Source: Deltaproteobacteria bacterium
GTDB lineage: Bacteria > BMS3Abin14
Direction: 5' to 3'
Assembly (NCBI GenBank): GCA_013151915.1
Contig: JAADHJ010000044.1
Coordinates: forward strand, 329-64,328
Length of the DNA stretch: 64,000 nt
Shown here: piece after piece, positions 1 to 64,000 of the stretch
Layout: the number at the start of each line of letters is the position of its first letter
Position numbering within the stretch: the first letter of the stretch is position 1
The notes under the pieces: model-generated
What the model saw: only the letters and a program-made list of their open reading frames with translations
What the model was told of the DNA's origin: nothing
The model's database searches: none
Translations under genes and position numbers: made by a program

Positions 1-72
1 CGGTCAATATCAATCTTTCACCGGTCTAGTTAATATTGATGACTTCGCTGGTCGTCGCGAACCGATAACCGG

Positions 73-207
73 GTGAAGCGATCCCGTGGGCGACCGGAGG
101 GCGCCGCGATGACCTTTTCGGCTCCGCATGAGATTGCCACGCCTACGGTTTCACTCGGGCTCGCAATGACAGCAAAATAATAAAGGTGCGCATTAACCGG
201 ATGAACC
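73..207 (+). mobile_element. Right part of MITE copy (subtype B); left end not seen in window
   Basis: Ends ...gctcgcaatgacagcaaaataataaaggtgcgcattaaccggatgaacc, matching the right ends of the copies at 28591-29054 and 42470-42870. Confidence 0.75.
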
Positions 208-359
208 AGATTTTAGAGCAAAAACATACTAATCTTTGATTTTTACCCTGTGTAACCCTGTGGTAAATGGGCTTTGGAAGTGTCTGCTATTTCACCATGG
301 TGTTTTGTGGCAACAGATGTATCATGGAAAAAGGTGCCCGACCGAAAAGGAGGAAGAGG

Positions 360-467
360 ATGAAAAAGATCGTTCTGTTCGAGGTGCCGCAGGGGTTCAA
401 AAAGTTTTCCATGCCTGCCGACATGTCCGAGGGAATGCCGGGTGAGATGAAGATACCGGTGAGATGA
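360..467 (+). CDS. Possible 35-aa small protein (MKKIVLFEVPQGFKKFSMPADMSEGMPGEMKIPVR)
   Basis: AAGGAGG upstream of ATG at 360; TGA TAA double stop. No family recognised. Confidence 0.3.
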   Translation: MKKIVLFEVPQGFKKFSMPADMSEGMPGEMKIPVR

Positions 468-493
468 TAATACATGGAAACGCCGTGGCAGCC

Positions 494-549
494 TTGAACC
501 TTGAACGTTAAACATTGAACGTTGAATCTTGAACGTTGAACCTTGAACG
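494..549 (+). repeat. Tandem heptamer array (TTGAACN)x8
   Basis: ttgaacc ttgaacg ttaaaca ttgaacg ttgaatc ttgaacg ttgaacc ttgaacg read directly. Confidence 0.95.
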
Positions 550-581
550 TGTTTATTTGGGCCTTGGCCGTCAGGCCGGCA

Positions 582-1193
582 CTAGCGAAGCGAACTCTCC
601 ATGGCCGTTTCTTTTCGGAACTTCTGGATCCGATATGATGATCCATCCGGGACCAAAGAACGGATTTTCTCTATATCACGCATTGACAGCAGAGACTCCA
701 CGTTTGTTGTTCGAAACTCATGGGGAACTCCGCTTCCGGCTATAAGGTGGATGCTTTGGAGGATCTTTCCCTCATCAACCTTTATGCCTGCCAGACGGGC
801 ATACAATTCAAGCGGTGCTTTGATGTCCATGGCAATATAGTCAACAAGGCCTTCACCGATCAATTTACCAAGCACATCCGGTCTACTCCCATTTGTGTCG
901 ATTTTTACATCGAGCCCCAAACACTTAAGTTCCTTCAGGAACTCCTCCATGTCAGGCTGAAGTAACGGCTCACCTCCACTGATTACCACACCATCCAGCT
1001 TGTCCGCACGTAGAGCAAGAAATTCTGTCACCAACTTCCGGGAGATCAGATCCCCCGAGGGAGGATTCGGCGGGATTAGTGGCCCATTGTGGCAGAATGG
1101 ACACTGGAAATTACATCCCTGCACAAAAATCACAGCCGCGACTCTCCCGGGGAAATCGCTCAGAGCAAACGGCTGAAAGCCGCCTAGTTTCAC
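582..1193 (-). CDS. nrdG: Anaerobic ribonucleoside-triphosphate reductase activating protein (radical SAM)
   Basis: QGCNFQCPFCHN radical-SAM motif, SGGEP, DTNGS; 4-bp overlap with nrdD. Confidence 0.95.
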   Translation of the reverse strand: MKLGGFQPFALSDFPGRVAAVIFVQGCNFQCPFCHNGPLIPPNPPSGDLISRKLVTEFLALRADKLDGVVISGGEPLLQPDMEEFLKELKCLGLDVKIDTNGSRPDVLGKLIGEGLVDYIAMDIKAPLELYARLAGIKVDEGKILQSIHLIAGSGVPHEFRTTNVESLLSMRDIEKIRSLVPDGSSYRIQKFRKETAMESSLR

Positions 1194-3343
1194 GTACGAT
1201 TACCCAGTGTAAAAAGGCTGCGCATAATGAACTCCGACTGTTTGCCCTCATTCCACTGATTGACCGGTCTCAGATATCCTACGACTCGGGAATATATCTC
1301 TGTTTCACCATTACAATCCGGACAGAGTTTCTGTTCGCCGGGGAGGTAGCCGTGCGTCGGGCAGACTGAAAATGTGGGGGTGACGGTGAGATAAGGAAGC
1401 CGGAATTCCTCGCATACCCTGCGGACAAATGTCTTGACTGCGTCTGGGTCCGGCGATGATTCTCCAAGATAAACGTGCATGACCGTCCCTCCGGTGTAGC
1501 GGGTTTGAAGGCTGTCCTGGAGGTTGAGGGCGTGGAAAGCGTCATCGGTGTAGTTCACGGGAAGGTGTGTCGAATTCGTGTAAAATGGCGCCGCTCCCTC
1601 AATGTTCGCATGGCCGTTCGGGCATAAGATTTCGGGGAACTTATCCTGGTCCAGTTTCGCGAGGCGGTATGCCGTCCCCTCGGCGGGTGTCGCTTCAAGG
1701 TTATAGATGTGATCGGTTTCGTTCTGGAACCGGACAAGGCTGTCGCGCATATGATCAAGGACCTTTTCTGCGAACTTTTTCCCTTCGACGGAACCTATAT
1801 CACAGCCCAAGAGGTTGACGCCGGCTTCGTTCATGCCCACAAGCCCGATCGTGGCGAAGTGATTGTGCCAATACTGCCCGTGAGATTTTTTTATGTTGCG
1901 AAGGTAGTATTTTGTATAGGGGTAAAGGTTCTGATCGGTGAAGCGTTCCAGGACCTTTCTTTTAATTTCCAGACTCGTCCGGGCGATCTCCAAAAGCTGG
2001 TCCAATCGGTTGAAAAAGTCCCCTTCGTCGTCGGCGAGGTAACCGAGGCGCGGCATGTTGATAGTGACTACGCCAATGGAACCCGTCAGGGGATTGGCAC
2101 CGAACAAGCCGCCGCCCCTTCTGTCAAGGCTCCGCAGATCAAGTCTGAGTCTGCAGCACATGGACCTTGCGTCATCGGGTGACATGTCGGAGTTGATAAA
2201 GTTGGCGAAATAGGGAATGCCGTATTTCGCGGTGGCTTCCCATAATCCATGCAGGTCGGGCTCATCCCAGGGGAAATCGTGTGTGATGTTGTAGGTGGGG
2301 ATCGGGAAAGTGAAGACCCGCCCTTTGGCGTCCCCTTCACACAGGACCTCCAGGAAAGCCCTGTTGAGCATGTTCATCTCATGCTGAAATTCCGCATACG
2401 TCTCCTCCTGCGTTTTGCCGCCGATTATTACCTGCTCCCCAGCCAGGACCGTCGGAGGATGCAGGTCGAGCGTCAGGTTAGTGAAAGGCGTCTGAAAACC
2501 GACTCTCGTCGGCACATTGATGTTGAAGATGAATTCCTGAAGAGCCTGCTTGACTTCTCTGTATTCCAGCCCGTCGTATCGGATGAAGGGTGCTAAAAGG
2601 GTATCAAAATTGGAAAATGCCTGTGCGCCTGCGGCTTCGCCCTGAAGGGTGTAGAAAAAATTGACGATCTGTCCCAAGGCGGTCCGGAAATGGCGTGCGG
2701 GGCTGCTCTCCGATTTTCCCGGCGCCCCCCTGAAACCCATACGCAGAATATCCTGCAGGTCCCAGCCCACACAGTAGGCCGCGAGTTGTCCCAGATCGTG
2801 AACGTGCAGATCCCCTGATGTATGGGCCCTCCTGATTTCAGATGAATAGACCTTGTTAAGCCAATATTCCTTGCACACTTCACTGGAAACGAAATTGTTT
2901 AACCCCTGCAGGGAATATCCCATGTTGCTGTTTTCCCTCACCTTCCAATCCAGGCGTTCCAGGTAGCTGTCGATCAGATCGATATCGGCCTTCTGAACGA
3001 GTTCCCGGATGCGGGCATGCTGATCACGGTAAATGATATATGCCTTCGCCGTTTTTTTGTATGGGGATTCCAGAAGGATTTCTTCAACGATATCCTGAAT
3101 TCTCTCGACGGTTGGAAGGTCGTCTATCATTATCATTCCAGCCAGGGCAATGGCTTTAATAGTAAGTCTGCGGGCCATGACCTCATCGAACTCCCCGGTT
3201 GCTTTACCCGCCTTATGGATGGCTTCCGTTATCTTGGATGCCCGGAAGGGGACGACCCTCCCGTCCCGCTTCAGGATTTGAGTGAAATTTTCCGCTTCGT
3301 CCATCTGTGCTGTTTCACGAACGGATTCCGTTAAGGTGTTCAT
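1190..3343 (-). CDS. nrdD: Class III ribonucleoside-triphosphate reductase with N-terminal ATP cone
   Basis: ILKRDGRVVPF ATP cone; SMCCRL; C-terminal Zn site CPTH..CPDC and glycyl-radical motif SRVVGYLRP; RBS AAGGAG. Confidence 0.96.
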   Translation of the reverse strand: MNTLTESVRETAQMDEAENFTQILKRDGRVVPFRASKITEAIHKAGKATGEFDEVMARRLTIKAIALAGMIMIDDLPTVERIQDIVEEILLESPYKKTAKAYIIYRDQHARIRELVQKADIDLIDSYLERLDWKVRENSNMGYSLQGLNNFVSSEVCKEYWLNKVYSSEIRRAHTSGDLHVHDLGQLAAYCVGWDLQDILRMGFRGAPGKSESSPARHFRTALGQIVNFFYTLQGEAAGAQAFSNFDTLLAPFIRYDGLEYREVKQALQEFIFNINVPTRVGFQTPFTNLTLDLHPPTVLAGEQVIIGGKTQEETYAEFQHEMNMLNRAFLEVLCEGDAKGRVFTFPIPTYNITHDFPWDEPDLHGLWEATAKYGIPYFANFINSDMSPDDARSMCCRLRLDLRSLDRRGGGLFGANPLTGSIGVVTINMPRLGYLADDEGDFFNRLDQLLEIARTSLEIKRKVLERFTDQNLYPYTKYYLRNIKKSHGQYWHNHFATIGLVGMNEAGVNLLGCDIGSVEGKKFAEKVLDHMRDSLVRFQNETDHIYNLEATPAEGTAYRLAKLDQDKFPEILCPNGHANIEGAAPFYTNSTHLPVNYTDDAFHALNLQDSLQTRYTGGTVMHVYLGESSPDPDAVKTFVRRVCEEFRLPYLTVTPTFSVCPTHGYLPGEQKLCPDCNGETEIYSRVVGYLRPVNQWNEGKQSEFIMRSLFTLGNRT

Positions 3344-3548
3344 ACCCGGCTCCTTTTCTGTGGATGCAGCTGTTCATAGGCGCATCCACTAACGTGTCCC
3401 ACGTCCCCTCGGACGTGACAGTGACCTTTGGAAGAATTTCAGACAGCCGTGAGCTGTGAGGCGGGAATTTCGCAACAGGTCTTCTGCCGGGCTGAACGCA
3501 TCTTCCCTCGAAGGCGACAATCAATATACCGCGCTATCGGCGGGTCGC

Positions 3549-3735
3549 CGGCAGGTCTTCGGACTTGTAGGCGGGTGATCCTCTCGATAGGATCCATTCC
3601 TACTGGCCGCCGCTTCCCAGCCCCTTGGGCCAGTGCTTAATGGCGACGTTCGTTCCTACTTACCGCTGCGGGGCAGTCCCGGATTCTCACCGGGTTCCCT
3701 TGTATAACACTCCGAATAAGGAGCGTACCGGCAAC
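3549..3735 (-). ncRNA. Cobalamin (B12) riboswitch in nrdD leader
   Basis: Minus strand has AGGGAACCCGGTGAGAATCCGGGACTGCCCCGCAGCGGTAA, CACTGG..GGGAAG and the terminal AGTCCGAAGACCTGCC B12 box. Confidence 0.93.
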
Positions 3736-3738
3736 AAA

Positions 3739-3786
3739 ACACTATATATAGTAGTCAGAAGAGAATGTCAATACAAGATAATGTAT
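3739..3786 (-). promoter_or_regulatory. Tandem NrdR boxes overlapping a sigma70 promoter of nrdDG
   Basis: acactatatatagtag (3739-3754) and atacaagataatgtat (3771-3786), 32 bp apart; minus strand TTGACA (3766-3771)-17 bp-TATATA (3743-3748). Confidence 0.85.
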
Positions 3787-3791
3787 AAGGA

Positions 3792-3812
3792 TTGGTGTCA
3801 GACCCTTGCAGG
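3792..3812. repeat. REP-like 21-mer TTGGTG(T/C)CAGACCC(T/C)TGCAGG, copy 1
   Basis: 19/21 identical to 42912-42932. Confidence 0.55.
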
Positions 3813-3910
3813 AACGACATCCATGAGCAGCCATTTACCGTTCACAACATGTGAGAGGACCGGTGTGACCGAGGTCTCACCCGAGATGATGGAGCAGGTC
3901 AAGGCCGCCA

Positions 3911-4810
3911 TCAGGTGGCCTGATTTTTGAGTGTTGCGCGTGCGTTCCGGATCAGGCTTTCTGAAAACCCCTCCAGGATCCTTGAACGGATATTCCAGCG
4001 GTGCCAATATAAATCCACCGGAAAATGTTTGCCGGGAGCAAGATTGACAAGCTTACCGGCAGTGATGAGTGGGGTGCTCTGCCGATCCGGAACCATGCCG
4101 TACCCCAGGCCCGAGACTATGAATTCAACGAACGTCTCATAGGATGGAACGTAGTGAGCGGGAATATCCGTTGGAGATTTTCCCAACAGCAGCTTCAGAA
4201 TCTTGTTGTGGAGATCGTCCCTGCGGGTGAATAACAGGGCCGGGGCCTGAAGAACAGCCTTTTCATCTAAAATATCCGGGAACCATTTATCTGCGAATTC
4301 GGGTGTCGCCAGCAGGCGATATTCCATGCGCCCCAGATAATCGACACGACAGCCACGCATGGCCCTTTCCTGAGTGCTTACGCATCCGGTGACATCCCCA
4401 TCTTTCAGAAGGCGATGGGTCTGTTCCTGATCCTCCACCGACAGGTCCAGGACAACGGACTCATCCTTTACAAAGCGATGCACCGCATCAAGAAACCAGG
4501 TGGCAAGGCTGTCGGCGTTGATGCCGATGGCAAGGGAAGTAAACCTCATCCCCTCGGATGGTCCCAGGTCGTGTCCGAGACTATCCTCCAGTTGTTCTAC
4601 CTGCCGATAGTGCTTGATCAGATGCTGCCCTGCCGGAGTAGCCTTGGGTGGTTGTGAGCGCACAAGTAATACCAGTCCCACCTGATCTTCCAGAAGTTTT
4701 ATTCTCTGCGAGATGGCGGACTGGGTCAGGTTCAGCAAACGACCTGCCCTGTCGAATCCACCCTCCTGTATCACTGCCGCGAACGCCTCCAGAAGTTTGT
4801 AGTCGAGCAT
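3911..4810 (-). CDS. argP: LysR-family regulator ArgP/LysG
   Basis: LysR HTH (LTQSAISQRIKLLE), NADSLATWF, LYWHRWN; divergent from a LysE/ArgO gene. Confidence 0.92.
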   Translation of the reverse strand: MLDYKLLEAFAAVIQEGGFDRAGRLLNLTQSAISQRIKLLEDQVGLVLLVRSQPPKATPAGQHLIKHYRQVEQLEDSLGHDLGPSEGMRFTSLAIGINADSLATWFLDAVHRFVKDESVVLDLSVEDQEQTHRLLKDGDVTGCVSTQERAMRGCRVDYLGRMEYRLLATPEFADKWFPDILDEKAVLQAPALLFTRRDDLHNKILKLLLGKSPTDIPAHYVPSYETFVEFIVSGLGYGMVPDRQSTPLITAGKLVNLAPGKHFPVDLYWHRWNIRSRILEGFSESLIRNARATLKNQAT

Positions 4811-4818
4811 GAGTTGAA

Positions 4819-4833
4819 ATTAGCAAAATTTAT
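4819..4833. promoter_or_regulatory. Candidate LysR T-N11-A binding site
   Basis: attagcaaaatttat in the AT-rich argP/argO divergent spacer. Confidence 0.4.
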
Positions 4834-4905
4834 CATAATAAAAAACAATTAATTTTACTTCAGGCTAAAGTCAATCTATTATTGGCGCCAATCGAGGAAA
4901 AAGCC

Positions 4906-5535
4906 ATGGATGGACTTTTTACGACCCTGCCAACAATGATTCTGACGTTTGCCCAGGGTTTCATAATGGGGGGCGGGCTGATCGTAGCCATTGGCGCCCA
5001 GAACTCTTTTATCCTGTCTCACGGCATCAGGCGCAGCCACCTCCTGCTTATTCCACTGATTTGCAGTATTTGCGAAATCGCCCTCATTGTCCTGGGGATG
5101 GCCGGGATGGGGTCTGTCATCGCCGCCCATCCCGATTTAGCCCGATGGGCCGCCTGGGGTGGCGCTCTGTTTCTGTTCTGGTATGGTCTGCGTGCTTTTC
5201 GTTCGGCAATTCGCGGCGCGAGCGTGGAGCGGGGAATGGTGTCGGCAGGTTCGCTGAAAACCGTCATTGGGACGACGCTTGCCGTCAGCCTCCTGAACCC
5301 TCAGGCTTTGCTGGATTCGGTTGTACTCCTTGGCAGTGCCGGCGGCCGGTTTGCCGGAACAGGTCGGCTCCTGTTCGGTATGGGCGCAATTCTGGCATCC
5401 GTGATCTGGTTCTTTTCCTTGAGCCTCGGAGGAAGGATGTTGGCCCCGGTGTTTCGTCGTCCTGCGTCATGGCGTGTTCTCGACTCAACTGTAGGGGTCA
5501 GCATGTGGACTATCGCTCTTTTCCTTATAGTATAG
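4906..5535 (+). CDS. argO: LysE/ArgO-family amino acid exporter
   Basis: LIVAIGAQNSFIL, SLLNPQALLD motifs; six hydrophobic segments; ATG 4906 follows GAGGA. Confidence 0.88.
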   Translation: MDGLFTTLPTMILTFAQGFIMGGGLIVAIGAQNSFILSHGIRRSHLLLIPLICSICEIALIVLGMAGMGSVIAAHPDLARWAAWGGALFLFWYGLRAFRSAIRGASVERGMVSAGSLKTVIGTTLAVSLLNPQALLDSVVLLGSAGGRFAGTGRLLFGMGAILASVIWFFSLSLGGRMLAPVFRRPASWRVLDSTVGVSMWTIALFLIV

Positions 5536-5660
5536 GACAAAGGATAGGAAAAACCTCCCCATCTCGATACTTCCCCCATGCTCCCAAGTGCCCCCTCGCC
5601 CCCGTTTATCCTGAGTCCCGCCGTCGGCGGGATCGAAGGGGCGTCTGCTTTTCTTCTCTT

Positions 5661-5702
5661 TGGACTCTGGACACTGGACTCTGGACTCCGAACTCTGGAC
5701 TT
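5661..5702 (+). repeat. Tandem heptamer array (TGGACTC)x6
   Basis: tggactc tggacac tggactc tggactc cgaactc tggactt. Confidence 0.9.
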
Positions 5703-5708
5703 TCTTTC

Positions 5709-5990
5709 CTACTCCGGACTATTCTCCTGACCCTTAACCACCCACTCCCTGACCCACATCCGGCCCATGAGATTCCGGAGGACGAAGGGATCCCGGCCTG
5801 TTATTTGTTCGGCCTCTTCGAGGCCTTCGGCGGAGAACAGGATCATGCCGCCCGAGCCGTCCCCGAAGGGGCCGCCCACATAATCCGGCGGGTCTACTTT
5901 TGCCCAGTAATCTATATGTTCAGGAACGACCTCCATGAGCCGATCGGGAGTGACCTTGAAGAAGTAGAAGAAAGCGAACCTTTTTGTCAT
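5709..5990 (-). CDS. YciI-family protein
   Basis: H..Y, GGPF.DGSGGMILF.A...EEA.....DPF pattern typical of YciI. Confidence 0.8.
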   Translation of the reverse strand: MTKRFAFFYFFKVTPDRLMEVVPEHIDYWAKVDPPDYVGGPFGDGSGGMILFSAEGLEEAEQITGRDPFVLRNLMGRMWVREWVVKGQENSPE

Positions 5991-6008
5991 GGAAAATCCC
6001 CAATATTA

Positions 6009-8078
6009 TTAATCTATTTCCGGCACAAACGGCTTGATCTTGCCCTTCTCCACCGTCAGGAGATAAGGGCGCTGGGCGATGTCCCCGTCCTGCCCGGTTG
6101 TAAGCGGGCCTTCCGAAGAGGGGGCGTTGGTGAGATTCATGAGGTAGTTCCTCAGGGATGACCGGTCGCTGACTATCCCTGACTCCAATCCCGAACGGAT
6201 CAGGTAGGCCGTGTCGAATGCCTGCGCTGCCAGTGGTTGGGGGTCCTCACCGAAACTGAGCCAGTACCTTGCCGAAAGTTCCCTGCTGACGGGATTATTC
6301 ATGTCGGCCAGGTATCCCCCCGTAAAAATAGCGCCTTCCACGTAATGTTCCCCTAACTCCACTATCCAGGGGCTGTTCCAGCCATCAGTACCGAGCAGGA
6401 GGGCATTGGTTATATCGTAGAAGGCAAGCTGCGGAGCCAGGAGGCCGACGGTCTGGAAATCGGCCGGGATGAAGACCGCGTCGAAATCCACAATGGAATC
6501 GACTTTCACATCCACCCCGTTTTCCTTTAGGATCTTCTCTTCCGGTGACAACGCGCGGTTAAGACCGACCATGGAGCGGATCTGGGGTCCGAAATCGGTT
6601 ACCCCGGGCGGAAAACTCTCAACGGCCGTCACCTCTGCCCCTCTTTTATCCAGCTCGTCCCAGAACCGGTTCATCATCTCCCTGCCGTAAACCGTGTCCG
6701 GATAAAGGATGGCGAACCTGGTCATCATGAGGCGGTCATGCGCCATGGTTACCAGGGACCTTATCTGCTGGGAGTCGGATAAGGCTCGGCGAAAAACATT
6801 CTCACCTATTTTCGGAATGGATGGGTCGGCGGAGAGGGTGATCATGGGGACGCCCGACCTCTCCGCCGCCTGGGCGGCAGCTTTCGAGGTCCTTGAGAAG
6901 ATCGGGCCGATGATAGCCAGAACGTGTTCCTTTCCGGCCAGATCAGTGACGGCCTGGGCAGCCTTCATGGGATCTGTCCCGGAATCGACAGTTACCAGGG
7001 TAAAACGGGGGGAGGATCCCTCCTGCGGCAATGGGGACATGAGGCCGAGGGCGGCCTGTATCCCCTGCAGCGCCTTCTCACCGTAGAGCTGATAGCGTCC
7101 GGAAAGGGGAAGGACAGCGCCGATGGTGTTGCTTTGAACGAGGAGATGGTCGCTTAATATATTGTATGCCTCGTCAATTTTTCCCTGTGGGACCAGCCCG
7201 GGATAATGCGTCAGAATGTCCATCAGGTCATTCATCCCCTCCTGATAGAGGCCCTTTTCAAGCATCCTTCGAAGCTGCTCCATGGCCGGATATACGAAAG
7301 GCTCAGTTCCGTCCGATTCCGCAAGTATGCTTGCCAGGGCTTTGTCTCCAAGACCCAACGCGGCCTGGGCCAGGGTCTTTCGGGCCTCGTCCCCGATCTT
7401 TTCGGAGACACCCCCGGCTGAGGCGGCGAGGAGGGCATCCCGGGCTCCCATGAACGCCTGCCGGTAGCGCTTTCTCTTGAGAAGGCACACACTCTTTTTG
7501 CCCAGGGCCTCGGCACGCTCCGGGGCGAGGAGGTCGAGAGTCAAGGCGTTGTCTATGAAACGAACGCAGTCTTTCCACTTTTCCCTGTGGAGGGAAATGT
7601 CCCCTTCGAGGAGGAAGATTTTTTTCCTCAAGGGGCTGTTGGCGAAGTCCCGCAGGAACCGTCTTGCGAGGCGAAGGGCCTCCCGCGGCCTGTCAAGGGA
7701 GGCCATGATCCGGACCTGTTCCAGTAGAGCATCGTCAGCGTACCTGCTGTCCGGGTGCATTCGGATGAATGCATCCAGCATGTCGTAGGCTGTCTCCGCG
7801 CGCCCGTCCTCACGGAATGTCCTAACTGCCTCCTGGTAGGCCATGAGTTCCTCACGATCGGAAACCCGTTCCCCTAGGCGAACCGGCTTCTCCCGGACCG
7901 CTTCCATCTGAGAGGGTTTCGGCAGAGCCGGTTTCGACTGAACAATATTCTGCGGAACCTTTTCCCGCTGGATTACGGAAGGACTGACACAGGCGAGGCC
8001 CAAGGGGGACAGTATTGCCAGCAGGGTGATAGTGGGGTATAAACGCCCAGAAGGTTTGAACTTTATTTGCATGGTCAC
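6009..8078 (-). CDS. Penicillin-binding protein activator LpoA-like lipoprotein (TPR plus periplasmic-binding domain)
   Basis: Lipobox GLAC, TPR-like helices (HPDSRYADDALL), IGAVLPLSG, IIGP, QAFD periplasmic binding fold. Confidence 0.75.
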   Translation of the reverse strand: MTMQIKFKPSGRLYPTITLLAILSPLGLACVSPSVIQREKVPQNIVQSKPALPKPSQMEAVREKPVRLGERVSDREELMAYQEAVRTFREDGRAETAYDMLDAFIRMHPDSRYADDALLEQVRIMASLDRPREALRLARRFLRDFANSPLRKKIFLLEGDISLHREKWKDCVRFIDNALTLDLLAPERAEALGKKSVCLLKRKRYRQAFMGARDALLAASAGGVSEKIGDEARKTLAQAALGLGDKALASILAESDGTEPFVYPAMEQLRRMLEKGLYQEGMNDLMDILTHYPGLVPQGKIDEAYNILSDHLLVQSNTIGAVLPLSGRYQLYGEKALQGIQAALGLMSPLPQEGSSPRFTLVTVDSGTDPMKAAQAVTDLAGKEHVLAIIGPIFSRTSKAAAQAAERSGVPMITLSADPSIPKIGENVFRRALSDSQQIRSLVTMAHDRLMMTRFAILYPDTVYGREMMNRFWDELDKRGAEVTAVESFPPGVTDFGPQIRSMVGLNRALSPEEKILKENGVDVKVDSIVDFDAVFIPADFQTVGLLAPQLAFYDITNALLLGTDGWNSPWIVELGEHYVEGAIFTGGYLADMNNPVSRELSARYWLSFGEDPQPLAAQAFDTAYLIRSGLESGIVSDRSSLRNYLMNLTNAPSSEGPLTTGQDGDIAQRPYLLTVEKGKIKPFVPEID

Positions 8079-8080
8079 TT

Positions 8081-8240
8081 TTGATAGGATCGTAAAAAAT
8101 CCTTTCGTGGCTTTTTACTCAACGGAAAGCGAAAAGTGTTATTTTCACTTTCCGCCCAAATCAACAACTTGCGCTGCAAGTCATTGCTTTGGGCGCCCTT
8201 CAATGGACGCGTTGATGACTTCCTGAGAAATCATCACTTT
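8081..8240. repeat. Intergenic repeat family B (GATAGGxTCGTAAAAA..TCC), long copy
   Basis: Aligns over about 80 bp with 19679-19760; its 3' part matches the reverse complement of 17062-17131. Confidence 0.8.
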
Positions 8241-8287
8241 ATAGCCGCAGGCCCGGGAAAATGTCAAATGGACTTTGGTAGATAAAC

Positions 8288-9136
8288 ATGGGATTTCACC
8301 GGCGGAGCACTCCTCCCTTCGGGCAACACTTTCTCCATGACCTGAATCTCCTTTCCCTGATTGTTCACTCGGCGGACCTGTCTCCCGGAGACATGGTCGT
8401 CGAGGTTGGTGTGGGGACCGGAAAGCTCACCCGTGTCATCCTTGACACCGGGGCTTCGGTAACAGGTGTGGAGATCGATCCGTCGGTGGTGAAGGCCATT
8501 GAGGAGCAGTTCGGGGGGGACCCCTCATTCAGGCTGGTTCAGGGGGATATTCTCAGGATCCCATGGGATGAACTTCTGCCCCAAGAAGGCCAGGCGGTCC
8601 TTATGGGCAACCTGCCTTATGCAGCCTCCACCCAGGTCATCTTCAGGGTGCTCCAATATCCGGAGAGGGTGTCCAGGGCGGTTTTCCTCGTTCAGTGGGA
8701 GGTGGGACGCCGTCTCGCCGCCGAGCCGGGCAACAAGGATTTTGGAATCATGTCGGTCGCTTGCCAGCTGTATGGAAGGCCCAGGATCCTTCGAAAAGTA
8801 GCACCCGGTGTTTTCCTTCCACCGCCCAGGGTGGATTCCGCGCTTGTGCGTTGGGATGTGGCATCAGAGCCTGTCTACCCCTTGAAAAACCGGGAGTTCA
8901 CCAGCCAGGTGGTCAAGGCGGCATTCGCACAGAGAAGAAAGAAACTTGTTAACAGCCTCGCATCAAAGATGAAGACAATTGATAAGATAACTCTGCCCGG
9001 GGTGCTTGAGGGGCTTGGCCTCTGGGAAGGTGTGAGGGCTGAGCAGTTGACGGTTGAACAGTTCGCCCGGCTTTCCAACAGGCTTTATGACATGGGAATT
9101 AGACAGAACAGTGGAATTGGACAGAACAGTGAATGA
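8288..9136 (+). CDS. rsmA: 16S rRNA m6,6A dimethyltransferase
   Basis: FGQHFL, VEVGVGTG, EID, GNLPY, PPPRVDSA, QRRKKL, RAEQL. Confidence 0.95.
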   Translation: MGFHRRSTPPFGQHFLHDLNLLSLIVHSADLSPGDMVVEVGVGTGKLTRVILDTGASVTGVEIDPSVVKAIEEQFGGDPSFRLVQGDILRIPWDELLPQEGQAVLMGNLPYAASTQVIFRVLQYPERVSRAVFLVQWEVGRRLAAEPGNKDFGIMSVACQLYGRPRILRKVAPGVFLPPPRVDSALVRWDVASEPVYPLKNREFTSQVVKAAFAQRRKKLVNSLASKMKTIDKITLPGVLEGLGLWEGVRAEQLTVEQFARLSNRLYDMGIRQNSGIGQNSE

Positions 9137-10823
9137 CAGTGCCCCGACTCCCGAGGCCATCTCCCTGCCCTTGCGCGTTATCCCCCTTGGGGGCGTCGGT
9201 ATCTTCGGTATGAACTGCACGGTCCTGGAATATGGCGGCCATATGATCATGGTGGACGCCGGCTTCAAGATCCCACAGGGGAACTACCCGGGTGTGGACC
9301 TCATCCTGCCCGATTTTACCTATGTCCTTGAAAATCTTGATCGCCTCAAGGCCATCTTTCTCACACACGGACATGACGATCACATCGGTTCCCTGCCCTA
9401 TCTTCTGCGCCAGGTGGATGTTCCCGTCTACGGTACGGCCCTCACTCTCGCCCTTGTCCGGGAACGGCTGACCGATAGCAGCGGAAACGGGCCTCCTGTG
9501 GACGGTGACCTGCGACAGATCATGTTCCGCGACCCGGTAACATGCGGCCCTTTTAACATCGAGGCCGTGAGGGTTGCCCACAGTATCCCGGATGGGGCTG
9601 CTCTTATCATCAGGACGCCTGTGGGCATCGTCGTGCACTCCGGCGATTACAAGATGGACCAGGCTCCCATTGACGGCAACCCCACCGACCTGGCGGGCCT
9701 CGCCAAAGCCGGGGAGATGGGCGTGCTCCTTCTCATGTCCGACAGCACCAACGCCGACAGGCCTGGTTTTACCCGGCCGGAGGCCGAGGTGGGCCGAGTT
9801 ATCGAGGACCTCATGAGACAGGCCCCGGGCCGGGTCTTCATCGCGACCTTCGCATCACACATTCACAGGATTCAGCAGATACTTAACGCCGCCGAAGCCT
9901 GCGGCAGAAAAGCCGTTGTCGAAGGGCGGCGGATGATCGGGAACAGCCGCCTGGCATCTGACCTGGGCTACCTCCATGTTCCTTCCGACGTTCTGATTTC
10001 CATGGATAACGCCGGGGAACAGGAGGCCGGCAAACTGGTTTATCTTGTCACCGGATCCCAAGGCGAACCCATGTCCGCTTTGAGCAGGATCGCCAGGGGT
10101 GAACATTCCGGCGTGAAGGTCGGTAATGGCGATACCGTAATCTTCTCATCCAGGATTATTCCCGGGAATGAACTGGCCGCCGGTTCGATGATAGACGGGC
10201 TTTTTCGTGCGGGCGCCCGGGTCTATTACCAGGGATCCCCCATGGTTCACGTCTCGGGGCACGGGAGCGCCGAGGAGATAAAATTGATGATCAACGCGGT
10301 CAAACCGCGCTTTTTCATTCCCCTCCACGGGGATTACCGCCAACTTGTTGCCTGTTCCAGACTTGCTCAGCAGGTGGGAATCGAAAAGGAGCGGATCTTC
10401 ATACTCGATCCCGGCCAGGTCCTTGAATTCTCAGAGGACACGGCATTCATGGGAGCTTCTGTACCGGCCGGGCGCATGTTGGTGGACGGGGACCTCGTCA
10501 CCGACCTTGGCAGCCCTTTAATGAAGGAGCGGAGGAGACTCGCCAGGGAGGGTCTTGTCGTGGTCGTCGCCTCCCTGTCTGCCCGGGGCGAACCCGGGTC
10601 CATCGCTCCGTCCGTTCACAGCGTGGGGGTAGGACTGGAGGAATCGAGCCGATCATTGGACAGGGAGGCGGAGGCGGTCGCAAAAAATTTCATCAGGGAT
10701 TGGCGCTCACCGCCTTCCTCCATCGAGGAACTCAGGGAGGAGATCAGGATAGGTGTGCGAGCCGTGTATCGTCGTGCCCTGCAGAAAAAGCCGATGGTCA
10801 TCCCCGTCCTGGTGGAGGAGTGA
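9129..10823 (+). CDS. rnj: Ribonuclease J (start uncertain, GTG 9129 chosen)
   Basis: IPLGGVGIFGMN, THGHDDHIG, HSGDYK, TGSQGEP, HVSGH, PLHGD. Confidence 0.94.
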   Translation: MNDSAPTPEAISLPLRVIPLGGVGIFGMNCTVLEYGGHMIMVDAGFKIPQGNYPGVDLILPDFTYVLENLDRLKAIFLTHGHDDHIGSLPYLLRQVDVPVYGTALTLALVRERLTDSSGNGPPVDGDLRQIMFRDPVTCGPFNIEAVRVAHSIPDGAALIIRTPVGIVVHSGDYKMDQAPIDGNPTDLAGLAKAGEMGVLLLMSDSTNADRPGFTRPEAEVGRVIEDLMRQAPGRVFIATFASHIHRIQQILNAAEACGRKAVVEGRRMIGNSRLASDLGYLHVPSDVLISMDNAGEQEAGKLVYLVTGSQGEPMSALSRIARGEHSGVKVGNGDTVIFSSRIIPGNELAAGSMIDGLFRAGARVYYQGSPMVHVSGHGSAEEIKLMINAVKPRFFIPLHGDYRQLVACSRLAQQVGIEKERIFILDPGQVLEFSEDTAFMGASVPAGRMLVDGDLVTDLGSPLMKERRRLAREGLVVVVASLSARGEPGSIAPSVHSVGVGLEESSRSLDREAEAVAKNFIRDWRSPPSSIEELREEIRIGVRAVYRRALQKKPMVIPVLVEE

Positions 10824-10848
10824 TCAGGTATCGAAGTATCGGAGTACC

Positions 10849-10955
10849 TAGTGCCTGGTGCCTGGCGCCTAGTTTAGTTCAGGTTCAAACCGCGCAGTGT
10901 CTTAAGATACTAGGAACAAGGTACCAGGAACCAGGAACTTAATCCTGGAACCTGG
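10849..10955. repeat. Heptamer arrays (TGGTGCC and CAGGAAC types)
   Basis: tagtgcc tggtgcc tggcgcc; taggaac aaggtac caggaac caggaac. Confidence 0.75.
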
Positions 10956-10972
10956 TGAAAGGGCTATAGGCC

Positions 10973-11758
10973 ATGACCGATCTGTTTAACTCAATACTCC
11001 TGGGCATCCTCCAGGGTGTTACCGAATTTCTTCCGGTCTCCAGCTCGGGACACCTTGTGCTGGCCCAGTCCATCCTGCCGGGTTTCAGCGCACCATCGGC
11101 AGCCTTCGACATCCTCCTGCACGGTGGGACCCTCATAGCCGTTATCGCCTACTTTTATCGTGATATCATCGAGATGATTGTTGGAATGGTCAGGCCCCGG
11201 GAGGGAGGGTGGAAGCTTCCCTTGCTCCTTGTCGTGGGCAGTGTTCCAGTGGGCCTTGTGGGATTCCTGTTAATGGATGCCATTAAACCGCTCTTTTCGT
11301 CTCCCAGGGTCGCGTCGGGCGGACTCCTGTTTACGGGTGTTCTTCTGCTGATAGCGAGCAGGCTGCGCGGCGGCAGGACCAGGATGTCTGAAATAACCGT
11401 CGGATCAGCTGTACTCATCGGCTGTTTTCAGGCCGTTGCCGTTACCCCCGGAGTCTCCCGGTCAGGGGCGACCATTGCCGCGGCGATGCTTGTGGGGCTT
11501 TCCGCTACCGAGGCCGCCCGGTTTTCCTTCCTCCTCTCCATCCCCGCCGTCGGCGGGGCGGTTTTACTAGAGGGAAAGTCGATCCTGGGTGCAGGCCACA
11601 TGGCGGTCTATCTTGCCGGCGCGCTGGCCGCCGCAGTGGCGGGCTGGCTTTCCATTGCCCTGCTCATGAAGGTTCTGGCAAAGGGAAAACTCCTCCCCTT
11701 TGCCGTCTACTGTCTGTCTATCGGTTTCCTTTCGCTGGTCTTTTTGGTAGGGTCGTAA
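10973..11758 (+). CDS. uppP: Undecaprenyl-diphosphate phosphatase
   Basis: QGVTEFLPVSSSGHL, PGVSRSG, RFSFLLSIP. Confidence 0.95.
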   Translation: MTDLFNSILLGILQGVTEFLPVSSSGHLVLAQSILPGFSAPSAAFDILLHGGTLIAVIAYFYRDIIEMIVGMVRPREGGWKLPLLLVVGSVPVGLVGFLLMDAIKPLFSSPRVASGGLLFTGVLLLIASRLRGGRTRMSEITVGSAVLIGCFQAVAVTPGVSRSGATIAAAMLVGLSATEAARFSFLLSIPAVGGAVLLEGKSILGAGHMAVYLAGALAAAVAGWLSIALLMKVLAKGKLLPFAVYCLSIGFLSLVFLVGS

Positions 11759-11783
11759 AAGGTCCGAAGAGACTTTTTGCGAA
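11751..11783. repeat. Minimal palindromic copy of repeat family B; supplies the uppP stop codon
   Basis: ggtcgtaaaaggtc cgaa gagactttttgcgaa; TAA at 11756-11758 lies inside it. Confidence 0.6.
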
Positions 11784-11793
11784 GGTGTCAAAA

Positions 11794-13971
11794 ATGGCGT
11801 CCAGGGAAAAAGAAATCAGAATAACCCCTAAATACCAGGCCAGATGGCGTGAGATCGTCGGTGTCCTGTTCACTGCCTTGAGCCTTTTTTTCCTCCTGTC
11901 GCTTGTTTCCTACAGTCCCCTGGATGTTTCTTTAAACAGTACCGGTACGGTAAAGGGAGTGAGTAATCTGGGAGGGGTTGTCGGAGCTCACCTCGCCGAC
12001 GTTATCATCCAGGCCCTCGGCTGGGCCGGGTTCCTTATCCCGGCCTTGCTTTTGTTCCTCGGAGTAACCAGGTTCATCAGCAAACATTGGGGGGGATGGT
12101 TCCTTAGGGCCGCCGGCGGAAGCGGGTTCCTGTTGGCGGTGTGCATTCTCCTGCAGATCAGAATGGGGACCGCTCCCGTTATGGGCGGTGTCCACAGGGA
12201 TGCCGGCGGGATTGTCGGTCTCCTCCTCAGCGATGTACTTATTCGATTTTTTAATGTCCCCGGTACTCTTATCCTCTCCATCGCCCTTCTGGTCGCATCG
12301 ATCCTGGTCATGACCAATATGTCGCTCGGGACAACGGGCCGGATCTTTCTGGGGTGTTTCAGATGGATCGGCCGTTTTTTTGTTAAATGGAAGGAACGGG
12401 TCAGAAGGCGGAAGGCCGTCACCAGAGCCCAGGACGTGGAGGCAAAAAAGGCTTCGCCCCAGGTGGTAGTCAGGAAGATGGAAAAAACCAACAGGGCATT
12501 ATCCGAACCTGTCCAGGAGGAATTTGAGACAATGCCGAGACCAAGGGGGAAATTTTCTCTGCCCCCTCTTCGGTTGCTCAACCCTCCCGACCCCAGGTAT
12601 GAGGGGATTAGTGAGGAAGACCAGAAGGGGCGTGCGAAGATTCTTGAGAAGAAGCTCAGGGATTTCGGGGTTGAAGGGCGGGTTGCGACCATCAATCCGG
12701 GTCCGGTAATTACCGTTTTCGAATATGAGCCCGCACCCGGGGTAAAACTGAACCAGATCCTCAACCTTACGGGTGACCTCTCCCTGGCCATGGGAGGTGT
12801 TTCCATTCGGGTGGTCCCTTTGATCCCCGGAAAAACGGTTATTGGAATCGAGATACCCAACCAGAGCCCGGAGTTGGTTACCCTCCGTGAGATCCTGAGT
12901 TCCAGCGAATTTACGCGTGCCAAGGGGGCGCTGAGGCTCGCCCTGGGGAAGGATACGGCAGGCAATCCATACGTAACCGACCTGGATTCAATGCCGCACC
13001 TCCTTGTGGCAGGCGCCACCGGGACGGGAAAGAGCGTGGCCATCAACTCCATGATCCTCAGCCTGGTGGGAAACCTTGCACCCCACGAGGTAAGGCTCCT
13101 TCTCATCGATCCAAAGATGCTCGAACTGTCGCCATATGAGGGGATCCCACACCTGCTGGCTCCTGTGGTAATGGAGCCCAGGAAAGCAGCTTCGGCCTTG
13201 AGATGGGCTGTTGTGGAAATGGAGAGGCGCTACCAGCTTCTCGCCGCCCACGGCGTGAGGGACATTGTCGGCTATAACCGGAAAATGGCCAAGCTCAAGG
13301 AACCACCGGAGGGTGACGATCCGCATCTCCCCCACATTGTGGTGATAATCGACGAACTGGCCGACCTCATGATGACCACCTCCCGGGAGGTCGAAGAGTG
13401 CATCGCCCGGCTGGGCCAGATGGCCAGGGCGGCGGGGATCCACCTGATCATAGCCACCCAACGGCCATCCGTGGATATCGTTTCCGGGAACATCAAGAAC
13501 AACATCACAGGCAGGATCTCATTCAAGGTGTTCGACAAGGCGAACTCACGGGTTATCCTGGACAGCAACGGCGCTGAACAGCTCCTCGGCAGAGGGGACA
13601 TGCTCTTTGTCAAGACCGGGATTACCGGGATGTTCCGCATCCACGGATGTCTGGTTACGGATGAGGAGGTAAACAGGATCGTCCGGTATTTACGGGAACA
13701 GTCAAAACCCGATTACCGCGATGACCTCTTTGATTATGAGCCGACTTCCTCACGGGGCGTCGATGACGATGAGGAGGATGAGAAATTCGGGGACGTTCTC
13801 GATTTCGTCTACCGGAAGGGATACGCCTCGGCGTCCATGATCCAGCGTAACTTCAAGGTGGGATACAACAGGGCGGCCAGGATGATCGAACGCATGGAGG
13901 CGGAGGGCATTATCGGACCGCCGGACGGCGCCAAGCCCCGGCCCATCCTCCGAAGGGTCGATATGGAATGA
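11794..13971 (+). CDS. ftsK: DNA translocase FtsK
   Basis: N-terminal TMs, PHLLVAGATGTGKS, DPKMLEL, IIDELADLM, ATQRPS, gamma domain QRNFKVGYNRAAR. Confidence 0.96.
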   Translation: MASREKEIRITPKYQARWREIVGVLFTALSLFFLLSLVSYSPLDVSLNSTGTVKGVSNLGGVVGAHLADVIIQALGWAGFLIPALLLFLGVTRFISKHWGGWFLRAAGGSGFLLAVCILLQIRMGTAPVMGGVHRDAGGIVGLLLSDVLIRFFNVPGTLILSIALLVASILVMTNMSLGTTGRIFLGCFRWIGRFFVKWKERVRRRKAVTRAQDVEAKKASPQVVVRKMEKTNRALSEPVQEEFETMPRPRGKFSLPPLRLLNPPDPRYEGISEEDQKGRAKILEKKLRDFGVEGRVATINPGPVITVFEYEPAPGVKLNQILNLTGDLSLAMGGVSIRVVPLIPGKTVIGIEIPNQSPELVTLREILSSSEFTRAKGALRLALGKDTAGNPYVTDLDSMPHLLVAGATGTGKSVAINSMILSLVGNLAPHEVRLLLIDPKMLELSPYEGIPHLLAPVVMEPRKAASALRWAVVEMERRYQLLAAHGVRDIVGYNRKMAKLKEPPEGDDPHLPHIVVIIDELADLMMTTSREVEECIARLGQMARAAGIHLIIATQRPSVDIVSGNIKNNITGRISFKVFDKANSRVILDSNGAEQLLGRGDMLFVKTGITGMFRIHGCLVTDEEVNRIVRYLREQSKPDYRDDLFDYEPTSSRGVDDDEEDEKFGDVLDFVYRKGYASASMIQRNFKVGYNRAARMIERMEAEGIIGPPDGAKPRPILRRVDME

Positions 13972-14618
13972 GATCGATCATCGTGGCCCTTCTGGCCCTT
14001 TTCATCACTGCCGCCCCGGGTTGGGCGGCAAGCACCGGTGACGGGGCCGCCAAAACCCTGGCCCTTGTCCGCAAGGCCTACAGTACCCTCACGAGCATCC
14101 GGGCGGAATTTGTCCAGACCGAGGAGCGCCCCGGGGTGGGAATCTCCCATCGGGAAGAGGGTGTCCTGTCCTTTTTACTGCCCGACAGGATGCGCTGGGA
14201 CTACCGGGGAAAAAAGCCTCACAGGGTAATCATCAACGGGGATATTGTCTGGATCTACATGCCCGGCAGGCACCAGGTTGTCAGGAGAAAAATGACCCCT
14301 GAGGAGATGCGTCAGGGAGCCGGTACCTTTCTCGGCGGGATTGACCGCCTTGAGAAGGATTTTACGGTGCGGTCCGGCGGGACGGGGCCCGAAGGAAGAT
14401 ACGCGCTGGTACTTTTCCCGAAATCGAAGAAAACCTCCTACGACAGGATCGAGATTTTCGTGGAACCGGACACCGGGGTCATTGAGAGGATCACGATCCA
14501 CCATCGTATCGGTAACGTGACCACCATTTCTTTTGCCGGGATCGAAAGGAACGTGAAGCTGTCGCCCGACCTGTTCAAGTGGGACATCCCGAAGGGAACG
14601 GAGGTCATCGAGCCGTGA
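13968..14618 (+). CDS. lolA: Outer-membrane lipoprotein carrier protein
   Basis: Signal peptide, AEFVQ, PDRMRWDY, F..P.G.EVI C-terminus; downstream of ftsK. Confidence 0.85.
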   Translation: MRSIIVALLALFITAAPGWAASTGDGAAKTLALVRKAYSTLTSIRAEFVQTEERPGVGISHREEGVLSFLLPDRMRWDYRGKKPHRVIINGDIVWIYMPGRHQVVRRKMTPEEMRQGAGTFLGGIDRLEKDFTVRSGGTGPEGRYALVLFPKSKKTSYDRIEIFVEPDTGVIERITIHHRIGNVTTISFAGIERNVKLSPDLFKWDIPKGTEVIEP

Positions 14619-14700
14619 TGATGCGGGGATCCTTCAGATGGTGTATATGGGCGTAGAGGTGCAAGGCGTTTAAAAAATGTCGAAGTATCTGAAACCCGGG

Positions 14701-14749
14701 GTCCAACGTCCAATGGGATGAAAGAACGTTCAACGTTCAATGTTCAACG
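14701..14749. repeat. Heptamer array (CGTTCAA, reverse complement of the 494-549 unit)
   Basis: gtccaac gtccaat ... cgttcaa cgttcaa tgttcaa. Confidence 0.75.
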
Positions 14750-14759
14750 TGGAAAAGCA

Positions 14760-14902
14760 GCCTGCGAGGGGCTGTACTGTGGTAAATCAGCTTTTGATCT
14801 TTTCAGCTCCGCCCGGGATTGCCGCGTCACTCTCGTCTCCCTCGATGTTCCTCGCAATGACAGCAAAATAATAAAGGTACGCATTAACCGGATGGATGAA
14901 CC
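14760..14902 (+). mobile_element. Right part of MITE (subtype A)
   Basis: Highly similar to 28916-29054; ends accggatggatgaacc with a 4-bp duplication inside the TIR. Confidence 0.8.
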
Positions 14903-14939
14903 TAAAGTAAAAAACTTGGAACCTGGAACACAGGAGACT

Positions 14940-16268
14940 ATGGTACCGTTGCCCCACAAAAAGATGAAAATCGCTGTAGTTTCCCTCGGATGTTCAAAAA
15001 ACCTTGTCGATACAGAGGTAATGCTGGGACACCTGGCCGATTCCGGATGTGAAGTTATCGACGATCCCGAGTCCGCGGACTGCATCCTCATCAATACATG
15101 CTCATTCCTTACCGAGGCGGTTTCCGAATCCCTGGACCGCATAGTGGAACTTGCCGCTATCAAGGGAAAAGGATCAGTCAAAAGGCTCGTTGTGGCCGGG
15201 TGCATGGTGAGCCGCTACGGTCAGGAACTGAAAGGCGAGGTCCCGGAGATTGATGCCCTGGTTTCACCATCTTCCCTGGAACAGGTGATGTCCGCGGTCA
15301 TGGGAAGGGACATTGTCCCCTCCACGGACGAGACGTTTCCAACGCGCTTGATCTCCTTTCCTCCCCACAGGGCGTACCTCAAGATCGGGGATGGCTGTTC
15401 CAACCACTGTACCTATTGCATGATTCCCCGGATCAGGGGCGAATTCGTCAGCCGCCCCCTGCCTTCAATCGTGGATGAAGCCCGCTGGCTGGTCCAGCGG
15501 GGCGTGAAGGAGATCACCCTCGTCGCCCAGGATACCGGACGTTATGGCATGGACCGGGGTGGCGAAGATCTGCCGGAACTTATCCGGTCCATCCTGGAGG
15601 TGCGCGGCGACTTCTGGCTGCGGGGCATGTACATTCACCCCTCCCGGGTAAGCGGGCGTCTTCTGGAGGCACTTTCTTCCGATGAGAGGGTTTGCCGGTA
15701 CATGGACGTCCCCTTCCAGCATGTATCACCCTCCTTGCTGGGACGTATGGGCAGGGGGGCCGCGCCGGAGCCGCGAAGGGTCCTGGAGATGGTAAGGAAG
15801 CAGCTTCCCGGAGTCTTTTTCAGGACCACTCTGATGACCGGTTTTCCGGGTGAGACCGAGGATGATTTCCAGGCTTTACTGAGTTTCGTCCGGGAAGCCG
15901 AAATCAATCACCTGGGCGTCTTCGCCTACAGCAGGGAAAAAGGCACACCGGCGGCCGGCCTCATGGCTCAGGTGGATCCGGGGACGGCCCGGGAGAGGTT
16001 GGAACTCCTGATGGAGGAGCAAAGCCGGATATCCCGGGTGCTTCTAAAGGATATGATCGGGTTGGAACTGGAGGTCCTTGTGGAGGGTGAGGACGATGAG
16101 GGCGCCTTCGGACGCCATAGGGGACAGGCTCCCGAAGTGGACGGCGTCGTCAGGCTGAACCGGCGTTGTTCTCCCGGGGATCGGGTTATGGTCCGGATCA
16201 TGGAAAGCGGGGATTATGACCTTGAAGGGGAGATAATCAGTGGTGAAAATCCTCGCTCTGAACGCTGA
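14940..16268 (+). CDS. rimO: Ribosomal protein S12 methylthiotransferase
   Basis: SLGCSKNLVDTE, NTCSF, GCMV, YLKIGDGCSNHCTYCMIP, TRAM end APEVDG; AGGAG before ATG 14940. Confidence 0.93.
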   Translation: MVPLPHKKMKIAVVSLGCSKNLVDTEVMLGHLADSGCEVIDDPESADCILINTCSFLTEAVSESLDRIVELAAIKGKGSVKRLVVAGCMVSRYGQELKGEVPEIDALVSPSSLEQVMSAVMGRDIVPSTDETFPTRLISFPPHRAYLKIGDGCSNHCTYCMIPRIRGEFVSRPLPSIVDEARWLVQRGVKEITLVAQDTGRYGMDRGGEDLPELIRSILEVRGDFWLRGMYIHPSRVSGRLLEALSSDERVCRYMDVPFQHVSPSLLGRMGRGAAPEPRRVLEMVRKQLPGVFFRTTLMTGFPGETEDDFQALLSFVREAEINHLGVFAYSREKGTPAAGLMAQVDPGTARERLELLMEEQSRISRVLLKDMIGLELEVLVEGEDDEGAFGRHRGQAPEVDGVVRLNRRCSPGDRVMVRIMESGDYDLEGEIISGENPRSER

Positions 16269-16275
16269 AACCTGA

Positions 16276-17004
16276 ATGACTACTTCCATTGACGAAATAG
16301 GTGGAAAAGGGCTGGTCGTTGTCCAGAGCGTGAGGGGAGCAAAGGCGTCCGTGGACGGACTTCTCCTCGCCCGTTTTCCTGATGTTGAGACCGGATGGCG
16401 TGTCGCTGATCTCGGATGCGGTAACGGATTGGTGGGGCTCATACTGGCACACGACCATCCCGGGTGTTCGGTGTTCGGCGTGGAGGTCCAGCGTGGTTTG
16501 ATCCGTCAAGCTTCGGAAGGCGCCGGGTTGAGCGGCCTGGAAAACATCCGTTTTATTCAGGCTGACCTGCGGAATTATCCATGGAGGTGTGATCAGGCAG
16601 GGTTCGACCTGGTGGCAGCCAACCCTCCCTATAGAGAGGTTGGAAAAGGGAGGTTGAGCCCAGATCCTGTTCGGGCGGCCGCCAGGCACGAACTTCTTGG
16701 CAATGCGGAGGATTTTGCCGCCGCCGCCGCCGCCCTCCTCCGCCGGGGCGGTCGTTCCGTCTGGATATACCTGGCCGAGCGCCATAATCACCTCCTGGAT
16801 ATTCTCCAGGGCCATTTCCTGCAGCCGGTCAGGGTCCGATTTGTTCACTCCAGGACCGAAGCCGCCCCTTCTCTGGTTCTGGTCGAGGCCCGGAAGGGCG
16901 GCTCTCAACGGGCTCCGGTTGTCGATCCCCCCTTGATCATCTACGGGGAAAATGGACCCGGAGGTTATACCGACGAAGCCAGAAGGATTTTGTACGGGGA
17001 GTGA
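16276..17004 (+). CDS. tRNA1(Val) adenine-N6-methyltransferase-like SAM methyltransferase
   Basis: SVDGLLLA.F, DLGCGNG, ANPPY, ARHE, RFVHS. Confidence 0.85.
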   Translation: MTTSIDEIGGKGLVVVQSVRGAKASVDGLLLARFPDVETGWRVADLGCGNGLVGLILAHDHPGCSVFGVEVQRGLIRQASEGAGLSGLENIRFIQADLRNYPWRCDQAGFDLVAANPPYREVGKGRLSPDPVRAAARHELLGNAEDFAAAAAALLRRGGRSVWIYLAERHNHLLDILQGHFLQPVRVRFVHSRTEAAPSLVLVEARKGGSQRAPVVDPPLIIYGENGPGGYTDEARRILYGE

Positions 17005-17061
17005 TTTTAATGGGACTTTCTGCTAAAGTCCCCCGGATTTCGTTTTGTGTGATACGAAGTT

Positions 17062-17131
17062 TGCGCGGTTAATGTTGATGACCTCGCAAGAGGTCAACAA
17101 CGCGCCCACTGAAGGACTTTTTACGATCCTA
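17062..17131. repeat. Repeat family B copy (inverted)
   Basis: gaaggactttttacgatcc is the reverse complement of ggatcgtaaaaagtccttc. Confidence 0.7.
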
Positions 17132-17151
17132 CCAATATCGGCGAGGTGAGG

Positions 17152-17766
17152 ATGAAAAGGATACTGGTTCTACCCCTGAGTTTTATTTTCACCGTTCTTT
17201 TCTGTTCTTCCGCTCCGGCACTGGAACGCATGTACGTCTCAGCACAATCAGGGGTTCTGACGCTTGACAACGGCACATTTGATGATCTGACAGATGAACC
17301 GGATCTTGGAAAGAGCGAAGTCCGGTTCGCCTCCGGTTCCAACAGGTTCGCCGTTCTTGGATATTCCTTCCCCAACGGCAGGCTGGAGATGGAGGCAGGG
17401 TACCGCCTCAACGATGTTGATTCTGTGGGGCTGACAGCGGTAAGCGGAGTTAAATACACTGCTTTAAGCTTTATGTTCAACGCCTATTACGACATGGAAA
17501 GGGAATCTTTCTACACTCCATATATCGGTGCGGGCATAGGCGGAGCCCATATCACCCTGGATGATGCAGGGGTCAAGGCGGATGACGACGTTCTGGCCTA
17601 CCAGGCCATAGCAGGCATTGCGGTACATGTTACACGATCCATAGCCCTCGACCTGCAGTATCGGTTTTTCTATACGATGGAGGCTGAACTGAATACCGGT
17701 ATCCACAAGTACAGCGGTTTTTTTAAGGCACACAACTTCTCGCTGGGTGTTCGCATCTATATATGA
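17152..17766 (+). CDS. Outer-membrane beta-barrel protein (opacity-porin/OmpW-like)
   Basis: Signal peptide, MFNAYYD, PYIGAGIG, AYQAIAG, LDLQYRFF, terminal aromatic beta-signal. Confidence 0.85.
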   Translation: MKRILVLPLSFIFTVLFCSSAPALERMYVSAQSGVLTLDNGTFDDLTDEPDLGKSEVRFASGSNRFAVLGYSFPNGRLEMEAGYRLNDVDSVGLTAVSGVKYTALSFMFNAYYDMERESFYTPYIGAGIGGAHITLDDAGVKADDDVLAYQAIAGIAVHVTRSIALDLQYRFFYTMEAELNTGIHKYSGFFKAHNFSLGVRIYI

Positions 17767-18095
17767 TCCGGACCCCTTGTCTGCTTTCTGTCCATCTGAA
17801 ACCGAATGTCGGTTACTATGTTTTCACCAACCTCCCTTTCCAGGCGGCGCAGCAGCTCGACCTTTCGCATGGACAGCTCGGTCATCCACCCGGACCCGCT
17901 GATAGCCACGACGATGGTTTTCCCCTGAAAACGGATGGCCTCCGAGTGTGTCGCAGCCTCACCGGCGACCGCCTTCCAGGCGTTAAGGGCCTTTCCCTTC
18001 AGGACGGTCTCCGGCGGGATGTCCAGGTTTTCCAGAACGCTTGAGATGACCTCCCCAATGGAAACCGGGCGCTGTTTTTTTATCCTTTCCCTCAT
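17757..18095 (-). CDS. DUF721/DciA-family protein (start uncertain, may extend to 18149)
   Basis: SIGEVI..VL, W..VAG, W..EL, L, V.DIRF pattern. Confidence 0.75.
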   Translation of the reverse strand: MRERIKKQRPVSIGEVISSVLENLDIPPETVLKGKALNAWKAVAGEAATHSEAIRFQGKTIVVAISGSGWMTELSMRKVELLRRLEREVGENIVTDIRFQMDRKQTRGPDHI

Positions 18096-18160
18096 GAACC
18101 TTAGCCTCTCAAAATCAGGAATTTCCGGAAATACATGGAATATTGCCATGACTTTGCACA

Positions 18161-18185
18161 TTGTATGATGTATACTGTATACAAT
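18161..18185. promoter_or_regulatory. Candidate GntR/FadR operator (repeated GTATAC cores)
   Basis: ttgtatgatgtatactgtatacaa upstream of the tandem gntR genes. Confidence 0.55.
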
Positions 18186-18238
18186 TATTGGACAGGCCGG
18201 CCAGATTACTTCCTATCAACCTAAATTATATCAGGAAA

Positions 18239-18910
18239 ATGAAACTAAAAAAGCACAAAACACTGAGGGAACAGATTGCCACTTCACTTCGGGAGTCTAT
18301 TATCCGAAGGGAGCTTCCTCCAGGACAGAAGCTTACCGAGCCGGAACTTGCGGCCAAACTGGGGATCAGCCGTACCCCCATAAGGGAGGCATTCCGTCAG
18401 CTTGAGAGTGAGGGTTTTCTGGCAGTGATCCCCCGTAGAGGGGCGGTGGTATCCACCATCACCGCCAAACAGGTGGAGGATTTTTACGAGATCAAAAGTC
18501 TTCTGGAGGGATTCGCTGCCCGGGTCGTCGCAGAGAAAATATCGGACAGCGATATCGAAAAACTGAAAAGGGTAAACAGTCAACTGGCCGGATTGGCGGA
18601 AAAGGGGCAGCTCGAGGCGTTTTTCGCCAAGAATAACGACTTCCACAACTATTTCATCAAACTATGCGGAAATGAGAAACTTCTCGAAATTCGGGACGGC
18701 ATGGTGCAAAGATTCAAAGGTTTTCGTATGGCCACGCTGTCCCTGCCCGGGCGGCTGATGGAGTCTGTAAACCAGCATAAGTCTATCATCAGGGCCTTCG
18801 AGAAAAAGGACGGTCGGTTAGCTGAAGCGGTCGTGGTTGAACATGCCCTGCTGGGCGGCGAGGAACTGGTCAAGATGATCAAGAGGATGGAGGAATCCGG
18901 GATCCATTGA
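18239..18910 (+). CDS. GntR-family (FadR/FCD) regulator 1
   Basis: ELAAKLGISRTPIREAFRQLESEG HTH; FCD motifs N..FH, GN..L, H..II.A. Confidence 0.93.
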   Translation: MKLKKHKTLREQIATSLRESIIRRELPPGQKLTEPELAAKLGISRTPIREAFRQLESEGFLAVIPRRGAVVSTITAKQVEDFYEIKSLLEGFAARVVAEKISDSDIEKLKRVNSQLAGLAEKGQLEAFFAKNNDFHNYFIKLCGNEKLLEIRDGMVQRFKGFRMATLSLPGRLMESVNQHKSIIRAFEKKDGRLAEAVVVEHALLGGEELVKMIKRMEESGIH

Positions 18911-19593
18911 AAGATTTCAAGATCAAGATCGAAGAGCCGAAGCTTCTGTCGGAGGATATCGCCGACTCCATAAGAACGGCCATCATCAAAGGAAAGTTCC
19001 GTCCGGGGGAGAAGATATCCGAGGGCGAACTGGCCGATTCCATGGGAATCAGCCGTACCCCTCTCCGGGAAGCGTTCCGGAAGCTGGAAAACGAGGGGTT
19101 CATAGAGATAATCCCACGGAAAGGGGCTGTTGTTACCGAGATCAACCCCGATGAAGCCTTCCAGCTTTACGAGATAAAAAGCACCCTTGAAGGTCTTGCC
19201 GCCCGTCTTGCAGCCTCCCGTATGACAGGGAAGGACATCGAAAAGCTGGAGAAGATCAACGCCGAGCTTGAAAATCTTCAGGCAGCGGATGACCTTGATG
19301 GATTTTACAAAACCCACTGCAGGTTTCATGATGTTTTCGTAAAACTCTGCGGGAACAACCGTCTCATCCAGATGATTTCCAACCTGAACGACCATTTCAA
19401 ACGTTTCAGTGTCGTTTCTCTAACCTTTCCAGGGCAATTTGATGAAGCGGCCAGACAACACAGGGAGATTATTGATGCCTTCCGAAGCGGTGATAAAAGG
19501 AGTATCGAGGCCAAGGTAAGGGAAAACGTTATTACCGGCGGCTTTGTTCTCGTTGAAAATCTCTCCGGAAAAGAGGGTGTTGACCGAAAATAA
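18907..19593 (+). CDS. GntR-family (FadR/FCD) regulator 2
   Basis: ELADSMGISRTPLREAFRKLENEG; TTG start overlaps the stop of regulator 1. Confidence 0.93.
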   Translation: MKDFKIKIEEPKLLSEDIADSIRTAIIKGKFRPGEKISEGELADSMGISRTPLREAFRKLENEGFIEIIPRKGAVVTEINPDEAFQLYEIKSTLEGLAARLAASRMTGKDIEKLEKINAELENLQAADDLDGFYKTHCRFHDVFVKLCGNNRLIQMISNLNDHFKRFSVVSLTFPGQFDEAARQHREIIDAFRSGDKRSIEAKVRENVITGGFVLVENLSGKEGVDRK

Positions 19594-19678
19594 TCGGTAT
19601 CGGCGGATTTCCGTATCGTGTACTCCTTTTTCAGCGCCGCCGCCCCGGTTTTCCGTGGCAATTGATTCCCCGGCAATT

Positions 19679-19810
19679 ATGATAGGGTCGTAAAAAGTCC
19701 GTTAACGGCTTTTTACTCCACGGAAAGCGAAAAGTGTCATTTTCACTTTCCTCACAAATCTTCGATTTGGGTGCCCCGTAGTAGGCGCATTAGTGTCATT
19801 TTCACTTTCT
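19679..19810. repeat. Repeat family B, long copy
   Basis: gatagggtcgtaaaaagtcc...gaaagcgaaaagtgtcattttcactttc aligns with 8081-8160. Confidence 0.8.
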
Positions 19811-19886
19811 ATCTGACATAATAAAAATTAATGAACTTATTGCAGATCTGCACGATTCCCACGGTGACAGGGGACCGGAGGAGCGC

Positions 19887-22712
19887 TTGAAAAACACTCG
19901 CATGAGCAGAAGAGGCTTCCTGAAAATCGGAGGCGGTCTTCTCCTTACCATCCTGCCTCCCGGCAGGGGAGAGGCATTTCGGGGACCAAAAACCCGTTCC
20001 GTGGTTTATGGCAGCGAAACGCCCAGCCGGTGTCCCCTTTGCTCCATGGGCTGCGGCGTTATTTATTTCAGGGACAGCGATGGACGATGGAACGTGGAAG
20101 GAGACCCGGATTGCCCAGTGGCCATGGGTTCCCTGTGCGCGCGTGGAAATTCTTTGATCGCCGTCACTGATGCCGCGGCATCGGTTGGGGCCCTGCACCG
20201 ATATCCGGGCGAATCCCGTTGGCGGAAGGTTTCCTGGGATGATGCCGTCCATCTGGTCGGGCGGCGGATCAAGGATGTCCGGGACCGTGAAATGAGGGGG
20301 AGAGCCGATTCCAAGGGGTCTTCAAACCGTCTGGAGAACCTTGGGATGATATGCGGAGGGAGCCTGACCAACGAAGAGGCATATCTTCTTGCCAAACTCT
20401 TCCGGTCCATCGGAACCGTCAATATGGATACTACCGTCAGGGCCAGCCGTGGAATGGCTATCCTCGGCCTGTTGAGTGTCCTTGGCCTTCCCGCTCCAAC
20501 CCATCCGCCGACCGATGTTGCCGAAAGCGACCTGGTCATCGTGGCCGGGTGCAACCCGGGCCAGACCGTGCCTGTACTCTCCCGCGCCCTGGACGAGGTG
20601 AGGCGGAGGAGCGGGACGGTGGTGTTTATTGAACCCAGATGGACTGAATCCATTAAAACCGGCGATATCTGGCTCCAGATCCGGCCCGGATGCGATGCTG
20701 CTGTCTTCGGCGGCTTTATCTCATGGATACTCGAACACGGGAAACGCAGGACCGAGGAACTGGTCAAGCATACAGACGCCTCTTTCTCAACTCTGACCGA
20801 GATCATGGGACAGTACCAGCGCTTTACAGGCGGCAAATCCAGGGGTATGCCAAAGAGCGATCCGGAGCTTTCCGGGCCCTATACCATCTATCAGCGATTG
20901 ATACGGCACTACCGCCGATATAACCTGCGGAAAATCGCCGGGATCTCCGGGGTGGATCGGGATCTTTTTCGAAGGGTCTGCAAGGAACTGGTGAGAACGG
21001 GCCGTCAGGAATTCTCCGCCTCTTTTATCCTTGGGGCCGGTGCGTTATGCCGTCCATCGGGATCAGATACCGTTCGTATGGCCGCGATGATTCAGACTCT
21101 GCTGGGAAACCTGAAAAAACGGGGTGGCGGGATCGTTGTTCCATCCGGAGCTGGAAACGCCCAAGGTGTTTGCGACATGGGCCTCCTGGCATCATATCTT
21201 CCCGGCTATCTTCCTCTGCCGTTGGAGGGGACCGATTCCCGTAAAACCGGATTTGGAGGGGAGGACCCGGGCGCCATGGAAGCCCTGGCCAGGGCCTGGT
21301 TCGACAGTAAAAAACCGTCCGAGGCAGTAGGCTTTCTACCTGTAGTGAAAAAGGACGAGGGGATATCCATCAGCACCATCCTCCGTGACGTTGCCAATGA
21401 AAAAATCAAGGTACTGATAGTTATCGGTTCCGACGTGGTCAACAGTTTCCCCGGTGGAAAAACAGTCCGTGGGGCGTTGGAGAAACTAGATCTCCTTGTT
21501 GTTGTTGACACAGCACCCAACGAGACCAGTCTCTTCTGGAAGGAGACCGCCCGTGGGAGTTCCGCCCTTAAGACGGAGGTTATTTTTATCCCCATGGAAC
21601 CCCCGGCCCTTCGTTCCGGAAGCATGACGGATGCGGGAAGAAGGGTCCGCCGTATTGTCCCCGCCCACGGCCTGCCGGAAACGGTTCCTTCTCTTCTCAA
21701 TACCATCACCCGGCTCGGTGTTATCATAAAGAAAATGGCCCGCAGCGAAGGAGGTCCTGGTATCTCTCCGATAACGTCCCTGAGATGGCCCATTTGGGCC
21801 GATCCGGAGGCCGTTGCCAGGGAGATCAACGGGGTAGTGGACGGTGGGGTTGAGGAGGTGACCCCGCTCGGCCCCGGCCGGGACTGGCCCAGGGGGTCGT
21901 CCTGCGGTAACCGTCTCTACCGCGGCCAGGTGACCGATGAGGCGTGGTTGGCCGGGAGAAGGGATTTCTCGGATCCCTACGGCCTCGGACTTTTTGAACG
22001 GTGGGGCTGGTTCTGGCCCTGGGGAATGCCCGATCCGTTTTCCTGGGTCTTTGGCCATGAACGGGACCGGTCCGTACTGCTTCGCTGGTCAGGTTCGCCG
22101 AAGGTCATACCCGATCTGTCAATCCGGTTCTGGAGAATAACAGCAGTGGGTCCACCCTTCCCGGACCACTACGAACCCTTTCACAGCCCCCTTCCCGATT
22201 ATCTGACGGGGGGCAGATCCGACCCGTCAATTGAGAAAATGGACGATAGTTCCGGTCCATGGGACTATCTTTCCAGGAGACCGGAGGATGTGCTGGGTAG
22301 ATTTCCGGTGATCATGACGACCCATCGTACAGGCAACACAATGGGAAGCGGGGGTATCCTGGGGCAGGTGGGGTGGCTCAAGGAGCTGGGAACCGACCGA
22401 ATGCTGGAGATGGGACCGGACATGGCAGCCGAACTGAAGGTGGTCAGCGGCGATGCGGTCGATATTAAAACGCCGTTTGTTACGGAACCTGTCCGTGCCC
22501 TGGCGCTTGTCACTTCCCGTCTGGGGAATTTTGGGTATAATGGGAAGCGTTACCATGTCACTTCCGTTACCGGTTTAAAACCCGGCCGGCCGGGGACCAA
22601 CGAGCTCTTTTCCCCTGTCTTCAACGGCAGGGAGGGAGGCCTGCAGTTGAAAGCATTCATGGTGAAGGTGGAGAAGGCGAAAACAGGAGGACACAATGGC
22701 AAGCTCGAATGA
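19887..22712 (+). CDS. Tat-exported FDH-N alpha-like molybdopterin-oxidoreductase paralogue lacking the Sec/His/Arg catalytic residues
   Basis: SRRGFLK; CPLCSMGC..CARG; collinear with FdnG to the terminal KAFMVKVEKA, but DTTVRASRG replaces EHQARIUHS. Confidence 0.88.
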   Translation: MKNTRMSRRGFLKIGGGLLLTILPPGRGEAFRGPKTRSVVYGSETPSRCPLCSMGCGVIYFRDSDGRWNVEGDPDCPVAMGSLCARGNSLIAVTDAAASVGALHRYPGESRWRKVSWDDAVHLVGRRIKDVRDREMRGRADSKGSSNRLENLGMICGGSLTNEEAYLLAKLFRSIGTVNMDTTVRASRGMAILGLLSVLGLPAPTHPPTDVAESDLVIVAGCNPGQTVPVLSRALDEVRRRSGTVVFIEPRWTESIKTGDIWLQIRPGCDAAVFGGFISWILEHGKRRTEELVKHTDASFSTLTEIMGQYQRFTGGKSRGMPKSDPELSGPYTIYQRLIRHYRRYNLRKIAGISGVDRDLFRRVCKELVRTGRQEFSASFILGAGALCRPSGSDTVRMAAMIQTLLGNLKKRGGGIVVPSGAGNAQGVCDMGLLASYLPGYLPLPLEGTDSRKTGFGGEDPGAMEALARAWFDSKKPSEAVGFLPVVKKDEGISISTILRDVANEKIKVLIVIGSDVVNSFPGGKTVRGALEKLDLLVVVDTAPNETSLFWKETARGSSALKTEVIFIPMEPPALRSGSMTDAGRRVRRIVPAHGLPETVPSLLNTITRLGVIIKKMARSEGGPGISPITSLRWPIWADPEAVAREINGVVDGGVEEVTPLGPGRDWPRGSSCGNRLYRGQVTDEAWLAGRRDFSDPYGLGLFERWGWFWPWGMPDPFSWVFGHERDRSVLLRWSGSPKVIPDLSIRFWRITAVGPPFPDHYEPFHSPLPDYLTGGRSDPSIEKMDDSSGPWDYLSRRPEDVLGRFPVIMTTHRTGNTMGSGGILGQVGWLKELGTDRMLEMGPDMAAELKVVSGDAVDIKTPFVTEPVRALALVTSRLGNFGYNGKRYHVTSVTGLKPGRPGTNELFSPVFNGREGGLQLKAFMVKVEKAKTGGHNGKLE

Positions 22713-23646
22713 AACCGGTTCGAATGCTATCCAGGCCCTCTTTCAGGGGGAAATGGACATGGAGGGAATGGAAGAGGTTCTGGAGCTTTACAGGGCACTT
22801 TCCACCCTCAACGCGAAGGCGCTGAAACCCGGGAAAAAGTTTCATGCACCAGGCGGGGATGAGGCCGAAATGAGGTTGAAGGAAGGGTTCATCCTTCTTC
22901 AGCCCGCCGAGATCATTCCCTCCGAGAAAGCCCTGCTTAACAGGGCCGTGGAGATACTCGAAGTACTAAAGCTCCATTCCGACCACGAGGGTGAAAAAGA
23001 GGAGGCATCGAACCTTCTCGAGGGAAAAGGGCTGTTTCGAAAAATGGTGGAAAATTACCTTGTTGACGGCGAGGACAGGCTTCGGGAAAGGGGCGTCATC
23101 CCTCAGTCCCTCAATTCGGAGGTCGCCCTCTTTACGGTCTTTAACGTCCTGAAGGGAACCTTTAAAGATATATCCCGGGCCTTCGGGAATGTTGACACTT
23201 CAGATTGGGAGCATGGATTCTGTCCCGTCTGCGGGGGAGGTCCCGCTGTTGCGACACTGGAGGGGGAGGGCGGAAAACGACATCTGATCTGCCACAGGTG
23301 TGAGACCAAGTGGCGTTTTGGAAGGATCCTGTGCCCTTTCTGCGGGAACAGCGACCACGAGAAGCTGGGGTTCTTCACTCTGGAAGACGGGGACAGCAGG
23401 CTGAGGGTGGATTTCTGCAATAGTTGCAGGGGATACATAAAAACGTGGGAAACAGGCGAGGATGACAATGGCCATCCGGAGGTGGAGGATCTCAAGACTC
23501 CCGGCTACGATCTGGCCGCGGAAGGGGAAGGGTACAGGAGAGGCGCCCCCAATATTTTCGGTGTCTGGGTTGGTTTTGACCTGGATGATGGGAGTAAGCC
23601 GGATGATGACCCGCCTGATCCGGAACGTGTTCCCCGGTCTTCATAA
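22696..23646 (+). CDS. fdhE: Formate dehydrogenase maturation protein
   Basis: CPVCG, CHRC..W...R..CPFCG, CNSC.GY.K. Confidence 0.92.
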   Translation: MASSNETGSNAIQALFQGEMDMEGMEEVLELYRALSTLNAKALKPGKKFHAPGGDEAEMRLKEGFILLQPAEIIPSEKALLNRAVEILEVLKLHSDHEGEKEEASNLLEGKGLFRKMVENYLVDGEDRLRERGVIPQSLNSEVALFTVFNVLKGTFKDISRAFGNVDTSDWEHGFCPVCGGGPAVATLEGEGGKRHLICHRCETKWRFGRILCPFCGNSDHEKLGFFTLEDGDSRLRVDFCNSCRGYIKTWETGEDDNGHPEVEDLKTPGYDLAAEGEGYRRGAPNIFGVWVGFDLDDGSKPDDDPPDPERVPRSS

Positions 23647-24023
23647 GGCTGTGAACATGGTCCTCACAACATAGTGCAGACTATGCGCCGGTTTTTTGCC
23701 AAAACATGGTTTTAGTGGTTGAAATTGATAATTTGATGGGGTAAAATTTATCTATAAAAATCGCTGAATACCAAATAGCTGACTTCCGATCCTGTTGCGT
23801 CCTACCGGGATGGGCAGGACGATAGGGTGCGGGGAGCAATCGCCGTGCCTGCCGTTTTTTGCAAAGGAAGCCGTGACAAGGTCATGGCTTCCTTCTGTTT
23901 TTTGGAGGGGTTTTTTCTGGACGGAACGGATCCAGGGAGAAGGGAGGTGAGCCCTGGAGATAATAGTGCGATCGGTCCCGAAAAAAGCTTGGACCTGTTA
24001 TTAACCGTGAGGAAAGGAAGGTG

Positions 24024-27000
24024 ATGACAAGGATGAATGTTACCAGGAGAGATTTTTTAAAGATCTCCGGCGTCGGTGTGTCCGGTGCGGCGTTAGGAGG
24101 ACTCGGTCTTCGTGGTACATCCATGGCCGGGGCCAGAGGCGGTAATACGGCCATCAAGTACTCCAGGGAGTCGACCTCCATCTGTCCCTTCTGTGCCGTC
24201 GGATGCGGTCTTATTATCCAGGCCCACAACGGCAAGGTCGTCTACATTGACGGCGATCCGGATCATCCGATCAACGAGGGATCCCTATGCTCCAAAGCGC
24301 AGGCTGTGCGCCATGTCTCCGACAGCCCGTGGCGCATCACCAAGCCCCTGTACCGGGCCCCGAAGAGGGGGGAATGGAAAGAGGTCAGCTGGGACTGGGC
24401 CTACAGTGAGATTGCCAAGAGGATAAAAAAGAGCCGCGACGCGGGCTTTACCAGGATCAATGCCGGCGGACAGGTAGTCAACCGGAACGACGGGATTGCT
24501 TCGGTGGGTTCCGCAGCCCTCGACAACGAGGAGTGCTACATCCTTCAGAAGTGGCTCCGAGCACTGGGCCTGGTGTATATCGAACATCAGGCAAGGATAT
24601 GACACAGCGCTACTGTAGCGGCTCTGGCAGAGTCGTTCGGACGCGGCGCAATGACAAACCACTGGATCGACATCCGCAATTCGGATGTTATCCTGATCAA
24701 CGGCTCCAACGCCGCTGAGAACCATCCTATCTCATTCAAGTGGGTCAATAAGGCGCTGGAGAACGGCGCCAAGCTTATCAGTGTTGACCCGAGGTTTACC
24801 CGGACCTCCTCCAAGGCTGATATTTACGCCCCCATGAGGTCGGGAACGGATATCGCCTTCCTGGGCGGGATGATCAAGTACATCCTTGACAACGAGCTTT
24901 TCCACAGAGATTACGTGCGGATGTACACCAACGGCCCGTTCATCGTTAACGCAGGCTTCAAAATGCCGGGCGACCTGGACGGAGTGTTCTCCGGCTACGA
25001 TCCCAAGAAGAGGAAGTACGACAAGAAGGCGTGGGCCCTCGTGAAAGACGGCAAGGGCGTAATTAAAAAGGATCCCGGTATGAAGGATCCAATGTGCGTT
25101 CTCCAGCTTCTTAAAAAGCAATTCTCACGCTATACCCTGGATAAGGTGTCGGCCATCTGCGGCACACCCAAGGAAAAGCTGTTGGAGGTCTACAAAACCT
25201 ACGTCTCTACGGGAAAGCCCACCCGGACGGGCACTATCATGTACGCCATGGGGTGGACCCAGCATACGGTGGGTACTCAGAATATCCGGACCATGGCCAT
25301 AATCCAGCTCCTGCTGGGCAATATCGGGATGTCGGGCGGCGGCGTTAACGCCCTGAGGGGTGAATCCAACGTTCAGGGTTCCACGGACCACTGCCTGCTG
25401 TTTCACATCCTGCCGGGCTATCTGAAGACCCCGAGGGCCAAGGACTCCTCCTTCGCCAGGTACAATAACGCCTATACCCCCAAGACCAGTGAGCCCTATT
25501 CGGCCAACTGGTGGTCCAATTACCCGAAGTACAGCGCAAGCCTGCTCCGGGCGCACTTCGGAAAAAGCGCCTCTCTGGAGACCCAGTACCAGTGGCTGCC
25601 GAAGCTTGACAACGGACAGAACGCCTCCTGGCTGATGCTCTTCGACGAGATGTACAAGGGCAAGTTCACGGGATTCTTCGCCTGGGGACAGAACCCGGCA
25701 TGTTCCGGCGCCGATTCCGCCAAGACCCGCCAGGCCCTGACAAAGCTGGACTGGATGGTCAACGTTAACCTGTTCGACAACGAAACCGGCTCTTTCTGGC
25801 GCGGTCCCGGAATGGACCCTTCCCAGATCAAGACGGAGGTCTTCTTCCTGCCCTGCGCCATGTCCTTCGAGAAGGAGGGAAGCATCACCAACAGCGGCCG
25901 CTGGGGCCAGTGGCGATATGCCGCGGCGCCACCTCCGGCACCACCCGATTCGGAGCTTCTCAATGAACTCCAGTTCCGGGTTAAAAAGCTGTACCAGGAA
26001 CAGGGCGGCGTCTTCCCCGATCCCATCCTGAACATGACCTGGGATTACGGCCCCAAGGGACCCGACGGCAAAGTGCGCCGCATGGATACCCACCTCATCG
26101 CCAAGGAGATCAACGGGTATTTCCTCGAGGAAAGGACCATTAAGGGCAAAACCTACAAACCCGGCGACCTCGTACCGTCCTTCGGTTTTCTGCAGGCCGA
26201 TGGGTCCACTTCGTCGGGCAACTGGCTCTACTCCCAATCCTACAACGGCAACGGTAACAATATGGCCCGCCGGGGCAAGTCCGATCCCACGGGCACCGGC
26301 CTTTATAACGGCTGGTCCTGGTGCTGGCCCGTCAACCGGCGGATCATCTATAATCGCGCCAGCGTCGACGAGTACGGCAAGCCCTGGGCTCCCCAGAAGC
26401 CGGTCATCTACTGGAACGGCGCGAAATGGGTTGGTGACGTTCCTGACGGCGGGTGGCCGCCCCTGCGGAAACCTGATGGAACGTGGAACGAAAAGACCAA
26501 GCTGGCCTACATCATGAAACCCGAGGGTGTTTCCAGGCTCTTCGGTCCGGGCCGTGCGGATGGACCATTCCCCGAGCACTACGAGCCCTTGGAGAGTCCC
26601 CTCGAGAAAAACCTCATGAGCCCACAGAGGGTCAACCCGGCGATCAAGATTTTCTCGGGGAAACTCGATCAGTTCCTTAACGACGACGACCGCTATCCAC
26701 TCGTCGCCACGACCTACCGGCTCACGGAGCACTGGCAGACGGGTGTGCTGACCCGCTGGCTGCCCTGGCAGGTCGAAATGCAGCCTGCCAACTTCGTAGA
26801 GATAAGCGAGGAGCTCGCCAAGGAAAAGGGTATCGGAAACGGGGACAAAGTCGTTGTCTCCTCCGCCCGTTCAAGCGTGGACGCGGTTGCCCTGGTGACG
26901 AAGCGCTTCACACCGTTCAAGATCGCGGGTGCCATCGTGCACCAGGTGGGTCTGCCCTGGTGCTTCGGATGGGCCACCACCAAGGAAAACGACGTCATGG

Positions 27001-27128
27001 CCAACGGCAAAGTGTACACCAACCACACTTTCGGCGATTCTTCCAACCTGTTGACTCCATTCGTTGGGGATGCCAACACAATGATTCCTGAGACGAAGGC
27101 CTTCATGGTCAACGTCAAGAAGGCATAG
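24024..27128 (+). CDS. fdnG: Selenocysteine-containing formate dehydrogenase alpha subunit (TGA at 24600-24602 read as Sec)
   Basis: TRRDFLK Tat signal, CPFCAVGC..CSK, EHQARI-U-HSATVAALAESFGRGAMTNHW in frame across the TGA, ALRGESNVQG; selA and selB nearby. Confidence 0.96.
24603..24640 (+). promoter_or_regulatory. Bacterial SECIS element
   Basis: Hairpin GGCTCT-GGC-AGAGTC (24620-24634) with G in the loop, starting 17 nt after the UGA. Confidence 0.7.
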
Positions 27129-27144
27129 AAAGGGGGTGATTTGA

Positions 27145-27933
27145 GTGGCTGAGAAAATGATAGTAATCGATACATCCAAATGCATGGCCTGCCGCGGCTG
27201 CCAGACAGCCTGCAAGCAGTGGAATAACCTTTCGGCGGTGGTAACGGAAAATCACGGCAGCTACGAGAACCCCCCGGACCTCTCCTACAACACCTACACC
27301 AGGATACTTTTCAACGAGGTGGAGACGGATGGAGGTCTGCGCTGGTTCTTCGGCCAGGCCCGGTGCATGCACTGCTCGGATGCCGGGTGCATGAAGGCCT
27401 GCCCGGTCCCCGGCGCCATTACCCGCGACGGCAATGGGGCTGTCGTTATCAATCAGGATGTTTGCACCGGCTGCAAGTACTGTGTCTTCGGGTGCCCGTT
27501 CAACGTCCCGCGTTTCGATAGGGGTAACGCAGAGGGCGCCGGCGTGGATAAGGCGTTCAAGTGCACCATGTGCTTTGACCGCCAGTCCATGGGAATGGAG
27601 CCGGCATGCACCAAAACATGTCCTACGGGTGCTCTTTTCTTTACCCGCAGCTCCAAACTTCCGGCCGTCAAAGCCATGGCCAAGGAAAAGGGACTTACGG
27701 TATACGATGGCGGGGCACTGAACACCCACGTAGTCGTTCTCCTGGAGGACAAACCTTCGGTTTACGGGCTCCCCGACAAACCGGCCATCCCCACGTCGAC
27801 CTATCTGTGGCGGTCGGTCATGAAGCCTCTTGGTGTCGTAGTCTTCCTGGCGGGAGTATTCGCGGCCATTGCCCATTTCGTGACCATTGGACCTCAGGAA
27901 GCCGATGAGGAAGGAGGTGACAGCGATGTCTAA
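27145..27933 (+). CDS. fdnH: Formate dehydrogenase iron-sulfur (beta) subunit
   Basis: Four CxxCxxC motifs (CMACRGC, CMHC..C..ACP, CTGCKYC..CP, KCTMC..PAC..TCP); C-terminal TM. Confidence 0.94.
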   Translation: MAEKMIVIDTSKCMACRGCQTACKQWNNLSAVVTENHGSYENPPDLSYNTYTRILFNEVETDGGLRWFFGQARCMHCSDAGCMKACPVPGAITRDGNGAVVINQDVCTGCKYCVFGCPFNVPRFDRGNAEGAGVDKAFKCTMCFDRQSMGMEPACTKTCPTGALFFTRSSKLPAVKAMAKEKGLTVYDGGALNTHVVVLLEDKPSVYGLPDKPAIPTSTYLWRSVMKPLGVVVFLAGVFAAIAHFVTIGPQEADEEGGDSDV

Positions 27934-28528
27934 ACATCTTATTAAGCGCTATACCTCCGGTGAGAGGTTCTTCCACTGGCTCAATATGCTGGCCTTCATC
28001 GTGCTGGCCCTGACCGGATTGGGGCTTTACAGCCACAAATTCTTCTGGCTAACGGGTGTTTTCGGCGGGGTGGACATGTCCAGGGGTATTCACCATTACA
28101 CAGGATTGGTGTTCATTGTGACGACCTTCATCATCTTCTTCCAGTGGATGAAGGACTACACCACACCTGGCCAGGATTCCCTGGGGATCGTCATCAAGGA
28201 GTATATGGACCCGTCTTTCCATGGCCCTGACGCAGGCAAGCTTAACGCCGGCCAGAAGTCCCTCGGTTGGACGGTTTTCCTGCTCGGCCTGCTCATGGGC
28301 GCAACAGGGTTGGCCTTGTGGTTCCCCTTCACCTTGGGGCGTGGACTTCAGCAGTGGATGTACTTCCTCCACAACCTTGGATTCATCTTCTTCATGCTGG
28401 CAATGATCGCGCATGTGTACATGGGAACCGCTGCCAATCCCGGAACCTGGAGGGCCATGACCAAAGGTACGGTTACCAAGGCCTGGGCCAAAAAACACCA
28501 TGGCGCCTGGGAAGGCGAAGAAGTGTAG
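27926..28528 (+). CDS. fdnI: Formate dehydrogenase cytochrome b (gamma) subunit
   Basis: ER.FHW, IHH, GKLNAGQK, LHN, HVYM, AMTKGTV..WAKKHH..W. Confidence 0.93.
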   Translation: MSKHLIKRYTSGERFFHWLNMLAFIVLALTGLGLYSHKFFWLTGVFGGVDMSRGIHHYTGLVFIVTTFIIFFQWMKDYTTPGQDSLGIVIKEYMDPSFHGPDAGKLNAGQKSLGWTVFLLGLLMGATGLALWFPFTLGRGLQQWMYFLHNLGFIFFMLAMIAHVYMGTAANPGTWRAMTKGTVTKAWAKKHHGAWEGEEV

Positions 28529-28557
28529 CAGAGTAACACAGCATCCTGAAAAGGGTG

Positions 28558-28588
28558 AAAGGGGCTCCGAAATGGGGCCCTTTTTTTT
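28558..28588 (+). terminator. Intrinsic terminator after fdnI
   Basis: aaaggggctcc gaaat ggggcccttt followed by a T run. Confidence 0.8.
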
Positions 28589-28590
28589 GG

Positions 28591-29054
28591 GGGTCATCCT
28601 GGGAATGCGTACCTGAATGAATACCGGATCGGGTAAAAAGACAATTTAACACAGGGTACACGGGGTTAAGCAGGGTACACAGAGTTAAGGCAAAATTCTT
28701 AACGGGTTCAAGATTTCTAACGTCCTACCCGGCGTACCTTGCGGTGAAACAGCTTTATTTCTGTTTTTGCACAGTTCAAGAACAAAGCTGACCGCAAGTT
28801 AACGAAGTTTTGCTAACTTTAAAACCAGGACCTTATGGTTTTTAGATCTCCTCTGCTTGCCAGGTCGAAGCCTTGGCGAAGACTGGTAAAACCCTCTTTA
28901 AAACCCTGTGGAACGGCCTGCGAAGGGCCGTGCTGTGATAAATTAGCTTTTGACCTTCTCAGCTCCGCCCGGGATTGCCGCGTCACTTTCGTCTCCCTCG
29001 ATGCTCCTCGCAATGACAGCAAAATAATAAAGGTACGCGTTAACCGGATGAACC
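28591..29054 (+). mobile_element. Complete MITE (subtype A), 464 bp
   Basis: Left gggtcatcctgggaatgcgtacct and right aggtacgcgttaaccggatgaacc are imperfect inverted repeats; inserted next to the terminator T tract. Confidence 0.85.
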
Positions 29055-29158
29055 CTTTTTTTCTGTTTTCCCGAGTGGTTCCTTGACAAGTAGCAGTCCG
29101 TATTGGACTATTGATTCTTACACCGGTTGTTGAATGTTCTCCATATAAAGGACCATCG

Positions 29159-30580
29159 ATGCCCTCGGAAAACAACAGAAAAAACCTTCTTCGCCACCTT
29201 CCCAAGGTGGACCAGGTCCTGGCACGTGCAGCCCTTTCGTTCTCCTCACCCGCAATTGCCCCGCGCATCGTAAAGGACGCGGTGAGAGAGGAGATCTGTT
29301 TTCTCAGGGAAAGGGTCCTTTCGGGGGAGATCACCGAACCGGGACTGCTTTCCATCGATGTCGTCGCTGACGGTGCGAAAAGGCGGGCGGCGGTTAAGAA
29401 TGTTCCCCGGCTGCGCAGGGTCATCAACGCCACCGGAGTGGTCATTCACACCAACCTGGGCCGCAGTCCTCTGCCCGATAAGGCCGTTCGGCAGATGCAG
29501 CTGGCCGCCTCGGGATACTCCAACCTCGAATACAGCCTTAAAGAAGGAAAGCGTGGCTCCAGGGACGATCTCATTGAAGGGCTTCTGAGCGAGATCACGG
29601 GGGCGGAAGCCGCCACGGTAGTCAACAATAACGCAGCGGCCGTAATGTTGGTCCTCAATACCCTTGCGGCCGGATGTGGAGTGGTTGTCTCGCGGGGTGA
29701 ACTGGTTGAGATCGGCGGTTCTTTCCGCATACCCGACGTCATGTCCGCCAGCGGGGCCCGTCTTCTGGAAGTGGGGACCACCAACCGCACGCGCATAGGT
29801 GATTATCGCCAGGCTGTCGATGAGAACACAGCGCTTCTACTAAAGGTCCATACCAGCAACTACAGTATCGTCGGCTTTTCAGAGGAAGCAAGTGTCAAGG
29901 ACCTTGTCGTACTTGGACGGGAAAAGGGAATTCCGGTCATGGTGGACCTGGGCAGCGGTTGTCTCCTGGATGTCAGGACCCTGGGGCTGTCGCACTACGA
30001 GCCCACCGTTATGGATGTCCTGAAGGCGGGGGCCGATGTGGTTACCTTCAGCGGCGACAAACTCCTGGGGGGACCTCAGGCGGGCGTTATTCTTGGGAAA
30101 GCTTCCACAATACAACGCATTCGGAAGAATCCCATGAAACGCGCGCTTCGGTGCGGGAAAATAACCCTGGCGGCCCTTGAGGCTGTCCTGAAAATCTATC
30201 TGAACCCCGAGACCGCCGTTGGGAACTTGCCCATACTGAGGATGATCACGGCGAGCAGGAGTTCCGTTTCCCGCCGGGCCCATCGGTTTGCGGATCGCCT
30301 TAAGGATCTTCCGGCCCAGGTGTCCTTCCTTCCTGCATTATCAAAGGTCGGCGGCGGCTCCCTTCCCCTGGAGGAGATGCCCACCGTCCTCCTGGCCCTG
30401 GAGACCGAGGCGCTTTCCGCGCAGGATTTTGAGGCCCGGCTGAGGGAACAGGATCCGCCTGTGATAGGGCGTATCGTGGAGGATCGGGTGTGCCTGGACT
30501 TCAGGACCGTTTTGCCGAGAGAACTGGGGGAACTGGAACGAGCCATAAGGGGAGCGATCGGTTTCCGGGAAAACACGTAG
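29159..30580 (+). CDS. selA: L-seryl-tRNA(Sec) selenium transferase
   Basis: [55 protein letters not shown]. Confidence 0.97.
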
Positions 30581-30592
30581 AGCCGGTAATAT

Positions 30593-32542
30593 ATGACCGA
30601 TACCCGAACGCATATCATAATAGGCACCGCCGGCCACATAGACCACGGCAAGACCTCCCTCGTCCGATCCCTCACCGGGTTTGACACGGATCGACTCAAG
30701 GAGGAGAAGGAACGTGGAATTACCATTGAACTCGGGTTTGCTCCACTGACCCTGCCTTCAGGATTACGCGTCGGGCTGGTGGACGTTCCCGGGCACGAGC
30801 GGTTCGTACGGAACATGGTCGCCGGGGCCACCGGAATTGACCTTGTACTCCTTGTTATTGCCGCCGATGAAGGTGTCATGCCTCAGACCAGGGAGCACCT
30901 TGATATCTGCCGGCTCCTTGAAACAAGGGGTGGAATGGTAGTGCTCACCAAGGTCGACATGGTTGAGCCTGATTGGCTCGAGATGGTAACGGAAGATGTC
31001 AGGGAATACCTGTCGGAGACCTTTCTGTGCGACGCACCGATTATCCCCTTTTCGGCCGTTGACGGCACAGGTAAAGAGGAACTCCTCAGGGCGATGGACG
31101 AAGCGGCCATGCTGGTTCCCGGAAAGAACCTCGAAGGAGTTTTCCGCCTGCCGGTGGATCGTGTCTTCTCCATGAAGGGGTTCGGCACTGTGATAACAGG
31201 AACCCTTATCTCCGGGAAGGTAGCGCTGGGCGAGGAGGTAAACTTCTTCCCCGAGGGCAGGAGGGCGAAAGTTCGCGGCATCCAGGTTCACGGCGAACAG
31301 GTCCGGGAGAGTTCCGCGGGCACTCGCACGGCATTGAATCTTCAGGGAATCGAAAAAGGACAGATCCGCCGAGGGGAAACCGCGGCCCATGCGGGTTCAC
31401 TTATTCCAACCTATCTTCTTGATACCCATGTCAGGCTTTTATCCTCCGCACCGAGGCCCCTGAAAAATCGCAGCCGGGTGCGTCTCCATCTTTACACCTC
31501 CGAAATAATGGCCCGAGTTGTCCTGCTGGAGAAAGAAGCCCTCGATCCAGGGCAGGAGGCGTTGGCACAGATACGCCTGGAAGCGTCGGCGGTTGCTCAG
31601 CCGGGCGACAGGTTTGTCCTCCGCAGCTATTCTCCAATCACCACCATCGGTGGAGGAGTTGTACTGGACCCGGCGCCGGCGAAGCACCGGCGCATGCGGC
31701 AGACGGTTATCGCCCATCTGACACGCCTGCAGACGGATGATCCAGGCAAGAGGATGGAAGCTCTATTGGATGAGGCAGGTGATTACGGTGGGACGGCCGG
31801 AGTCATCGGGATCAGGGCGGGTGTTTCCGTACCTGGGGCCATCGGGCTGTTGCGGGACCTTGAGGCTGAAGGAAAGGCTGTGCTCATTGGCGATGGTGCC
31901 GGGGCTCTTGCCTACTCCTCGACGTCCTTCGATGGTCTGAAAGACCGGCTTGTCAAGGTTCTCGACGTTTTTCACCAGGCGCACCCCCTTAAAAAGGGCA
32001 TGGGGAGGGAGGAGCTCCGGATGAAGTTCGCGAGCATGTTGCCCGATCGGCCCTACAAAAATCTCCTGTCGGCCCTTGGGAAAAAAGACGTGATCGGGGT
32101 TGAGGGGGACACTGTCTTCCTCAGGGCCCACACCGCTGCATTTACCCCCGAGCAGGAGGAGTTGGCGAAGAGGGCCGCCTTGATTCTTGACGCCGCCGGC
32201 CTGTCAACCCCCTTCGTTCCCGATCTTGCCGGGGACCTGGCCGTGGATATAGGCCATCTGAAAGCCGTTCTCGGCCTCATGTCCGAAAGGGGCGATGCGG
32301 TCAGAGTCAAAGACGACTTCTATATCCATCCCGATGCCAACAGGACCCTTATGGAAAAGGTGGACAGCTATTTCGCATCCAATACCGAACTCTCCATGAA
32401 AGGGTTCCGGGAGATCGCCGATACCAGCAGGAAGTGGATGATTCCCCTCCTTGAGTACCTGGACAGGATGCAGGTAACCATGAGGAAAGGAGACGTGCGC
32501 ATAAAGCGCGGCGGCACGCAGAAGGGAGGAAGAGCCTCATGA
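30593..32542 (+). CDS. selB: Selenocysteine-specific elongation factor
   Basis: [31 protein letters not shown]-terminal winged helices [13 protein letters not shown]. Confidence 0.97.
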
Positions 32543-33774
32543 TCCAGGTATCGGAGGCAAGGAGGATTATTCTGGAAAACACTCATGTCGGTGGGGTGGA
32601 GGTCGTGCCCCTGACCGATTGTCTGGGACGGGTTCTCGCCGAAGCCGTCCATGCCTGCCGTGATGTTCCCCCCATGGATAACTCGGCCATGGACGGATTT
32701 GCCCTGAACGCCGCCCAATCCACCGGGGCCTCTGAAGCCGCACCTGTCTTTATCCCCGTGTCCCGGACAATCAGGGCCGGTGATGAGCCCGGGGCTGCCG
32801 TGGGTTCCCATGAGGCTGTGAAAATCATGACTGGAGCCCCGATCCCGGATGGCGTGGATTCGGTGGTGCGGGTTGAAGACACATCCTTTAAGGACGATTA
32901 CCTCGTTCTCGGCAAACCCCTGGGGGTAGGCGATAACATCCGCGCCGCCGGCGAGGACATCGCCTCCGGGTCCGATATCCTGAAACCGGGAAGATGCCTC
33001 AATCCGGCCGACATGGGCCTTGTGGCCTCCCAGGGGATCGCCCAGCTGACCGTCTACAGAAGACCTACGGTAGCCATTCTTGCCACCGGGGATGAGGTGG
33101 TTGACCTGGGTGAGATTCCCCGCGATGCTCAGATATTCAGCAGCAACTCCTATACCCTGATGGGCCTTGTCCAAGAATGTGGGGCCATTCCCCGCGTGTT
33201 GGGCATATCCCCGGATGATCCCGCCCAAATGGCCGGAATGATCCGGGAAGGGCTGACTTCGGATGTGGTCGTTACATCCGGGGGGGTGTCCATGGGGGAT
33301 TACGATTTCCTGAAGGACGTACTCGAGGAGATAGGCGCCAGGGTCCTCTTCTGCAGGGTCGCCCAGAAACCGGGCAAGCCCATGACCTTCGGCGTTATGG
33401 GCTGGAAACCCATATTCGCCCTTCCGGGCAACCCCGTATCCGCTGCCCTGTCCTTCGAACTCTACGCCCGTCCGGCCATCAGGAAGATGATGGGCCACAC
33501 CAGACTTTTCAGACCCACAATTCAGGCACTTATGGAGCAGAGCATCAGAAAGAAAAAAGGCCGTAGAAATTTTATCCGAGGCATAGTAGAGAGAAAGGAT
33601 GGAATATTTTACGTGAGAACAACGGGTAAGCAGGGATCCGGGATACTGCGGTCAATGTCCTCCGCAAACGGGATTATTATTCTATCCGAGGACGTTGACG
33701 GTGCCGAGGCCGGTCAACCAGTCGATGTGTACCTGCTGAACAGTGATGATGTGCTCCTGGAAGGGGGCGTTTGA
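32539..33774 (+). CDS. moeA: Molybdopterin molybdenumtransferase
   Basis: SAMDGFA, IMTGAPIP, ATGDE, TSGGVSMGD, KPGKP, LPGNPVS. Confidence 0.95.
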   Translation: MIQVSEARRIILENTHVGGVEVVPLTDCLGRVLAEAVHACRDVPPMDNSAMDGFALNAAQSTGASEAAPVFIPVSRTIRAGDEPGAAVGSHEAVKIMTGAPIPDGVDSVVRVEDTSFKDDYLVLGKPLGVGDNIRAAGEDIASGSDILKPGRCLNPADMGLVASQGIAQLTVYRRPTVAILATGDEVVDLGEIPRDAQIFSSNSYTLMGLVQECGAIPRVLGISPDDPAQMAGMIREGLTSDVVVTSGGVSMGDYDFLKDVLEEIGARVLFCRVAQKPGKPMTFGVMGWKPIFALPGNPVSAALSFELYARPAIRKMMGHTRLFRPTIQALMEQSIRKKKGRRNFIRGIVERKDGIFYVRTTGKQGSGILRSMSSANGIIILSEDVDGAEAGQPVDVYLLNSDDVLLEGGV

Positions 33775-33790
33775 TGCGGGAGGAAAACCC

Positions 33791-34465
33791 ATGAGAAGAA
33801 CCATTTTCGAACTTTTCGCCAAATCCCCATTCGGTCCCCTGCAGGACCATATGACGAAAGTGATGGATACCGCCAAGCTTATCCCGGACCTCTTCAAGGC
33901 CTTTGAAGAGGACGACGAAAAAATGTTCGATGAGCTGTCGAAAAAGATCGGGCATGCGGAATATGAAGCCGACATCATAAAAAACGAGATCCGGGGCGAT
34001 CTGCCCAAGACCATTTTTACACCGGTGGCACGGAAAGATATTGTGGATATCCTGTCCTTTCAGGACAAGATCAGCGATGTGGCCGAGGACGTTATGGTCC
34101 TTTTGAACATGCGCAAGCTTCCGTTTCCAAAGACGATCAGGGATGAGCTGTGGGGCTTCATAGGGCAGGTAATGACCACCGTGGAGCATTTTGCCAGGAT
34201 CAGCAGCGAGCTGGATGAACTGGTTGAGGCTTCTTTCGGCGGAGCCGAGGCCGGAAAGGTCACCGAGATGATCGACGCACTGGGCCGTGAGGAGCACAAG
34301 GCCGACCGGATGCAGCATGACCTGCTCAAAAAACTACTTGCCCTGGAGGATGAATTTGGGGCCTTGAATATTGTTCTTTGGATGAAGGTCCTGGGGGCGT
34401 TGGGGGATATCGCGAATAACGCCGAGAGGACGGGCAATCGTATTCGCCTTTTCATTTCCAAATAA
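33791..34465 (+). CDS. DUF47/TIGR00153 phosphate transport regulator
   Basis: FAKSPF.PLQ.H, E.EAD.IK..IR..LP...F.PV.R.D; upstream of pit. Confidence 0.9.
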   Translation: MRRTIFELFAKSPFGPLQDHMTKVMDTAKLIPDLFKAFEEDDEKMFDELSKKIGHAEYEADIIKNEIRGDLPKTIFTPVARKDIVDILSFQDKISDVAEDVMVLLNMRKLPFPKTIRDELWGFIGQVMTTVEHFARISSELDELVEASFGGAEAGKVTEMIDALGREEHKADRMQHDLLKKLLALEDEFGALNIVLWMKVLGALGDIANNAERTGNRIRLFISK

Positions 34466-34497
34466 AATCCATCGGGATGCGCCGCGATTGAGTAGGG

Positions 34498-35760
34498 GTG
34501 TTATTCGTGCTTGAGCTTGGAATCTGGGTTTTTTGGGTCAGCCTTGCGGTCTGCTTCTATATGGCATGGAACATCGGCGCCAACGATGTGGCCAACGCCA
34601 TGGGAACGTCCGTGGGTTCCCACGCCGTCAGCCTCAAGCAGGCTGTTTTACTTGCAGGGGTGTTCGAATTCGCCGGGGCTTTCCTCGTTGGGGGGCACGT
34701 CACCGACACCGTTCGCAAGGGGATCGTTTCTCCCGCCATTTTCCAGGGCAACGCGGACCTCTTCGTCCTGGGAATGCTGTCGGCCCTGCTGGCGTCGGGT
34801 ATCTGGCTGAACCTGTCCACAGCGTTGGGCCTTCCCGTCTCCACCACCCACTCCATCGTGGGGGCCATTGTGGGTTTCGGCCTCCTTGTCGGCGGGATGT
34901 CTGCGATAAACTGGGGAAGGCTGGGCTCGGTGGTGGCGAGTTGGTTTATCTCCCCGTTGGTCGGGGGGGTTATCGCGTTTGTTACCTTCTCGTTCATCAA
35001 AAGGACCGTTCTGGCGTCCTGGGATCCTGTCCGTGCCGCGAGGAGAGTCGTTCCAATCCTCATCTTTCCGGTGGCCGTTGTGCTTGTCTTATCCATGCTC
35101 TTTAAAGGGCTGAAAAATCTGCATCTGGATATTCCCTTCAGGGAAGCCCTCATTATCGCCCTTGCCGTCGGCGTTCTGGCCTACCTGACCATGAAGTTCA
35201 TCCTGGTGAGAAAGTATGCCGTCAGACCAAGGAAACGGAAGGCTGCATTCGATCAGGTTGAAGGGATATTCAGATACCTCCAGATTGGGACTGCCTGTTA
35301 CGTGGCGTTCGCCCATGGCGCAAATGATGTCGCCAACGCCATCGGGCCGTTCGCCGCCATTGTGTCCGTATTTAAAACCGGCAATCTCGAAATGACAGTG
35401 GGCGTACCGATATGGATCCTTGCCCTGGGCGGCGTTGGGATCGTCATCGGCCTGGGAACATGGGGATACAAGGTCATCGAGACGGTGGGCAGAAAGATCA
35501 CCTCTATTACACCCTCCCGCGGTTTCTCGGCGGAGTTTGCCACCGCAACTACTGTTCTCGCCTGCTCCAAACTTGGTCTGCCGGTTTCCACCAGCCATAC
35601 TCTGGTAGGATCCATCATCGGTGTGGGCATGGCCAAGGGGGTGGCGGCCATCAACCTTCGGGTGATCCGCAATATCATCAATTCCTGGCTCATTACCATT
35701 CCCGCCGCCGCCGTTTTGACCATCCTTATCTTCCTCCTGCTCAAGGCAGTCGCCCTGTGA
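34498..35760 (+). CDS. pit: PiT-family inorganic phosphate transporter
   Basis: Duplicated GANDVAN signature; PVSTTH and PVSTSH. Confidence 0.93.
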   Translation: MLFVLELGIWVFWVSLAVCFYMAWNIGANDVANAMGTSVGSHAVSLKQAVLLAGVFEFAGAFLVGGHVTDTVRKGIVSPAIFQGNADLFVLGMLSALLASGIWLNLSTALGLPVSTTHSIVGAIVGFGLLVGGMSAINWGRLGSVVASWFISPLVGGVIAFVTFSFIKRTVLASWDPVRAARRVVPILIFPVAVVLVLSMLFKGLKNLHLDIPFREALIIALAVGVLAYLTMKFILVRKYAVRPRKRKAAFDQVEGIFRYLQIGTACYVAFAHGANDVANAIGPFAAIVSVFKTGNLEMTVGVPIWILALGGVGIVIGLGTWGYKVIETVGRKITSITPSRGFSAEFATATTVLACSKLGLPVSTSHTLVGSIIGVGMAKGVAAINLRVIRNIINSWLITIPAAAVLTILIFLLLKAVAL

Positions 35761-35770
35761 GTGCCTGTAG

Positions 35771-38604
<2,834 letters not shown>

Positions 38605-38607
38605 GAA

Positions 38608-38730
38608 ACCAGTGCCTGGTGCCGAGGAATCAGTGGTTTTTACTAGGAACCAGGAACTCTTCGACGCACTTTCGTTTGCTCAGGGCAGGCCTTTAAACCA
38701 GGAACCAGGAACCAGGAACTAGGAACTGAT
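38608..38730. repeat. Heptamer arrays (CAGGAAC type) with an embedded cttcgac..gctcagggcagg module
   Basis: caggaac caggaac caggaac taggaac read directly. Confidence 0.75.
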
Positions 38731-38748
38731 TTAAAGAGGGAGGTTGCC

Positions 38749-38979
38749 ATGCCCAATATCCTCGTGCGGGATCTCGGAGATGAAACCATCAAACACATCA
38801 AGGCGCGGGCGCGGCGAAACGGCCGGTCCATGCAGTCCGAGATAAAGAACATCATCGAAAATGCCGCCCGGTCGGAGTCCCGGGACACCGTTATCCTCTC
38901 CGCGAGGATACGGAGGATGCTCGGAGGCCGGGAACACACGGACAGCGCGAAGCTTGCCGAGAAATCGAGCAGGGTTTGA
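38749..38979 (+). CDS. FitA/Arc-like ribbon-helix-helix antitoxin
   Basis: MPNILVRDL...LK.RA..NGRS...E...I.; overlaps the PIN gene. Confidence 0.85.
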   Translation: MPNILVRDLGDETIKHIKARARRNGRSMQSEIKNIIENAARSESRDTVILSARIRRMLGGREHTDSAKLAEKSSRV

Positions 38980-39395
38980 ACCGGTTCGTCGTGGAGGCCT
39001 GTGTGGCCGTCAAGTGGTTTGTCCCGGAGGTGCACTCCGAAAGTGCGGTCCGCCTCCTGGAAGGATTCAACGAATTGGTGGCCACGGAACAGCTCCTTCC
39101 GGAGGCCGGCGATCTCCTCTCCCGGAAGGTTCGGCTCGGGGAGCTTACCATTGAAGAGAGCCGCGAGGTCTATGCCGCGCTCAGCTCGGTGGCGGTGGAC
39201 ATCCATCCTTCCCGCCATCTCATCGAGGCGGCGCTGGAGATAGCGGCGGCCATGGATCGCCCTCTCTCCGATGGTTTGAGCCTCGCCCTTGCGGTCCGGC
39301 AGGAATGCCGCATGGTCACCGCCGGGAGGGAGCTTTACGATACCGTTCGCGGGACACCCTTCGCCAAGCACCTGAAATGGATAGGGGATGTTTGA
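38976..39395 (+). CDS. vapC: PIN-domain VapC-like toxin with degenerate active site
   Basis: VVEACVAVKWF, LL.EA, DG..LALA, VTAGREL. Confidence 0.8.
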   Translation: MNRFVVEACVAVKWFVPEVHSESAVRLLEGFNELVATEQLLPEAGDLLSRKVRLGELTIEESREVYAALSSVAVDIHPSRHLIEAALEIAAAMDRPLSDGLSLALAVRQECRMVTAGRELYDTVRGTPFAKHLKWIGDV

Positions 39396-39399
39396 TTTT

Positions 39400-39473
39400 C
39401 AGAGTCCAAGGTCCAGAGCCCAGAGGGGAAGAACAGTCCAGAGTCCAGTGTCCAGTGTCCAGAGTCCAGAGTG
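39400..39473. repeat. Heptamer array (CAGAGTC, reverse complement of the 5661 unit)
   Basis: cagagtc caaggtc cagagcc ... cagagtc cagtgtc cagtgtc cagagtc cagagtg. Confidence 0.85.
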
Positions 39474-39598
39474 GAAAAGCGGATGCAAAGGCTTGGTCTA
39501 ACAGGAATGGAGGGGATAAGGCAGGTAATGGAGAAAAGCAGGATCTGGGACCCGCGGAGCGTAGCGTGCATCAGCGGCCAATGAGTTTTAAGAATTCC

Positions 39599-39684
39599 TT
39601 TACCGCGGATGGACGCAGATGGACGCGGATTAGATCCAACCCTAAGGTTTAGGTTTAGATCTATCAGCGAGAATCAGCGGTAAA
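39599..39684. repeat. Palindromic REP-like element with 10-nt tandem units
   Basis: tttaccgcggatggacgcagatggacgcggat ... atcagcgagaatcagcggtaaa. Confidence 0.7.
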
Positions 39685-39716
39685 TAAGCCTTAGAATATG
39701 GATAATGTTATACGTT

Positions 39717-40418
39717 TCAATTTTCCGTTATCCACTCCGTCACCGGCTTCAGCCAGACATTACGGGGCCTGTAAAATACCCCGTGTCCAAGGCCGGTTTT
39801 CAACTTAATCTCACTGCTCTTTATACTGCCTGCACCCTTTTTGAAGGCCTCCTTGCACGTGCCGCCGGAATCGTCGCTGCGGTCGTATATAGACAGGAAC
39901 CTCCCTGAGAGCGAGGGAGCAACGTTTTTCAGTATCTGTTTATATGCCCTCGCGAAACTGCCTTTACCGCAGCCGGCCATCACAACGTAATTAAGTTCAG
40001 GATCATCAAGGGCCGCTGAAACATAAAAGGTGATTACTCCGCCCTTTGAAAAACCCACTACAGCAATATTGCGGGAAGGAACACCGGCTGATTTAAGTTT
40101 TTCTATCTGTCTTGCAATCCGATGGGCATATCTTCCGGGTTTGGTTCCCCTTGGTCTGAGCGCGCTCACGACGGTAAAACCGTAACCCTCAAACGCTTTC
40201 AGCAAACCGAAATAATCATACGCTCCGTACTGCCGATTCATGCCATTAGGGCCCTTGTCCTCTGCTATTTTACCGTGGAGATAAAATAGATACCTTGCCG
40301 ACGGGTTGATATCGGCTGGTAGGTCGTGGGACCGCGACGCCATGGAACTGCCGGCCGATGTGGCGACAAAAAGAATAGACAAAATTGCAGAAAGCAGCCA
40401 CTTCTGATTATCGGACAT
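39717..40418 (-). CDS. Exported alpha/beta-hydrolase-fold protein
   Basis: Signal-like N-terminus, YLHG, GFSKGG nucleophile elbow, late GHG. Confidence 0.7.
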   Translation of the reverse strand: MSDNQKWLLSAILSILFVATSAGSSMASRSHDLPADINPSARYLFYLHGKIAEDKGPNGMNRQYGAYDYFGLLKAFEGYGFTVVSALRPRGTKPGRYAHRIARQIEKLKSAGVPSRNIAVVGFSKGGVITFYVSAALDDPELNYVVMAGCGKGSFARAYKQILKNVAPSLSGRFLSIYDRSDDSGGTCKEAFKKGAGSIKSSEIKLKTGLGHGVFYRPRNVWLKPVTEWITEN

Positions 40419-41688
40419 TAGATATACCCCCCATTTCCCTTCCTGCTTCTCCCCTGAACAATGAATCCACTGGAACAGCGTGCATGTTTTCGGCAAAGGG
40501 AACGGTCTCCTTTCCGGTATAGAGGATCACGCCCCTGACGAACTTTGGACCCAGCAGCTCGGCCAGGGCCTTGAGCCCCCTGAAATCGCCGGCGCCGACG
40601 GTCCGGGAAGCCTTCACCTCGACACCCACGCACGTGCCGTCCCGTGCTTCGAGGACAACGTCCACCTCCTGCCCGGTCTGCGACCTGAAGTGGTAAATGC
40701 CCGGGGACGCCTCGCTCCAGGCGGTCTGCTTCATCAGTTCCATAACGACGAAGTTTTCAAGGAGCGGCCCGAAAATCGTTTTATTTGCGCTCAAGCCGGC
40801 CCTGTTCAATCCCATCAGGTACGCCGCAAGGCCGGTGTCGTTTAAAAATAACTTTGGCGACCTGACGAGCCTTTTGGACAGGTTGCCCGACCAGGAGGGA
40901 ATCCGGCGAACCAGAAACGCTGCCTCCAGCAGTGCCATGTAGCGCTTGAAAGTGCTCTGGGGCAATCCCGAACTTCTGGACAGTTCCGCGTAGTTGAGCA
41001 GGGAAGAGGCCCTGGCGGCGAGCAGGGACAGTATGCGGGGCAGATCGGTCAATCCCTCTATATTGGCCAGTTCGCGTATGTCTCTTTGAAGGATAGTCGT
41101 GATGTAGGAACCGTACCAGCTCCGTCTCCTGGACTCGCCGGTTCTTTTTATTATCTCCGGATAGCCGCCGGTCACTATCCTTCCAGCGATGTCCCGGTCC
41201 CGGTTTTCCGGACCCGGCACCTCAGGATATCTTTTCGACTCCATGAACAGCAGGTCTATGAAGCTCTCCTTCACGCCCGAGAGCTCTCCCTGGGAAAACG
41301 GCCACAGGGTGTGGATCTCCATCCTCCCTGCCAGGGACTCGGAGACCTTCGGGAGGAGCATGACGTCGGCCGATCCCGTCAGCAGAAACCTCCCGGACTT
41401 ACGGTCCCGGTCCACCGAGGCCTTGATGGCCGGGAAAAGCTCCGGAGCCCTCTGCACTTCATCCAGCACCACCGGACCTTCCAGCCCCGACAGGAAACCG
41501 GCGGCGTCGGACCGCGCCGCTGACAGGATCACGGCATCGTCAAGGGTCAGATATCGTGCCTGATGATGATCGGAAGCGATCTTCTGCGCCAGGGTGCTCT
41601 TCCCGACCTGTCTTGCCCCGACGAGCAGGACCACCGGGCTGTCCGAAAGGCTTTCAAGAATTCCGTCTGTTATGTTCCTGGCTATCAT
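40408..41688 (-). CDS. AAA+ ATPase with DUF4143-type C-terminal domain
   Basis: GARQVGKST, LDEVQRAPE, LLTGS, SPKLFLNDTG, FEN.V..EL, EVD.V....EVK. Confidence 0.9.
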   Translation of the reverse strand: MIARNITDGILESLSDSPVVLLVGARQVGKSTLAQKIASDHHQARYLTLDDAVILSAARSDAAGFLSGLEGPVVLDEVQRAPELFPAIKASVDRDRKSGRFLLTGSADVMLLPKVSESLAGRMEIHTLWPFSQGELSGVKESFIDLLFMESKRYPEVPGPENRDRDIAGRIVTGGYPEIIKRTGESRRRSWYGSYITTILQRDIRELANIEGLTDLPRILSLLAARASSLLNYAELSRSSGLPQSTFKRYMALLEAAFLVRRIPSWSGNLSKRLVRSPKLFLNDTGLAAYLMGLNRAGLSANKTIFGPLLENFVVMELMKQTAWSEASPGIYHFRSQTGQEVDVVLEARDGTCVGVEVKASRTVGAGDFRGLKALAELLGPKFVRGVILYTGKETVPFAENMHAVPVDSLFRGEAGREMGGISNVR

Positions 41689-41958
41689 GTGGTGGAATTA
41701 TAACCATCTGATGGTTGATTTTCAACCACAAAATACCCCTTGTCCCCGCTTTTCTTTTTCCACACCAGCCTCCCTGCGGCCGTGGATTTCCAAGTCTGTT
41801 CACTTCCTGACTCGCTGCTCGTCCTGGATGAATCCTCTTGAACGAGGTTTCCTCCATGAAAAGACACTGCTCCCTTGTTATCTTTTGGAAAAACAAATGG
41901 TCCGGAGGCCGCCCGCGGATTCATAAATCACCTGTGCACTTCGCCCGAACAATGGTCA

Positions 41959-42429
41959 TTACTCCGTGTAATCGATGCCGTTCTCCCTGCACCATCGCCT
42001 GGCGGTTTCCTCGAAGGCCTGTCTCCTGAAAACAAACCATGGTTCCTCTATCTCCAGCCTCCGGATGGATAACTTGAACATGCGGAAAGCTCCCCTACCA
42101 TTTATAGCTTCCAGCAGTTCTCCGGAAACCTTCCTGTCCTCCCGAGAGTGGGCAAAGTCTTCCATAATCATGTATTCATTGATATCGAAACGGGTCGGGA
42201 GCGAGACGTAGCTTTCCGGATTTTCGAGTACATCCGCAGCGGCTTCGATGGCCTCTCTCGTTCCACCAGGGACCCGGCCCGGTGATTCGCCGTCCTCGGC
42301 GGCCCGCCACTCCTCATCGGTAATCATGAAGAGCTCTCCTGTCACCCTGTTCAAATAGGATTCCCGGCCGTCACCGAGGCTTTCCATCTCATCAACGATG
42401 TCGCTGATCCTCACGGAAGCTTTTTCCAT
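41959..42429 (-). CDS. UPF0158-family protein
   Basis: YLNRVTGE, LPT.FDI.EY.IME.F, AI.G.GAFR.FK. Confidence 0.85.
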   Translation of the reverse strand: MEKASVRISDIVDEMESLGDGRESYLNRVTGELFMITDEEWRAAEDGESPGRVPGGTREAIEAAADVLENPESYVSLPTRFDINEYMIMEDFAHSREDRKVSGELLEAINGRGAFRMFKLSIRRLEIEEPWFVFRRQAFEETARRWCRENGIDYTE

Positions 42430-42469
42430 ACACGACTCCTTTGTCCGATCCAGCTATGATATTTTACCT

Positions 42470-42870
42470 GGTTCATCCTGGAAATGAGTACCTGAATGAA
42501 GACCGGACTTCGGGAAAAGCTAATTTAACACGGAGTACACGGGGTTAAACAGGGTGCACAGAGTTTCACAGGGTAACACAGGGTTTATTTAAAACAAGTT
42601 AACGAAGTTTCGCGAAGTTTAAAACCAGTATCTTCATGGTTAGACCTCGCCCGTTGTCATCGTGAGCTGAAAACCGCCATCTGTCATCGCGAGCTGAAAC
42701 CCTTGCGAAGCGACCCCGTGAGCGACCGGAGGGCGCCGCAACGACCTTTTCAGCTTCCGTCTTCGTTCTTCGAACTTCGCCGTGACAAGTCGCCCGGGAT
42801 TGCCGCGCCACGGTTTTACTCGGGCTCGCAATGACAGCAATAATAAAGGTACGCATTAAACGGATGAACC
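42470..42870 (+). mobile_element. Complete MITE (subtype B), 401 bp, with 8-bp target-site duplication
   Basis: TTTTACCT flanks both sides (42462-42469 and 42871-42878); ends ggttcatcctggaaatgagtacct and aggtacgcattaaacggatgaacc. Confidence 0.92.
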
Positions 42871-42911
42871 TTTTACCTTAAGCGCAATTTCAACTATACC
42901 CGTATCTTATC

Positions 42912-42932
42912 TTGGTGCCAGACCCCTGCAGG
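42912..42932. repeat. REP-like 21-mer, copy 2
   Basis: ttggtgccagacccctgcagg; compare 3792-3812. Confidence 0.55.
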
Positions 42933-42986
42933 AGAGGCAGCGATAAACCGGGCCACAGGTTATAGAAACTCACCCCCACCTAAACC

Positions 42987-43008
42987 TCCTCCCCCTTGAG
43001 GGGGAGGG
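42987..43008. terminator. GC-rich hairpin downstream of the P1B ATPase gene
   Basis: cctcctcccccttgagggggaggg hairpin next to the stop codon. Confidence 0.45.
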
Positions 43009-43010
43009 AT

Positions 43011-44912
43011 TTACACGGCATCGGGTAAACTACCAGCCCGCAATCCATTGGCAACGGCTAATAACTCACTCACCTCATGCACAAGCACAGCCATGGCTAC
43101 GCTAATAATGCCTCCAACACCTGCGGGAATCAAAATTCCCAGAATGATCAATGCGAAAATAATATTCTGTCGGCCGACACGGCGCGCCTTATGACCCAGT
43201 AAAATGGCTTCTTCAAGCTTGGCAAGGTCATCCGCCATCAGAGCAACATCAGCGGCTTCGATGGCCGCGTCTGTTCCCGCAGCGCCCATCGCGACACCAC
43301 AGGTTGCTGTGGCTAACGCAGGAGCATCATTCACGCCATCACCTACCATTAAAACAGGACCTTCTCTTAATAATTCCTGAACGGCAAATACTTTATCACC
43401 AGGTTTCAGACCGGCACGCACATCATCAATGCCTAAATGGCCTGCGACCCTTTTGGCCGCCAGCGGATTGTCTCCCGTCAGCATGACTGTACGTATTCCC
43501 ATAGCGTGGAAGCTTCGTATCACGTCCGTGACATTTTCACGTAAGGCGTCCTGCATGGCGATAAGCCCGATGATCTGCTGGTCATTGCCCAATACAACCA
43601 CCGTTTTGCCTTCTGATTGCAGCCGGCCTATTTTCTCGTCCAAATCTCCCAGGTCGACCCCCATGTCCTGAAACAGCCCGGGATTACCAAGATACCAGCC
43701 CTGCCCGTCAATACGACCCTGCACACCGGAGCCAAACAGCGCTTCACTATCGGTCGTTGCGGCTATTTCCACGTTTTGTTCTTCAGCGTATTTCAAAATG
43801 GCCGCTGCCAGCGGGTGACTGGAATATTTCTCCAACCCGGCAGCCAGGCTGATCAGGGTTGATTCACTATCCTGCAGGGAAATGACATCACTCACTCTCG
43901 GTTTACCGTATGTCAATGTACCTGTTTTATCAAAAGCAATGGTTTTTATAACACCCAGATGCTCAAGGTGCGCGCCGCCCTTGATCAGAATGCCACGCTT
44001 GGCGGAACCGGAAATACCTGCCGCCATGGCGATGGGCAGTGAGATTACCAATGCGCAGGGCGCAGCAGCCACAAGCAGAATAACCGCTTTTTCTATCCAG
44101 AACGCGGAATCACTCTGAGGAAAAACCGCTATCACAATCAGAATAACCGCTGTCAGCAGGACCAGAGGGCTGTAGCGTTGGCCAAAACGTTCCATCCATT
44201 CCTGAGCACGTCCTTTTTGCTCCTGCGCGTTTTCAACCAGATCGATAATGCGCGACAATGTGTTATCGGAATGCTCAGCGGTTGCCTTGAGCGTCAAGGC
44301 GGCCTGACAATTGATCGAGGCCGCAAATACTTTATCGCCGGTTGTTTTATCCACCGGGATCGATTCGCCGGTTACCGTTGATTCATCCAGGCTGGACTCA
44401 CCTGTGATAATCACTCCATCCGTGGGTAGTGATTCACCGGGAAGCACTATAAACTCATCACCTATTCGTAAATTCTCCGCCGGAATGATCTGCTCTTCAC
44501 CGTCGCGGATTACCCGTGCTTCTTTAGGCGCTAGATCCAGCAGAGAGCGAATGGCATGGCGTGTTCTGCTGTAGGTATATTCCTCGATGCCTTTTGCCGC
44601 GCCGTAAAGTACAACCAGGGCGGCTGCCTCATCCCACATTCCGAGATATCCTGCTCCAACCGTCGCGGCTATCATCAGCATGGAGATACCAATTTCATGG
44701 TCCTCTATGAGCTTTTCAACGCCTTCTCTTGCCCACATATAACCGCCAAGGGGTATAGCGATCAGGTAGAACCACGTGGCGATATCTTCACCAATATATC
44801 CGGTACGTTCGAGGATAAATACGGCCAGCGCGATCACTCCCGCAAGCAGGGCATTTCGCAGCGGTGGATAAGACCACCATGAACCCGTGAATTCTTCACC
44901 ATTTTTTGACAT
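43011..44912 (-). CDS. Heavy-metal P1B-type ATPase without N-terminal metal-binding domain
   Basis: TGES, AAPCALVIS, DKTGTLT, MLTGDN, GDGVNDAPALA, HEVSE. Confidence 0.93.
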   Translation of the reverse strand: MSKNGEEFTGSWWSYPPLRNALLAGVIALAVFILERTGYIGEDIATWFYLIAIPLGGYMWAREGVEKLIEDHEIGISMLMIAATVGAGYLGMWDEAAALVVLYGAAKGIEEYTYSRTRHAIRSLLDLAPKEARVIRDGEEQIIPAENLRIGDEFIVLPGESLPTDGVIITGESSLDESTVTGESIPVDKTTGDKVFAASINCQAALTLKATAEHSDNTLSRIIDLVENAQEQKGRAQEWMERFGQRYSPLVLLTAVILIVIAVFPQSDSAFWIEKAVILLVAAAPCALVISLPIAMAAGISGSAKRGILIKGGAHLEHLGVIKTIAFDKTGTLTYGKPRVSDVISLQDSESTLISLAAGLEKYSSHPLAAAILKYAEEQNVEIAATTDSEALFGSGVQGRIDGQGWYLGNPGLFQDMGVDLGDLDEKIGRLQSEGKTVVVLGNDQQIIGLIAMQDALRENVTDVIRSFHAMGIRTVMLTGDNPLAAKRVAGHLGIDDVRAGLKPGDKVFAVQELLREGPVLMVGDGVNDAPALATATCGVAMGAAGTDAAIEAADVALMADDLAKLEEAILLGHKARRVGRQNIIFALIILGILIPAGVGGIISVAMAVLVHEVSELLAVANGLRAGSLPDAV

Positions 44913-44926
44913 CAAGCACCTCTGGA

Positions 44927-45185
44927 TCACTTCCCGTATTCCGGCGTGTTCCCATCATGCGCGACACTGGTTTTTTCGTGTCCGGAATGCTTGCGGCCCC
45001 TCACCTCACGGTCGATCCTCTCGGCCAGGTAGATTTTCATGAGGGACTGATATGGAACATCCATGCGATTGGCCAGAAGCTTTAACTCCTCCAGCATGAT
45101 CTCGGGAAGACGCAGTGAGATCGTCTTTACCGATGGCTTGAGCTTTGGGAACCCCACCGGTCGGCCGAGGCCCCAGTCAAGGAGA
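44927..45185 (-). pseudogene. 5'-truncated BrnA/CopG-like antitoxin
   Basis: LDW..GRPVGFPKLKPSVKTISLRLPE.ML..LK.LA...DVPYQSL; the frame is closed upstream where the IS21-like end begins. Confidence 0.75.
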
Positions 45186-45259
45186 TGTCAACACCGGTTC
45201 AGTTTGTCCCATTTTCGCCGGAATAAAATGTCCCCTTTCCAACGGTTTGGCATTGTCCC
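45186..45259. mobile_element. Orphan IS21-family terminal repeat
   Basis: Starts TGTCAAC; three 24-bp-spaced sub-repeats ccggttcagtttgtccc, ccggaataaaatgtccc, acggtttggcattgtccc. Confidence 0.7.
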
Positions 45260-45379
45260 CTGAGAACCCATGAGTCCCTCTAAACAAACACCGCCTCCTC
45301 ACAACCCCTGTACTGAAGTGGTAGGGTATTGGTGGACACATTCCTAAGAGCGGATATATATTCTCACAGGAGGTGTTCA

Positions 45380-45676
45380 ATGACCAAGGGAAAACGGCGC
45401 AACTACACACAGGAATACAAGGAAGAGGCTGTAAAGCTTGTAACGGAGCAGGGTTACAAGACATCGGAGGCAGCCCGGAATCTGGGTATCAACCCCAATC
45501 TGTTAGGTCGCTGGAAGCGGCAATTTGAGGTTGGCGCCGGGGATTATTCCAACCCTGGCGACAAGGTTGCCATGCAGTCGGAGTTGAAGCGTCTTCGCAA
45601 AGAGAACAAGCGTTTACAGATGGAGCGCGAAATCTTAAGAAAGGCGGCAGCCTTCTTTGCGAACGAATCGAGCTGA
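45380..45676 (+). CDS. IS3 transposase OrfA
   Basis: [43 protein letters not shown]. Confidence 0.9.
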
Positions 45677-46544
45677 GGTATCAATTCATTGATACGGCAA
45701 GGAAGGCATATCCGACAGCTCTGGTGTGTACGGTAATGAGAATAAGCAGGAGCGGCCATTACGCTTGGCGCAAGCGGGGTAAATCACTGCGTCAGAGGGA
45801 ACGTGACAGGCTGATTCCTGTTGTTCGTGAGGCGCATCGGCTATCAAAAGGGACCTACGGTGCCTGCCGTATCGCGAAGGAATTGGAAGCGCGCGGCGAG
45901 CCATGTGGTCGTACCAAGGCCGGCACCCTGATGGATCTGGCGAACGTTTCCGTCAGACGGGGCATGAAGTTCAAAGCGACAACAGACAGCAAACACGACC
46001 TGCCCGTCGCCCCGAATTTACTTGAACGTCGGTTTGATGTAGGGGAACCTGATCGTGTATGGGTTTCCGATATCACGTATGTGTGGACATTCGAAGGCCG
46101 GTTGTATCTTGCTGTTGTCCTGGACCTGTTTCCCGCAAGATCGTGGGGTGGTCCATCAGCAGCTGGATCAACCGAAAGCTGGTCATGGATGCCCTGTTCA
46201 TGGCCGTTCGCCTACGATGACCCGGTCCCGGCCTGATATTTCATTCGGATCGTGGGAGCCAGTATTGCAGTGATGACGTTCAGAAAAAGCTCAGGACCCA
46301 CAAGATGGTCAGCAGTATGAGCAGAAAAGGTGATTGCTGGGATAATACGGTTGCGGAAAGCTTCTTCGGCAGCCTGGAAGCCGAGCGTTTGTATTTAACG
46401 AATTACAGAACCAAGGAAGCAGCGAGACTGGATATCGTTGATTGCATCGAGATGTTCTACAATTGCAACCGGCGTCATTCTTACCTGGGATATCTGAGCC
46501 CGAAAACATTTGAGGAAATGTCGCTCGCCAAAATGGTTGCTTAA
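45673..46544 (+). pseudogene. IS3 transposase OrfB with a frameshift (about 46130) and an in-frame stop
   Basis: [16 protein letters not shown] then a shifted RKIVGW, HSDRGSQY, CWDN.VAESFF, YN..RRHS.LG. Confidence 0.88.
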
Positions 46545-47047
46545 AAAAGTGTCCATTTTTACTTGACCATCTCAGCTTCCCTCTTCAGGCAAGACACTTC
46601 ATGGATTGTAATGGGCTTGGATCCAAGCATCTCTTCGTGGTTCTCCAGACCGCTAACATTGCTTTAGCCGGCCATGCACCAGAATGAGGTGTAGGTATAT
46701 ATAGTAAAATATATCAAGCATTATCACAGACTTCGAAAAGAGCGGGAGAATGACGTATAAGAAGCATCTTGCCTGGTTCTTACCTGTACTCGCAATCTCC
46801 TAGTTTAGACTGGACTGTAAACGGGTTTTTGAGGCATATTGCAGATGTAACTTGACGGCTTTCAAGCGGGCCGCAGGCGAAATCCCGCTCTAATTCTCAG
46901 GTATGTTTTGGCCTGCTTGGCGGATTGATCTCCAGGCTACATCCAACTCTATGTAGGTTGCCGGCGATCTGCTCTGGATTTGTCACATGTGTCTGATCGG
47001 GATCCTCAGTATCGTTATAGGGTGACATGAAAATCCCCATTAATTGA

Positions 47048-47270
47048 GGTTCATCCTGGAAATGAGTACCTGGATAAAGATCGGAATGGGTGGAAAACTA
47101 ATTTAACACCGTTCGGCACGGCTTCGCTTGCTCACAGCAGGCAGGGTGATACAGGGTTAAATTAAAAGTTTTGTGTCGGCTTATGCACAGGTCAAGAGCC
47201 AATTGACCGCGAAGTTAACGAAGTTTTGCTAAGGTTAAAACCAGGACCTTAAGGGGTTTGATCTTAGCCT
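47048..47270 (+). mobile_element. Left part of MITE, right end missing
   Basis: ggttcatcctggaaatgagtacctg; gaagttaacgaagttttgctaa..ttaaaaccaggacctta is shared with 28795-28835. Confidence 0.75.
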
Positions 47271-47358
47271 GTCATGCCATCTTGTCCGTCATAGTCTGGA
47301 AGGCGAAGTCGGAAGCTCAAAAAAAGACGGCGGGAACGGTTACGGAGCTGCTTCTGAT

Positions 47359-47589
47359 TTGGGTCAGCAGCTGGACGTTTTAGCAAGGTGGAACTTATTA
47401 AGGGCCGATAAAACTGGAAATTACTTTGAGATGCACAGTCTTGTCCGACAGTTTGCATTAGAAAATTTGGATGATTCTGATGACGTGCATCTACGCCCGG
47501 CAAAACATTGCGCGAGCTTGAGCGAAGACATCGAACACCTTTCTTATCAGGACCCAGATAGGATGGTCGTTGGTCTTCAGTTATTCTGA
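47359..47589 (+). pseudogene. Possible fragment of an NB-ARC/AfsR-type ATPase-TPR gene
   Basis: FEMHSLVRQFALE resembles the MHxLVR motif; no start or rest of the gene seen. Confidence 0.35.
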
Positions 47590-47595
47590 ATCGAC

Positions 47596-49188
47596 ATGAC
47601 GCAATATAATAATAAGAAAAACATCATTTTGACCGGTTTTATGGCTACCGGGAAAACCTCTGTTGGCAGAACCCTGGCATCGCAGATCGGCTATGATTTT
47701 GTCGATACCGACCATCTGATCGAATCAAGGATAGGCATGACTATCGCCGAATTCTTCAAAGAAAAAGGCGAAGCGGCTTTTCGAAAAATGGAGGCAGAAC
47801 TTGCCCGGGAGCTTGCGGATAAAAGCGGCATGGTCATTGCCACCGGTGGTCGATTCATGCTCGATGGTGACAATGCCATCACACTTGGTAAATCCGGCCG
47901 GGTTTTCTGTCTGGTGGCGACACCAGAGGAAATCCTTAAGCGCGTCGAGAGTGATAGCCATGCCCGCCCGTTGCTCCAGGTGCCGAATCCGCTTGAGCAT
48001 ATCGTCGAACTCTTGCATCAGCGAGAGAAGGGATACGGTCAATTTCCCCAATTTGTCACCTCTGAAAAAAATCCGGAAACCGTTGCTGAAGATCTCGCAG
48101 GGATAATAGCGGGAGAGCCGGACGTCCGTCTGCCCATTGCGGCGCCTGACGACCGCTATGAGTTTATTGTCGGTGAAGGACTCCTGCCGTTTATTTCACA
48201 GTTAGCCGGAATTGATGGCCCCATTGCCATCATCACGGATGATACCGTTGGTTCCCTGTATACTCAGAGCTGTGGTTCCGTCGATGTTGTGGTCAGCATA
48301 TCGCCCGGCAGACGGAATAAAACCCTGGCAACAGCCCAGTCGATTTACGAGCAGCTGCTTGAAGGGGATTTCGACCGTAGCGGAACGGTCATTGCGCTTG
48401 GCGGAACCGTGATCAGTGAACTCGCCGGCTTTATAGCGGCAACCTATATGCGAGGGGTCGATTGTGTGCAGTGTCCCACCAGCCTGTTGGCCATGGTCGA
48501 CACCAGCATCGGCGGTAAGACCGGAGTTGATCTGCCGAATGCGAAGAACCTGATCGGTGCTTTCAAACAACCCAAAACCGTGATTGCCGATATAGCTACT
48601 CTGCAGAGCCTGCCCCCCAGGGCATTTGCGTCCGGAATGGCGGAGGTTATCAAGCACAGCCTCATCGCTGATTCGGACCTGCTTCAGAAGATCGAGTCTG
48701 GAAGCTGGATTCAGACCAGCAGGGAGATCGGGCAGCAGGCTTCTGAAATTCAGGCACTTGTTGCCCAGGCCATTCAGGTCAAGATCAATATCGTTCAGGA
48801 AGATCCTTTTGATCAGGGTCTGAGGGCTGTACTGAATTTCGGACACACTTTTGCAAACGCCATTGAACGCCTCAGCCATCATAGGGTCAATCATGGCGAG
48901 GCCGTGGCCATGGGAATGGTTGCTGCCACGAACCTTTCCGTAAAGTTGGGCCATTGCCCTGAAGAACTGCAGGCAAGGGTCGAGTCTGTCCTTATGTCCG
49001 CCGGCTTACCGACCCGGATCCCGACCAACCTGGTTCCGAAGCAGCTGTTCGAGGCCATGAGGAGCGACAAAAAGAAGAAGGCCGGGAAGCTGCGGTATGT
49101 GCTGCTCAAGGATGTCGGCGATGTCTTTGTGACCGATCAGGTCCCTGAAGATGCGGTACTCGACACTTTTGCTGCATTGAAATCCTGA
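47596..49188 (+). CDS. aroKB: Shikimate kinase / 3-dehydroquinate synthase fusion with non-canonical DHQS motifs
   Basis: GFMATGKT, RPLL; ATYMRG, VDTSIGGKTG, KNLIGAF, GMAEVIKH, HGEAV, DKK. Confidence 0.88.
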   Translation: MTQYNNKKNIILTGFMATGKTSVGRTLASQIGYDFVDTDHLIESRIGMTIAEFFKEKGEAAFRKMEAELARELADKSGMVIATGGRFMLDGDNAITLGKSGRVFCLVATPEEILKRVESDSHARPLLQVPNPLEHIVELLHQREKGYGQFPQFVTSEKNPETVAEDLAGIIAGEPDVRLPIAAPDDRYEFIVGEGLLPFISQLAGIDGPIAIITDDTVGSLYTQSCGSVDVVVSISPGRRNKTLATAQSIYEQLLEGDFDRSGTVIALGGTVISELAGFIAATYMRGVDCVQCPTSLLAMVDTSIGGKTGVDLPNAKNLIGAFKQPKTVIADIATLQSLPPRAFASGMAEVIKHSLIADSDLLQKIESGSWIQTSREIGQQASEIQALVAQAIQVKINIVQEDPFDQGLRAVLNFGHTFANAIERLSHHRVNHGEAVAMGMVAATNLSVKLGHCPEELQARVESVLMSAGLPTRIPTNLVPKQLFEAMRSDKKKKAGKLRYVLLKDVGDVFVTDQVPEDAVLDTFAALKS

Positions 49189-49302
49189 ATATAGCGGATA
49201 TCAGCGGCAAGCGCATTGACGGGATCGCCGAATCCCTTTTCGAAAAGGTCTCCCCCTGAGCATGGTCGTTAATGTCGTTCATGTTGAGTTGGGTGAACGG
49301 TC

Positions 49303-49416
49303 CTACTCCTCCTCGAGACCAAACACCCTGGATTCCATCTGGAGACCGTCCCTTAAGGCCTCATCCTCGAGGAGCAGTTCCGGGGCGCGGTCTATCTTAT
49401 GAATATTGCCGGGCAT
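49303..49416 (-). pseudogene. N-terminal remnant of an HMGL-like (DRE-TIM) metallolyase
   Basis: MPGNIHKIDRAPELLLEDEALRDGLQMESRVFGLEEE then TAG; LRDGLQ motif. Confidence 0.55.
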
Positions 49417-49432
49417 CACAGCGTCGGGTTCC

Positions 49433-50416
49433 TCAAGGGGAGACTAAGACCTTGAACCGGCCCGGTGCGTTGAAGTTTTTTATGGCGTTTTCGAGGTCAT
49501 CGAGTCCGATCATGTCGGAGATAAGGGGAGTGGGGTCAATCCGCCCGGTTTGGAGAAGCTCTAGAACACCGGGAAATTCGTCGGTGTAGATCATCGAGCC
49601 CACGATGGAAAGTTCCTTGCGGACGATCTGGGTAGAAGAAACAGGGTGGTCTTGACCTTCCAGACCAAGCAGAGCAATTCGCGCCCCGGGGGCCGCAAAA
49701 CCGATGGCATCCGCAAGTCCGGACGGAGCCCCGCTGGTCTCGTATATCAGGTCAAAGGAGGACGGTTTCAGCTCCCCTTCACCACCGACATGGAAGGCCC
49801 TGTCTGCCCCCATCTTCTCAGCCATAGCCAGGTGCTCGGTCAAAAGGTCCGAAACAGTCAGGTCCGCTCCTTCGAGCTTGACCAGAAGGAGCGTCAGAAG
49901 GCCGATGACCCCGGCGCCGATGATAAGGACGCGGTCCCCCTCGGACGGGGTCAGGTTCTTCACGGCGTGGGCGGCAACGGCCAGCGGCTCTGTCAGTGTT
50001 GCGGTCCGATCGTCGATGCCTTCCGGAACAGGCCACACATACCTGGAAGGGATCTTGACGAACTGGGCGAACACGCCGTTGGTGTCGATGCCGAGGCGCA
50101 CCTTCTCGTGACAGATGTTGTCGAGTTTTGAATCGCAGAGGTCACAATTCCAGCAGGCAAAGTTGGGCTGGATGACAACCCTTTGTCCCACAGCCACATT
50201 CGACACCCCGGGGCCGATCTCTTTAACGATCCCCATCCCCTCGTGACCCGGTACCACGGGCAGGGGGACGCCGAACTTCCCGTGGTACAGCAAGTAGTCC
50301 GACCCGCAGAGGCCTGCTAAAGTCACGTCGATGACAACCTCTCCCGACCCCGGTACCGGATCAGGAAGGTCACGAACCGACAGGTCTGCTGTATTGTTTA
50401 GTATTGCTGCTCTCAT
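49433..50416 (-). CDS. Zinc-dependent alcohol/polyol dehydrogenase (MDR family)
   Basis: CGSD, GHE, CWNCDLC..C, EPLA, GAGVIG. Confidence 0.92.
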   Translation of the reverse strand: MRAAILNNTADLSVRDLPDPVPGSGEVVIDVTLAGLCGSDYLLYHGKFGVPLPVVPGHEGMGIVKEIGPGVSNVAVGQRVVIQPNFACWNCDLCDSKLDNICHEKVRLGIDTNGVFAQFVKIPSRYVWPVPEGIDDRTATLTEPLAVAAHAVKNLTPSEGDRVLIIGAGVIGLLTLLLVKLEGADLTVSDLLTEHLAMAEKMGADRAFHVGGEGELKPSSFDLIYETSGAPSGLADAIGFAAPGARIALLGLEGQDHPVSSTQIVRKELSIVGSMIYTDEFPGVLELLQTGRIDPTPLISDMIGLDDLENAIKNFNAPGRFKVLVSP

Positions 50417-50474
50417 GGTGATTCCTCCGTGAAGGTTGATCGAGCTGATTCCATGTTGAATTTTTTAGTACTTA

Positions 50475-50663
50475 GGGACCCCCCCCCGGCTTTGCCGGGG
50501 GACCCGAATAGTTTGACAGTACCTGGAGTAAATGAAAGCCTCCCATCTATGAACCGCTGAAAGTTTACAGGCGAGGAGGCTTTCGTTGAACGATGTAAGA
50601 AGCTTAAGCCATATAGCATGGGACTGCAAGTATCGTATATTTTGGATACCGAAGTGTCGCAAC
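50475..50663 (+). mobile_element. IS200/IS605 left-end hairpin plus truncated tnpA
   Basis: ccccggctttgccgggg hairpin; TTG 50586 gives NDVRSLSHIAWDCKYRIFWIPKCR, like the TnpA N-terminus. Confidence 0.75.
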
Positions 50664-50705
50664 TCAGTGAACTACCACGGGTTCATGCCCGTGGTAGTTC
50701 ACTGA
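50664..50705. repeat. Perfect inverted repeat (18-bp arms, 6-nt loop)
   Basis: tcagtgaactaccacggg ttcatg cccgtggtagttcactga. Confidence 0.95.
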
Positions 50706-50878
50706 ATTACAGAACCAGTGAAAGAGCGAAACTGGACATCATTGATTACATCGAGGTGTTCTACAATTGCAACCGGCGTCATTCTTACCTTGAATATCTG
50801 AGCCCGAAAATATTCGAGGAAATACCGCTTGCCAAAATGGTTGCTTAAAAAAGTGTCCATTTTTACTTGATCACATCA
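50706..50878 (+). mobile_element. IS3 3' remnant with right TIR
   Basis: Closely matches 46400-46574, including aaaatggttgcttaaaaaagtgtccatttttacttga. Confidence 0.88.
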
Positions 50879-50926
50879 CCTGGCACCGTTTACCCTGACG
50901 TCTATAGTTTGACCCCAAAAGCAATT

Positions 50927-51328
50927 TCAATTAACGTCCCTCTCCGACCGTACCTCAGATCTGTACCTGACGTAGCGCACAGTGCGCTCCCGCGGTTCCG
51001 TCATCTCTCCGAGGAAGAACATTACAATGGACAGGGCGATGGAGAAAAAAAGTGCCCACCAGAACCCGTTTACATGAAAGCCTGGGACGATCGCCGCGGC
51101 CAACAGGACCATCAGGGCGTTGAGGACGAAGGTGAAAAGGCCGAGGGTCAGGAGCGTCAGGGGAAGGGTGAAGACGAACAGGACAGGCCGCAGGAACCCG
51201 TTGGCAAGCCCCAGGATTACCGCCGTGACCAGGGCGGCGAAAACCCCGTCCAAGCGAATTCCGGGCAGGATGTAGGCGGTAATTCCGATGGCCAGGGTAT
51301 AGATGAACCAGTTGATGAGAAAACGCAT
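50927..51328 (-). CDS. Four-TM membrane protein (YvlD / phage holin family IV)
   Basis: LPGI.L.G...ALV.A..LG..N..LRP.L...TLP...LTLGLF..VLNA. Confidence 0.88.
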   Translation of the reverse strand: MRFLINWFIYTLAIGITAYILPGIRLDGVFAALVTAVILGLANGFLRPVLFVFTLPLTLLTLGLFTFVLNALMVLLAAAIVPGFHVNGFWWALFFSIALSIVMFFLGEMTEPRERTVRYVRYRSEVRSERDVN

Positions 51329-51417
51329 GATAAACCTCCCGATAGAAGCCGATGAGCAACCTCCTCATTAAATATAATAACAGAAACCCCGGGATTTTGT
51401 GGAAACGCGGGTGGATC

Positions 51418-51445
51418 TGGGGTCAAAGCTCAGATTCTCAGGTTT
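51418..51445. repeat. 28-bp inverted repeat, downstream arm of the RAYT gene
   Basis: tggggtcaaagctcagattctcaggttt; overlaps the stop codon. Confidence 0.92.
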
Positions 51446-52289
51446 CGAGGGCCTTGATGATTTGGCAAAGATAGTTGGGGTTCATACTCAGGTGTGACGC
51501 GATTTCCTTCAGTGGATATTTATATGTTCGGTAGGCCTGGAGGATAGCCTGATTCCTCAGTTTTCTGGAACCGTTCATTCCACTGAATACTTCAGCCAAA
51601 GGAAGCCTTCCAGTACTAAGTTGTGTGTTGTTGATACCGGTTTTTTGATTCATGGGTCCATACTGCTTCAGGATGTTTTTGATAAACTCATCTGACCCAA
51701 GAAAGAGTTGAAAGCGGATGTCAAGCTTTGTCCTGAAACCATCCATGTCCGCCTCCACAAAACGGACGTAATTCTCCCTGGCCTTTTTAACAGTGAAGCC
51801 GAACTGTTCCAGGAGCCAGCCCGTCGTTAATAACGGCGGTGTTTTGACCAGCCCGGCGGTAGCGCCGTAACTGCTCCATGGCCACCCGCTCGGGTGTTCG
51901 ACAAGCTTTGCGTCCCATGGATTTAGAGCAATGTACCGGCAGCAGTGGAGGAGGTAGGTATCCTTCTGAACAATGATGGCTTTGTAACGCCCCTGAAGGA
52001 CATGACCGACCCGATGGTACTTGTAGTTGAAGAATTGGGTGTAGACCTGATTAAGATACTTCATCCCTTTGGCCAGGTTGGCATCAGGAGTTTCAATGAG
52101 GAGGTGGTAATGGTTTCCCATGAGACAATAGGCGTGGCAGAGCCAAGTGAAGCGTTTAATGGTCTTATGGAAAATATTGAGGAACTTGATGCGGTCGGCA
52201 TCGTCATGAAAGATCATCATCTGCGCATTTCCTCTGCTCATGATATGATAAAGAGCACCCTCATACTGGATCCTCAACTGGCGTGCCAT
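51438..52289 (-). CDS. REP-associated tyrosine (HUH/Y1) transposase with C-terminal HTH
   Basis: MARQLRI...YHI.SRGN, AYCLMGNHYHLL, GHVLQGRYKA, YI.LNP, WSSY; RBS GGGAGG. Confidence 0.92.
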   Translation of the reverse strand: MARQLRIQYEGALYHIMSRGNAQMMIFHDDADRIKFLNIFHKTIKRFTWLCHAYCLMGNHYHLLIETPDANLAKGMKYLNQVYTQFFNYKYHRVGHVLQGRYKAIIVQKDTYLLHCCRYIALNPWDAKLVEHPSGWPWSSYGATAGLVKTPPLLTTGWLLEQFGFTVKKARENYVRFVEADMDGFRTKLDIRFQLFLGSDEFIKNILKQYGPMNQKTGINNTQLSTGRLPLAEVFSGMNGSRKLRNQAILQAYRTYKYPLKEIASHLSMNPNYLCQIIKALET

Positions 52290-52353
52290 AGCCGCTTGCC
52301 TCCCTGTTGAATGGGTATGGCAGGTAATAAGCAAAACCAGGGCCAAAAGGGAA

Positions 52354-52381
52354 AAACCTGAGGATCTGAGCTTTGACCCCA
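52354..52381. repeat. 28-bp inverted repeat, upstream arm of the RAYT gene
   Basis: aaacctgaggatctgagctttgacccca; 27/28 complementary to 51418-51445. Confidence 0.92.
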
Positions 52382-52384
52382 TAT

Positions 52385-53356
52385 ATGGCAATAGCTTTTT
52401 TCGCAGTTGTTTTTGGCCTGGCGCTCCTTGTTTGGAGCGCCGGCCGTTTCGTGGAGGGTTCAGCCTTCACCGCACGCCATTTTGGAATGCCGCCGCTCCT
52501 GATTGGCATGGTGATCCTTGGTTTCGGCACATCCGCGCCTGAAATGGTGGTTGCAGCGTTCGCGGCATCACAGGGCAATCCAGGCATCGCTCTCGGCAAC
52601 GCGTATGGTTCAAACATCACGAATATCGCACTGATCCTTGGGCTGACGGCCTTGATCAGTCCCCTCGCGGTCCATTCGCAGGTGCTGCGCAAGGAATTGC
52701 CGATTCTCATAGCCGTTACGGGCCTGGCCGCCTATCAGATTTGGGATGGCGAGATCACCCGTACCGATTCTCTGGTGTTGTTGGTCGTATTCGGCAGCCT
52801 GATGGTCTGGACCATCCTGCAAGGCCTGCGAAAAAAATCGGACGTTCTGGGAAGCGAGATGGAATATGAGCTCGAAGAACGCAGCATGCCGCTTGGCCGG
52901 GCTGTCTTTCGGCTCGTAATCGGCCTGACCCTGTTGATCGCAAGTTCCCGCATCCTGGTCTGGGGGGCGGTTGAGATCGCGCACGGTTTCGGGGTGAGCG
53001 ATCTGATAATCGGCCTGACCATTGTGGCCGTGGGTACTTCGCTGCCGGAGCTTGCTTCGTCGGTGATCGCCGCCCGCAAAGGTGAGCACGATATTGCATT
53101 GGGCAACGTTCTTGGCTCCAATCTTTTCAACACATTGGCCGTTGTAGGCATCGCAGGGACGATTCACCCCCTGGCCGTGGGGCCGGAAATACTCGGCCGT
53201 GACGTTCTGGTAATGGCGGTACTAACCGTCGCGCTCTTCGTCATGGGCTATGGATATCGGGGTCCAGGGCGCATCAACCGGCTCGAAGGCGCGGCGCTGC
53301 TTGCCTGCTACATCGGCTACATCGCCTACCTGGCGACCAGTGTCTTTGGCCGGTGA
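52385..53356 (+). CDS. Calcium/sodium antiporter (CaCA, YrbG-like)
   Basis: Alpha repeats GTSAPE / GNAYGSNITN and GTSLPE / GNVLGSNLFN. Confidence 0.93.
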   Translation: MAIAFFAVVFGLALLVWSAGRFVEGSAFTARHFGMPPLLIGMVILGFGTSAPEMVVAAFAASQGNPGIALGNAYGSNITNIALILGLTALISPLAVHSQVLRKELPILIAVTGLAAYQIWDGEITRTDSLVLLVVFGSLMVWTILQGLRKKSDVLGSEMEYELEERSMPLGRAVFRLVIGLTLLIASSRILVWGAVEIAHGFGVSDLIIGLTIVAVGTSLPELASSVIAARKGEHDIALGNVLGSNLFNTLAVVGIAGTIHPLAVGPEILGRDVLVMAVLTVALFVMGYGYRGPGRINRLEGAALLACYIGYIAYLATSVFGR

Positions 53357-53650
53357 AGGGCCGCCAATTCGATTCCGCTTTTGGGAACTGAACCGGCGCC
53401 TGACGCGATTGGCTGGCTTCGCCAGGAATTACCTGGTGAATTTACGGCGTTACTCTTCCATTCATACCCCCTTTCGGAACGATTCTGCTAAACTTACACA
53501 GACTGTTCCATCCAGGGAGTCCACTATCCCTTGACAGTTGTAAAAAAAAGTCAAAAAATTCCGGTGGGAGGAGCAAATGAGCATCTACTTCCACAAGGGC
53601 AACTTAAGAACTGAACACAATTTCTGCTTTCTTCGAGGAGAATACGCACG

Positions 53651-56116
53651 ATGAACACTACATCCGATGTGGTTGCCGACACCGTTGATTCGAGCCGTGG
53701 ACTCAGTAGCAGCGAGGCCGCACGCCGCCTGACGCAGTATGGTCCCAATGCCCTGGAGGTAAAGAAGACCTCTCTCTTGCGTCGGTTCCTGGGCTATTTC
53801 TGGGGCCCTATCCCATGGATGATCGAAGTGGCGGCGTCCCTCTCCGCCCTGGTGCGGCACTGGGCCGATTTCTGGATCATCCTTATCCTGCTCTTTTTCA
53901 ACGCCGGCGTCGGTTTCTGGCAGGAATATACCGCCGGCAACGCCGTAGAGGCGTTGAAGAAGCAACTGGCCATGAGGGCACGCGTGCTGCGGGACGGAAA
54001 ATGGCGGGAAATCGATGCCAAGGAGCTGGTACCCGGTGATATCATTCGCATTCGTCCGGGCGACGTCATTCCCGCCGACGTGAAACTGGTTGAGGGCGAC
54101 TACCTCAGTGTCGACCAGTCGGCGCTCACCGGCGAATCCCTGCCGGTGACCAAGCTGGCCGGCGACGAGGCCTTCTCCGGCACCGTAGCCAAGCAAGGCG
54201 AGGTGGTCGCCGAGGTAACGGCCACTGGTGCCAATACCCGCTTCGGCAAGACCGCCAGCCTGGTGCAGCAGGCGAAAACCGTCTCCCATTTCCAGAAAGC
54301 GGTGCTCACGATCGGCGACTATCTTATCTACGTCAGCCTGGCACTGGTGACCGTGCTGGTGCTTGAGCAACTGCACCGGGGCGCGCCCTGGATCGAGCTG
54401 GTGCAGTTCGCCCTCATCCTCATCGTGGCCTCCATCCCGGTGGCCATGCCTGCGGTACTCTCCATGACCATGGCGGTGGGCGCCATGGCGTTGTCGAAGC
54501 ACAAAGCCATCGTCACCCGCCTGGAATCCATCGAGGAGATGGCCAGCATGGATGTGCTGTGCTCGGACAAGACGGGCACCCTGACGCAGAATCGCCTGAC
54601 CTTGGGTGAGATCGAGGTCTTCAATGCTGACGATGAACAGGCGGTACTTCTGGCCGCAGCGCTGGCCTCGCGAGCGGAGAACCGCGACGCTATCGACGAT
54701 GCCGTGTTGGAAGGGCTGAAAGACAGGACACAGCTCACAGCCTTCTCTCAGACCACCTTTGTTCCCTTCGATCCGGTACACAAACGCACAGAGGCGACGA
54801 TCCAGGACAGCAGCGGCCGCACCTTCCAGGTGACCAAAGGCGCACCGCAGATCATCATGCAGATGGCCGGCCTCTCCAGCGCCGAGCAGACGCGAGCGCA
54901 GCAGGTGGTGGATGCCTTCGCCGCCCAGGGCTACCGTGCCCTCGGCGTGGCGCGCAAGAACAGCAGCGACACCGCCTGGACATTTCTCGGCATCCTCTCA
55001 CTCTTCGACCCGCCGCGCGAGGACTCGGCACAGACCATAGCGGATGCTCGGAACTACGGCGTATCCGTGAAGATGGTTACGGGCGATAACGTCGCCATTG
55101 CACGGCAGATGGCCGTCAAACTGGGGCTGGGCAGCAATATTCTCAAGGCCGACGCGTTGCCTGTCGAGGACGACGGCAAAGACCACAAAACAGGCATCTC
55201 GACAGTAGAGAAGGCCGACGGCTTCGCCGAGGTCTTTCCCGAGCATAAATTCGCCATCGTCAAGATCCTGGAGAACTGCAACCATATCTGCGGCATGACC
55301 GGTGACGGCGTTAACGACGCTCCCGCCCTCAAGCAAGCGGATGTGGGCATAGCCGTGAGCGGGGCCACGGATGCCGCGCGCGCTGCTTCCGACCTGGTGC
55401 TTTCCGCACCGGGGCTGTCGGTGATCGTGCGTGCCATCGAGGAGGCGCGCCGCATATTCGAGCGCATGAACGCCTACGCCATCTATCGCATCAGTGAAAC
55501 TATTCGCATCATGTTGTTCGTTGTGCTGGCGATGGTGTCCTTCAATTTCTATCCCATCACGGCTGTCATGATCATCATGCTCGCCTTTTTCAACGATGTG
55601 CCCATCATGACCATCGCCTACGACCGGACGGGGCTGGAGAAAGACCCGGTTCACTGGGAGATGCGACAGGTGATAACCGTGGCTACGGCCATGGGCATCG
55701 TCGGTGTGATCGGCAGCATGGGTATGCTGCTCATCGCCATGGACTGGCTCAGGCTGGATGTGGCGCAGATCCAGACCTATGTCTTCCTGAAGATGGCGGT
55801 GGCCGGTCACCTGGTCCTCTTCGTAGCGCGTTCCAAAGGATACTTCTGGAAGCGCCCATGGCCGGCGCCCGTTATGATCTGGTCCGCAGTGATCACCAAG
55901 GTTGCAGCCACCCTGGTGGCGGCCTATGGCTTCGGCCTCATCACACCCATCACCTGGCCGGAGATCGCCCTTATCTGGGGCTATTCCATCTCCTCGGCCC
56001 TGATCACCGATCTGGTCAAGGTGCACGTGTACCGGCACCTGGCTCACGAAACGCCGACGCACCGCGCTTTCCTGCGCCGTCTGCAGGATACGCTGCATCT
56101 CAATCACCACCCTTAA
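53651..56116 (+). CDS. Plasma-membrane-type proton-efflux P3A ATPase
   Basis: FWGPIPWMIE, DQSALTGES, SIPVAMP, CSDKTGTLT, KGAPQ, MVTGD, GDGVNDAP, YRISETIR, AFFND. Confidence 0.92.
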   Translation: MNTTSDVVADTVDSSRGLSSSEAARRLTQYGPNALEVKKTSLLRRFLGYFWGPIPWMIEVAASLSALVRHWADFWIILILLFFNAGVGFWQEYTAGNAVEALKKQLAMRARVLRDGKWREIDAKELVPGDIIRIRPGDVIPADVKLVEGDYLSVDQSALTGESLPVTKLAGDEAFSGTVAKQGEVVAEVTATGANTRFGKTASLVQQAKTVSHFQKAVLTIGDYLIYVSLALVTVLVLEQLHRGAPWIELVQFALILIVASIPVAMPAVLSMTMAVGAMALSKHKAIVTRLESIEEMASMDVLCSDKTGTLTQNRLTLGEIEVFNADDEQAVLLAAALASRAENRDAIDDAVLEGLKDRTQLTAFSQTTFVPFDPVHKRTEATIQDSSGRTFQVTKGAPQIIMQMAGLSSAEQTRAQQVVDAFAAQGYRALGVARKNSSDTAWTFLGILSLFDPPREDSAQTIADARNYGVSVKMVTGDNVAIARQMAVKLGLGSNILKADALPVEDDGKDHKTGISTVEKADGFAEVFPEHKFAIVKILENCNHICGMTGDGVNDAPALKQADVGIAVSGATDAARAASDLVLSAPGLSVIVRAIEEARRIFERMNAYAIYRISETIRIMLFVVLAMVSFNFYPITAVMIIMLAFFNDVPIMTIAYDRTGLEKDPVHWEMRQVITVATAMGIVGVIGSMGMLLIAMDWLRLDVAQIQTYVFLKMAVAGHLVLFVARSKGYFWKRPWPAPVMIWSAVITKVAATLVAAYGFGLITPITWPEIALIWGYSISSALITDLVKVHVYRHLAHETPTHRAFLRRLQDTLHLNHHP

Positions 56117-56136
56117 CTTTGTAACCCCACTCCAAC

Positions 56137-56199
56137 TTCATGCTCTCTTCATGATGGTAATTTATATTGCCGTCAAATGGCCCGGGCAAGGCGTTGATT
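56137..56199 (+). repeat. 63-bp direct repeat, copy 1
   Basis: 60/63 identical to 59255-59317. Confidence 0.92.
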
Positions 56200-56323
56200 G
56201 TGATGATCATATGCTTTGCCGCCATAATCGTTACCGCACGTTTATGGTACCAGCGTTCCCTTGGACCATATATCCGGTGGTTTTTAACCGCGGATATATA
56301 TGAGAGATATTATAAAGAGTAAA

Positions 56324-57019
56324 ATGTTAAAAATTTGTAATATTACAAAAAGATATTTTAGAACCGTTGCGTTGAATAAGGTCAGTTTTGAAGTATCAGA
56401 AAAGTCTATTACGGGTATTATCGGCCCGAATGGAGCCGGTAAATCAACCCTTCTGGACATAATCTCAGGTTTTCAGAATCCTGATGAGGGTGAAATATAT
56501 TTTAATGACAGGCCGCTCATGTTGTTTAAAGGGAAAAGAAAGATTCTTTCCTATATGCCGGAACACCTGGAAATCTACCCGGATTACTATGTTGATGACT
56601 TCATTCAATTTATCAATGCGGTGACAAAACATATCGATACGGATTTGATTGAGATACTTAATCTTGCGAAGGTAAAGAATAAAAAGATACGTTATCTGTC
56701 AAAAGGTTGTCATCAGAGATTAAAGCTCTTTTTTGCATTGTCCAATACCAAAAAAGTTATGGTACTTGACGAACCTTTTGATGGGTTTGACCCTATCCAA
56801 CTGATTGAAATATTGGAGTATATTAAATCCGAAAACATAAAAGGTCGAACGTTCATCCTCTCCATACATCAGCTCTATGATGCAGAAAAAATATGTAACC
56901 ACTACGTGTTGCTTAACGAAGGCAAGGTTGTGACTCAGGGAAGCATACAAACGCTGAAGCAGACATTCGGAGAGGATAATTCTTCATTAGAGCAAATCTT
57001 CATGAAGGCAATCCAATGA
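56324..57019 (+). CDS. ABC-2-type exporter ATP-binding subunit
   Basis: GPNGAGKST, LSKGCHQR, LDEPFDGFDP, SIHQL; AT-rich. Confidence 0.9.
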   Translation: MLKICNITKRYFRTVALNKVSFEVSEKSITGIIGPNGAGKSTLLDIISGFQNPDEGEIYFNDRPLMLFKGKRKILSYMPEHLEIYPDYYVDDFIQFINAVTKHIDTDLIEILNLAKVKNKKIRYLSKGCHQRLKLFFALSNTKKVMVLDEPFDGFDPIQLIEILEYIKSENIKGRTFILSIHQLYDAEKICNHYVLLNEGKVVTQGSIQTLKQTFGEDNSSLEQIFMKAIQ

Positions 57020-58329
57020 GGCCGTTTCTTATACTCAGTCTAAAAGAAATTAAGGATACGTTTTTCTCAAAAACAGCTTTATTGTTCCTGGTGCTTGTGA
57101 GTTTTATTGTTGGATACGGGTTTCTTGCGGCCGTTGGTTTATATAGTGAACAAAGCCTGGCTGCGGTTAACAATCTTTTGTATGCGAGGGGCTTTGAGCC
57201 GGTACCGGGCGTATTTGGACCAACTTACGGCGGCTTGTTTGTCCTTTTTTCCTTGTTTCTACCGTTTGTGATAATTCCGCTGGTAAGTCTTGAAAAAGAG
57301 CACAATACCTTATCCATTCTAACGCAACTCCCTTTCAGCTTTAAAGATATTCTTATAGCAAAAATAATAGCTGCCTTTCTATTCTTGTTGTTTGTCCTGA
57401 TGTTAACATTTCCGTGTATTATTTTGTGGAGAATATATGGTGGGCATATCCCGTTTAACGAGTTATTCCTGTTGATATCAGGGTATCTGCTTTATGGCAT
57501 GTTTGTCGTATCGGTATCATTTTTTTCGGCATCTCTGTTCGACAGTACGGCGAATGCTTCAATCTTTTCAATATTCTTAATCATATCATCATGGGTAATC
57601 GATTTCGGTAGAAATATGAACATGTCGCCGTTTCAATCCTCTATTTCAGGGTGGACGGTCACCCGGGTCCTAAAGTATTTTGAAAACGGTATTCTCTCTT
57701 TTACAGCCGTCATGTATTTTATTCTAATCTGCTCTGTCTTTTTTGTCTTGGCCTATATCTTTTTAAGGTTTGATTTAAGGGGTAAGTGGAAATCAATATC
57801 CTTGGCAGTTATTCTATTCCTGTTTGCCATGTTTATTATTTCTCACATTACGCTTAACGTTGACATGACAGAAAGTCATAGAAACTCATTTTCCTCCAAC
57901 ATTTCAAAATCGCTGAAAAAGGTTCCTAACCTTGAAATCGACGTATATATGGGAAAAGGAGATTCCAGATTTGAAGATTATCAAAGGAGCTTTCTGAAAA
58001 AGCTGGATCTGGTAAGAAATGATGTGAAAGTTAAGATGATGACGGGTAACGAACTCAAGAAGAACTATGGGTTGTTTGTTTACAAAGTCAATGGAAAGTC
58101 CGAGAAAACATACTCTAACAGTGAACAGGAAATATTCCCGATAATATTTAAACTTGCCGGGATAAGTGTCGGTCATGGGAATGAGGAAGCCAGGTTTCCC
58201 GGACACCCACTTGTTGTGAAAGAAAAATTGTCAATTATTCAGTACACATATTATTTGCTGATTCCCATGGGAATGATATTGGCGTTTGTAGTTAAAAACT
58301 TTAAATTCAGAAGGAGGTTTAAAAAATGA
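57016..58329 (+). CDS. ABC-2 permease fused to an extracytoplasmic domain (GldF/GldG-like)
   Basis: Multiple TMs, EKEHNTL..L, K..A, D.T....FS motif, soluble domain, final TM. Confidence 0.75.
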   Translation: MRPFLILSLKEIKDTFFSKTALLFLVLVSFIVGYGFLAAVGLYSEQSLAAVNNLLYARGFEPVPGVFGPTYGGLFVLFSLFLPFVIIPLVSLEKEHNTLSILTQLPFSFKDILIAKIIAAFLFLLFVLMLTFPCIILWRIYGGHIPFNELFLLISGYLLYGMFVVSVSFFSASLFDSTANASIFSIFLIISSWVIDFGRNMNMSPFQSSISGWTVTRVLKYFENGILSFTAVMYFILICSVFFVLAYIFLRFDLRGKWKSISLAVILFLFAMFIISHITLNVDMTESHRNSFSSNISKSLKKVPNLEIDVYMGKGDSRFEDYQRSFLKKLDLVRNDVKVKMMTGNELKKNYGLFVYKVNGKSEKTYSNSEQEIFPIIFKLAGISVGHGNEEARFPGHPLVVKEKLSIIQYTYYLLIPMGMILAFVVKNFKFRRRFKK

Positions 58330-59042
58330 TGAGAACAAAAACGCCGCTGTTAGTTATAGTTCTTTTTTTATTTTTAGCACCAGGGGTTGTCTTTGCCGGA
58401 AAAACCATTAGCGTTAATTTTGACAATGAGGTCGTTGGTGCACCGTCGAAATCCTTTAGCTCGTTTGTGGGGACCTGGTACATAGACAAGGATGGCAACA
58501 AGATGGTCTATGCGGTTGATGGCAGAAAGTGGGCGAGGGGAACGATGTCTGCCGGAATTGCGGATAAGGCAAAGGCGTTATATGGACAACGGTATGCTGA
58601 ATTCTTAGATAGTCTTGCGGCATACAAGTATTTCCCTCTGACTATTTATCAAGGAATTAAGAGTTTCAGCAGTGGAACGATATCCGTAAAATTTAAGGCA
58701 ATTAGTGGGCGAATTGATCGGGCGGCTGGTATTGCCTTTAATATTAAACCAAACGGTGATTATCTGGTTATAAGAGCCAATCCAGCAGAAAATAACATAG
58801 TAGCTTTCAAAATGGAGAGAGGTTACCGCTCCGTTGTGCAATGGATACGAAATGTTCCTATAAGGTCAAGAAAATGGTACACCTTAAAAGTCGTTGTCAA
58901 GGATGATAGGGCCGAGGGTTATCTGAACAACAAACGATATATTAGTTTTAAATTTAAGAAGAAGATAGATGGCAAGATTGGTTTATGGTCAAAATCTGAT
59001 TCTTATGTTTTTTTCGATAACTTTACTGCTCAATCGAACTGA
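58326..59042 (+). CDS. Secreted beta-sandwich-like hypothetical protein
   Basis: Signal peptide (LFLAPGVVFA); SGRIDRAAGIAF, YLVIRAN, GKIGLWSKSD..FDNF. Confidence 0.75.
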   Translation: MMRTKTPLLVIVLFLFLAPGVVFAGKTISVNFDNEVVGAPSKSFSSFVGTWYIDKDGNKMVYAVDGRKWARGTMSAGIADKAKALYGQRYAEFLDSLAAYKYFPLTIYQGIKSFSSGTISVKFKAISGRIDRAAGIAFNIKPNGDYLVIRANPAENNIVAFKMERGYRSVVQWIRNVPIRSRKWYTLKVVVKDDRAEGYLNNKRYISFKFKKKIDGKIGLWSKSDSYVFFDNFTAQSN

Positions 59043-59254
59043 TTGAGATTGCTCCGTCGCTTCGCTTTCCACAGTGGCATACGGGTGAAGCTTGCCTAAT
59101 GCTGCTCGCCAGTCCTACTCTACTATCTTATCCACCAGAAAATAGTGCCTCAATTCCAGACATCCTGTTGGTTAACATAAGACACCGGCCGGCTCCGCTC
59201 CCTCCTCCAACCCGAGAAGGAATTCCGCAAGAAATTCGATTAGAGGTCTTCACG

Positions 59255-59317
59255 TTCATGCTCTCTTCATGATAGTAATTTATATTGCCGTCAAATAGTC
59301 CGGGCAAGGCGTTGATT
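59255..59317 (+). repeat. 63-bp direct repeat, copy 2
   Basis: See 56137-56199. Confidence 0.92.
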
Positions 59318-59574
59318 ATTTTGCCGTTGGCCATTCGTTACGGCCACATGCCTTTTGCTCCAGCTCGGGTGCTGGATCAATTTCTGGTGAATGGATGAGC
59401 GCGATAAGATCCAGGTGAATAACGAGAAGGTAATCGGAGAACTCTTCAACAGGAGCGGAAATGCAGATAATTAGCCACAGCGTATGCAAATGGTTTGAGC
59501 AGGCCACCGGTGTAACCACCTTTTTCCATCGTTTGATTCGCACTATTACACAGGCGTTTAAGGACTCCCGTTTT

Positions 59575-59886
59575 ATGCTTCACACTATCGGCAAGTTAAG
59601 ACGTTTCCGGCTGGTTCATCTCCGAAAGGAATATGTTCAGCGCCAACTTCTTGTCCGTAAAGGCGATTGCCGTCAATGCGGTGCCTGCTGCAACCTGCTC
59701 TTCACCTGTCCGATGCTGACAAAACAGGGGAGATGTTTTGTCTACGGTTCCTGCCGTCCGCAGGCCTGCAAGGTTTTCCCGATAGATCAGCGGGATATAG
59801 ATGAAGTAAAACTTTGCGCCGGTCAGTGCGGGTACCATTTCAACAACGGATATTCCGAAAACACCGCTTACGAAAAGGAAGTTTGA
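59575..59886 (+). CDS. Small cysteine-cluster protein (CxxCxxCC, YkgJ-like); start may be 59461
   Basis: [13 protein letters not shown]...GRC.VY..RP.AC..FP. Confidence 0.75.
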
Positions 59887-59887
59887 T

Positions 59888-60514
59888 ATGTTTCACCAGC
59901 TCGTTGTTTGGCTGGCTGATACTGTCGGCCAATGGGGGTATCCTGGAATCGTGATGCTCATGGCCCTCGAATCTTCATTTTTCCCGTTTCCCAGCGAAGT
60001 GGTGATCCCTCCGGCAGCCTATCTTGCCTTCACCGGGAAAATGAACATCGGGATGGTCATTCTTTGCGGCACACTGGGAAGCCTTTTAGGGGCTGTTTTC
60101 AACTATTGGCTTGCCCTGAAATTTGGAAGACCATTTTTTGAAAAATATGGTCGCTATCTACTGATCAGGCCCCGGTCGCTGGAAAAATCGGACCGTTTTT
60201 TTGAGCGCCACGGGCATATCAGCATCTTTATCGGCCGCCTGCTGCCGGGCATTCGCCAGTATATTTCGCTTCCGGCAGGGCTGGCCCGGATGAACATCTT
60301 CGCTTTTTGTGCAGCCACCGTTCTTGGCGCAGGGGTATGGGTATTGGTACTGGCGGCCATAGGCTACTGGTTCGGCCGCAACGAGCAACTGGTTTTGCAG
60401 AACCTGCATTGGATTACCCTGGCCATAGTAATCGGGTGCGGTATTCTGGTGACCTTCTACCGGCGTAGATGGAAGGACCGTTTATCCCAGGCACAACAAT
60501 GGGATGAAGGATGA
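59888..60514 (+). CDS. DedA-family protein
   Basis: [33 protein letters not shown]. Confidence 0.93.
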
Positions 60515-61116
60515 CAACGAATCTGAATGTTCAAATTTTTCAGTGGATTCATGCCGGGGCCGGGGATCATCTGATTGTGGATGGGTTTGCCGTCTTTTTT
60601 GCCGAAGGCGGTCCCTATCTGCTGGCGGCCCTGTTTGTCGTTCTCTGGTTCTTTGTGGATAAAAACAGAAAAACCGCTCTGCTCGAAGCAACCGAGGCCG
60701 CCATCGTCGGCCTGGGCATTAACCAGTTGATAGGTCTGTTCTACTTTCACCCGCGGCCTTACATGGTCGGACTTTGCACACCGCTCTTTCCGCATGGCCC
60801 GGAAACCTCTTTCCCCAGTGATCATGCCACTTTGATGTTTGCCGCCGCGTTCTATCTGCTAATGGCCCGGCGTTGGACCACTTGCGGCATTGTGCTTCTG
60901 GTTGTCGCAACCCTGACCGCATGGGGACGGGTGTACAGCGGTATGCATTTTCCCTTTGACATGGCCGGTAGCCTGGTTGTCGGGTTGGCGAGCGCCGGGT
61001 TGATTCACTGGCTTGCAGGACGTCTTAAGCCTTTAAATATGAAACTGATCCGAGTCAGCCACCAATTGATGGACCGTGTCGTCCGGTCGCTAAGCCATGG
61101 GACGAGGAGACGGTAA
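60511..61116 (+). CDS. PAP2 undecaprenyl-diphosphatase (BcrC/YbjG-like)
   Basis: [21 protein letters not shown]. Confidence 0.9.
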
Positions 61117-61121
61117 CCCCT

Positions 61122-63176
61122 GTGCTTTATATAAAAGCATTACTGGTTTTCATCACCCATCACCCCGCCCTCGCCTACGGGGGAATTTTCCTGATCTCCC
61201 TGTCTGAATCCCTGGCGCTGGTCGGTTTGATTGTTCCCGGCACGGTTATCATGTTCGGCGTGGGTGCGATTGTGGCCACAGGCAGCCTTGGGCTGAAGCC
61301 CGTCCTGTTGCTGGCCGCCACCGGAGCCATCGCCGGGGATGGTATCAGCTACTGGCTGGGTCACCACTACCAGGAAAAGCTGCGGCGGATCTGGCCTTTT
61401 TCCCGCTATCACGGCATGCTGCAAAATGGAGAGGCCTTTTTTCATCGGCATGGCGGCAAAAGCGTCCTGTTTGGTCGTTTTGTCGGCCCGGTGCGTCCGG
61501 TAATCCCGATTGTGGCCGGAATGCTGGGCATGAGTCCGCTGCATTTTGGCGTCGTCAACGTGTTGTCGGCCATCGGCTGGGCCTTCGTCTATATTCTGCC
61601 GGGAGTCTTTTTCGGGACCTCGCTGGCAGTGGCCGGAGCGGTCAGCACTCGGCTGGCCGTGCTCATTTTCATTCTCCTCGCTGCCATGTGGGGCTTCATT
61701 TGGCTCAGCCGTAAGCTGGTAGTACTGGTCGGACATCGAGGGCCGATCTGGCTTGCCGCACTGAAAGACTGGGCCGCCGCGGACACGCCTGTTCATGGGG
61801 TGATGCTTCCCGTAAAACGGCTCCTCCTTTATCTATTCCTCCGTCAGCAAGGAGAGGAGTTATTTTTCGGATTTTTGGTCTTGATGCTTTTTGTCGCAGG
61901 ATGGGGATTTCTCGGTGTTTTGCAGGATGTTCTGGCCAAAGATCCGCTGGTGATCGCGGATCAGGCGGTTTATCATTTTTTTCAATCTCTGCGAACCCCA
62001 TGGGGGGATCATATACTGGTAGCCGTCACGGAGCTCGGCGATTCGTTTGTAAATATTTGCATATCCGGTGCGGTGTTGCTCGTTCTTCTTCTCAAACGCC
62101 GCTACCGCACCGCTGGATATTGGGTGTTGACCATACTCGGTGGTTTATTGGGCGTTCAATTGCTGAAATGGTTGATCCATTTGCCACGGCCCGTGGCTCT
62201 CTACCATGGGACCTCGGCCTATGGATTTCCCAGCGGCCATACAACCATGAGCGTTATCCTTTATGGCTTCCTCGCTATTTTAATTGCCAGGGGTCTTTCC
62301 AGCACTCTGCGCTGGGGGTTATTTGTCAGCGTCTTTGTGGTCTCTTTTGTTGTCGCGATCTCCCGCCTTTACCTGGGCGCCCACTGGCTTTCCGATGTCC
62401 TGGGCGGATTCTTCATCGGCACAAGCTGGGTCGCCCTGCTTGGAATCGCCTACCTGAAAAGACCAAGTGAAGGCGTACCCCGGCGTTTGCTGGGGCTTGT
62501 GACCGTACTCGTCATCGTGATCGCCGGTAGCTGGCATGTGAGCCGGCGTCACGAAAAGGATCTTGCGTTTTACGCTCCCCGATACAACGTACAATCCATG
62601 CCGCTCGCGACATGGTTGGCCGATGGCTGGCGCGAACTTCCCGCCTGGCGGATTGACATGAAGGGCGAATGGGAACAACCTCTCACCATCCAGTGGGCCG
62701 GACCGCCCGATGAACTGGCCCAATATCTGTTAACCAGGGGATGGCAGCGCCCGCCGTCGTTGAACTTGAAAAATTTTTTGGGGATGTTTTCTCCGGACAC
62801 GCCGATTGAGAAGTTGCCTGTTCTGCCGCATCTTCACAATGGCCGGGTTGACCGCCTGCGCCTTGCTCACCGGGGAAAGAATAAGCGCTGGGTGCTGCGT
62901 CTTTGGCCTGCGGATGCAAGGATCACCGGAAACAATGTCCCCCTTTTCGTGGGAACGATAGAGACGCAGCATCGCCGTCACCTGACCGGATTGATCACCG
63001 CGGCACAGGACACGGGCGAGTATGACGGCTCCCTGGTCGCACTGGAGAATGAGCTCCATGATAGATTCGCTATGAAGCTGGTCAACAGGAGGAGCAGTGG
63101 ATATCAAGTCGACCGGGAACATCTCAGGGTGCACTGGCGGGGCAGGGTGTTGCTGCTATGGGGAAACGCAGAGTGA
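61122..63176 (+). CDS. DedA-PAP2 fusion with C-terminal soluble domain (LssY-like)
   Basis: ESLALVGLIVPG and GRFVGPVR (DedA); KWLIHLPRP, FPSGH, SRLYLGAHWLSD (PAP2). Confidence 0.88.
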   Translation: MLYIKALLVFITHHPALAYGGIFLISLSESLALVGLIVPGTVIMFGVGAIVATGSLGLKPVLLLAATGAIAGDGISYWLGHHYQEKLRRIWPFSRYHGMLQNGEAFFHRHGGKSVLFGRFVGPVRPVIPIVAGMLGMSPLHFGVVNVLSAIGWAFVYILPGVFFGTSLAVAGAVSTRLAVLIFILLAAMWGFIWLSRKLVVLVGHRGPIWLAALKDWAAADTPVHGVMLPVKRLLLYLFLRQQGEELFFGFLVLMLFVAGWGFLGVLQDVLAKDPLVIADQAVYHFFQSLRTPWGDHILVAVTELGDSFVNICISGAVLLVLLLKRRYRTAGYWVLTILGGLLGVQLLKWLIHLPRPVALYHGTSAYGFPSGHTTMSVILYGFLAILIARGLSSTLRWGLFVSVFVVSFVVAISRLYLGAHWLSDVLGGFFIGTSWVALLGIAYLKRPSEGVPRRLLGLVTVLVIVIAGSWHVSRRHEKDLAFYAPRYNVQSMPLATWLADGWRELPAWRIDMKGEWEQPLTIQWAGPPDELAQYLLTRGWQRPPSLNLKNFLGMFSPDTPIEKLPVLPHLHNGRVDRLRLAHRGKNKRWVLRLWPADARITGNNVPLFVGTIETQHRRHLTGLITAAQDTGEYDGSLVALENELHDRFAMKLVNRRSSGYQVDREHLRVHWRGRVLLLWGNAE

Positions 63177-63847
63177 TGATTAAATTCAAAGGCTGGATGT
63201 TATCCTGGGTCCTGCGTTTACAACGCATGACCTGGCGGGTTCATATTGAAGGCCGTGAGAACCTGGACCGGTTGTACGCTGATGAGAAGCGTTTTCTACT
63301 TTGCTTTTGGCACGGAAAATACGTGCCGATATTTCCCCTGCTGGAGGGCTGCAAAGCGTGTGTTGTCAGCAGCCGCTCAGTGCGGGGAAGCGTTATCGCT
63401 GAAATCGGCAGAAACTTCGGTTATCAGAGCACTCAGATGCCGGATCGTCCAAGCCGTGATTCCCTTAGACTTATGAGGGAAGTTCTGTCCGAGGCCCGTG
63501 CATGGGGAATTGCGGTGGATGGCCCGCTGGGTCCACGTGGCCGGGTAAAGAGCGGCGTGATACGGATGGCGTCGGCGCTTGAATTTGACCTTTTGCCGGT
63601 TTCTTTGGATAGCCGCCGAAAAATGGTGTTTAACAGGCGATGGGACCGGATGGAGATTCCTCTGCCCTTCACAACGGTATGCCTGGTCTTTGGTGAGCCC
63701 ATCAAGGTGCCGCCTGAACTTCGTTTCGGACAGGTTAAAAACCTGGCGGACAAGCTTGCCGAAGCCATTTCGCAGCTGGACGCGAAGACCGAAAACATGG
63801 TCCGTGAGAACCTGCCGCAAAAAGAATGTCTCAAGGATTTTCATTGA
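63176..63847 (+). CDS. DUF374 lysophospholipid acyltransferase-family protein
   Basis: FWHG, S.S..G..IA, AVDGPLGPR..VKSG, WDR.EIPLPF. Confidence 0.87.
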   Translation: MIKFKGWMLSWVLRLQRMTWRVHIEGRENLDRLYADEKRFLLCFWHGKYVPIFPLLEGCKACVVSSRSVRGSVIAEIGRNFGYQSTQMPDRPSRDSLRLMREVLSEARAWGIAVDGPLGPRGRVKSGVIRMASALEFDLLPVSLDSRRKMVFNRRWDRMEIPLPFTTVCLVFGEPIKVPPELRFGQVKNLADKLAEAISQLDAKTENMVRENLPQKECLKDFH

Positions 63848-64000
63848 TGATGAAGATGTTTCGTCCCATGTCACACCATGTGCCCGTGCATGTCTCCAGG
63901 CGTGTCCTGGCTTATTTCGGGCTGGCTGGGCTGTTTTTCCTGCTGTCTTTCACCTCCATCTATTTTGTTCACCGAATCTTTTCAGGGGGGCAGTTAAGGA
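63847..64000 (+). CDS. Membrane protein, 5' part, runs off the window
   Basis: TGATG coupling to the upstream gene; hydrophobic stretch VLAYFGLAGLFFLLSFTSIYFV; no stop before the window end. Confidence 0.5.
   Translation, partial: MMKMFRPMSHHVPVHVSRRVLAYFGLAGLFFLLSFTSIYFVHRIFSGGQLR

Follow-up and report, generated by a model that had tools for sequence, protein, structure and literature searches.

A Tat-exported FdnG paralogue lacking the formate dehydrogenase catalytic triad, encoded with fdhE beside a selenocysteine-containing FdnGHI, as a candidate non-formate alpha-type subunit

Two FdnG-like proteins are encoded side by side in the stretch of DNA analysed here (the window, 64,000 nt in full), one of them the alpha subunit of a selenocysteine (Sec)-containing formate dehydrogenase (FDH), which raises the question of what the other can do once the catalytic residues of FDH are replaced. 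The gene of this paralogue, here termed fdnG-prime (Table 1), carries GGAGG 5 nt before its TTG start; beginning from an internal ATG at 19902, the product would comprise 936 aa. The deduced protein is collinear with the adjoining Sec-FdnG (274 identities in 906 aligned columns, i.e., 30 %). The intact frame, Tat motif, 4Fe-4S motif and collinearity described in the earlier note were each confirmed in the sequence. Likewise, alignment to the adjoining FdnG bore out the replaced triad: Ser187 (AGC, 20445-20447) occupies the Sec position (ARI-U-H to VRA-S-R), Arg188 (CGT, 20448-20450) that of the catalytic His (H197 in E. coli), and Ser420 (21144-21146) that of the catalytic Arg (R446 in E. coli; ALRGESN to VPSGAGN). 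The same holds for three further motif changes (GWTQH to GALCR, RLTEHWQ to RTGNTMG, and AENHP to GQTVP). The leader of fdnG-prime contains two copies of an 18-mer, which has 3 matches in the window (third at 8135) versus 0.01 expected by chance and is a candidate operator or REP-like repeat; an Rfam scan of the region 5' of fdnG-prime revealed neither a riboswitch nor another known RNA.

Table 1 Features of the fdnG-prime region (positions in the window)
Feature	Position	Strand	Remarks
GntR/FCD-family regulator 1	18161..18910	+	Pfam GntR + FCD; 5' of fdnG-prime in 11 loci
GntR/FCD-family regulator 2	18907..19593	+	Pfam GntR + FCD; in all loci with upstream flank
Two exact copies of 18-mer AGTGTCATTTTCACTTTC	19733-19750 and 19792-19809 (span 19733..19809)	+	fdnG-prime leader/promoter region
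fdnG-prime	19887..22712	+	Tat-exported FdnG-like paralogue, 941 aa; TTG start at 19887, no stops through 22712
Twin-arginine motif S-R-R-G-F-L-K	19905..19925	+	From sequence; RR invariant in family and related FDHs
FS0 [4Fe-4S] motif C49-x2-C52-x3-C56...C84	20031..20138	+	In fdnG-prime
fdhE	22696..23646	+	Pfam FdhE_central + FdhE_C; PDB 2FIY E=2e-13; always next after fdnG-prime
Sigma-70-like promoter TTGAAA-17-TAAAAT (putative)	23719..23747	+	For fdnGHI; consensus scan only; 10/12 consensus matches
Moco/Tuco riboswitch aptamer RF01055, P3 stem missing	23772..23885	+	fdnG leader; 41.1 bits vs gathering 36
Intrinsic terminator (predicted), 14-pair stem + T run	23864..23903	+	5' arm = 3' strand of aptamer P1
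fdnG	24033..27128	+	True fdnG; in-frame TGA (Sec) 24600-24602, plus His and Arg
fdnH, four-cluster beta subunit, C-terminal TM helix	27145..27933	+	Fer4_11 + Form-deh_trans, TIGR01582
fdnI, cytochrome b gamma subunit	27887..28528	+	Ni_hydr_CYTB; TIGR01583 131 bits vs cutoff 116
selA, selB, moeA	29111..33774	+	Sec insertion and Mo/W insertion genes
fdhD	37810..38604	+	FDH sulfurtransferase/cofactor chaperone; Pfam FdhD-NarQ, E=6e-81

The family models separate the two alpha-type proteins. With the model for the periplasmic FDH-N alpha subunit (TIGR01553), fdnG-prime scores 375.7 bits and does not reach the cutoff of 814.2, versus 1112.8 bits for the post-Sec part alone of the adjoining FdnG. 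Scores with the dmsA_ynfE model (44 bits vs a cutoff of 778) and with bisC (19 bits) are lower still. Of the traits of TIGR01553-type FDHs, the window protein possesses the Tat signal, the four-Cys FS0 and the MopB fold, and lacks the Sec/Cys ligand, the adjacent His and the catalytic Arg. An AF2 model built from the family sequences plus 14 distant relatives reached pLDDT 84 (an earlier run with 32 family sequences only, pLDDT 54, was discarded), and the predicted fold is that of an FDH alpha subunit, i.e., four-domain MopB (Foldseek TM 0.82 to 1KQF_A and 0.85 to DvFdhA). The Pfam model for the dinucleotide-binding domain IV (PF01568) found no match in fdnG-prime.

About 32 protein clusters (47-100 % identity) share the triad loss of fdnG-prime, all of them from uncultured MAGs related to "bacterium BMS3Abin14". 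All full-length members have the FS0 Cys residues, and Arg86, which follows C84 at the position of the FDH Lys, is invariant. The catalytic Arg is absent from all 32 members, and His at the H197 position is found in 23. An intact frame was found at no fewer than 14 independent loci, about 150 alignment columns are invariant across the family, and dN/dS between the window and its closest relative (locus L002, dS 0.63) amounts to 0.15 for fdnG-prime and 0.09 for fdnG; the other unsaturated pairs yield 0.16 and 0.19 for fdnG-prime. The earlier note had named homologues carrying Cys/Sec-His-Arg, with this copy showing dN/dS near 1, as the pattern of a recent decay; neither was encountered, since all homologues lack the triad and dN/dS is low, indicating purifying selection. 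Going by these comparisons of sequences, fdnG-prime is clearly a functional gene and not a decaying copy, the family is an old one confined to a single lineage, and formate oxidation has almost certainly been lost. The mean distance amounts to 0.73 for fdnG-prime against 0.19 for FdnG, a roughly 3.8-fold higher rate of evolution. In a neighbor-joining tree (without bootstrap; long-branch attraction possible), the family branches outside every FdnG-type clade, and therefore fdnG-prime is probably not a recent copy. An origin by recent duplication of the adjoining fdnG is also rejected by the identity of about 27-30 %, which equals that to distant FDHs.

At the ligand position, 29 members carry Ser, two Gly and one Cys. 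By locus, Gly is found in L008, L009 and L013 and Cys in L010, with two independent Gly codons (GGC and GGG). The family Ser codons AGC/AGT lie a single step away from those for Cys (TGC) and Gly (GGC), and rule out a conversion of Sec to Ser via a single TGA to TCA step. Contrary to the conserved Ser-Arg pair envisaged earlier, the majority state at the two positions is Ser-His (23 of 32), next to Ser/Gly/Cys-Arg (8) and Ser-Tyr (1). Since the ligand position holds Ser, Gly or Cys and the next residue is usually His, an essential Ser-Mo/W bond appears unlikely in this family. The proposal of a Ser-ligated Mo/W enzyme is thereby weakened, the Gly- and Cys-variant genes being still under purifying selection (dN/dS 0.07-0.17).

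The residues predicted to surround the cofactor fall into two sets, according to a division into "anchoring" and "metal-proximal" positions that is our own classification of a contact list which we take to be that of the FdhH structure paper (residue identity right at 45/49 positions). All 13 MGD-contact positions classed as dinucleotide-anchoring (N176, D202-P203-R204, G221, G296, G298, G402, D404, T408, D429, R581 and K679 in FdhH numbering) are kept, almost all of them near-invariant, and at all seven classed as metal-proximal another residue is found; the baseline retention is 91 of 161 FDH-conserved columns. At 25 FDH-invariant positions the family carries a different, itself conserved residue (e.g., N215 to H206, R264 to E254, E854 to H766), which points to an active site remodelled rather than merely relaxed. 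Most of the anchoring motifs are missing from E. coli NuoG (DPR to AQK, N to D, G to K), and their retention here weakens the earlier comparison with cofactor-less proteins of the NuoG type. On the other hand, the kept motifs could mark fold stability and not cofactor binding, and a catalytic subunit laden with cofactor would not normally evolve at so high a rate.

The gene order GntR(s), fdnG-prime, fdhE, fdnG(Sec), fdnH and fdnI is found in 13/13 loci with enough flank, in agreement with the linkage to fdhE and fdnGHI noted before. The postulated coupling to fdhE stands for the window, where the two genes overlap by 17 bp; the overlap (and thus translational coupling) is window-specific, other loci having a gap of about 60-260 bp. 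The FdhE protein contains four CxxC rubredoxin-like motifs (C176/179, C199/202, C213/216 and C241/244) and matches PF24859 and PF24860 above gathering thresholds. Since the equivalog model TIGR01562 remains below its cutoff (65.9 vs 187.65), the N-terminal domain of FdhE is probably divergent. A literature search returned no described FdnG paralogue coupled to fdhE. That the neighbour is a true Sec-FDH was substantiated by matches to TIGR01553 and to the FdnH and FdnI models, and one in-frame TGA is present in fdnG of all seven extracted orthologues; a SECIS-like hairpin 3' of the fdnG TGA was not more stable than shuffled sequence (z = -0.75). Near fdnG-prime there is no second beta or gamma gene, FdnH being the sole beta subunit of the neighbourhood, and the scanned ORFs of the 64 kb included no NrfD (omeB), hydrogenase (hup) or rdh genes. 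Rate covariation was highest between the fdnG-prime protein and FdhE (partial r 0.70), with FdnG-FdnI (0.52) and fdnG-prime protein-FdnH (0.50) next; these values are to be read only as a hint, as pairwise distances are non-independent and saturation alone can correlate two fast genes.

Absent from the earlier note is a Moco/Tuco riboswitch between fdhE and fdnG, found in 10/13 loci (the window and nine others). In the RF01055 alignment the P3 segment of the fdnG-leader aptamer is deleted, and Moco riboswitches without P3 represent the Tuco type (PMC2408646); the element is thus a putative tungsten-type riboswitch. The P1/terminator arrangement is the same in all 10 loci with the riboswitch, and because P1 and terminator are mutually exclusive, a cofactor-ON mode of action is inferred. 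The predicted riboswitch would gate fdnGHI and not the fdnG-prime-fdhE unit, and control of the two alpha genes would thus be separate. The position of fdnG-prime outside the cofactor riboswitch may mean that the cofactor is not needed.

Taken together, we tentatively favour, short of calling it probable, that fdnG-prime specifies a non-formate alpha-prime head which undergoes proof-reading by FdhE, retains the cofactor scaffold and docks on FdnHI; cofactor binding, the chaperone role of FdhE and docking are all inferred. The protein retains the Tat signal, FS0, an Arg for the Lys between FS0 and the pterin site, and the residues for the guanine-dinucleotide arms of bis-MGD, having lost the reactive shell (Sec/Cys, Arg446, the TQH and EHW motifs and, usually or partly, the His). 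Folding and loading would take place in the cytoplasm, with the co-transcribed FdhE proof-reading the product, and export would follow by the Tat route. Once in the periplasm, the protein could dock via FS0 on FdnH/FdnI as an alternative head (alpha-prime-beta-gamma), serving there as an electron-transfer or structural module or turning over a non-formate substrate, which would parallel OmeA on HupX/OmeB in Dehalococcoides. The fdnG-prime-fdhE unit would be transcribed from its own promoter, outside the tungsten-cofactor ON-riboswitch. A stronger version, i.e., a genuine W/Mo-bis-MGD protein without obligatory amino-acid ligand forming a second non-formate head on FdnH/FdnI, appears rather improbable. 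If true, one respiratory complex would possess two interchangeable catalytic heads under different control, GntR-type regulation acting on alpha-prime and the tungsten-cofactor riboswitch gating alpha, and the family would provide an independent window on the function of Ser-type "FDH-like" proteins such as OmeA.

Somewhat doubtful, and the best surviving alternative, is a cofactor-less pseudo-enzyme bearing the FS0 cluster only, which as in NuoG, ActB, QrcB and FhcB would be a scaffold, assembly or export partner, acting with FdhE on the true FDH (e.g., it might stabilise FdnH, escort it or take up membrane sites). The complete loss of reactive-shell residues, a ligand position tolerating Ser, Gly and Cys, the fast evolution relative to FdnG, the missing PF01568 match, the location outside the riboswitch, the Arg in place of the FS0-pterin Lys as in NuoG, and the documented occurrence of cofactor-less MopB members (PMC10100899) all agree with such a role. 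However, the anchoring motifs that NuoG has lost are near-invariant here over 47 % sequence divergence, the 25 newly conserved residues do not resemble drift, and export to the periplasm by Tat fits poorly with a chaperone-like role.

A new periplasmic Mo/W-bis-MGD enzyme, with a weak Ser-O or no protein ligand, acting on a substrate other than formate and delivering or drawing electrons via FdnHI, is unlikely. It overlaps with the preferred alpha-prime head and differs only in asserting catalysis. The retained cofactor scaffold, FS0 and basic bridging residue would suit an enzyme, as would new conserved polar residues at FDH-invariant sites (H206, Q210, E254, D516, D582 and H766), and two paralogous alphas encoded in one cluster with a single beta/gamma pair (YnfGH) have a precedent in E. 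coli YnfE/YnfF. MopB enzymes without an amino-acid ligand also exist, namely AioA and IdrA (PMC10100899). However, the gene context, which apart from the FDH set contains no transporter or pathway genes, offers no substrate, the evolutionary rate is high, and a variable ligand position followed by His, Arg or Tyr would be atypical of a tuned active site.

That fdnG-prime is still an FDH or CO2 reductase with an unconventional active site is very improbable. Its fold and closest structures are those of FDHs, and public records name it "formate dehydrogenase-O major subunit precursor"; however, Sec/Cys and Arg446 are absent in every member and the His in the window, the TIGR01553 cutoff is missed by far, and substitution of Ser for Sec renders E. 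coli FdhH inactive (PMC3160892). Finally, the chance of a decaying duplicate (a pseudogene in the making) or an assembly or annotation artefact is negligible, since despite lost catalytic residues and evolution faster than its neighbour, the 941-codon frame is intact here, as is the frame at 14 or more independent loci, omega is 0.07-0.19, the invariant columns persist, and the tree places the family outside the FdnG-type clades.

For two decades, Dehalococcoides has been known to possess "FDH-like" alpha subunits with Ser in the place of Sec/Cys. The fdnG-prime family would represent an independent occurrence of the Ser-type alpha in another uncultured lineage, with cleaner comparative data: one region holds the Sec-FDH with its beta/gamma subunits, FdhE, FdhD and Sec machinery beside fdnG-prime, the active-site shell appears remodelled with the cofactor scaffold kept, and a predicted cofactor riboswitch splits control of the two alpha genes. 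The family also constitutes an annotation trap, as public records label its proteins formate dehydrogenases; metabolic reconstructions counting them would therefore overestimate formate-oxidising capacity. Since a profile search revealed many other FdnG-like clades without the canonical triad in metagenomes, the "periplasmic FDH" family probably hides a sizeable set of proteins of uncertain chemistry.

Compared with known systems, fdnG-prime shares domain order, fold, Tat signal, FS0 and most dinucleotide-binding motifs with E. coli FdnG (1KQF) and the D. vulgaris W/Sec FdhA, and periplasmic FDH alpha subunits are likewise associated with FdhE. It differs from FdnG/FdhA by the absence of Sec/Cys, Arg446 and (in the window) His197, the replaced TQH and EHW motifs, about 30 % identity, a length shorter by about 70-90 residues and an HMM score of less than half the family cutoff. 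The invariant Ser of Ser-ligated DMSO-reductase types (DmsA/TorA/BisC) is lacking in the family, and their HMM membership in the window protein. With NuoG/Nqo3, ActB, QrcB and FhcB, fdnG-prime has a MopB fold without catalytic metal ligand in common, and NuoG also keeps an FS0-equivalent cluster with Arg after the fourth Cys; however, NuoG lacks anchoring residues of the N176, DPR, G221, G298 and K679 type, all kept in the fdnG-prime family, and these cofactor-less proteins belong to other complexes, NuoG and FhcB being cytoplasmic. AioA and IdrA resemble fdnG-prime in a small non-ligating residue at the ligand position and retain bis-MGD, but they belong to another MopB clade with [3Fe-4S] and a Rieske partner, without sequence affinity (Foldseek TM about 0.57). 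Unlike fdnG-prime, the Ynf alphas keep the catalytic ligand; they fall into the DmsA clade, and their chaperone is of the DmsD type.

The earlier designation as an undescribed system is too strong, since Dehalococcoides OmeA (DET0187/CbdbA195; compared here by published description) is a described FdnG homologue with Ser for Sec/Cys and without formate oxidation (PMC3160892, PMC5736913, PMC10772276). OmeA has a putative bis-MGD site and sits on the beta-like HupX (PMC10772276), and a deep-sea Chloroflexi fdn cluster encodes an OmeA-like and a Sec alpha together (PMC5736913). As a candidate Ser-type match, P0073 was rejected as OmeA, since a full search with it returned only ordinary FDHs. Like fdnG-prime, OmeA is a Tat-exported FdnG homologue, and it is associated with a four-cluster beta-type protein comparable to the nearby FdnH. 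In Dehalococcoides and Dehalogenimonas, which do not use formate, it provides the organohalide-respiration complex with its "FDH-like" CISM large subunit; unlike fdnG-prime, it is encoded with OmeB (NrfD-type anchor), and its partners in a chain without quinones are HupX, HupSL and RdhAB. Its cluster is predicted to be [3Fe-4S], whereas FS0 of fdnG-prime has four Cys. By contrast, fdnG-prime adjoins fdhE and a riboswitch-gated Sec-fdnGHI with cytochrome b, and its lineage is that of BMS3Abin14-like MAGs, that of OmeA being the Dehalococcoidia.

The paralogue of the formate dehydrogenase alpha subunit FdnG (fdnG-prime; product, alpha-prime) had been described in the earlier note as an open frame with Tat and [4Fe-4S] motifs, Ser/Arg/Ser exchanges at the catalytic triad and an overlap with fdhE, and this description is borne out (see table). 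GGAGG is located 5 nt 5' of the TTG start, and the product bears the twin-arginine sequence SRRGFLK as well as the motif of the [4Fe-4S] cluster FS0 (C49-x2-C52-x3-C56...C84). In pairwise alignment it is collinear with the neighbouring FdnG (274 identities in 906 columns, 30 %), a bona fide selenoprotein with an in-frame TGA inside ARI-U-H, followed by fdnH and fdnI. Ser187 (AGC, 20445) and Arg188 (20448) occupy the Sec-His positions of FdnG and Ser420 (21144) that of its catalytic Arg; the replacements previously read at GWTQH, RLTEHWQ and AENHP match this alignment exactly. Very probably, the paralogue is conserved and functional but, contrary to its annotation, no formate dehydrogenase.

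Features of the window and of homologous loci carrying the paralogue (L001–L016) or a related gene (L090)
Feature	Locus	Position	Strand	Remarks
nrdG-like radical-SAM activase	window	582-1193	-	3' of cobalamin riboswitch
nrdD	window	1190-3343	-	3' of cobalamin riboswitch
Cobalamin riboswitch RF00174	window	3533-3747	-	110 bits
18-mer, third copy	window	8135-8152	+	1 mismatch
18-mer, two copies	window	19733-19750; 19792-19809	+	59 bp apart
Paralogue (fdnG-prime)	window	19887-22712	+	941 open codons, TTG start
fdhE	window	22696-23646		next gene after paralogue; four CxxC motifs, Pfam FdhE domains, 2FIY match E=2e-13
Promoter-like TTGAAA-17-TAAAAT	window	23719-23747		upstream of RF01055 element
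Moco RNA motif RF01055	window	23772-23885	+	fdhE-fdnG spacer; Rfam 41.1 bits, gathering score 36
Terminator	window	23864-23903		14-pair stem and T run, downstream of aptamer
Riboswitch	window	23772-23903	+	
Riboswitch	L001	14094-14206		
Riboswitch	L002	13947-14059		
Riboswitch	L004	13535-13648		
Riboswitch	L005	14345-14457		
Riboswitch	L007	7886-7996		
Riboswitch	L010	7253-7365		
Riboswitch	L013	4434-4546		
Riboswitch	L015	14127-14239		
Riboswitch	L016	11711-11822		
In-frame TGA of fdnG	window	24600-24602		
Hairpin after fdnG TGA	window	24607-24649		SECIS-like position
IS200/Y1 transposase-domain ORF	window	51438-52391	-	317 aa
Group II intron	L002	18857-19945		RF02001 and reverse transcriptase/maturase ORF
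P0035 locus	L090	10001-15404		triad-less FdnG-like protein

A search of 5.8 billion proteins recovered the paralogue family as 32 clusters at 47–100 % identity, below which a sharp gap is followed by ordinary formate dehydrogenases at 28 % or less, and a profile search run exhaustively on 1.84 billion representatives (50 % identity) returned one family representative (1489 bits; next match, 528 bits); the family is thus narrow. Its members originate solely from MAGs, i.e., 'bacterium BMS3Abin14', 'Proteobacteria bacterium SZUA-178/-204' and two complete chromosomes (CP070698 and CP070719). In a neighbour-joining tree, computed without bootstrap and open to long-branch attraction, the family is placed outside all FdnG-type clades and not beside its own neighbour FdnG. 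Many other metagenomic FdnG-like clades lack the Cys/Sec-His-Arg triad (profile-search representatives P0035, P0046, P0048, P0049, P0054, P0056, P0059, P0062, P0064, P0069, P0070, P0076 and P0083). P0035 (motifs ARDSS and LLTSS) comes with an FdnH-like beta subunit of its own plus an unknown third gene (387 aa) and therefore looks like part of a separate, uncharacterised three-subunit complex.

A list of MGD-contacting residues of FdhH from E. coli, after the 1997 crystal structure paper, was compared with the translated fdhF gene (45 of the 49 identities correct, the four wrong ones dropped) and mapped through a 49-sequence alignment, the division into anchoring and metal-proximal classes being our own. 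All positions of the guanosine/phosphate-arm class (N176, D202-P203-R204, G221, G296, G298, G402, D404, T408, D429, R581 and K679) are kept, almost all of them near-invariant in the family, and all of the metal/dithiolene class are replaced (U140, H141, R333, and, with EcFdnG counterparts in parentheses, Q335 (H448), F302 (H415), D179 (E235) and H585 (H900)). As a baseline, 91 of 161 FDH-conserved columns are retained, 25 are swapped for another conserved residue and 45 are variable. In the cofactor-less control, NuoG of E. coli, the anchoring motifs are gone (N>D, DPR>AQK, G221>K, G298>N, K679 absent) and FS0-type cysteines persist. An AF2 model of the paralogue from a deeper alignment (pLDDT 84, pTM 0.90) superposes on 1KQF_A with a TM of 0.82 and on D. 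vulgaris W-FdhA with 0.85; the Pfam domain-IV model PF01568 finds no match in the paralogue. Judged from the alignment, the retention pattern would fit a dinucleotide/pterin cofactor still bound within a rebuilt metal environment, motif retention being possible also for structural reasons. Tentatively, as the most likely of the readings, alpha-prime may be a non-formate head that still has FS0 and the cofactor scaffold, passes proof-reading by FdhE, is exported via Tat and docks on FdnH/FdnI. Between FS0 and pterin, Lys is exchanged for an Arg that is invariant in the family and also stands in NuoG. A truly cofactor-less scaffold or assembly partner seems rather unlikely.

Across the family, the Sec position is occupied by Ser in 29 clusters (AGC/AGT), by Gly in two and by Cys in one (TGC, L010); His comes next in 23 clusters, Arg in eight (the window's clade) and Tyr in one. 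Gly is encoded by GGC (L008, L009) and GGG (L013) and hence arose at least twice; the Ser, Gly and Cys codons are single steps around a Cys TGC rather than a Sec TGA ancestor. Nei-Gojobori estimates of dN/dS (ω) for the paralogue are 0.15 between the window and its closest relative L002 (dS 0.63; fdnG 0.09, fdnH 0.15, fdnI 0.17, fdhE 0.20) as well as 0.16 and 0.19 for the unsaturated pairs L014/L016 (dS 0.18) and L011/L014 (dS 0.32). Where the ligand position differs from Ser, ω is 0.17 for L008/L009 (Gly in both; dS 2.38, saturated), 0.07 for L013 (Gly) versus L001 (dS 2.45, saturated) and 0.10 for L010 (Cys) versus L004 (dS 1.28). Since the position thus varies among Ser, Gly and Cys under continued purifying selection, an indispensable metal ligand is unlikely, which weakens the earlier proposal of a Ser-ligated Mo/W enzyme; a new ligand-less or Ser-type Mo/W enzyme is improbable. 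The catalytic Arg position is A, V, T or S and never Arg, and that the paralogue still functions as a formate dehydrogenase appears highly improbable. About 150 alignment columns are invariant throughout the family; it is real and conserved, the paralogue being no copy in decay, and a pseudogene or artefact can practically be dismissed.

Gene order is the same in all 13 distinct loci with enough flank: dciA on the opposite strand, a single GntR/FCD regulator or a pair of them, the paralogue, fdhE, fdnG containing one in-frame TGA, then fdnH and fdnI, often followed by selA-selB. The window also harbours selA, selB, moeA and fdhD; none of its scanned ORFs encodes a further beta or gamma subunit or is of NrfD, hydrogenase or rdh type. 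The 17-bp overlap with fdhE pointed out in the earlier note exists but is peculiar to the window, due to a C-terminal extension of its paralogue by ~10 codons, whereas gaps of ~60–260 bp are found elsewhere. Divergence among the loci is much more rapid in the paralogue and FdhE than in the enzyme (mean Kimura distances: fdhE, the fastest-evolving gene of the cluster, 0.89; paralogue 0.73; fdnI 0.44; fdnH 0.32; fdnG 0.19), and the rate of FdhE covaries most with that of the paralogue (residual correlations with the other genes regressed out, to be read as a hint only: paralogue-FdhE 0.70, FdnG-FdnI 0.52, paralogue-FdnH 0.50). FdhE from the window and its orthologues have an N-terminal domain that the FdhE equivalog models no longer recognise. 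FdhE binds periplasmic FDH alpha subunits and presumably proof-reads their Tat export (PMC10609526); this role would fit one FdhE serving both Tat-signalled alpha proteins here. As a non-formate head, alpha-prime would be checked by FdhE prior to export and dock on FdnH/FdnI, where it might conduct electrons or stabilise the complex, or else turn over another substrate. Despite selA, selB and the Sec-FDH, no tRNA gene and therefore no selC is present in window 1-64000. The hairpin behind the fdnG TGA is no more stable than shuffled sequence. L002, a BMS3Abin14-like contig, has a group II intron between fdnI and selA which the window lacks.

Overlooked in the earlier note was a Moco/Tuco riboswitch between fdhE and fdnG. 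Its RF01055 alignment lacks the P3 stem, and P3-less Moco RNAs were associated with tungsten-cofactor users by Regulski et al. (PMC2408646). The 5' arm of the terminator (beginning AAGGAAGCC) is the 3' strand of aptamer stem P1, and aptamer and overlapping terminator are conserved at this place in 10 of 13 loci. As P1 and terminator draw on the same bases, termination should be blocked once the cofactor binds, from which we infer a putative cofactor-ON switch in the fdnG leader. Upstream of the paralogue, Rfam detected no Moco/Tuco riboswitch in any locus; a promoter and leader of its own serve the alpha-prime-fdhE unit, which adjoins the GntR regulators. Thus, the true FDH would be made only with cofactor available, and alpha-prime plus FdhE would form a separate unit.

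Two copies of the 18-mer AGTGTCATTTTCACTTTC lie upstream of the paralogue and a third between the divergently oriented rsmA and a periplasmic-binding-protein gene (0.01 matches expected by chance in the window); it may represent a GntR-regulator operator or a REP-like element. The transposase-domain ORF, longer than typical IS200 TnpA, may encode a REP-associated tyrosine transposase and could relate to these short repeats. In nine loci (L001, L004, L005, L006, L007, L009, L011, L015 and L016), the paralogue leader behind the second gntR contains the conserved promoter TTGATT-N17-CATTAT and, after it, an A-rich/U-rich hairpin that shows compensatory changes; the leaders of many loci also contain tandem heptamer arrays (GTGAACN, TGGAACN, TTGAACC) with inverted copies. 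The cobalamin riboswitch precedes anaerobic ribonucleotide reductase genes.

A precedent exists in OmeA (DET0187/CbdbA195), the FdnG orthologue of Dehalococcoides and Dehalogenimonas, which has Ser for Sec/Cys in organisms unable to use formate and forms the large subunit of OmeA-HupX-OmeB, the core module of the organohalide-respiration complex, with a 'putative bis-MGD site' to which no function has been assigned (PMC3160892, PMC6258894, PMC10772276). A deep-sea Chloroflexi genome encodes an OmeA-like and a Sec alpha subunit within one fdn cluster (PMC5736913). A Ser-type, formate-inactive FdnG homologue on a beta-type wire has thus already been described, and the present family, from uncultured organisms, offers a second example of this unsolved protein type, well delimited and comparatively rich. 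Relatives by analogy are the cofactor-less MopB proteins NuoG/Nqo3, ActB, QrcB and FhcB and the ligand-less AioA/IdrA (PMC10100899). Compared by its published description, OmeA resembles the paralogue as a Ser-type FdnG homologue, but differs in lineage and in partners (OmeB/HupX/Rdh versus fdhE and a cytochrome-b type FdnGHI); unlike OmeA, the paralogue possesses a four-Cys FS0 and a riboswitch-split regulation of the neighbouring alpha genes.

Follow-up and report, generated by a model that had tools for sequence, protein, structure and literature searches.

A short element with ISL3-type ends and a mosaic interior in a deltaproteobacterial genome

Within a 64-kb stretch of a deltaproteobacterial genome (the window, meaning the whole stretch of DNA that was analysed), a 401-bp segment at 42470-42870 ends in inverted repeats and lies between two identical 8-bp words, which raises the question of whether so short a sequence has moved as a unit, what kind of transposase would recognise its ends, and what it carries between them. 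The segment, copy A, lies on the plus strand, and its junctions read TTTTACCT / GGTTCATCC...GGATGAACC / TTTTACCT, slashes marking the element boundaries. With more of each end included, the region 42462-42878 reads TTTTACCT / GGTTCATCCTGGAAATGAGTACCT ... AGGTACGCATTAAACGGATGAACC / TTTTACCT. Direct reading of the flanks gives an 8/8 match between the left target-site duplication (42462-42469) and the right one (42871-42878), and the terminal inverted repeats are 24 nt each, both as had been predicted from the sequence; the repeats are imperfect, with 19/24 positions matching. The left repeat, GGTTCATCCTGGAAATGAGTACCT (42470-42493, + strand), has no mismatches to the end pattern used for searching and shows the 9-nt tip and 24-nt layout of the ends of ISL3 insertion sequences (ISs). 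The right repeat (42847-42870, - strand; reverse complement GGTTCATCCGTTTAATGCGTACCT) matches the same pattern, and on the plus strand it can be read as AGG TAC GCA TTA AAC GGA TGA ACC, that is, as RYALNG followed by a stop codon.

The end sequence occurs at seven sites in the window when up to three mismatches are allowed, versus 0.02 expected from shuffles: left ends begin at 28591, 42470 and 47048, and right ends finish at 207, 14902, 29054 and 42870. Together with repeat finding and pairwise BLAST, these sites define five copies in 64 kb, two of them full (A, with a subtype-B interior, and B) and three of them halves (C, D and E). Copy B (28589-29054, + strand, 466 bp) is complete, with a subtype-A interior and a second, inner inverted repeat. 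The original prediction of a second full copy at 28591-29054 was right about its existence, while the start lies at 28589, the left tip is mutated to GGGGGTCATCC (from GGTT to GGGGGT), and the left duplication (TTTTTTTT, 28581-28588) matches the right one (CTTTTTTT, 29055-29062) at 7/8 positions. All three partial copies that had been proposed are likewise real, with two boundaries changed. Copy C, the right half of a subtype-B element on the plus strand, was found by repeat finding, pairwise BLAST and end match at 51-207, and so extends to at least 51 rather than 73; its left side may continue past the start of the window. Copy E, a left half on the plus strand that comprises the left end, degraded 9-mers and the core module (47048-47259), ends near 47259 rather than 47270. 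Copy D (14758-14902, + strand) is the right half of a subtype-A element whose right end, at 14902, carries a 4-bp duplication, GGAT. A radical-SAM methylthiotransferase gene (UPF0004, Radical_SAM and TRAM domains; ATG at 14940) begins 37 nt beyond it, and the segment with copy D is missing in relatives, in which metagenome contigs join 14618 to 14912 (X3) or 14621 to 14963 (X1).

The division of the interiors into two subtypes also held up on alignment. The subtype-A interiors of B (28916-29050) and D (14760-14894) share 135 nt at 92.6% identity, and the subtype-B interiors of A and C align at 82% (42683-42755 with 51-123) and 91% (42798-42870 with 132-207); repeat finding and pairwise BLAST between A and C return shared stretches of 45 nt and 76 nt, each at 91%. 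A stray block of 9-mers on the plus strand (TTTTACCCTGTGTAACCCTGTGGTAAATGGGCTTT, 241-278) sits 34 nt outside the right end of copy C, with units of the type found in copy B at 28898-28953 and in a related metagenome locus (L178, 11620-11668). The surroundings of copy E deserve a separate remark. Directly after this half copy, 47270-47500 resembles a fragment of a protein-coding gene (...LLSRWNLLRADKTGNYFEMHSLVRQFALENLDD...) that has no start, which suggests a rearrangement junction. The copy lies amid IS3-family debris (45329-46236, 46400-46577 and 50704-50881), made up of an HTH_Tnp_1 ORF, a truncated HTH_21/rve ORF and two 178-nt copies, 89% identical, of the 3' end of an IS3-type transposase gene with its terminal sequence; the debris flanks a 4.3-kb segment with an aroK-aroB fusion gene and an alcohol dehydrogenase gene.

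What kind of element do these ends belong to? Copies A and B contain no wholly internal ORF longer than 85 aa, and a Pfam search with a 208-aa ORF that runs partly over copy B gave no match. A tblastn search of the whole 64-kb window for an ISL3 transposase or a remnant of one gave a best E value of 0.15, outside the copies, in keeping with the expectation that the element is non-autonomous. The ends also occur in other genomes. A collection with one genome per species was scanned with a loose end pattern, such that about half of the 120 matches are chance; the remaining half or so have the full GGTTCATCCG...GTACCT end with A+T-rich DNA before it, in Syntrophobacteraceae and other deltaproteobacterial MAGs, Chlamydiae, Bacteroidota and Acidobacteria. 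Inverted pairs of these ends lie 1.3 kb apart in two loci (L012, 4390-5709; L003, 5949-7328), each pair enclosing one ORF (401 aa in L012, 399 aa in L003) that matches Pfam DDE_Tnp_ISL3 (E = 3e-78 and 8e-77) and NCBIfam transpos_ISL3 (320 and 313 bits, cutoff 180). A metagenome scan, in which most of the matches listed are other members of the end family, yielded at least about 20 further complete ISs of ~1.31 kb, bringing the number recovered to at least about 25, along with many short elements that have matching ends and no ORF. These ISs are 65-80% identical to each other overall, yet their 24-nt ends are near-invariant. They define a large environmental ISL3 subgroup in which conservation is far higher in the 24-bp ends than elsewhere in the element.

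The right ends in the window retain the coding layout of the ISs. In L012 and L003 the transposase ORF stops three bases short of the element tip, with its stop codon within the end (GGA TGA ACC), and its 3' end reads RYAFVG or RYSLAG before the stop. The right end of copy C (184-207) agrees at all 24 nt with ends in two other loci (L086 and L209). In the standard description of the ISL3 family, terminal repeats have this length and the target duplication is 8 bp long and A+T-rich. The ISL3 chemistry that had been suggested is thus borne out by the same 24-bp ends on ISs with an ISL3 transposase and by 8-bp A+T-rich duplications as the rule, and complete ISs with these ends and a transposase are present in other genomes (L012, L003), with none within the 64 kb. 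A search of the same metagenomes for a partner IS returned, at 80% identity or more, short conserved blocks of transposase only; in run X1, ISL3-like contigs had a depth of 2-6, which does not fit the ~46 of the host strain, and they could not be assigned to it. Taken together, the 401-bp element is very probably a non-autonomous derivative, or MITE, of an ISL3-family insertion sequence. A distinct and tight MITE family of ~209-212 bp with ISL3-type ends was also seen to recur in several metagenomes (L166, 128-338; L223, 5367-5578; L211, 143-354; L174, 254-462; L178, 119-327; also L191, L205, L228 and L236), with 8-bp duplications matching at 7-8/8 positions in most of these copies and at only 4/8 in L211.

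Evidence for movement comes from a census of target duplications and from empty sites. The census covered the window and 240 loci among the matches listed, taking inverted ends 100-3000 bp apart and comparing the 8 bp outside them. Among the 73 end pairs in the window and the listed loci, the flanks agree at 8/8 positions in 19 and at 7/8 in 14, so 33 pairs match at 7-8/8; an offset control that used the next 8 bp outward gave no better than 5/8 in the same 73 listed pairs. The best 33 target sites among the matches listed are 80% A+T, with positions 3-6 nearly all A or T. Duplications flank full ISs (L012, L016, L121, L184 and L200) as well as elements of 116-772 bp (for example L019, L025, L036, L149, L154, L174, L178, L188 and L223).

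The empty-site test used contigs, aligned to 27600-29900, of public metagenome runs with strains ~95-98% identical to the window. For copy B, contigs in two runs (X1 and X5) join 28578 to 29053 and skip 474 nt, exactly the 466-bp element plus one 8-bp target. The empty allele was also read in contigs from two independent assemblies (L241 and L242), which encode the closest SelA homologue, 97% identical; the nearest SelA relatives in named organisms are 52-55% identical. The empty allele reads ...GGGGCTCCGAAATGGGGCCC CTTTTTTT CTGTTTTTCC..., with a single CTTTTTTT, identical to the right duplication of copy B, at the junction GGGGCCC / CTTTTTTT / CTG, and the filled allele in the window reads ...GGGGCCC TTTTTTTT GG(GGGTCATCC ... 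GGATGAACC) CTTTTTTT CTGTTTTCCC..., parentheses enclosing the element from 28591. Since copy B is absent in these relatives and a single target word stands at the site, it is a true insertion, as the original prediction of mobility implied. For copy A, no empty site was found in the metagenome relatives, whose similarity is lost ~40-120 nt beyond its right end, where their contigs break. At a more distant locus (L243, SelA 86% identical), another fragment of the family lies inverted upstream of selA; this fragment, together with the absence of copies B and D in relatives, points to a fast turnover of these intergenic regions. Within each run, 5-15 contigs leave the right end into unrelated A+T-rich sequence. 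Tip-to-tip empty and filled alleles are thus documented for an ISL3-derived MITE from an uncultured sediment or vent lineage.

The interior of the element is a mosaic of short structured repeat modules, not transposase debris. From left to right, a left-arm block and a core are followed by GC-rich hairpins that differ between the subtypes, then by a GGGATTGCCGCG...CTCGCAATGACA unit and finally by the right end. The left-arm block of copy A (42513-42589, + strand) consists of AAAAGCTAATTTAACAC and six units of 9-10 nt of the ACACGGAGT / CACAGGGTA type; across the full copies it is AAAAGCTAATTTAACAC with five to six 9-10-nt units of the CACAGGGTA type. The 9-mers that had been predicted, CACAGGGTA and its variants, occupy 42527-42589 in A and 28648-28690 in B. 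In copy B the 9-mer block recurs inverted at 28898-28953. We also considered a resemblance of the 9-mers to GAGTAC / GGTAC in the inner portion of the ends, and dropped it as too weak, since it is present in some units only. The central core module (AAGTTAACGAAGTTT..TTTAAAACCAG, 42596-42643, + strand) is common to A, B (28796-28843) and E (47212-47259). As AAGTTAACGAAGTTT...AAAACCAG, the core was seen in the window, in close strains and, as an inverted fragment, upstream of selA in L243; the AAGTTAACG core was not seen in L001-L240 among the matches listed, and in many metagenome contigs the match is restricted to 42596-42628. The subtype-B module (42655-42755, + strand) has a direct repeat, TGTCATCG(T/C)GAGCTGAAA, present twice, and a stem AGCTGAAA/TTTCAGCT with a GC-rich loop. 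The GGGATTGCCGCG..CTCGCAATGACA module of the right arm (42796-42836, + strand) is the part most abundant in metagenomes, and its CTCGCAATGACA (42825-42836) is complementary at 11/12 positions to TGTCATCGCGAG (42682-42693), the long-range hairpin that had been noticed at the outset.

This composition bears on a second reading, that each copy is an independent relic of a full ISL3 element whose interior was deleted after insertion, with no transposition of a short element at all. The transposase reading frame and stop codon retained in the right end and the partial degradation of the ends are what one would expect from such relics. No copy contains a transposase remnant by tblastn, however, and four non-IS modules, 86-100% identical between A and B, follow one another in the same order in both, which independent deletions would not give; the same modules also stand beside the right end at high copy depth. 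We regard deletion relics as extremely improbable, and the shared order of non-IS modules instead indicates that the ISL3-derived MITE multiplied as a short element.

Read depth in metagenomes with near-identical strains gives an idea of how far it multiplied. The depth over the element is 8 to ~145 times that over the flanks, ratios that, being from metagenomes, are an upper bound for one genome; a high copy number in the genome, as had been proposed from the five copies in the window, is plausible. In run X1, depth climbs from 40-80 over the flanks to 390-670 at the left end, 1100-1900 across the core and 2000-6700 across the GATTGCC...CTCGCAATGACA unit and right end, and in metagenomes the depth of the interior and right-arm modules exceeds that of the left end 5-10-fold, from which it follows that much of their spread was not as intact two-ended elements. 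The modules do indeed occur on their own: the GATTGCC...CTCGCAATGACA unit stands without an ISL3 end nearby three times in tandem in L229 and once each in L131 and L178, and L178 also has 9-mer blocks with the same hairpin and a TAAATTAGCTTT tail, again with no ISL3 end nearby. The idea that the element ferries REP-like palindromes is supported to this extent.

One could go further and regard the whole structure as a mosaic of REP/BIME-like palindromes, spread by an HUH tyrosine transposase (RAYT) or by recombination, in which the ISL3-like ends are one more module rather than working ends. Modules without ends (L229, L131, L178 and L129), the half copies and the excess of interior modules over left ends in depth would all fit, and the window does contain a RAYT-like gene (Pfam Y1_Tnp, E = 1.3e-10; 51438-52391) within a 31-nt inverted repeat. 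Like the modules here, REPs, BIMEs and REPINs are short GC-rich imperfect palindromes arranged in intergenic mosaics. However, copy B is absent in relatives exactly from tip to tip with one 8-bp copy of the target left, and copy A has a perfect 8-bp duplication; we know of no REP/RAYT chemistry that yields either outcome, and to our knowledge REPs have neither IS-type terminal inverted repeats nor target duplications. The IS-type ends and 8-bp duplication place the element outside the REP/RAYT group. In addition, the RAYT-like protein scores 53.6 bits against an NCBIfam RAYT cutoff of 80. The repeat flanking its gene is unique in the window and the loci and unrelated to the modules, on which ground we rejected a link between gene and modules. 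We consider a REP/RAYT origin very unlikely and retain the ISL3-derived MITE as the carrier of these modules. The RAYT-like gene itself is a 317-aa ORF on the minus strand with a probable start at 52290 and the motifs GNHYHLLI and QGRYKA, and the 31-nt inverted repeats around it (51415-51445 and 52354-52384) are 94% complementary.

A narrower proposal concerns the cargo. The 9-mer arrays, with a AAAGCTAATTTA(A/C)CAC leader and an inner inverted repeat, and the GATTGCC...CTCGCAATGACA unit might be separate, widespread intergenic repeats of anoxic sediments that ride in ISL3 shells, a suggestion we make tentatively and hold to be rather doubtful. A literature search for the CTCGCAATGAC / GTCATTGCGAG module found unrelated primer matches only. 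In L049, L134, L156, L162, L181 and L237, as in copy A, an ISL3-type end is followed inward by a 9-mer array, at a distance of 20-100 nt. Since this pairing recurs in many unrelated loci, the array could be more than passive cargo; it might, for instance, provide subterminal sites to which the transposase or a host protein binds.

The same recurrence of end and array in many divergent loci can be taken to mean that the element is now kept for a host function, as a promoter/terminator cassette, a protein-binding 9-mer array or a small structured RNA. Some structural features would fit. Copy B folds as DNA far better than its shuffles (z = -6.27); its inverted 9-mer block creates an inner inverted repeat and with it a very stable fold, which copy A, having no such block, does not share (z = -1.55). 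In two hairpins, base pairing survives double substitutions between copies (CGGCC/GGCCG versus CAGCC/GGCTG; CTG/CAG versus CCG/CGG); the subtype-B stem is kept in copy C (56-123) by a T:A to C:G double change. With two sequences per hairpin, too few for a covariation test, this is suggestive only. An outward -35-like hexamer in the left end would also suit a promoter cassette. Against a host function, copy A folds no better than chance, Rfam has no match over the copies, even at E values up to 5, or in 12 related loci, the orientation to neighbouring genes is inconsistent, and copies B and D are missing from close relatives. The single RNA run contained an ATPase gene of another organism and a 35-nt scrap of the element. 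On balance we find retention for a host function unlikely.

A local effect is likely at copy A, judging from promoter motifs. The UPF0158-family gene to its left (41959-42429, - strand) has a -10-like TATCAT at 42456-42461 (- strand, recognised by consensus match only), and a -35-like TTGAAA lies at 42888-42893 (- strand), moved 409 bp further off. When copy A and one duplication are removed in silico, the minus strand reads TTGAAA-17 nt-TATCAT-26 nt-ATG; with copy A in place, the reverse complement of its left end offers an outward TTTCCA at the same 17-nt spacing to TATCAT. Copy A thus probably splits the promoter of the UPF0158-family gene, the weaker, end-borne TTTCCA replacing the former -35 element, which makes for a testable local effect. 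Copy B went into the T-tract of a terminator-like hairpin downstream of a cytochrome-b gene (27887-28528), and because this target was duplicated the terminator retains its T-tract and is likely to have been left intact. Elsewhere in the window, two riboswitches score above their Rfam gathering thresholds, one for cobalamin (3533-3747, - strand, 110 bits) and one for molybdenum cofactor (23772-23885, + strand, 41 bits).

Based on these data we can outline how the family may have arisen and spread. An ISL3 DDE transposase made elsewhere would recognise both 24-bp ends (GGTTCATCC...GTACCT) and mobilise the element in trans, moving the segment between them to a target of 8 bp rich in A+T, which would be duplicated when the staggered cut is repaired; the duplication and the pair of empty and filled alleles are observed. 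The sites chosen would include T-tracts behind terminators (copy B) and promoter spacers (copy A). Subtypes A and B could have come about by gain, loss and exchange of modules, and the half copies by truncation or replacement, with the widespread modules existing also as free-standing repeats in the intergenic DNA of related sediment bacteria and the AAGTTAACG core probably specific to this lineage. The damaged ends (the left tip of B and the GGAT of D) and the fact that three of the five copies are halves hint that the family is extinct here, and it may no longer be mobile in this genome.

How does the element compare with known systems? Tn3-family ends are ~38 bp long, start with GGGG and are associated with 5-bp duplications. 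TIMEs, mosaic non-autonomous transposons from Tn3-derived ends that enclose and move unrelated DNA (PMC4133298), are, like the element here, a non-autonomous shell of two IS or transposon ends; the 24-bp ISL3-type ends starting GGTTCATCC and the 8-bp duplications nevertheless set our element apart from Tn3-derived TIMEs. Its closest counterparts are ISL3-derived MITEs described from Microcystis aeruginosa (187 nt, GGCTCTTCG tips and 8-nt direct repeats; PMC11448079) and Methanosarcina acetivorans (179 bp, partner ISMac21 and 7-nt repeats; PMC3852290). These are likewise short and non-coding, with ends like those of ISL3 ISs, and their partner ISs are ~1.2-1.3 kb long (PMC11448079, PMC3852290). 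Unlike them, the element here is about twice as long (401-466 bp) and has an interior that is a mosaic of other repeat modules; its tip is GGTTCATCC where that of the Microcystis MITE is GGCTCTTCG, its host belongs to a sediment or vent lineage, and its partner IS was not found within the 64-kb window.

Modular interiors are known from other families of short elements. The BOX elements of Streptococcus pneumoniae are built of boxA, repeated boxB and boxC, vary in length, have terminal inverted repeats and target duplications, have been proposed to depend on an IS with similar ends (ISSpn2) for movement in trans, and are often clustered or nested with other repeats (PMC3049150). Both BOX and the element here are modular with inverted ends and duplications; there is no sequence relationship, and the proposed partner IS is a different one. 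Moreover, the BOX modules belong to BOX itself, whereas the widespread modules here also occur independently of the ends. Abundant partial copies are a feature of Chunjie and QMITE2, according to a review (PMC10969869). Chunjie, from Geobacter uraniireducens, is described there as having conserved ends and duplications, a length of 178-235 bp and dozens of end-less partial copies, mostly intergenic; it is unrelated in sequence to the element here, and the review mentions no mosaic of independent repeats.

With matching ends, an 8-bp A+T-rich duplication, a small size with no transposase, multiple copies at unrelated sites and an insertion polymorphism (copy B), the element is a real, once-mobile ISL3-derived MITE of an already published kind, and its sole unusual trait is an interior patched from other short repeats. 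It leaves the current understanding of MITEs unchanged. Its mosaic cargo does illustrate how IS ends can package small repeats and spread them, and recognising such repeats is of use in annotation, as they break short-read assemblies and yield spurious small ORFs.

The window holds further small repeats. A second family, built around TTGATAGGGTCGTAAAAAGTCC, has members at 4894-4928, 8068-8171, 11731-11766, 17106-17146 and 19666-19769 and at ~955-1000 in L241, and also occurs in L129, L123, L141, L176, L159 and L199. A 46-bp member lies upstream of selA in L241 and L242 and is missing from the window at 29079/29080, so this family is polymorphic as well; a mobile repeat is one possibility, a shared operator or promoter element another. 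Finally, intergenic tandem arrays of 7-mers are present at 505-544, 5651-5701, 10915-10939, 14725-14750, 38637-38720 and 39435-39478, of the types (AACGTTC)n, (GGACTCT/GGACACT)n and (CCAGGAA)n, some of them in both orientations, and similar arrays of 7-9-mers are common in related metagenome loci (L138, L141, L156 and L163).

Follow-up and report, generated by a model that had tools for sequence, protein, structure and literature searches.

The shikimate pathway is a textbook route and a target of drugs and herbicides, and genome annotation assigns its seven steps by homology. The window analyzed here, a stretch of 64,000 nucleotides from the genome of a deltaproteobacterium (the source genome, G000), raises the question of what such an assignment means when the homologue is an altered one. 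One of its genes was described in a first-pass annotation as an aroKB fusion whose 3-dehydroquinate synthase (DHQS) half had lost hallmark catalytic and NAD-binding residues, and was proposed to be a neofunctionalised cyclase, a regulatory pseudo-enzyme or a decaying second copy. Which of these is it, and which pathway step, if any, does it serve?

The gene is indeed one open reading frame that covers a shikimate kinase (SK) and a DHQS-like domain (Pfam SKI at residues 16–166, DHQ_synthase at 233–345 and DHQS_C at 347–494), and its setting is as first described, with a convergent Zn dehydrogenase gene and with IS3 remnants on either side of the fusion (Table 1). The SK half scores 133 bits against Pfam PF01202 (vs. 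22.1) and stays below the cut-offs of the separate NCBIfam SK equivalogs (151.6 vs. 204 and lower). The AlphaFold model of the fusion has a mean pLDDT of 88.8, and its DHQS-like half has the DHQS fold, with TM values of 0.86–0.91 on the target when compared with structures 1DQS, 3OKF and 5EKS. The protein scores above the cut-off of the AroB equivalog TIGR01357 (350.5 vs. 305 bits) and below those of the bifunctional AroKB equivalogs NF010627 (323 vs. 565) and NF010556 (237.4 vs. 560). A scan for promoters and terminators gave no signal above background, and a protein atlas look-up of the fusion gave no functional lead.

Table 1. Features of the fusion locus, in positions of the window.
Feature	Position	Strand	Details
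AroK / DHQS-like fusion gene	47596..49188	+	Single ORF, 530 aa; Pfam SKI + DHQ_synthase + DHQS_C
SK half, residues 1–175	47596..48120	+	Walker A GFMATGKT, DTD, FR63, GGR84-86, lid R116/R124, R143
Kinase motif ATGGR, residues 82–86	47839..47853	+	In place of GGG
DHQS-like half, residues 178–530	48127..49185	+	Zn/DAHP-binding residues intact; NAD-site columns and relay His altered
Arg239 codon	48310..48312	+	Canonical Glu 98% (PxGExxK motif); fusion family R 45%, Q 34%, G 18%
Altered glycine-rich nucleotide loop, residues 268–279	48397..48432	+	LGGTVISELAGF replacing LGGGV(I/V)GDLAGF
Fusion-family-specific insertion, residues 369–381	48700..48738	+	Near-invariant Trp371 (Trp 97% in fusion family)
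NFGHTFANAIE motif, residues 414–424	48835..48867	+	Contains Asn421
Asn421 codon at the proton-relay His position (A. nidulans His275)	48856..48858	+	Canonical His 98%; fusion family H 54%, N 43%, Y 3%
aroB2 relic, first 16 codons of a canonical DHQS gene	49262..49309	+	Translation matches N-terminus of G014 aroB2
HMG-CoA-lyase-like gene relic, first ~36–38 codons	49306..49416	-	tblastn 63% identity to residues 1–38 of the G010 protein
Zn-dependent medium-chain dehydrogenase	49433..50416	-	327 aa; Pfam ADH_N + ADH_zinc_N; proposed AroE replacement

The residues of both halves were compared with those of 146 canonical AroK–AroB fusions. The three departures recorded in the first-pass annotation, in the kinase GGG motif, in the glycine-rich loop and at Asn421, could all be located, and a fourth, Arg239 (within PGRRNK) in place of the canonical Glu, had been overlooked. 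As the canonical residue is present in 93–99% of the reference fusions at the affected columns (Gly at 86, 93%; Glu at 239, 98%; Gly at 271, 99%; Asp at 275, 99%; His at 421, 98%), the changed residues are not chance variants. Arg239, Thr271, Ser274 and Glu275 sit where canonical enzymes have 81–99% Glu, Gly, Gly and Asp, respectively, and the second His is present in all of about 100 diverse aroB genes taken from the loci. The SK half keeps 23 of the 24 canonical-invariant kinase columns, its sole difference, Gly86 to Arg, being common to the whole fusion family. The DHQS-like half keeps 41 of 46, with the changes E239R, G271T, D275E and H421N, plus G274S; the family as a whole departs at only four of these 46 columns (E239, G271, D275 and H421), and each of the four varies within it. 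The insertion at residues 369–381 is missing from about 90% of canonical fusions and forms a lower-confidence loop in the AlphaFold model.

The retention of the Zn ligands (E350 of AEVIK, H417, and H433 of HGEAV) and of the Arg and Lys residues (R286, K308, K353, K396, R410 and K492/K493) was also seen correctly at first reading. Together with D302, N318 and N414, these Zn and DAHP contacts are 100% conserved in the fusion family; the reference for the DAHP contacts was the A. nidulans enzyme (R130, D146, K152, N162, K197, K250, R264, N268 and K356), with the numbering mapped by motif. Glu239 and Asp275 are positions that we take, from the A. nidulans structure, to be NAD contacts. Three of the four family-changed columns were assigned to the NAD site and the fourth to the relay His. 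In the DHQ-FeADH superfamily, the pyrophosphate of NAD(P) is bound by the GGG(S) loop (PMC5125639). The second His of DHQS, which had been linked at first to phosphate elimination, is instead described in a review as the proton relay for C5 oxidation (PMC7144000). The loss of hallmark DHQS residues as such stands, as conserved nucleotide-site residues and the relay His are both absent.

These residues are not mutations private to the source genome: GGR and the altered glycine loop are found throughout the fusion family, and the His-to-Asn change occurs in about 50 of 121 homologues. That GGR and the altered loop characterise a whole family had not been recognised at first reading. Among 7,690 homologues scored, the best 120 are fusions, 62–98% identical; members of the family come mostly from Desulfuromonadales and Desulfobacteraceae, and its traits are GGR in the kinase and GGT/S-VIS-E/G in the DHQS half. 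An Asn-type member (WP_051690038.1) is present in Pelobacter seleniigenes, which is a cultured carrier. Only 2 of the 121 genomes surveyed from the class of Geopsychrobacteraceae carry the fusion. In the DHQS tree, the family nests among canonical AroKB fusions (NF010627, PRK14021, and NF010556, PRK13951; found in Anaerolineae, Selenomonadaceae and others), with which it shares the domain order, N-terminal SK and C-terminal DHQS fold, and identical kinase catalytic residues. Unlike them, it has Arg, Gln or Gly for Glu, GG(T/S/A) for GGG, S(E/G) for GD, His, Asn or Tyr for the relay His, and the Trp insertion. It also differs from them in staying below both bifunctional cut-offs and in the almost constant presence of a separate canonical aroB.

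The IS remnants around the gene, the deleted neighbours and the presence of a canonical aroB elsewhere would fit a decaying, redundant second copy of aroK–aroB, and yet we give this proposal almost no credence. The reading frame is open, dN/dS is 0.04–0.13 in the SK half and 0.07–0.14 in the DHQS half (for comparison, 0.15 in the housekeeping aroB), and the window copy deviates at 0 of 156 family-invariant columns. In addition, the odd residues are common to dozens to more than 100 homologues, and the kinase half is the only SK of the genome. Pseudogene status or decay is ruled out by the dN/dS values and the invariant-column counts. Judged by its sequence, the fusion gene is intact and under selection, and the family to which it belongs is conserved.

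In the source genome, a full SKI match is given by the kinase half alone. The housekeeping aroK, located between aroC and aroB, is a relic: compared with a genome of the same genus (G001), it has lost the P-loop by a 45-bp deletion and the GGG motif and lid by a 159-bp deletion, and it carries a 3′ frameshift. With all three of these elements gone from the relic, the genome has no SK other than the fusion. The notion of a second copy therefore holds for the DHQS half, since an intact canonical aroB lies on contig C51, but not for the kinase half. In the same way, none of eight related genomes with the fusion-type kinase has an intact housekeeping aroK, whereas genomes without the fusion-type kinase have one. 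The fusion-type kinase is the sole intact SK in the source genome, in seven related genomes and in two Desulfobacteraceae genomes. Moreover, SK-only derivatives, from which the DHQS-like half has been deleted, are present in G004 and G006, which belong to different clades. On comparative-genomic grounds, the predicted kinase is a genuine shikimate kinase, with no other beside it in this genome. By gene content, it appears to have replaced the housekeeping aroK, and it is best read as essential.

The DHQS-like half presents a different case. Compared with AroB (TIGR01357; 1DQS, 3OKF, 5EKS), it is alike in fold, Zn ligands and every DAHP-contact residue, but its nucleotide-site hallmarks and the equivalent of His275 are changed, and 17 of the 18 carriers have another DHQS besides it. 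The canonical aroB kept in these 17 genomes is often adjacent to the fusion, and it came to adjoin it by more than one recruitment, as aroB2 in the window's family and as an upstream aroB in Desulfobacteraceae. We considered whether aroB2 could be kin of the fusion's DHQS half, and rejected this, as aroB2 arose by duplication of the housekeeping aroB of the lineage itself. In one genome, G011, the fusion is the only aroB homologue. This was not accepted as proof of a working Asn-type DHQS, since the assembly is 81% complete, is one third smaller than those of its congeners, and contains neither aroE nor the Zn dehydrogenase.

A genuine bifunctional AroK–AroB, an isoenzyme of the canonical aroB product, would have to bind its nicotinamide cofactor differently (e.g., NADP+, or NAD+ more loosely) and to replace the relay His with water or another residue. 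A 2′-phosphate is classically accommodated by exchanging an acidic residue for Arg, Gln or Gly, and such an exchange is seen at the Glu239 position. Such an isoenzyme would also agree with the score above the TIGR01357 cut-off, the DHQS fold, the fully conserved Zn, phosphate and carboxylate ligands, the strong purifying selection, and G011. Nevertheless, we regard it as unlikely in view of the canonical aroB that stands alongside the fusion in all but one of the carriers and was recruited beside it repeatedly, of the toggling between His, Asn and Tyr at the relay position in an otherwise almost invariant family, and of the two losses of the DHQS-like half with retention of the kinase. In support of that, a study on Candida albicans Aro1 reports that the double mutant H268K/H280K, in which the equivalent His is included, is inactive (PMC9074039). 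Because the alterations are confined to NAD-site columns and the relay His, and a canonical aroB almost always co-occurs, a regulatory pseudo-enzyme or a neofunctionalised cyclase is favoured over a standard DHQS. The fusion appears to provide the pathway's kinase activity but probably not its synthase activity.

If it were neofunctionalised, the DHQS-like half would act as a phospho-lyase or cyclase on another phosphorylated keto-acid, with no transient oxidation, as part of an IclR-regulated uptake and catabolic module that might serve to salvage or break down compounds resembling quinate or shikimate. The fusion does have a conserved neighbourhood: iclR and an HMG-CoA-lyase-like gene adjoin it in the window's family, Geobacteraceae, Geopsychrobacteraceae, Desulfuromonas and Desulfobacteraceae, mostly together with the Zn dehydrogenase and a TRAP/TTT transporter, and the regulator is closest to the PcaR/PcaU/PobR type. 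The loss of redox-related residues with retention of binding residues, and the Trp-bearing insertion specific to the family, are also consistent with a new reaction. However, all 12 DAHP and Zn contacts are unchanged, which speaks for DAHP as the true ligand, the proposal offers no specific substrate, and the half is unrelaxed in the source genome even though the rest of the module is deleted there. Like DOIS, EEVS/ValA, DDGS and aminoDHQS, which are DHQS paralogues with new substrates, the fusion has the metal site of the superfamily, but unlike in these cyclases, its DAHP fingerprint residues are all DHQS-like. Its scores against the PDB cyclases (DOIS 117, ValA 108 and DDGS 88 bits) are far lower than against DHQS (216 bits), and it reaches 237.6 against TIGR04425, below the cut-off of 400. 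These scores and the DAHP fingerprint exclude membership in EEVS, DDGS, DOIS or TIGR04425. To our knowledge, neither the NAD+ site nor the second His is lost in the known non-DHQS sugar-phosphate cyclases. A new lyase or cyclase appears quite improbable to us.

The DHQS-like half is best read as a non-redox accessory domain. As the Zn and DAHP residues are kept, while nucleotide-site residues and, in this subclade, the relay His are lost, its most likely property is binding of DAHP, or of something closely similar, with no redox turnover. One possible role is that of a sensor in tuning the fused kinase, another is dimerisation with the true AroB. In Candida albicans, a separate DHQase reportedly supplies the DHQase step. 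The DHQase domain of Aro1 itself is folded but catalytically dead, and is a precedent for a dead domain in a multi-domain shikimate-pathway protein (PMC9074039). It differs from our case in that it is a DHQase and not a DHQS, it belongs to a eukaryotic pentafunctional protein, and its inactivity was established by experiment, whereas that of the DHQS-like half is deduced (PMC9074039).

The second gene of the locus bears on another pathway step; the first-pass annotation had not connected the fusion with this enzyme or with the aroE and aroK relics elsewhere in the genome. No match to the AroE domain Shikimate_dh_N (PF08501) was found anywhere in the source genome, which is 100% complete, the Zn dehydrogenase included. 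A deletion relic of aroE lies at the syntenic site, and the remaining shikimate pathway steps are all present. In the window's family, 14 of 16 genomes have either the Zn dehydrogenase or aroE, never both, and the other two, which are 80–81% complete, have neither; the exclusion holds in all 10 high-quality genomes. On the aroC tree, these patterns correspond to three independent switches between the two genes (sign test p = 0.25). The Zn dehydrogenase gene directly adjoins the fusion-type kinase in the source genome, G004 and G006, and it is kept in G009 although all other cluster genes are lost. In Desulfobacteraceae, aroE holds the corresponding place next to the fusion. The enzyme has conserved its motifs (catalytic Cys/His/Glu and four structural Cys, GAGVIG as GxGxxG, and the Asp after beta-2), and its dN/dS is 0.11–0.22. 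From this Asp, NAD is the predicted cofactor.

The Zn dehydrogenase probably replaces AroE. It would share with AroE/YdiB the reaction (3-dehydroshikimate to shikimate) and the genomic role, with one of them per related genome, but it is unrelated in fold and family, having ADH_N and ADH_zinc_N domains with catalytic and structural Zn instead of Shikimate_dh_N. A literature search for a shikimate dehydrogenase of the MDR type found none. Its best matches are sugar-acid and polyol dehydrogenases (YdjJ-like, 211 bits vs. a cut-off of 376; RspB), and its closest solved relative is E. coli RspB (4ILK), an entry without an assigned substrate. These matches, the coexistence of the enzyme with aroE in Desulfuromonadales, and the number of independent contrasts, which is only three, would suit an enzyme unrelated to shikimate, with the aroE exclusion as a coincidence of lineage and with another unrecognised reductase in genomes without aroE. 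We find this somewhat unlikely in view of the either-or distribution in every high-quality genome, the adjacency to the kinase in three genomes, the retention in G009, the aroE relic in the same genome, and the position of aroE beside the fusion in Desulfobacteraceae.

The fusion and the Zn dehydrogenase are the two survivors of a larger accessory cluster, which in relatives also holds aroB2, located after the fusion, iclR, the HMG-CoA-lyase-like gene and a TRAP transporter. Compared with G014, a deletion of 2,660 bp between the fusion and the Zn dehydrogenase has removed aroB2, iclR and the HMG-CoA-lyase-like gene, and alignment to L040 breaks at 49309, the end of the aroB2 relic. As the cluster-carrying Desulfuromonadales retain aroE, aroK and aroB, the native role of the cluster lies outside these pathway steps. 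In the source genome, the survival of the two genes is probably due to the roles that they now have at pathway steps 4 and 5.

Taken together, an intact fusion with a real kinase, a non-standard DHQS-like half, and a Zn dehydrogenase acting for AroE are, as a whole, the best explanation of the locus and one that we consider reasonably probable. The kinase half would supply the shikimate kinase step in place of the wrecked housekeeping aroK. The standard NAD+-dependent conversion of DAHP to dehydroquinate would no longer be done by the DHQS-like half and would fall to the canonical aroB on another contig, and, as gene distribution suggests, the Zn dehydrogenase would reduce 3-dehydroshikimate to shikimate. 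Only tentatively do we put forward a more specific version. In it, the DHQS-like half would be a conserved pseudo-enzyme, binding DAHP but not converting it and acting on the kinase as a controller or scaffold. The Zn dehydrogenase would be a shikimate dehydrogenase of a kind not recognised before, non-homologous to AroE, whose place it has taken in an uncultured family of bacteria.

The fusion family is routinely labelled '3-dehydroquinate synthase', though the evidence points to a kinase and probably not a synthase. Genomes like the one studied here would score as having neither aroE nor aroK, while both steps appear to be covered, one by an unrelated Zn dehydrogenase and the other by a fused kinase. 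As relics of aroE, aroK, aroB2 and the lyase gene are preserved together in a single genome, the replacement can still be traced there. Should its role be confirmed, the Zn dehydrogenase would be a new enzyme family for EC 1.1.1.25, and the DHQS-like half a clear bacterial example of a pathway enzyme that has become a non-catalytic domain. If the more specific version is true, this half and the kinase would together form a feed-forward sensor made from a pathway enzyme.

The fusion gene encodes a protein in which Pfam recognised a shikimate kinase domain (residues 16–166) followed by both DHQS domains (residues 233–494). The protein passed the NCBIfam aroB equivalog cut-off (350.5 vs. 305), and scored below the cut-offs of the two bifunctional AroK/AroB models and of every stand-alone shikimate kinase model. 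Translation placed the unusual motifs exactly where the first-pass annotation had reported them: ATGGR at residues 82–86, LGGTVISELAGF at residues 268–279, and NFGHTFANAIE at residues 414–424, the Asn421 codon lying at 48856. Overlooked there was a fourth change, Arg239 in PGRRNK, a position at which canonical enzymes have Glu. In a confident AlphaFold model based on an alignment of 40 sequences (mean pLDDT 88.8), the C-terminal two thirds matched solved DHQS structures with a TM of 0.86–0.91 on the target. The fusion appears to descend from, and to work like, bifunctional AroKB, from which it differs in the nucleotide site and in the relay His (the second His of the DHQS motif, position 421). 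As the nucleotide-site hallmarks and the relay His are two of the DHQS defining features tested, and the fusion lacks both, it was classed as a DHQS variant and not as a plain member.

A homologue search against 5.8 billion proteins returned thousands of matches. The best 120, which we inspected, were fusions of the same length with 62–98% identity to the window protein, the taxa named among them being Desulfuromonadales, Desulfuromonas, Desulfobacteraceae, Thermodesulfobacteriota and Candidatus Vecturithrix. Nearly all of these 120 had the kinase GGR, and every one had GG(T/S/A)VIS(E/G) in its DHQS-like half; at the second His of GHxxxH, about half had His, about 50 had Asn and 4 had Tyr. The odd residues of the fusion are thus family traits, not damage private to G000, the genome holding the window.

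Column by column, we also compared 119 fusion-family members and a canonical set of 146 AroK-AroB fusions obtained by searching cluster representatives. In the canonical set, 46 DHQS columns show conservation of 95% or more. Of these, 41 reached this level in the fusion family as well, that of K317 dropped mildly to 87%, and four were both replaced and polymorphic: 239 (canonical Glu; Arg, Gln or Gly in the family), 271 (Gly; Thr, Ser or Ala), 275 (Asp; Glu or Gly) and 421 (His; His, Asn or Tyr). The family additionally has Ser for Gly274 and an insertion of about 12 residues (369–381) with a near-invariant Trp. The kinase half retained 23 of 24 canonical-invariant columns, the sole change being the third Gly of GGG to Arg. 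Fully conserved (100%) in the family were R286, D302, K308, N318, E350, K353, K396, R410, N414, H417, H433 and K492/K493, which by motif correspond to the residues that bind Zn or contact DAHP in the A. nidulans enzyme. We take the positions of Glu239 and Asp275 to be the NAD-ribose contacts of the 1998 A. nidulans structure. The GGG(S) loop of the DHQ-FeADH superfamily binds the NAD(P) pyrophosphate (PMC5125639). The relay His is described as taking up the C5-hydroxyl proton, via water, while a hydride passes to NAD+ (PMC7144000), and a double mutant of C. albicans Aro1 that includes the equivalent of this His is inactive (PMC9074039). Since the Zn and DAHP columns are kept and the four others are not, the family has preserved its substrate- and metal-binding parts, and the parts assigned to the transient redox step have been changed and then let vary.

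The dN/dS values of the window gene against its relatives were 0.04–0.13 for the kinase half and 0.07–0.14 for the DHQS-like half, as compared with 0.15 for housekeeping aroB of the same genus. At 156 columns at least 97% conserved in the fusion family, the window protein had 0 deviations (other members: median 1, maximum 7). The earlier suggestion of a decaying second copy, prompted by the lost hallmark residues, is contradicted by both results and can hardly be upheld; the gene is intact and under selection. In a DHQS-domain tree, the fusion family formed one short-branched clade (SH-aLRT 98) nested among canonical fusions, with the copies from the taxonomic family of the window (8 rows, support 95) sister to Desulfuromonadales copies. 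Beyond the cluster of the family itself, the nearest cluster representative is P0122 (1039 aa), which contains an entire fusion as its C-terminal half (residues 515–1037, preceded by about 510 residues), with Tyr at the relay-His position. A cultured carrier of the fusion is Pelobacter seleniigenes. Stand-alone shikimate kinases 50–55% identical to the kinase half occur in the class of Geopsychrobacteraceae (G056, G068, G072, G100, G102, G126, G154), as against only 34–35% for the native aroK of the window lineage; the fusion may have arisen from the kinase lineage that they represent.

Features discussed in the text (C, contig of G000; L, locus)
Feature	Location	Strand	Remark
Stretch upstream of fusion	window 46925-47493		~570 bp
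ORF in this upstream stretch	window 47359-47589		76 aa; no Pfam match
AroK/DHQS-like fusion gene	window 47596..49188	+	ORF, 530 residues
Deletion junction	window ~49309		2,660 bp, relative to G014
Zn dehydrogenase	window 49433..50416	-	intact; convergent with fusion
Housekeeping aroK pseudogene	C51, L004 1276-1641	-	between aroC and aroB
aroE deletion relic	C33 ~54264-54400		syntenic site of G001 aroE
Signalling genes, Desulfobacteraceae MAG	L055 4816-7280		upstream of DAHP synthase - aroB - fusion
TRAP transporter of G010 cluster	L036 14259-17255		
Pyruvate-carboxylase-like pair, G009	L150 1753-6497		
Pyruvate-carboxylase-like pair, G010	L036 4101-9616		

The first-pass annotation had proposed looking for another aroB and aroK in the genome. 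The G000 assembly (2.28 Mb, 100% complete) contains a canonical aroB, but aroK only as a remnant, in the order aroC - aroK remnant - aroB on C51. Relative to G001, of the same genus, the remnant has a 45-bp deletion that takes out the P-loop, a 159-bp deletion that takes out the GGG motif and lid, a frameshift near the 3' end and a 3' insertion. No second full shikimate kinase match was found in this complete genome, so that, by its sequence, the kinase half of the fusion is the only shikimate kinase of G000. Among the 16 genomes of the taxonomic family, six (G000, G002, G003, G005, G010, G011) have the fusion and no intact housekeeping aroK. G004 and G006, also without a housekeeping-type aroK, have kinase-only genes, 78–85% identical to the kinase half, with GGR kept and cut exactly at the linker; G001, G007, G008 and G009 have housekeeping aroK and no fusion-type kinase. 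As eight of these genomes have the fusion-type kinase and no intact housekeeping aroK, and the fusion is likewise the sole kinase in 2 Desulfobacteraceae genomes, its kinase half should be able to carry the pathway step alone.

This sole-provider pattern does not hold for the DHQS-like half. The aroB of G000 has GGGVVGD and GHTLAH motifs, and canonical aroB is retained in 17 of 18 carrier genomes, the exception being G011, whose assembly is 81% complete and one third smaller than those of its congeners. In four relatives aroB2, a duplicate of the lineage's own aroB, directly follows the fusion, and in G003 and Desulfobacteraceae canonical aroB directly precedes it. Moreover, the DHQS-like half is deleted in G004 and G006, placed in different clades by the aroC tree. 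A DHQS that remains active with a modified cofactor site would fit the conserved Zn and DAHP columns, but, given these companion genes and deletions, it is unlikely. We favour a DHQS-like half that has given up the NAD+-dependent step 2 and would act as a DAHP-binding, non-redox accessory domain, a sensor or an AroB partner. C. albicans Aro1 offers a precedent for a shikimate multi-enzyme that keeps an inactive domain (PMC9074039); inactivity is described there and only predicted from sequence here.

In G002, G005, G010 and G014 the fusion heads a cluster: fusion - aroB2, then iclR - HMG-CoA-lyase-like gene - Zn dehydrogenase (divergent), then the TRAP transporter dctPQM. In Geobacteraceae, Geopsychrobacteraceae and Desulfuromonas it is linked to iclR and the lyase-like gene, and mostly also to the Zn dehydrogenase and a TRAP or TTT transporter. 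The Desulfobacteraceae layout is DAHP synthase - aroB - fusion, then aroE - x - aroD - iclR - lyase, with aroE in the place of the Zn dehydrogenase of other clusters. All fusion-carrying Desulfuromonadales and Desulfobacteraceae retain aroE, and the former also aroK and aroB; in these carriers the module is accessory, and its native purpose might be the regulated uptake and salvage of acids resembling quinate or shikimate. A new phospho-lyase activity of the DHQS-like half tied to this cluster would suit the recurrent linkage, but the fusion persists in G000 where most of the cluster is gone, and we consider it improbable, more so than a still-active DHQS. Relative to G014, a single deletion in the window fuses aroB2 at codon 16 with the lyase gene at about codon 36, leaving only the fusion and the Zn dehydrogenase of the cluster; no orthologues of iclR, lyase, aroB2 or dctPQM were found anywhere in G000. 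The lyase-like gene occurs only in genomes with the full cluster.

Several further observations concern these loci. The stretch just upstream of the fusion is absent from G014, the closest relative; where the two sequences align again, they overlap by 10 bp on the G014 side, perhaps because of a target duplication, and no clear terminal inverted repeats of the stretch were found. In a Desulfobacteraceae MAG, a Ser/Thr protein kinase that carries a cNMP-binding domain, together with a PilZ-fused PP2C phosphatase, may provide signalling input to the aromatic cluster. The solute-binding protein of the G010 TRAP transporter is closest to the solved receptors 4NQ8, 4NGU, 4P9K/4PAK and 4PDH, several of which were reportedly solved with small hydroxy-acids, e.g., pantoate or erythronate; these matches may hint at what the cluster natively acts on. 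The same pyruvate-carboxylase-like pair (biotin carboxylase and carboxyltransferase/biotinyl subunit) is found next to the G010 cluster and, in G009, next to the lone Zn dehydrogenase, and therefore the G009 locus looks like the G010 locus pruned down to the dehydrogenase.

The Zn dehydrogenase, a medium-chain (MDR) enzyme, has the catalytic Cys, His and Glu, four structural Cys, GAGVIG, and an Asp after beta-2 that suggests NAD as the cofactor; its dN/dS was 0.11–0.22. No Shikimate_dh_N domain was found in G000 by a search that matched 14 of 14 control genomes. At the aroE site, G000 lacks about 830 of the 897 bp present in G001 but retains the first ~25 codons as well as the flanks, whose genes are syntenic. 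Among the 16 genomes, ten have the Zn dehydrogenase and no aroE (G000, G002, G003, G004, G005, G006, G009, G010, G012, G014), four have aroE and no Zn dehydrogenase (G001, G007, G008, G015), G011 and G013 (81% and 80% complete) have neither, and none has both. The aroC tree implies three independent switches, always in opposite directions (sign test, p = 0.25; three pairs cannot reach significance). In G009 the Zn dehydrogenase is kept though every other cluster gene is gone, and in G000, G004 and G006 it lies immediately beside the fusion-type kinase. G000 has DAHP synthase, aroB, type II dehydroquinase, EPSP synthase and chorismate synthase, so with the fusion and the Zn dehydrogenase left aside, its pathway has gaps at steps 4 and 5 only. 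A role unrelated to shikimate, to which the aroE retained by carriers in other groups and the small number of switches leave some room, is possible but doubtful beside this mutual exclusion; the Zn dehydrogenase appears to survive in the window on account of the loss of aroE. In a 2010 survey of the pathway, DAHP synthase and shikimate kinase are the only enzymes listed with non-orthologous replacements (PMC3018139), and no MDR-type shikimate dehydrogenase was found in the searchable literature. From the sequence of this uncultured genome, which retains aroK, aroE, aroB2 and the lyase gene only as relics, we infer that the Zn dehydrogenase would perform step 4 of the shikimate pathway in place of AroE, and the kinase half of the fusion step 5.

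Follow-up and report, generated by a model that had tools for sequence, protein, structure and literature searches.

Elements of the IS200/IS605 type have no terminal inverted repeats; they carry subterminal hairpins, are associated with a conserved left-flank target tetra- or pentanucleotide, and are usually present in several identical copies. REPtrons, reportedly known from Nunvar in 2010, Bertels and Rainey in 2011, Ton-Hoang in 2012, and the structure 4er8, are said to combine a RAYT (TnpA_REP) gene with REP or REPIN sequences. A third arrangement, in which RAYT-like genes are flanked by terminal inverted repeats (TIRs) instead of REPs, has been named the TIRtron, and its enzyme the TIRYT (TIR-associated tyrosine transposase) (Di Nocera, De Gregorio & Rocco 2013, BMC Genomics 14:522, PMC3733652). 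Many of these TIRs have the motif GGGGWSAS (it defines the main TIR group and not all TIRYTs), and some overlap the 5' or 3' end of the gene (PMC3733652). Some also belong to moderately abundant repeat families that occur as singles, dimers, or groups, an optional feature of the class (PMC3733652). Subsequently, 20 of 26 TIRYTs were placed in TnpA_Y1 subclass 2.1 (Quentin et al. 2018, BMC Genomics 19:475, PMC6006769), whose defining features are a domain of the Bac_DnaA_C, HTH_23, or HTH_28-like type at the C terminus and a lack of REPs (PMC6006769). Our searches found no work on TIRYTs later than these two papers (PMC3733652 / PMC6006769), so the puzzle of a HUH enzyme with TIRs in place of hairpins is the one already published for the class.

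We examined one such locus within a window of 64,000 nucleotides (the whole stretch of DNA analysed, C17:329-64328 of a 2.28-Mb genome in 60 contigs). We conclude that positions 51418-52381, a cassette of 964 bp in all, very likely constitute a TIRtron, with a TIRYT gene bracketed by two 28-nt TIRs beginning TGGGGTCA; how arms and enzyme may cooperate is proposed in the last section. The layout is that of a class already named, which the preliminary description had overlooked along with the dispersal of the arm, and the locus adds no new kind of element; the cassette is a real, well-preserved, and ordinary member of the TIRtron class. Its features are as follows.

51418..51445, plus strand: 3' terminal inverted repeat (gene-end arm); its inner 8 nt, ..ACC TGA, are the end of the last two codons and the stop
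51438..52289, minus strand: TIRYT gene, 283 codons and stop, start ATG 52289 (ORF reading and homologue alignment)
51444..51566, minus strand: C-terminal three-helix helix-turn-helix (HTH) domain, residues about 242-282 (AlphaFold2)
51927..52256, minus strand: HUH/Y1 catalytic domain, residues 12-121 (Pfam Y1_Tnp, IS200-like transposase, E=1e-10)
51933-51935, minus strand: catalytic-type Tyr119 in the RYIxLNP motif (invariant in 30 homologues)
52104-52112, minus strand: HUH motif, H60-Y61-H62 (invariant in 30 homologues)
52290..52353, minus strand: leader of 64 nt between the 5' arm and the ATG, which is preceded by a GGGAGG ribosome-binding site
52354..52381, minus strand: 5' terminal inverted repeat, 1 base unlike the other arm (C for T)

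The arms, the enzyme, and the antiporter gene

A repeat finder located the inverted pair at 51415-51445 and 52354-52384 (31 nt, 94% complementary). Its 28-nt core TGGGGTCAAAGCTCAGATTCTCAGGTTT, that is TGGGGTCAAAGCTCAGAT(T/C)CTCAGGTTT, lies at 51418-51445 on the plus strand with 0 mismatches and at 52354-52381 on the minus strand with 1 mismatch, and the pairing of 27 of 28 positions is the one given in the preliminary description of this DNA. That the pair arose by chance or through faulty assembly is hardly credible: the core found 0 matches in 100 dinucleotide-preserving shuffles, the same pair recurs in independent assemblies from several sources, and the locus lies inside a 134-kb contig. 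The shuffles and the arm pairs of homologues together refute such a reading.

The stop codon of the gene (TGA, 51438-51440, minus strand) sits within the left arm, and the right arm ends at 52381, 3 nt short of the antiporter ATG at 52385 (plus strand); both placements had been described correctly. The accompanying claim that the pair encloses exactly the gene was wrong, as 64 nt separate the 5' arm from the start codon. We take ATG 52289, not TTG 52391 of the longest ORF, to be the true start because all 30 aligned homologues begin MAR(Q/P)LRI, and the length of the leader follows from this choice. Taken with their flanks and on either strand, both arms fold no better than shuffles (z = +0.1 to +1.1). 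As this applies to all four strand/arm versions, the arms are not REP-like, in keeping with the earlier statement that they are not hairpins. Rfam gave chance-level matches only.

The protein had been described as a RAYT-like HUH/Y1 enzyme, and the profile and fold matches agree. In addition to Y1_Tnp, it matches NCBIfam NF047646 (REP_Tyr_transpos) at 53.9 bits, under the curated cut-off of 80, and a profile search of solved structures aligned TnpA_REP (4er8) across the tyrosine helix. The AlphaFold2 model (mean pLDDT 71, moderate quality) has 4er8 as its best fold match (E=1.2e-5), followed by the TnpA proteins of IS608/ISDra2. H60, Y61, H62, Y119, N123, and P124 are invariant in 30 homologues, and the tyrosine lies in a RAYT-style motif, R118-Y119-I-A-L-N123-P124. 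The C-terminal helices (residues 242-255, 260-267, and 271-282) are modelled with pLDDT 84-91; HTH_23 is a weak match in the window protein (E=0.0036, below the Pfam cut-off), and homologues have HTH_23/HTH_38/HTH_28 matches above or near cut-off.

Compared with the known classes, the locus overlaps only partly with REPtrons and with IS200/IS605 elements. As in REPtrons, the catalytic domain is structurally closest to 4er8, and a single-copy gene lies between inverted copies of a short, dispersed repeat whose doublets fold as hairpins. In contrast to REPtrons, the arms are not palindromes and have no GTAG head (the head is TGGGGTCA), the protein has an extra 160 residues with the HTH, its score falls short of the NCBIfam RAYT cut-off, and the arm copies, about 22, number in the tens and not the hundreds. 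The HUH/Y1 fold and catalytic motifs are shared with the TnpA proteins of IS608 and ISDra2, whereas the window element has TIRs, has no hairpins, has no conserved flank outside its tip, and has no identical copies. With TIRtrons it shares a RAYT-like Y1/HUH enzyme that is longer than RAYTs and carries an HTH at its C terminus, TIRs that are not palindromic and have a GGGG(A/T)(C/G)A head, and a 3' arm that overlaps the gene end; the GGGG(A/T)CA motif named in the preliminary description is correct. It differs from the class in three details. The inner two thirds of the arm (AAGCTCAGATTCTCAGGTTT) represent a subtype apart from the commonest type, GGGGTCAGGTCTTG; the tip has A as its eighth base in place of C or G; and the leader of this element and its closest relatives is 64-68 nt, whereas most relatives have one of about 20-35 nt. 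The assignment is unaffected by these differences.

On its other side, the 5' arm occupies the 30 nt ahead of ATG 52385 of the CaCA-type antiporter gene, and its whole ribosome-binding region. There is no Shine-Dalgarno sequence before this ATG; on the plus strand, the arm has GAGGA at 52360-52364, 8 nt ahead of an in-frame TTG at 52373, and homologues of the antiporter begin no more than a few residues away from there. For these reasons the cassette probably supplies or replaces the translation-initiation region of the antiporter, and an influence on its expression is plausible. The GAGG on the antiporter side is created by the single mismatch between the arms. A scan for promoters and terminators found no more sites than in shuffles, with a weak terminator-like call on the minus strand of the arm.

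In geometry only (an inverted pair of arms, one of them directly against the start of the antiporter gene), the cassette would also suit an invertible switch, in which recombination between the arms flips the 900-bp segment and alters antiporter expression. We consider this very improbable. Y1 HUH enzymes such as IS608 TnpA and TnpA_REP are single-strand strand-transfer nucleases and are not known as invertases, and those two proteins are the best fold matches here. The same bracket stands beside unrelated genes in relatives, and no promoter-like site faces outward from the element.

The bracket around homologous genes

The protein collection holds >7,800 homologues of the window protein. The closest are 67-72% identical in amino acids and derive from four independent assemblies, in which their neighbours are unrelated (a peroxidase; TAtT with an MscS-like channel; a HIT protein). 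They have the same arm pair, with the 5' arm 64-68 nt ahead of the ATG, and in 7/7 of the closest homologue loci the 3' arm starts 7 nt ahead of the stop codon's end. Third codon positions are only 41-44% identical (silent sites are saturated) versus 82-96% for the arms, and in one relative (L121, 71% amino acid identity) an arm is identical to the window left arm at 28/28 positions. Outside the arms identity is about 25%, as expected at random. Also conserved among the closest homologues (window, L019, L020, and L024; L121-L123) is the arm-proximal part of the leader (TTTTTCNNTTTGGCCC..TTTTGCT). The tip of the window arm, GGGGTCAA, agrees with GGGGWSAS at 7/8 positions; the closest relatives have GGGGTCAG or GGGGTCGG.

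A wider survey covered 93 homologue loci, gathered with an alignment query, drawn both from the organism's own bacterial family and from named genomes across many phyla, including Nitrospirota, Thermodesulfobacteriota, Acidobacteriota, several proteobacterial classes, and Bipolaricaulota. Most have an analogous, GGGGTCA-tipped bracket with arms beginning GGGGTCAGGTCTTG. Anchored, GGGTC-headed arm pairs were found at 63 of the 93 loci, which have the GGGTCA head in common. Within these 63 elements, left and right arms agree at variable positions in a proportion of 0.65-0.98, compared to 0.28-0.66 expected; conservation ends at T-GGGG, and no conserved flank was found outside the arm tip across the 63. 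Sequence comparison thus indicates that the arms are under strong selection, are co-evolving within each element, and delimit a conserved unit. The earlier notion of a compact unit holds up well, as gene and repeats are conserved together around homologues.

A tandem copy of 5-12 nt of flank plus GGGGTCA occurs just outside 20 of 123 arms of related elements (about 16%), where about 1 would be expected. The window's own arms lack this scar. Such copies were seen at loci L042-L117 (e.g., L056, L065, L079, and L092), where there are sometimes several.

Public contigs of 970-972 bp that contain the gene only (e.g., L121 and L122, Logan, 972 bp) could be taken as a sign of a multi-copy element. 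We rejected this reading because the contigs start and end in the 30-31-nt inverted repeat, which is impassable for a k=31 de Bruijn assembler. Contig sizes in protein search tables should accordingly be read as copy number only with caution. That certain short contigs in public data terminate exactly at the repeat shows that it disturbs assemblers.

Dispersed arms, relatives, and mobility

Genome-wide, the 28-mer occurs in 6 copies at <=3 mismatches and in 14 at <=6 mismatches; a profile search of the genome found about 22 arm copies at E<0.05, about 20 of them orphans. The family consensus is TGGGGTC(G/A)NA(C/G)CTCA(G/C)AT(C/T)CTCAGGTTT. Four orphans are of the window subtype (..TCAAAGC/TCAGAGC..), and the remainder have ..TCGNACC... 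Among all arm copies of the genome, only the window pair brackets an intact gene. Dispersal of the TIR is a further likeness to the TIRtron class, represented here by the orphans, a doublet on contig C56, and a cluster of three arms on C47. The doublet (C56:5118-5187, tail-to-tail, 70 nt) folds as a hairpin at -18.3 kcal/mol (z = -4.8).

Contig C2 carries a 292-bp arm-to-arm unit (C2:5990-6281) and three gene-less units of about 120-140 nt that are 92-97% identical (C2:1662-1799, C2:6160-6281, and C2:7004-7169). Similarity among the gene-less units starts at the arm tip, and the flanks outside differ. This pattern indicates that the genome has copied gene-less units that carry an arm at the tip, with the boundary of the copied segment at the arm tip.

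Many orphan arms cluster on accessory-rich short contigs (C2:1-10296, C55:1-7500, C41:1-2500, and C52:59000-61422). Their neighbours, named by eye from translated ORFs without a family search, are of toxin-antitoxin, Fic, and Abi-like kinds and include ParE/Phd-like, HigB/HigA-like, and nucleotidyltransferase/HEPN pairs, Fic and AbiE-like proteins, an SRA-HNH protein, and an IS256 fragment.

The same genome has a second, unrelated TIRtron outside the window (C43:12578-13690). It encodes a 329-aa TIRYT paralogue that is 40% identical to the window protein and has a DnaA-C-like tail; a perfect inverted repeat of 27 nt, GGGGACGTAGTTAAGTTGTTAAGTTGT, brackets the element, with the 3' copy spanning the stop codon.

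The arm subtype, with 19 copies in this genome at the chosen stringency, has 8, 7, 7, 11, 2, and 1 copies in six further members of the bacterial family, sister genera among them, and 0 copies in six genomes from other families; with the reversed pattern as a control, every genome gave 0 matches. A family member whose assembly is only 77% complete (G007) has arm copies, including 70-nt doublets, and no TIRYT match. The congeneric genome G001 retains mere fragments of TIRYT-type genes and lacks the antiporter. The sole neighbour that it has in common with the window is a gene for a 133-aa membrane protein (88% identical), and the homology runs to window position 51404, 13 nt before the arm. About 100-150 nt past the end of homology, the G001 locus (L032, C25:15788-19265) has CAGGTTTC followed by the reverse complement of PNYLCDILKRLET, which is the last 13 codons, the C-terminal signature of the TIRYT subfamily to which the window gene belongs. 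These 45 nt are probably left over from a related cassette that occupied the corresponding position; the matching segment is short, and the outer part of the arm is poorly alignable. The remnant is read through from a thermonuclease-like ORF, and a different repeat lies between it and the shared flank.

We infer that the gene-bearing unit itself may be mobile. In the preliminary description the element "may be mobile," and comparison across relatives was to reveal its presence, absence, or inversion. Indirect support comes from the copying of gene-less units and from a low G+C content (48.4%, versus 55.0% for the genome and 54-59% for the flanks). On the other side, the gene DNA is single-copy in the genome, the window element has no target-site duplication, and no clean empty site was found in a relative, with G001 being without the antiporter. 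The changed contexts of the 67-72% identical homologues could reflect ordinary loss of synteny over a long divergence, not transposition. Overall, the cassette here is a single and probably old resident located directly at the 5' end of the CaCA antiporter gene.

Much of this would also fit a domesticated partnership of the REPIN/RAYT kind, in which the gene is static and vertically inherited, only doublets and solo arms propagate, and the bracket is simply the nearest repeats. Consistent with that idea are the single-copy gene, the about 20 orphan arms with a hairpin doublet among them, an arm type that several genera of a single bacterial family have in common and that is missing outside that family, and the probable relic at the corresponding place in the congeneric genome. 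Against it, the gene is absent or decayed in most relatives that keep arms, and is therefore dispensable; in homologues the arms keep nucleotide-exact distances from the start and stop codons, which argues for a unit and not for neighbouring repeats; the G+C content is under that of the host; and the family is patchy over many phyla. We therefore regard domestication as somewhat unlikely and favor the TIRtron reading, in which arms and gene form one element.

The cassette neighbourhood is a mobile-element graveyard. Just upstream are a C-terminal fragment of an IS3-type integrase (50618-50848) and a near-perfect palindrome with 21-nt arms (50661-50708). The segments 47038-47318 and 53427-53530 match many separate contigs of the congeneric genome and are thus dispersed repeats. 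On C55 and C52, orphan TIR arms are likewise followed by pieces of 47038-47318, a hint of repeat blocks with a mosaic structure. Another short repeat family with a palindromic core (..GTCCGCC(A/G)TAGC..GCGACGGCGGA..) occurs, for example, at C55:1850-1960, and copies flank the membrane-protein gene of G001 on either side (L032). Its 10-mer CCGCCRTAGC is present 54 times in the genome and 0 times in the window, and this family may be a true REP family.

Proposed mechanism and significance

In the TIRtron reading, the arms would be the recognition and cleavage sites of the enzyme. The HTH tail would read the conserved tip, and the HUH/Tyr119 centre would nick one DNA strand near it, likely after GGGGTCA; we place the recurrent break there because the tandem flank-plus-GGGGTCA copies lie outside 20 of the 123 arms. 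The inverted arms may pair in single-stranded DNA in the fashion of REPINs, bringing both ends together for excision or copying, and the paired arms would then be the substrate. Given that inverted arms can pair, as in the C56 doublet, a REPIN-like mode is the most economical model. Most likely, the enzyme would serve chiefly short arm-bounded units, in trans, and would act on its own gene-bearing unit only rarely.

A more far-reaching version, which we put forward as a speculation that is rather unlikely to be right, is that TIRYTs perform a distinct kind of HUH transposition without a pre-formed hairpin. The HTH would dock on the nearly invariant tip, the nick would fall after GGGGTCA, 7-8 nt inside the arm, and the arms would be the two halves of a split hairpin, able to pair only when the DNA is single-stranded. 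The doublets and gene-less units would be the true replicators, and the window cassette one intact source of enzyme. If this were true, the arm doublets and gene-less units would make up a REPIN-like population that persists across several genera of the bacterial family, and the window cassette would be the sole intact enzyme source among the nearest relatives, still servicing about 20 arms. The flank-plus-GGGGTCA tandem copies in relatives would be scars of the TIRYT reaction.

For annotation, the cassette accounts for a "transposase" gene, for scattered 28-mers, and for an antiporter gene without its native upstream region. TIRYTs are a very large family spread over many phyla, and what is puzzling about them is that members of a hairpin-reading enzyme family use plain inverted repeats. 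The locus studied here is a clean and intact example; with its small cognate repeat family, relics in sister genera, and another, unrelated TIRtron elsewhere in the genome, it could serve as a compact test case for this puzzle of hairpins versus TIRs.
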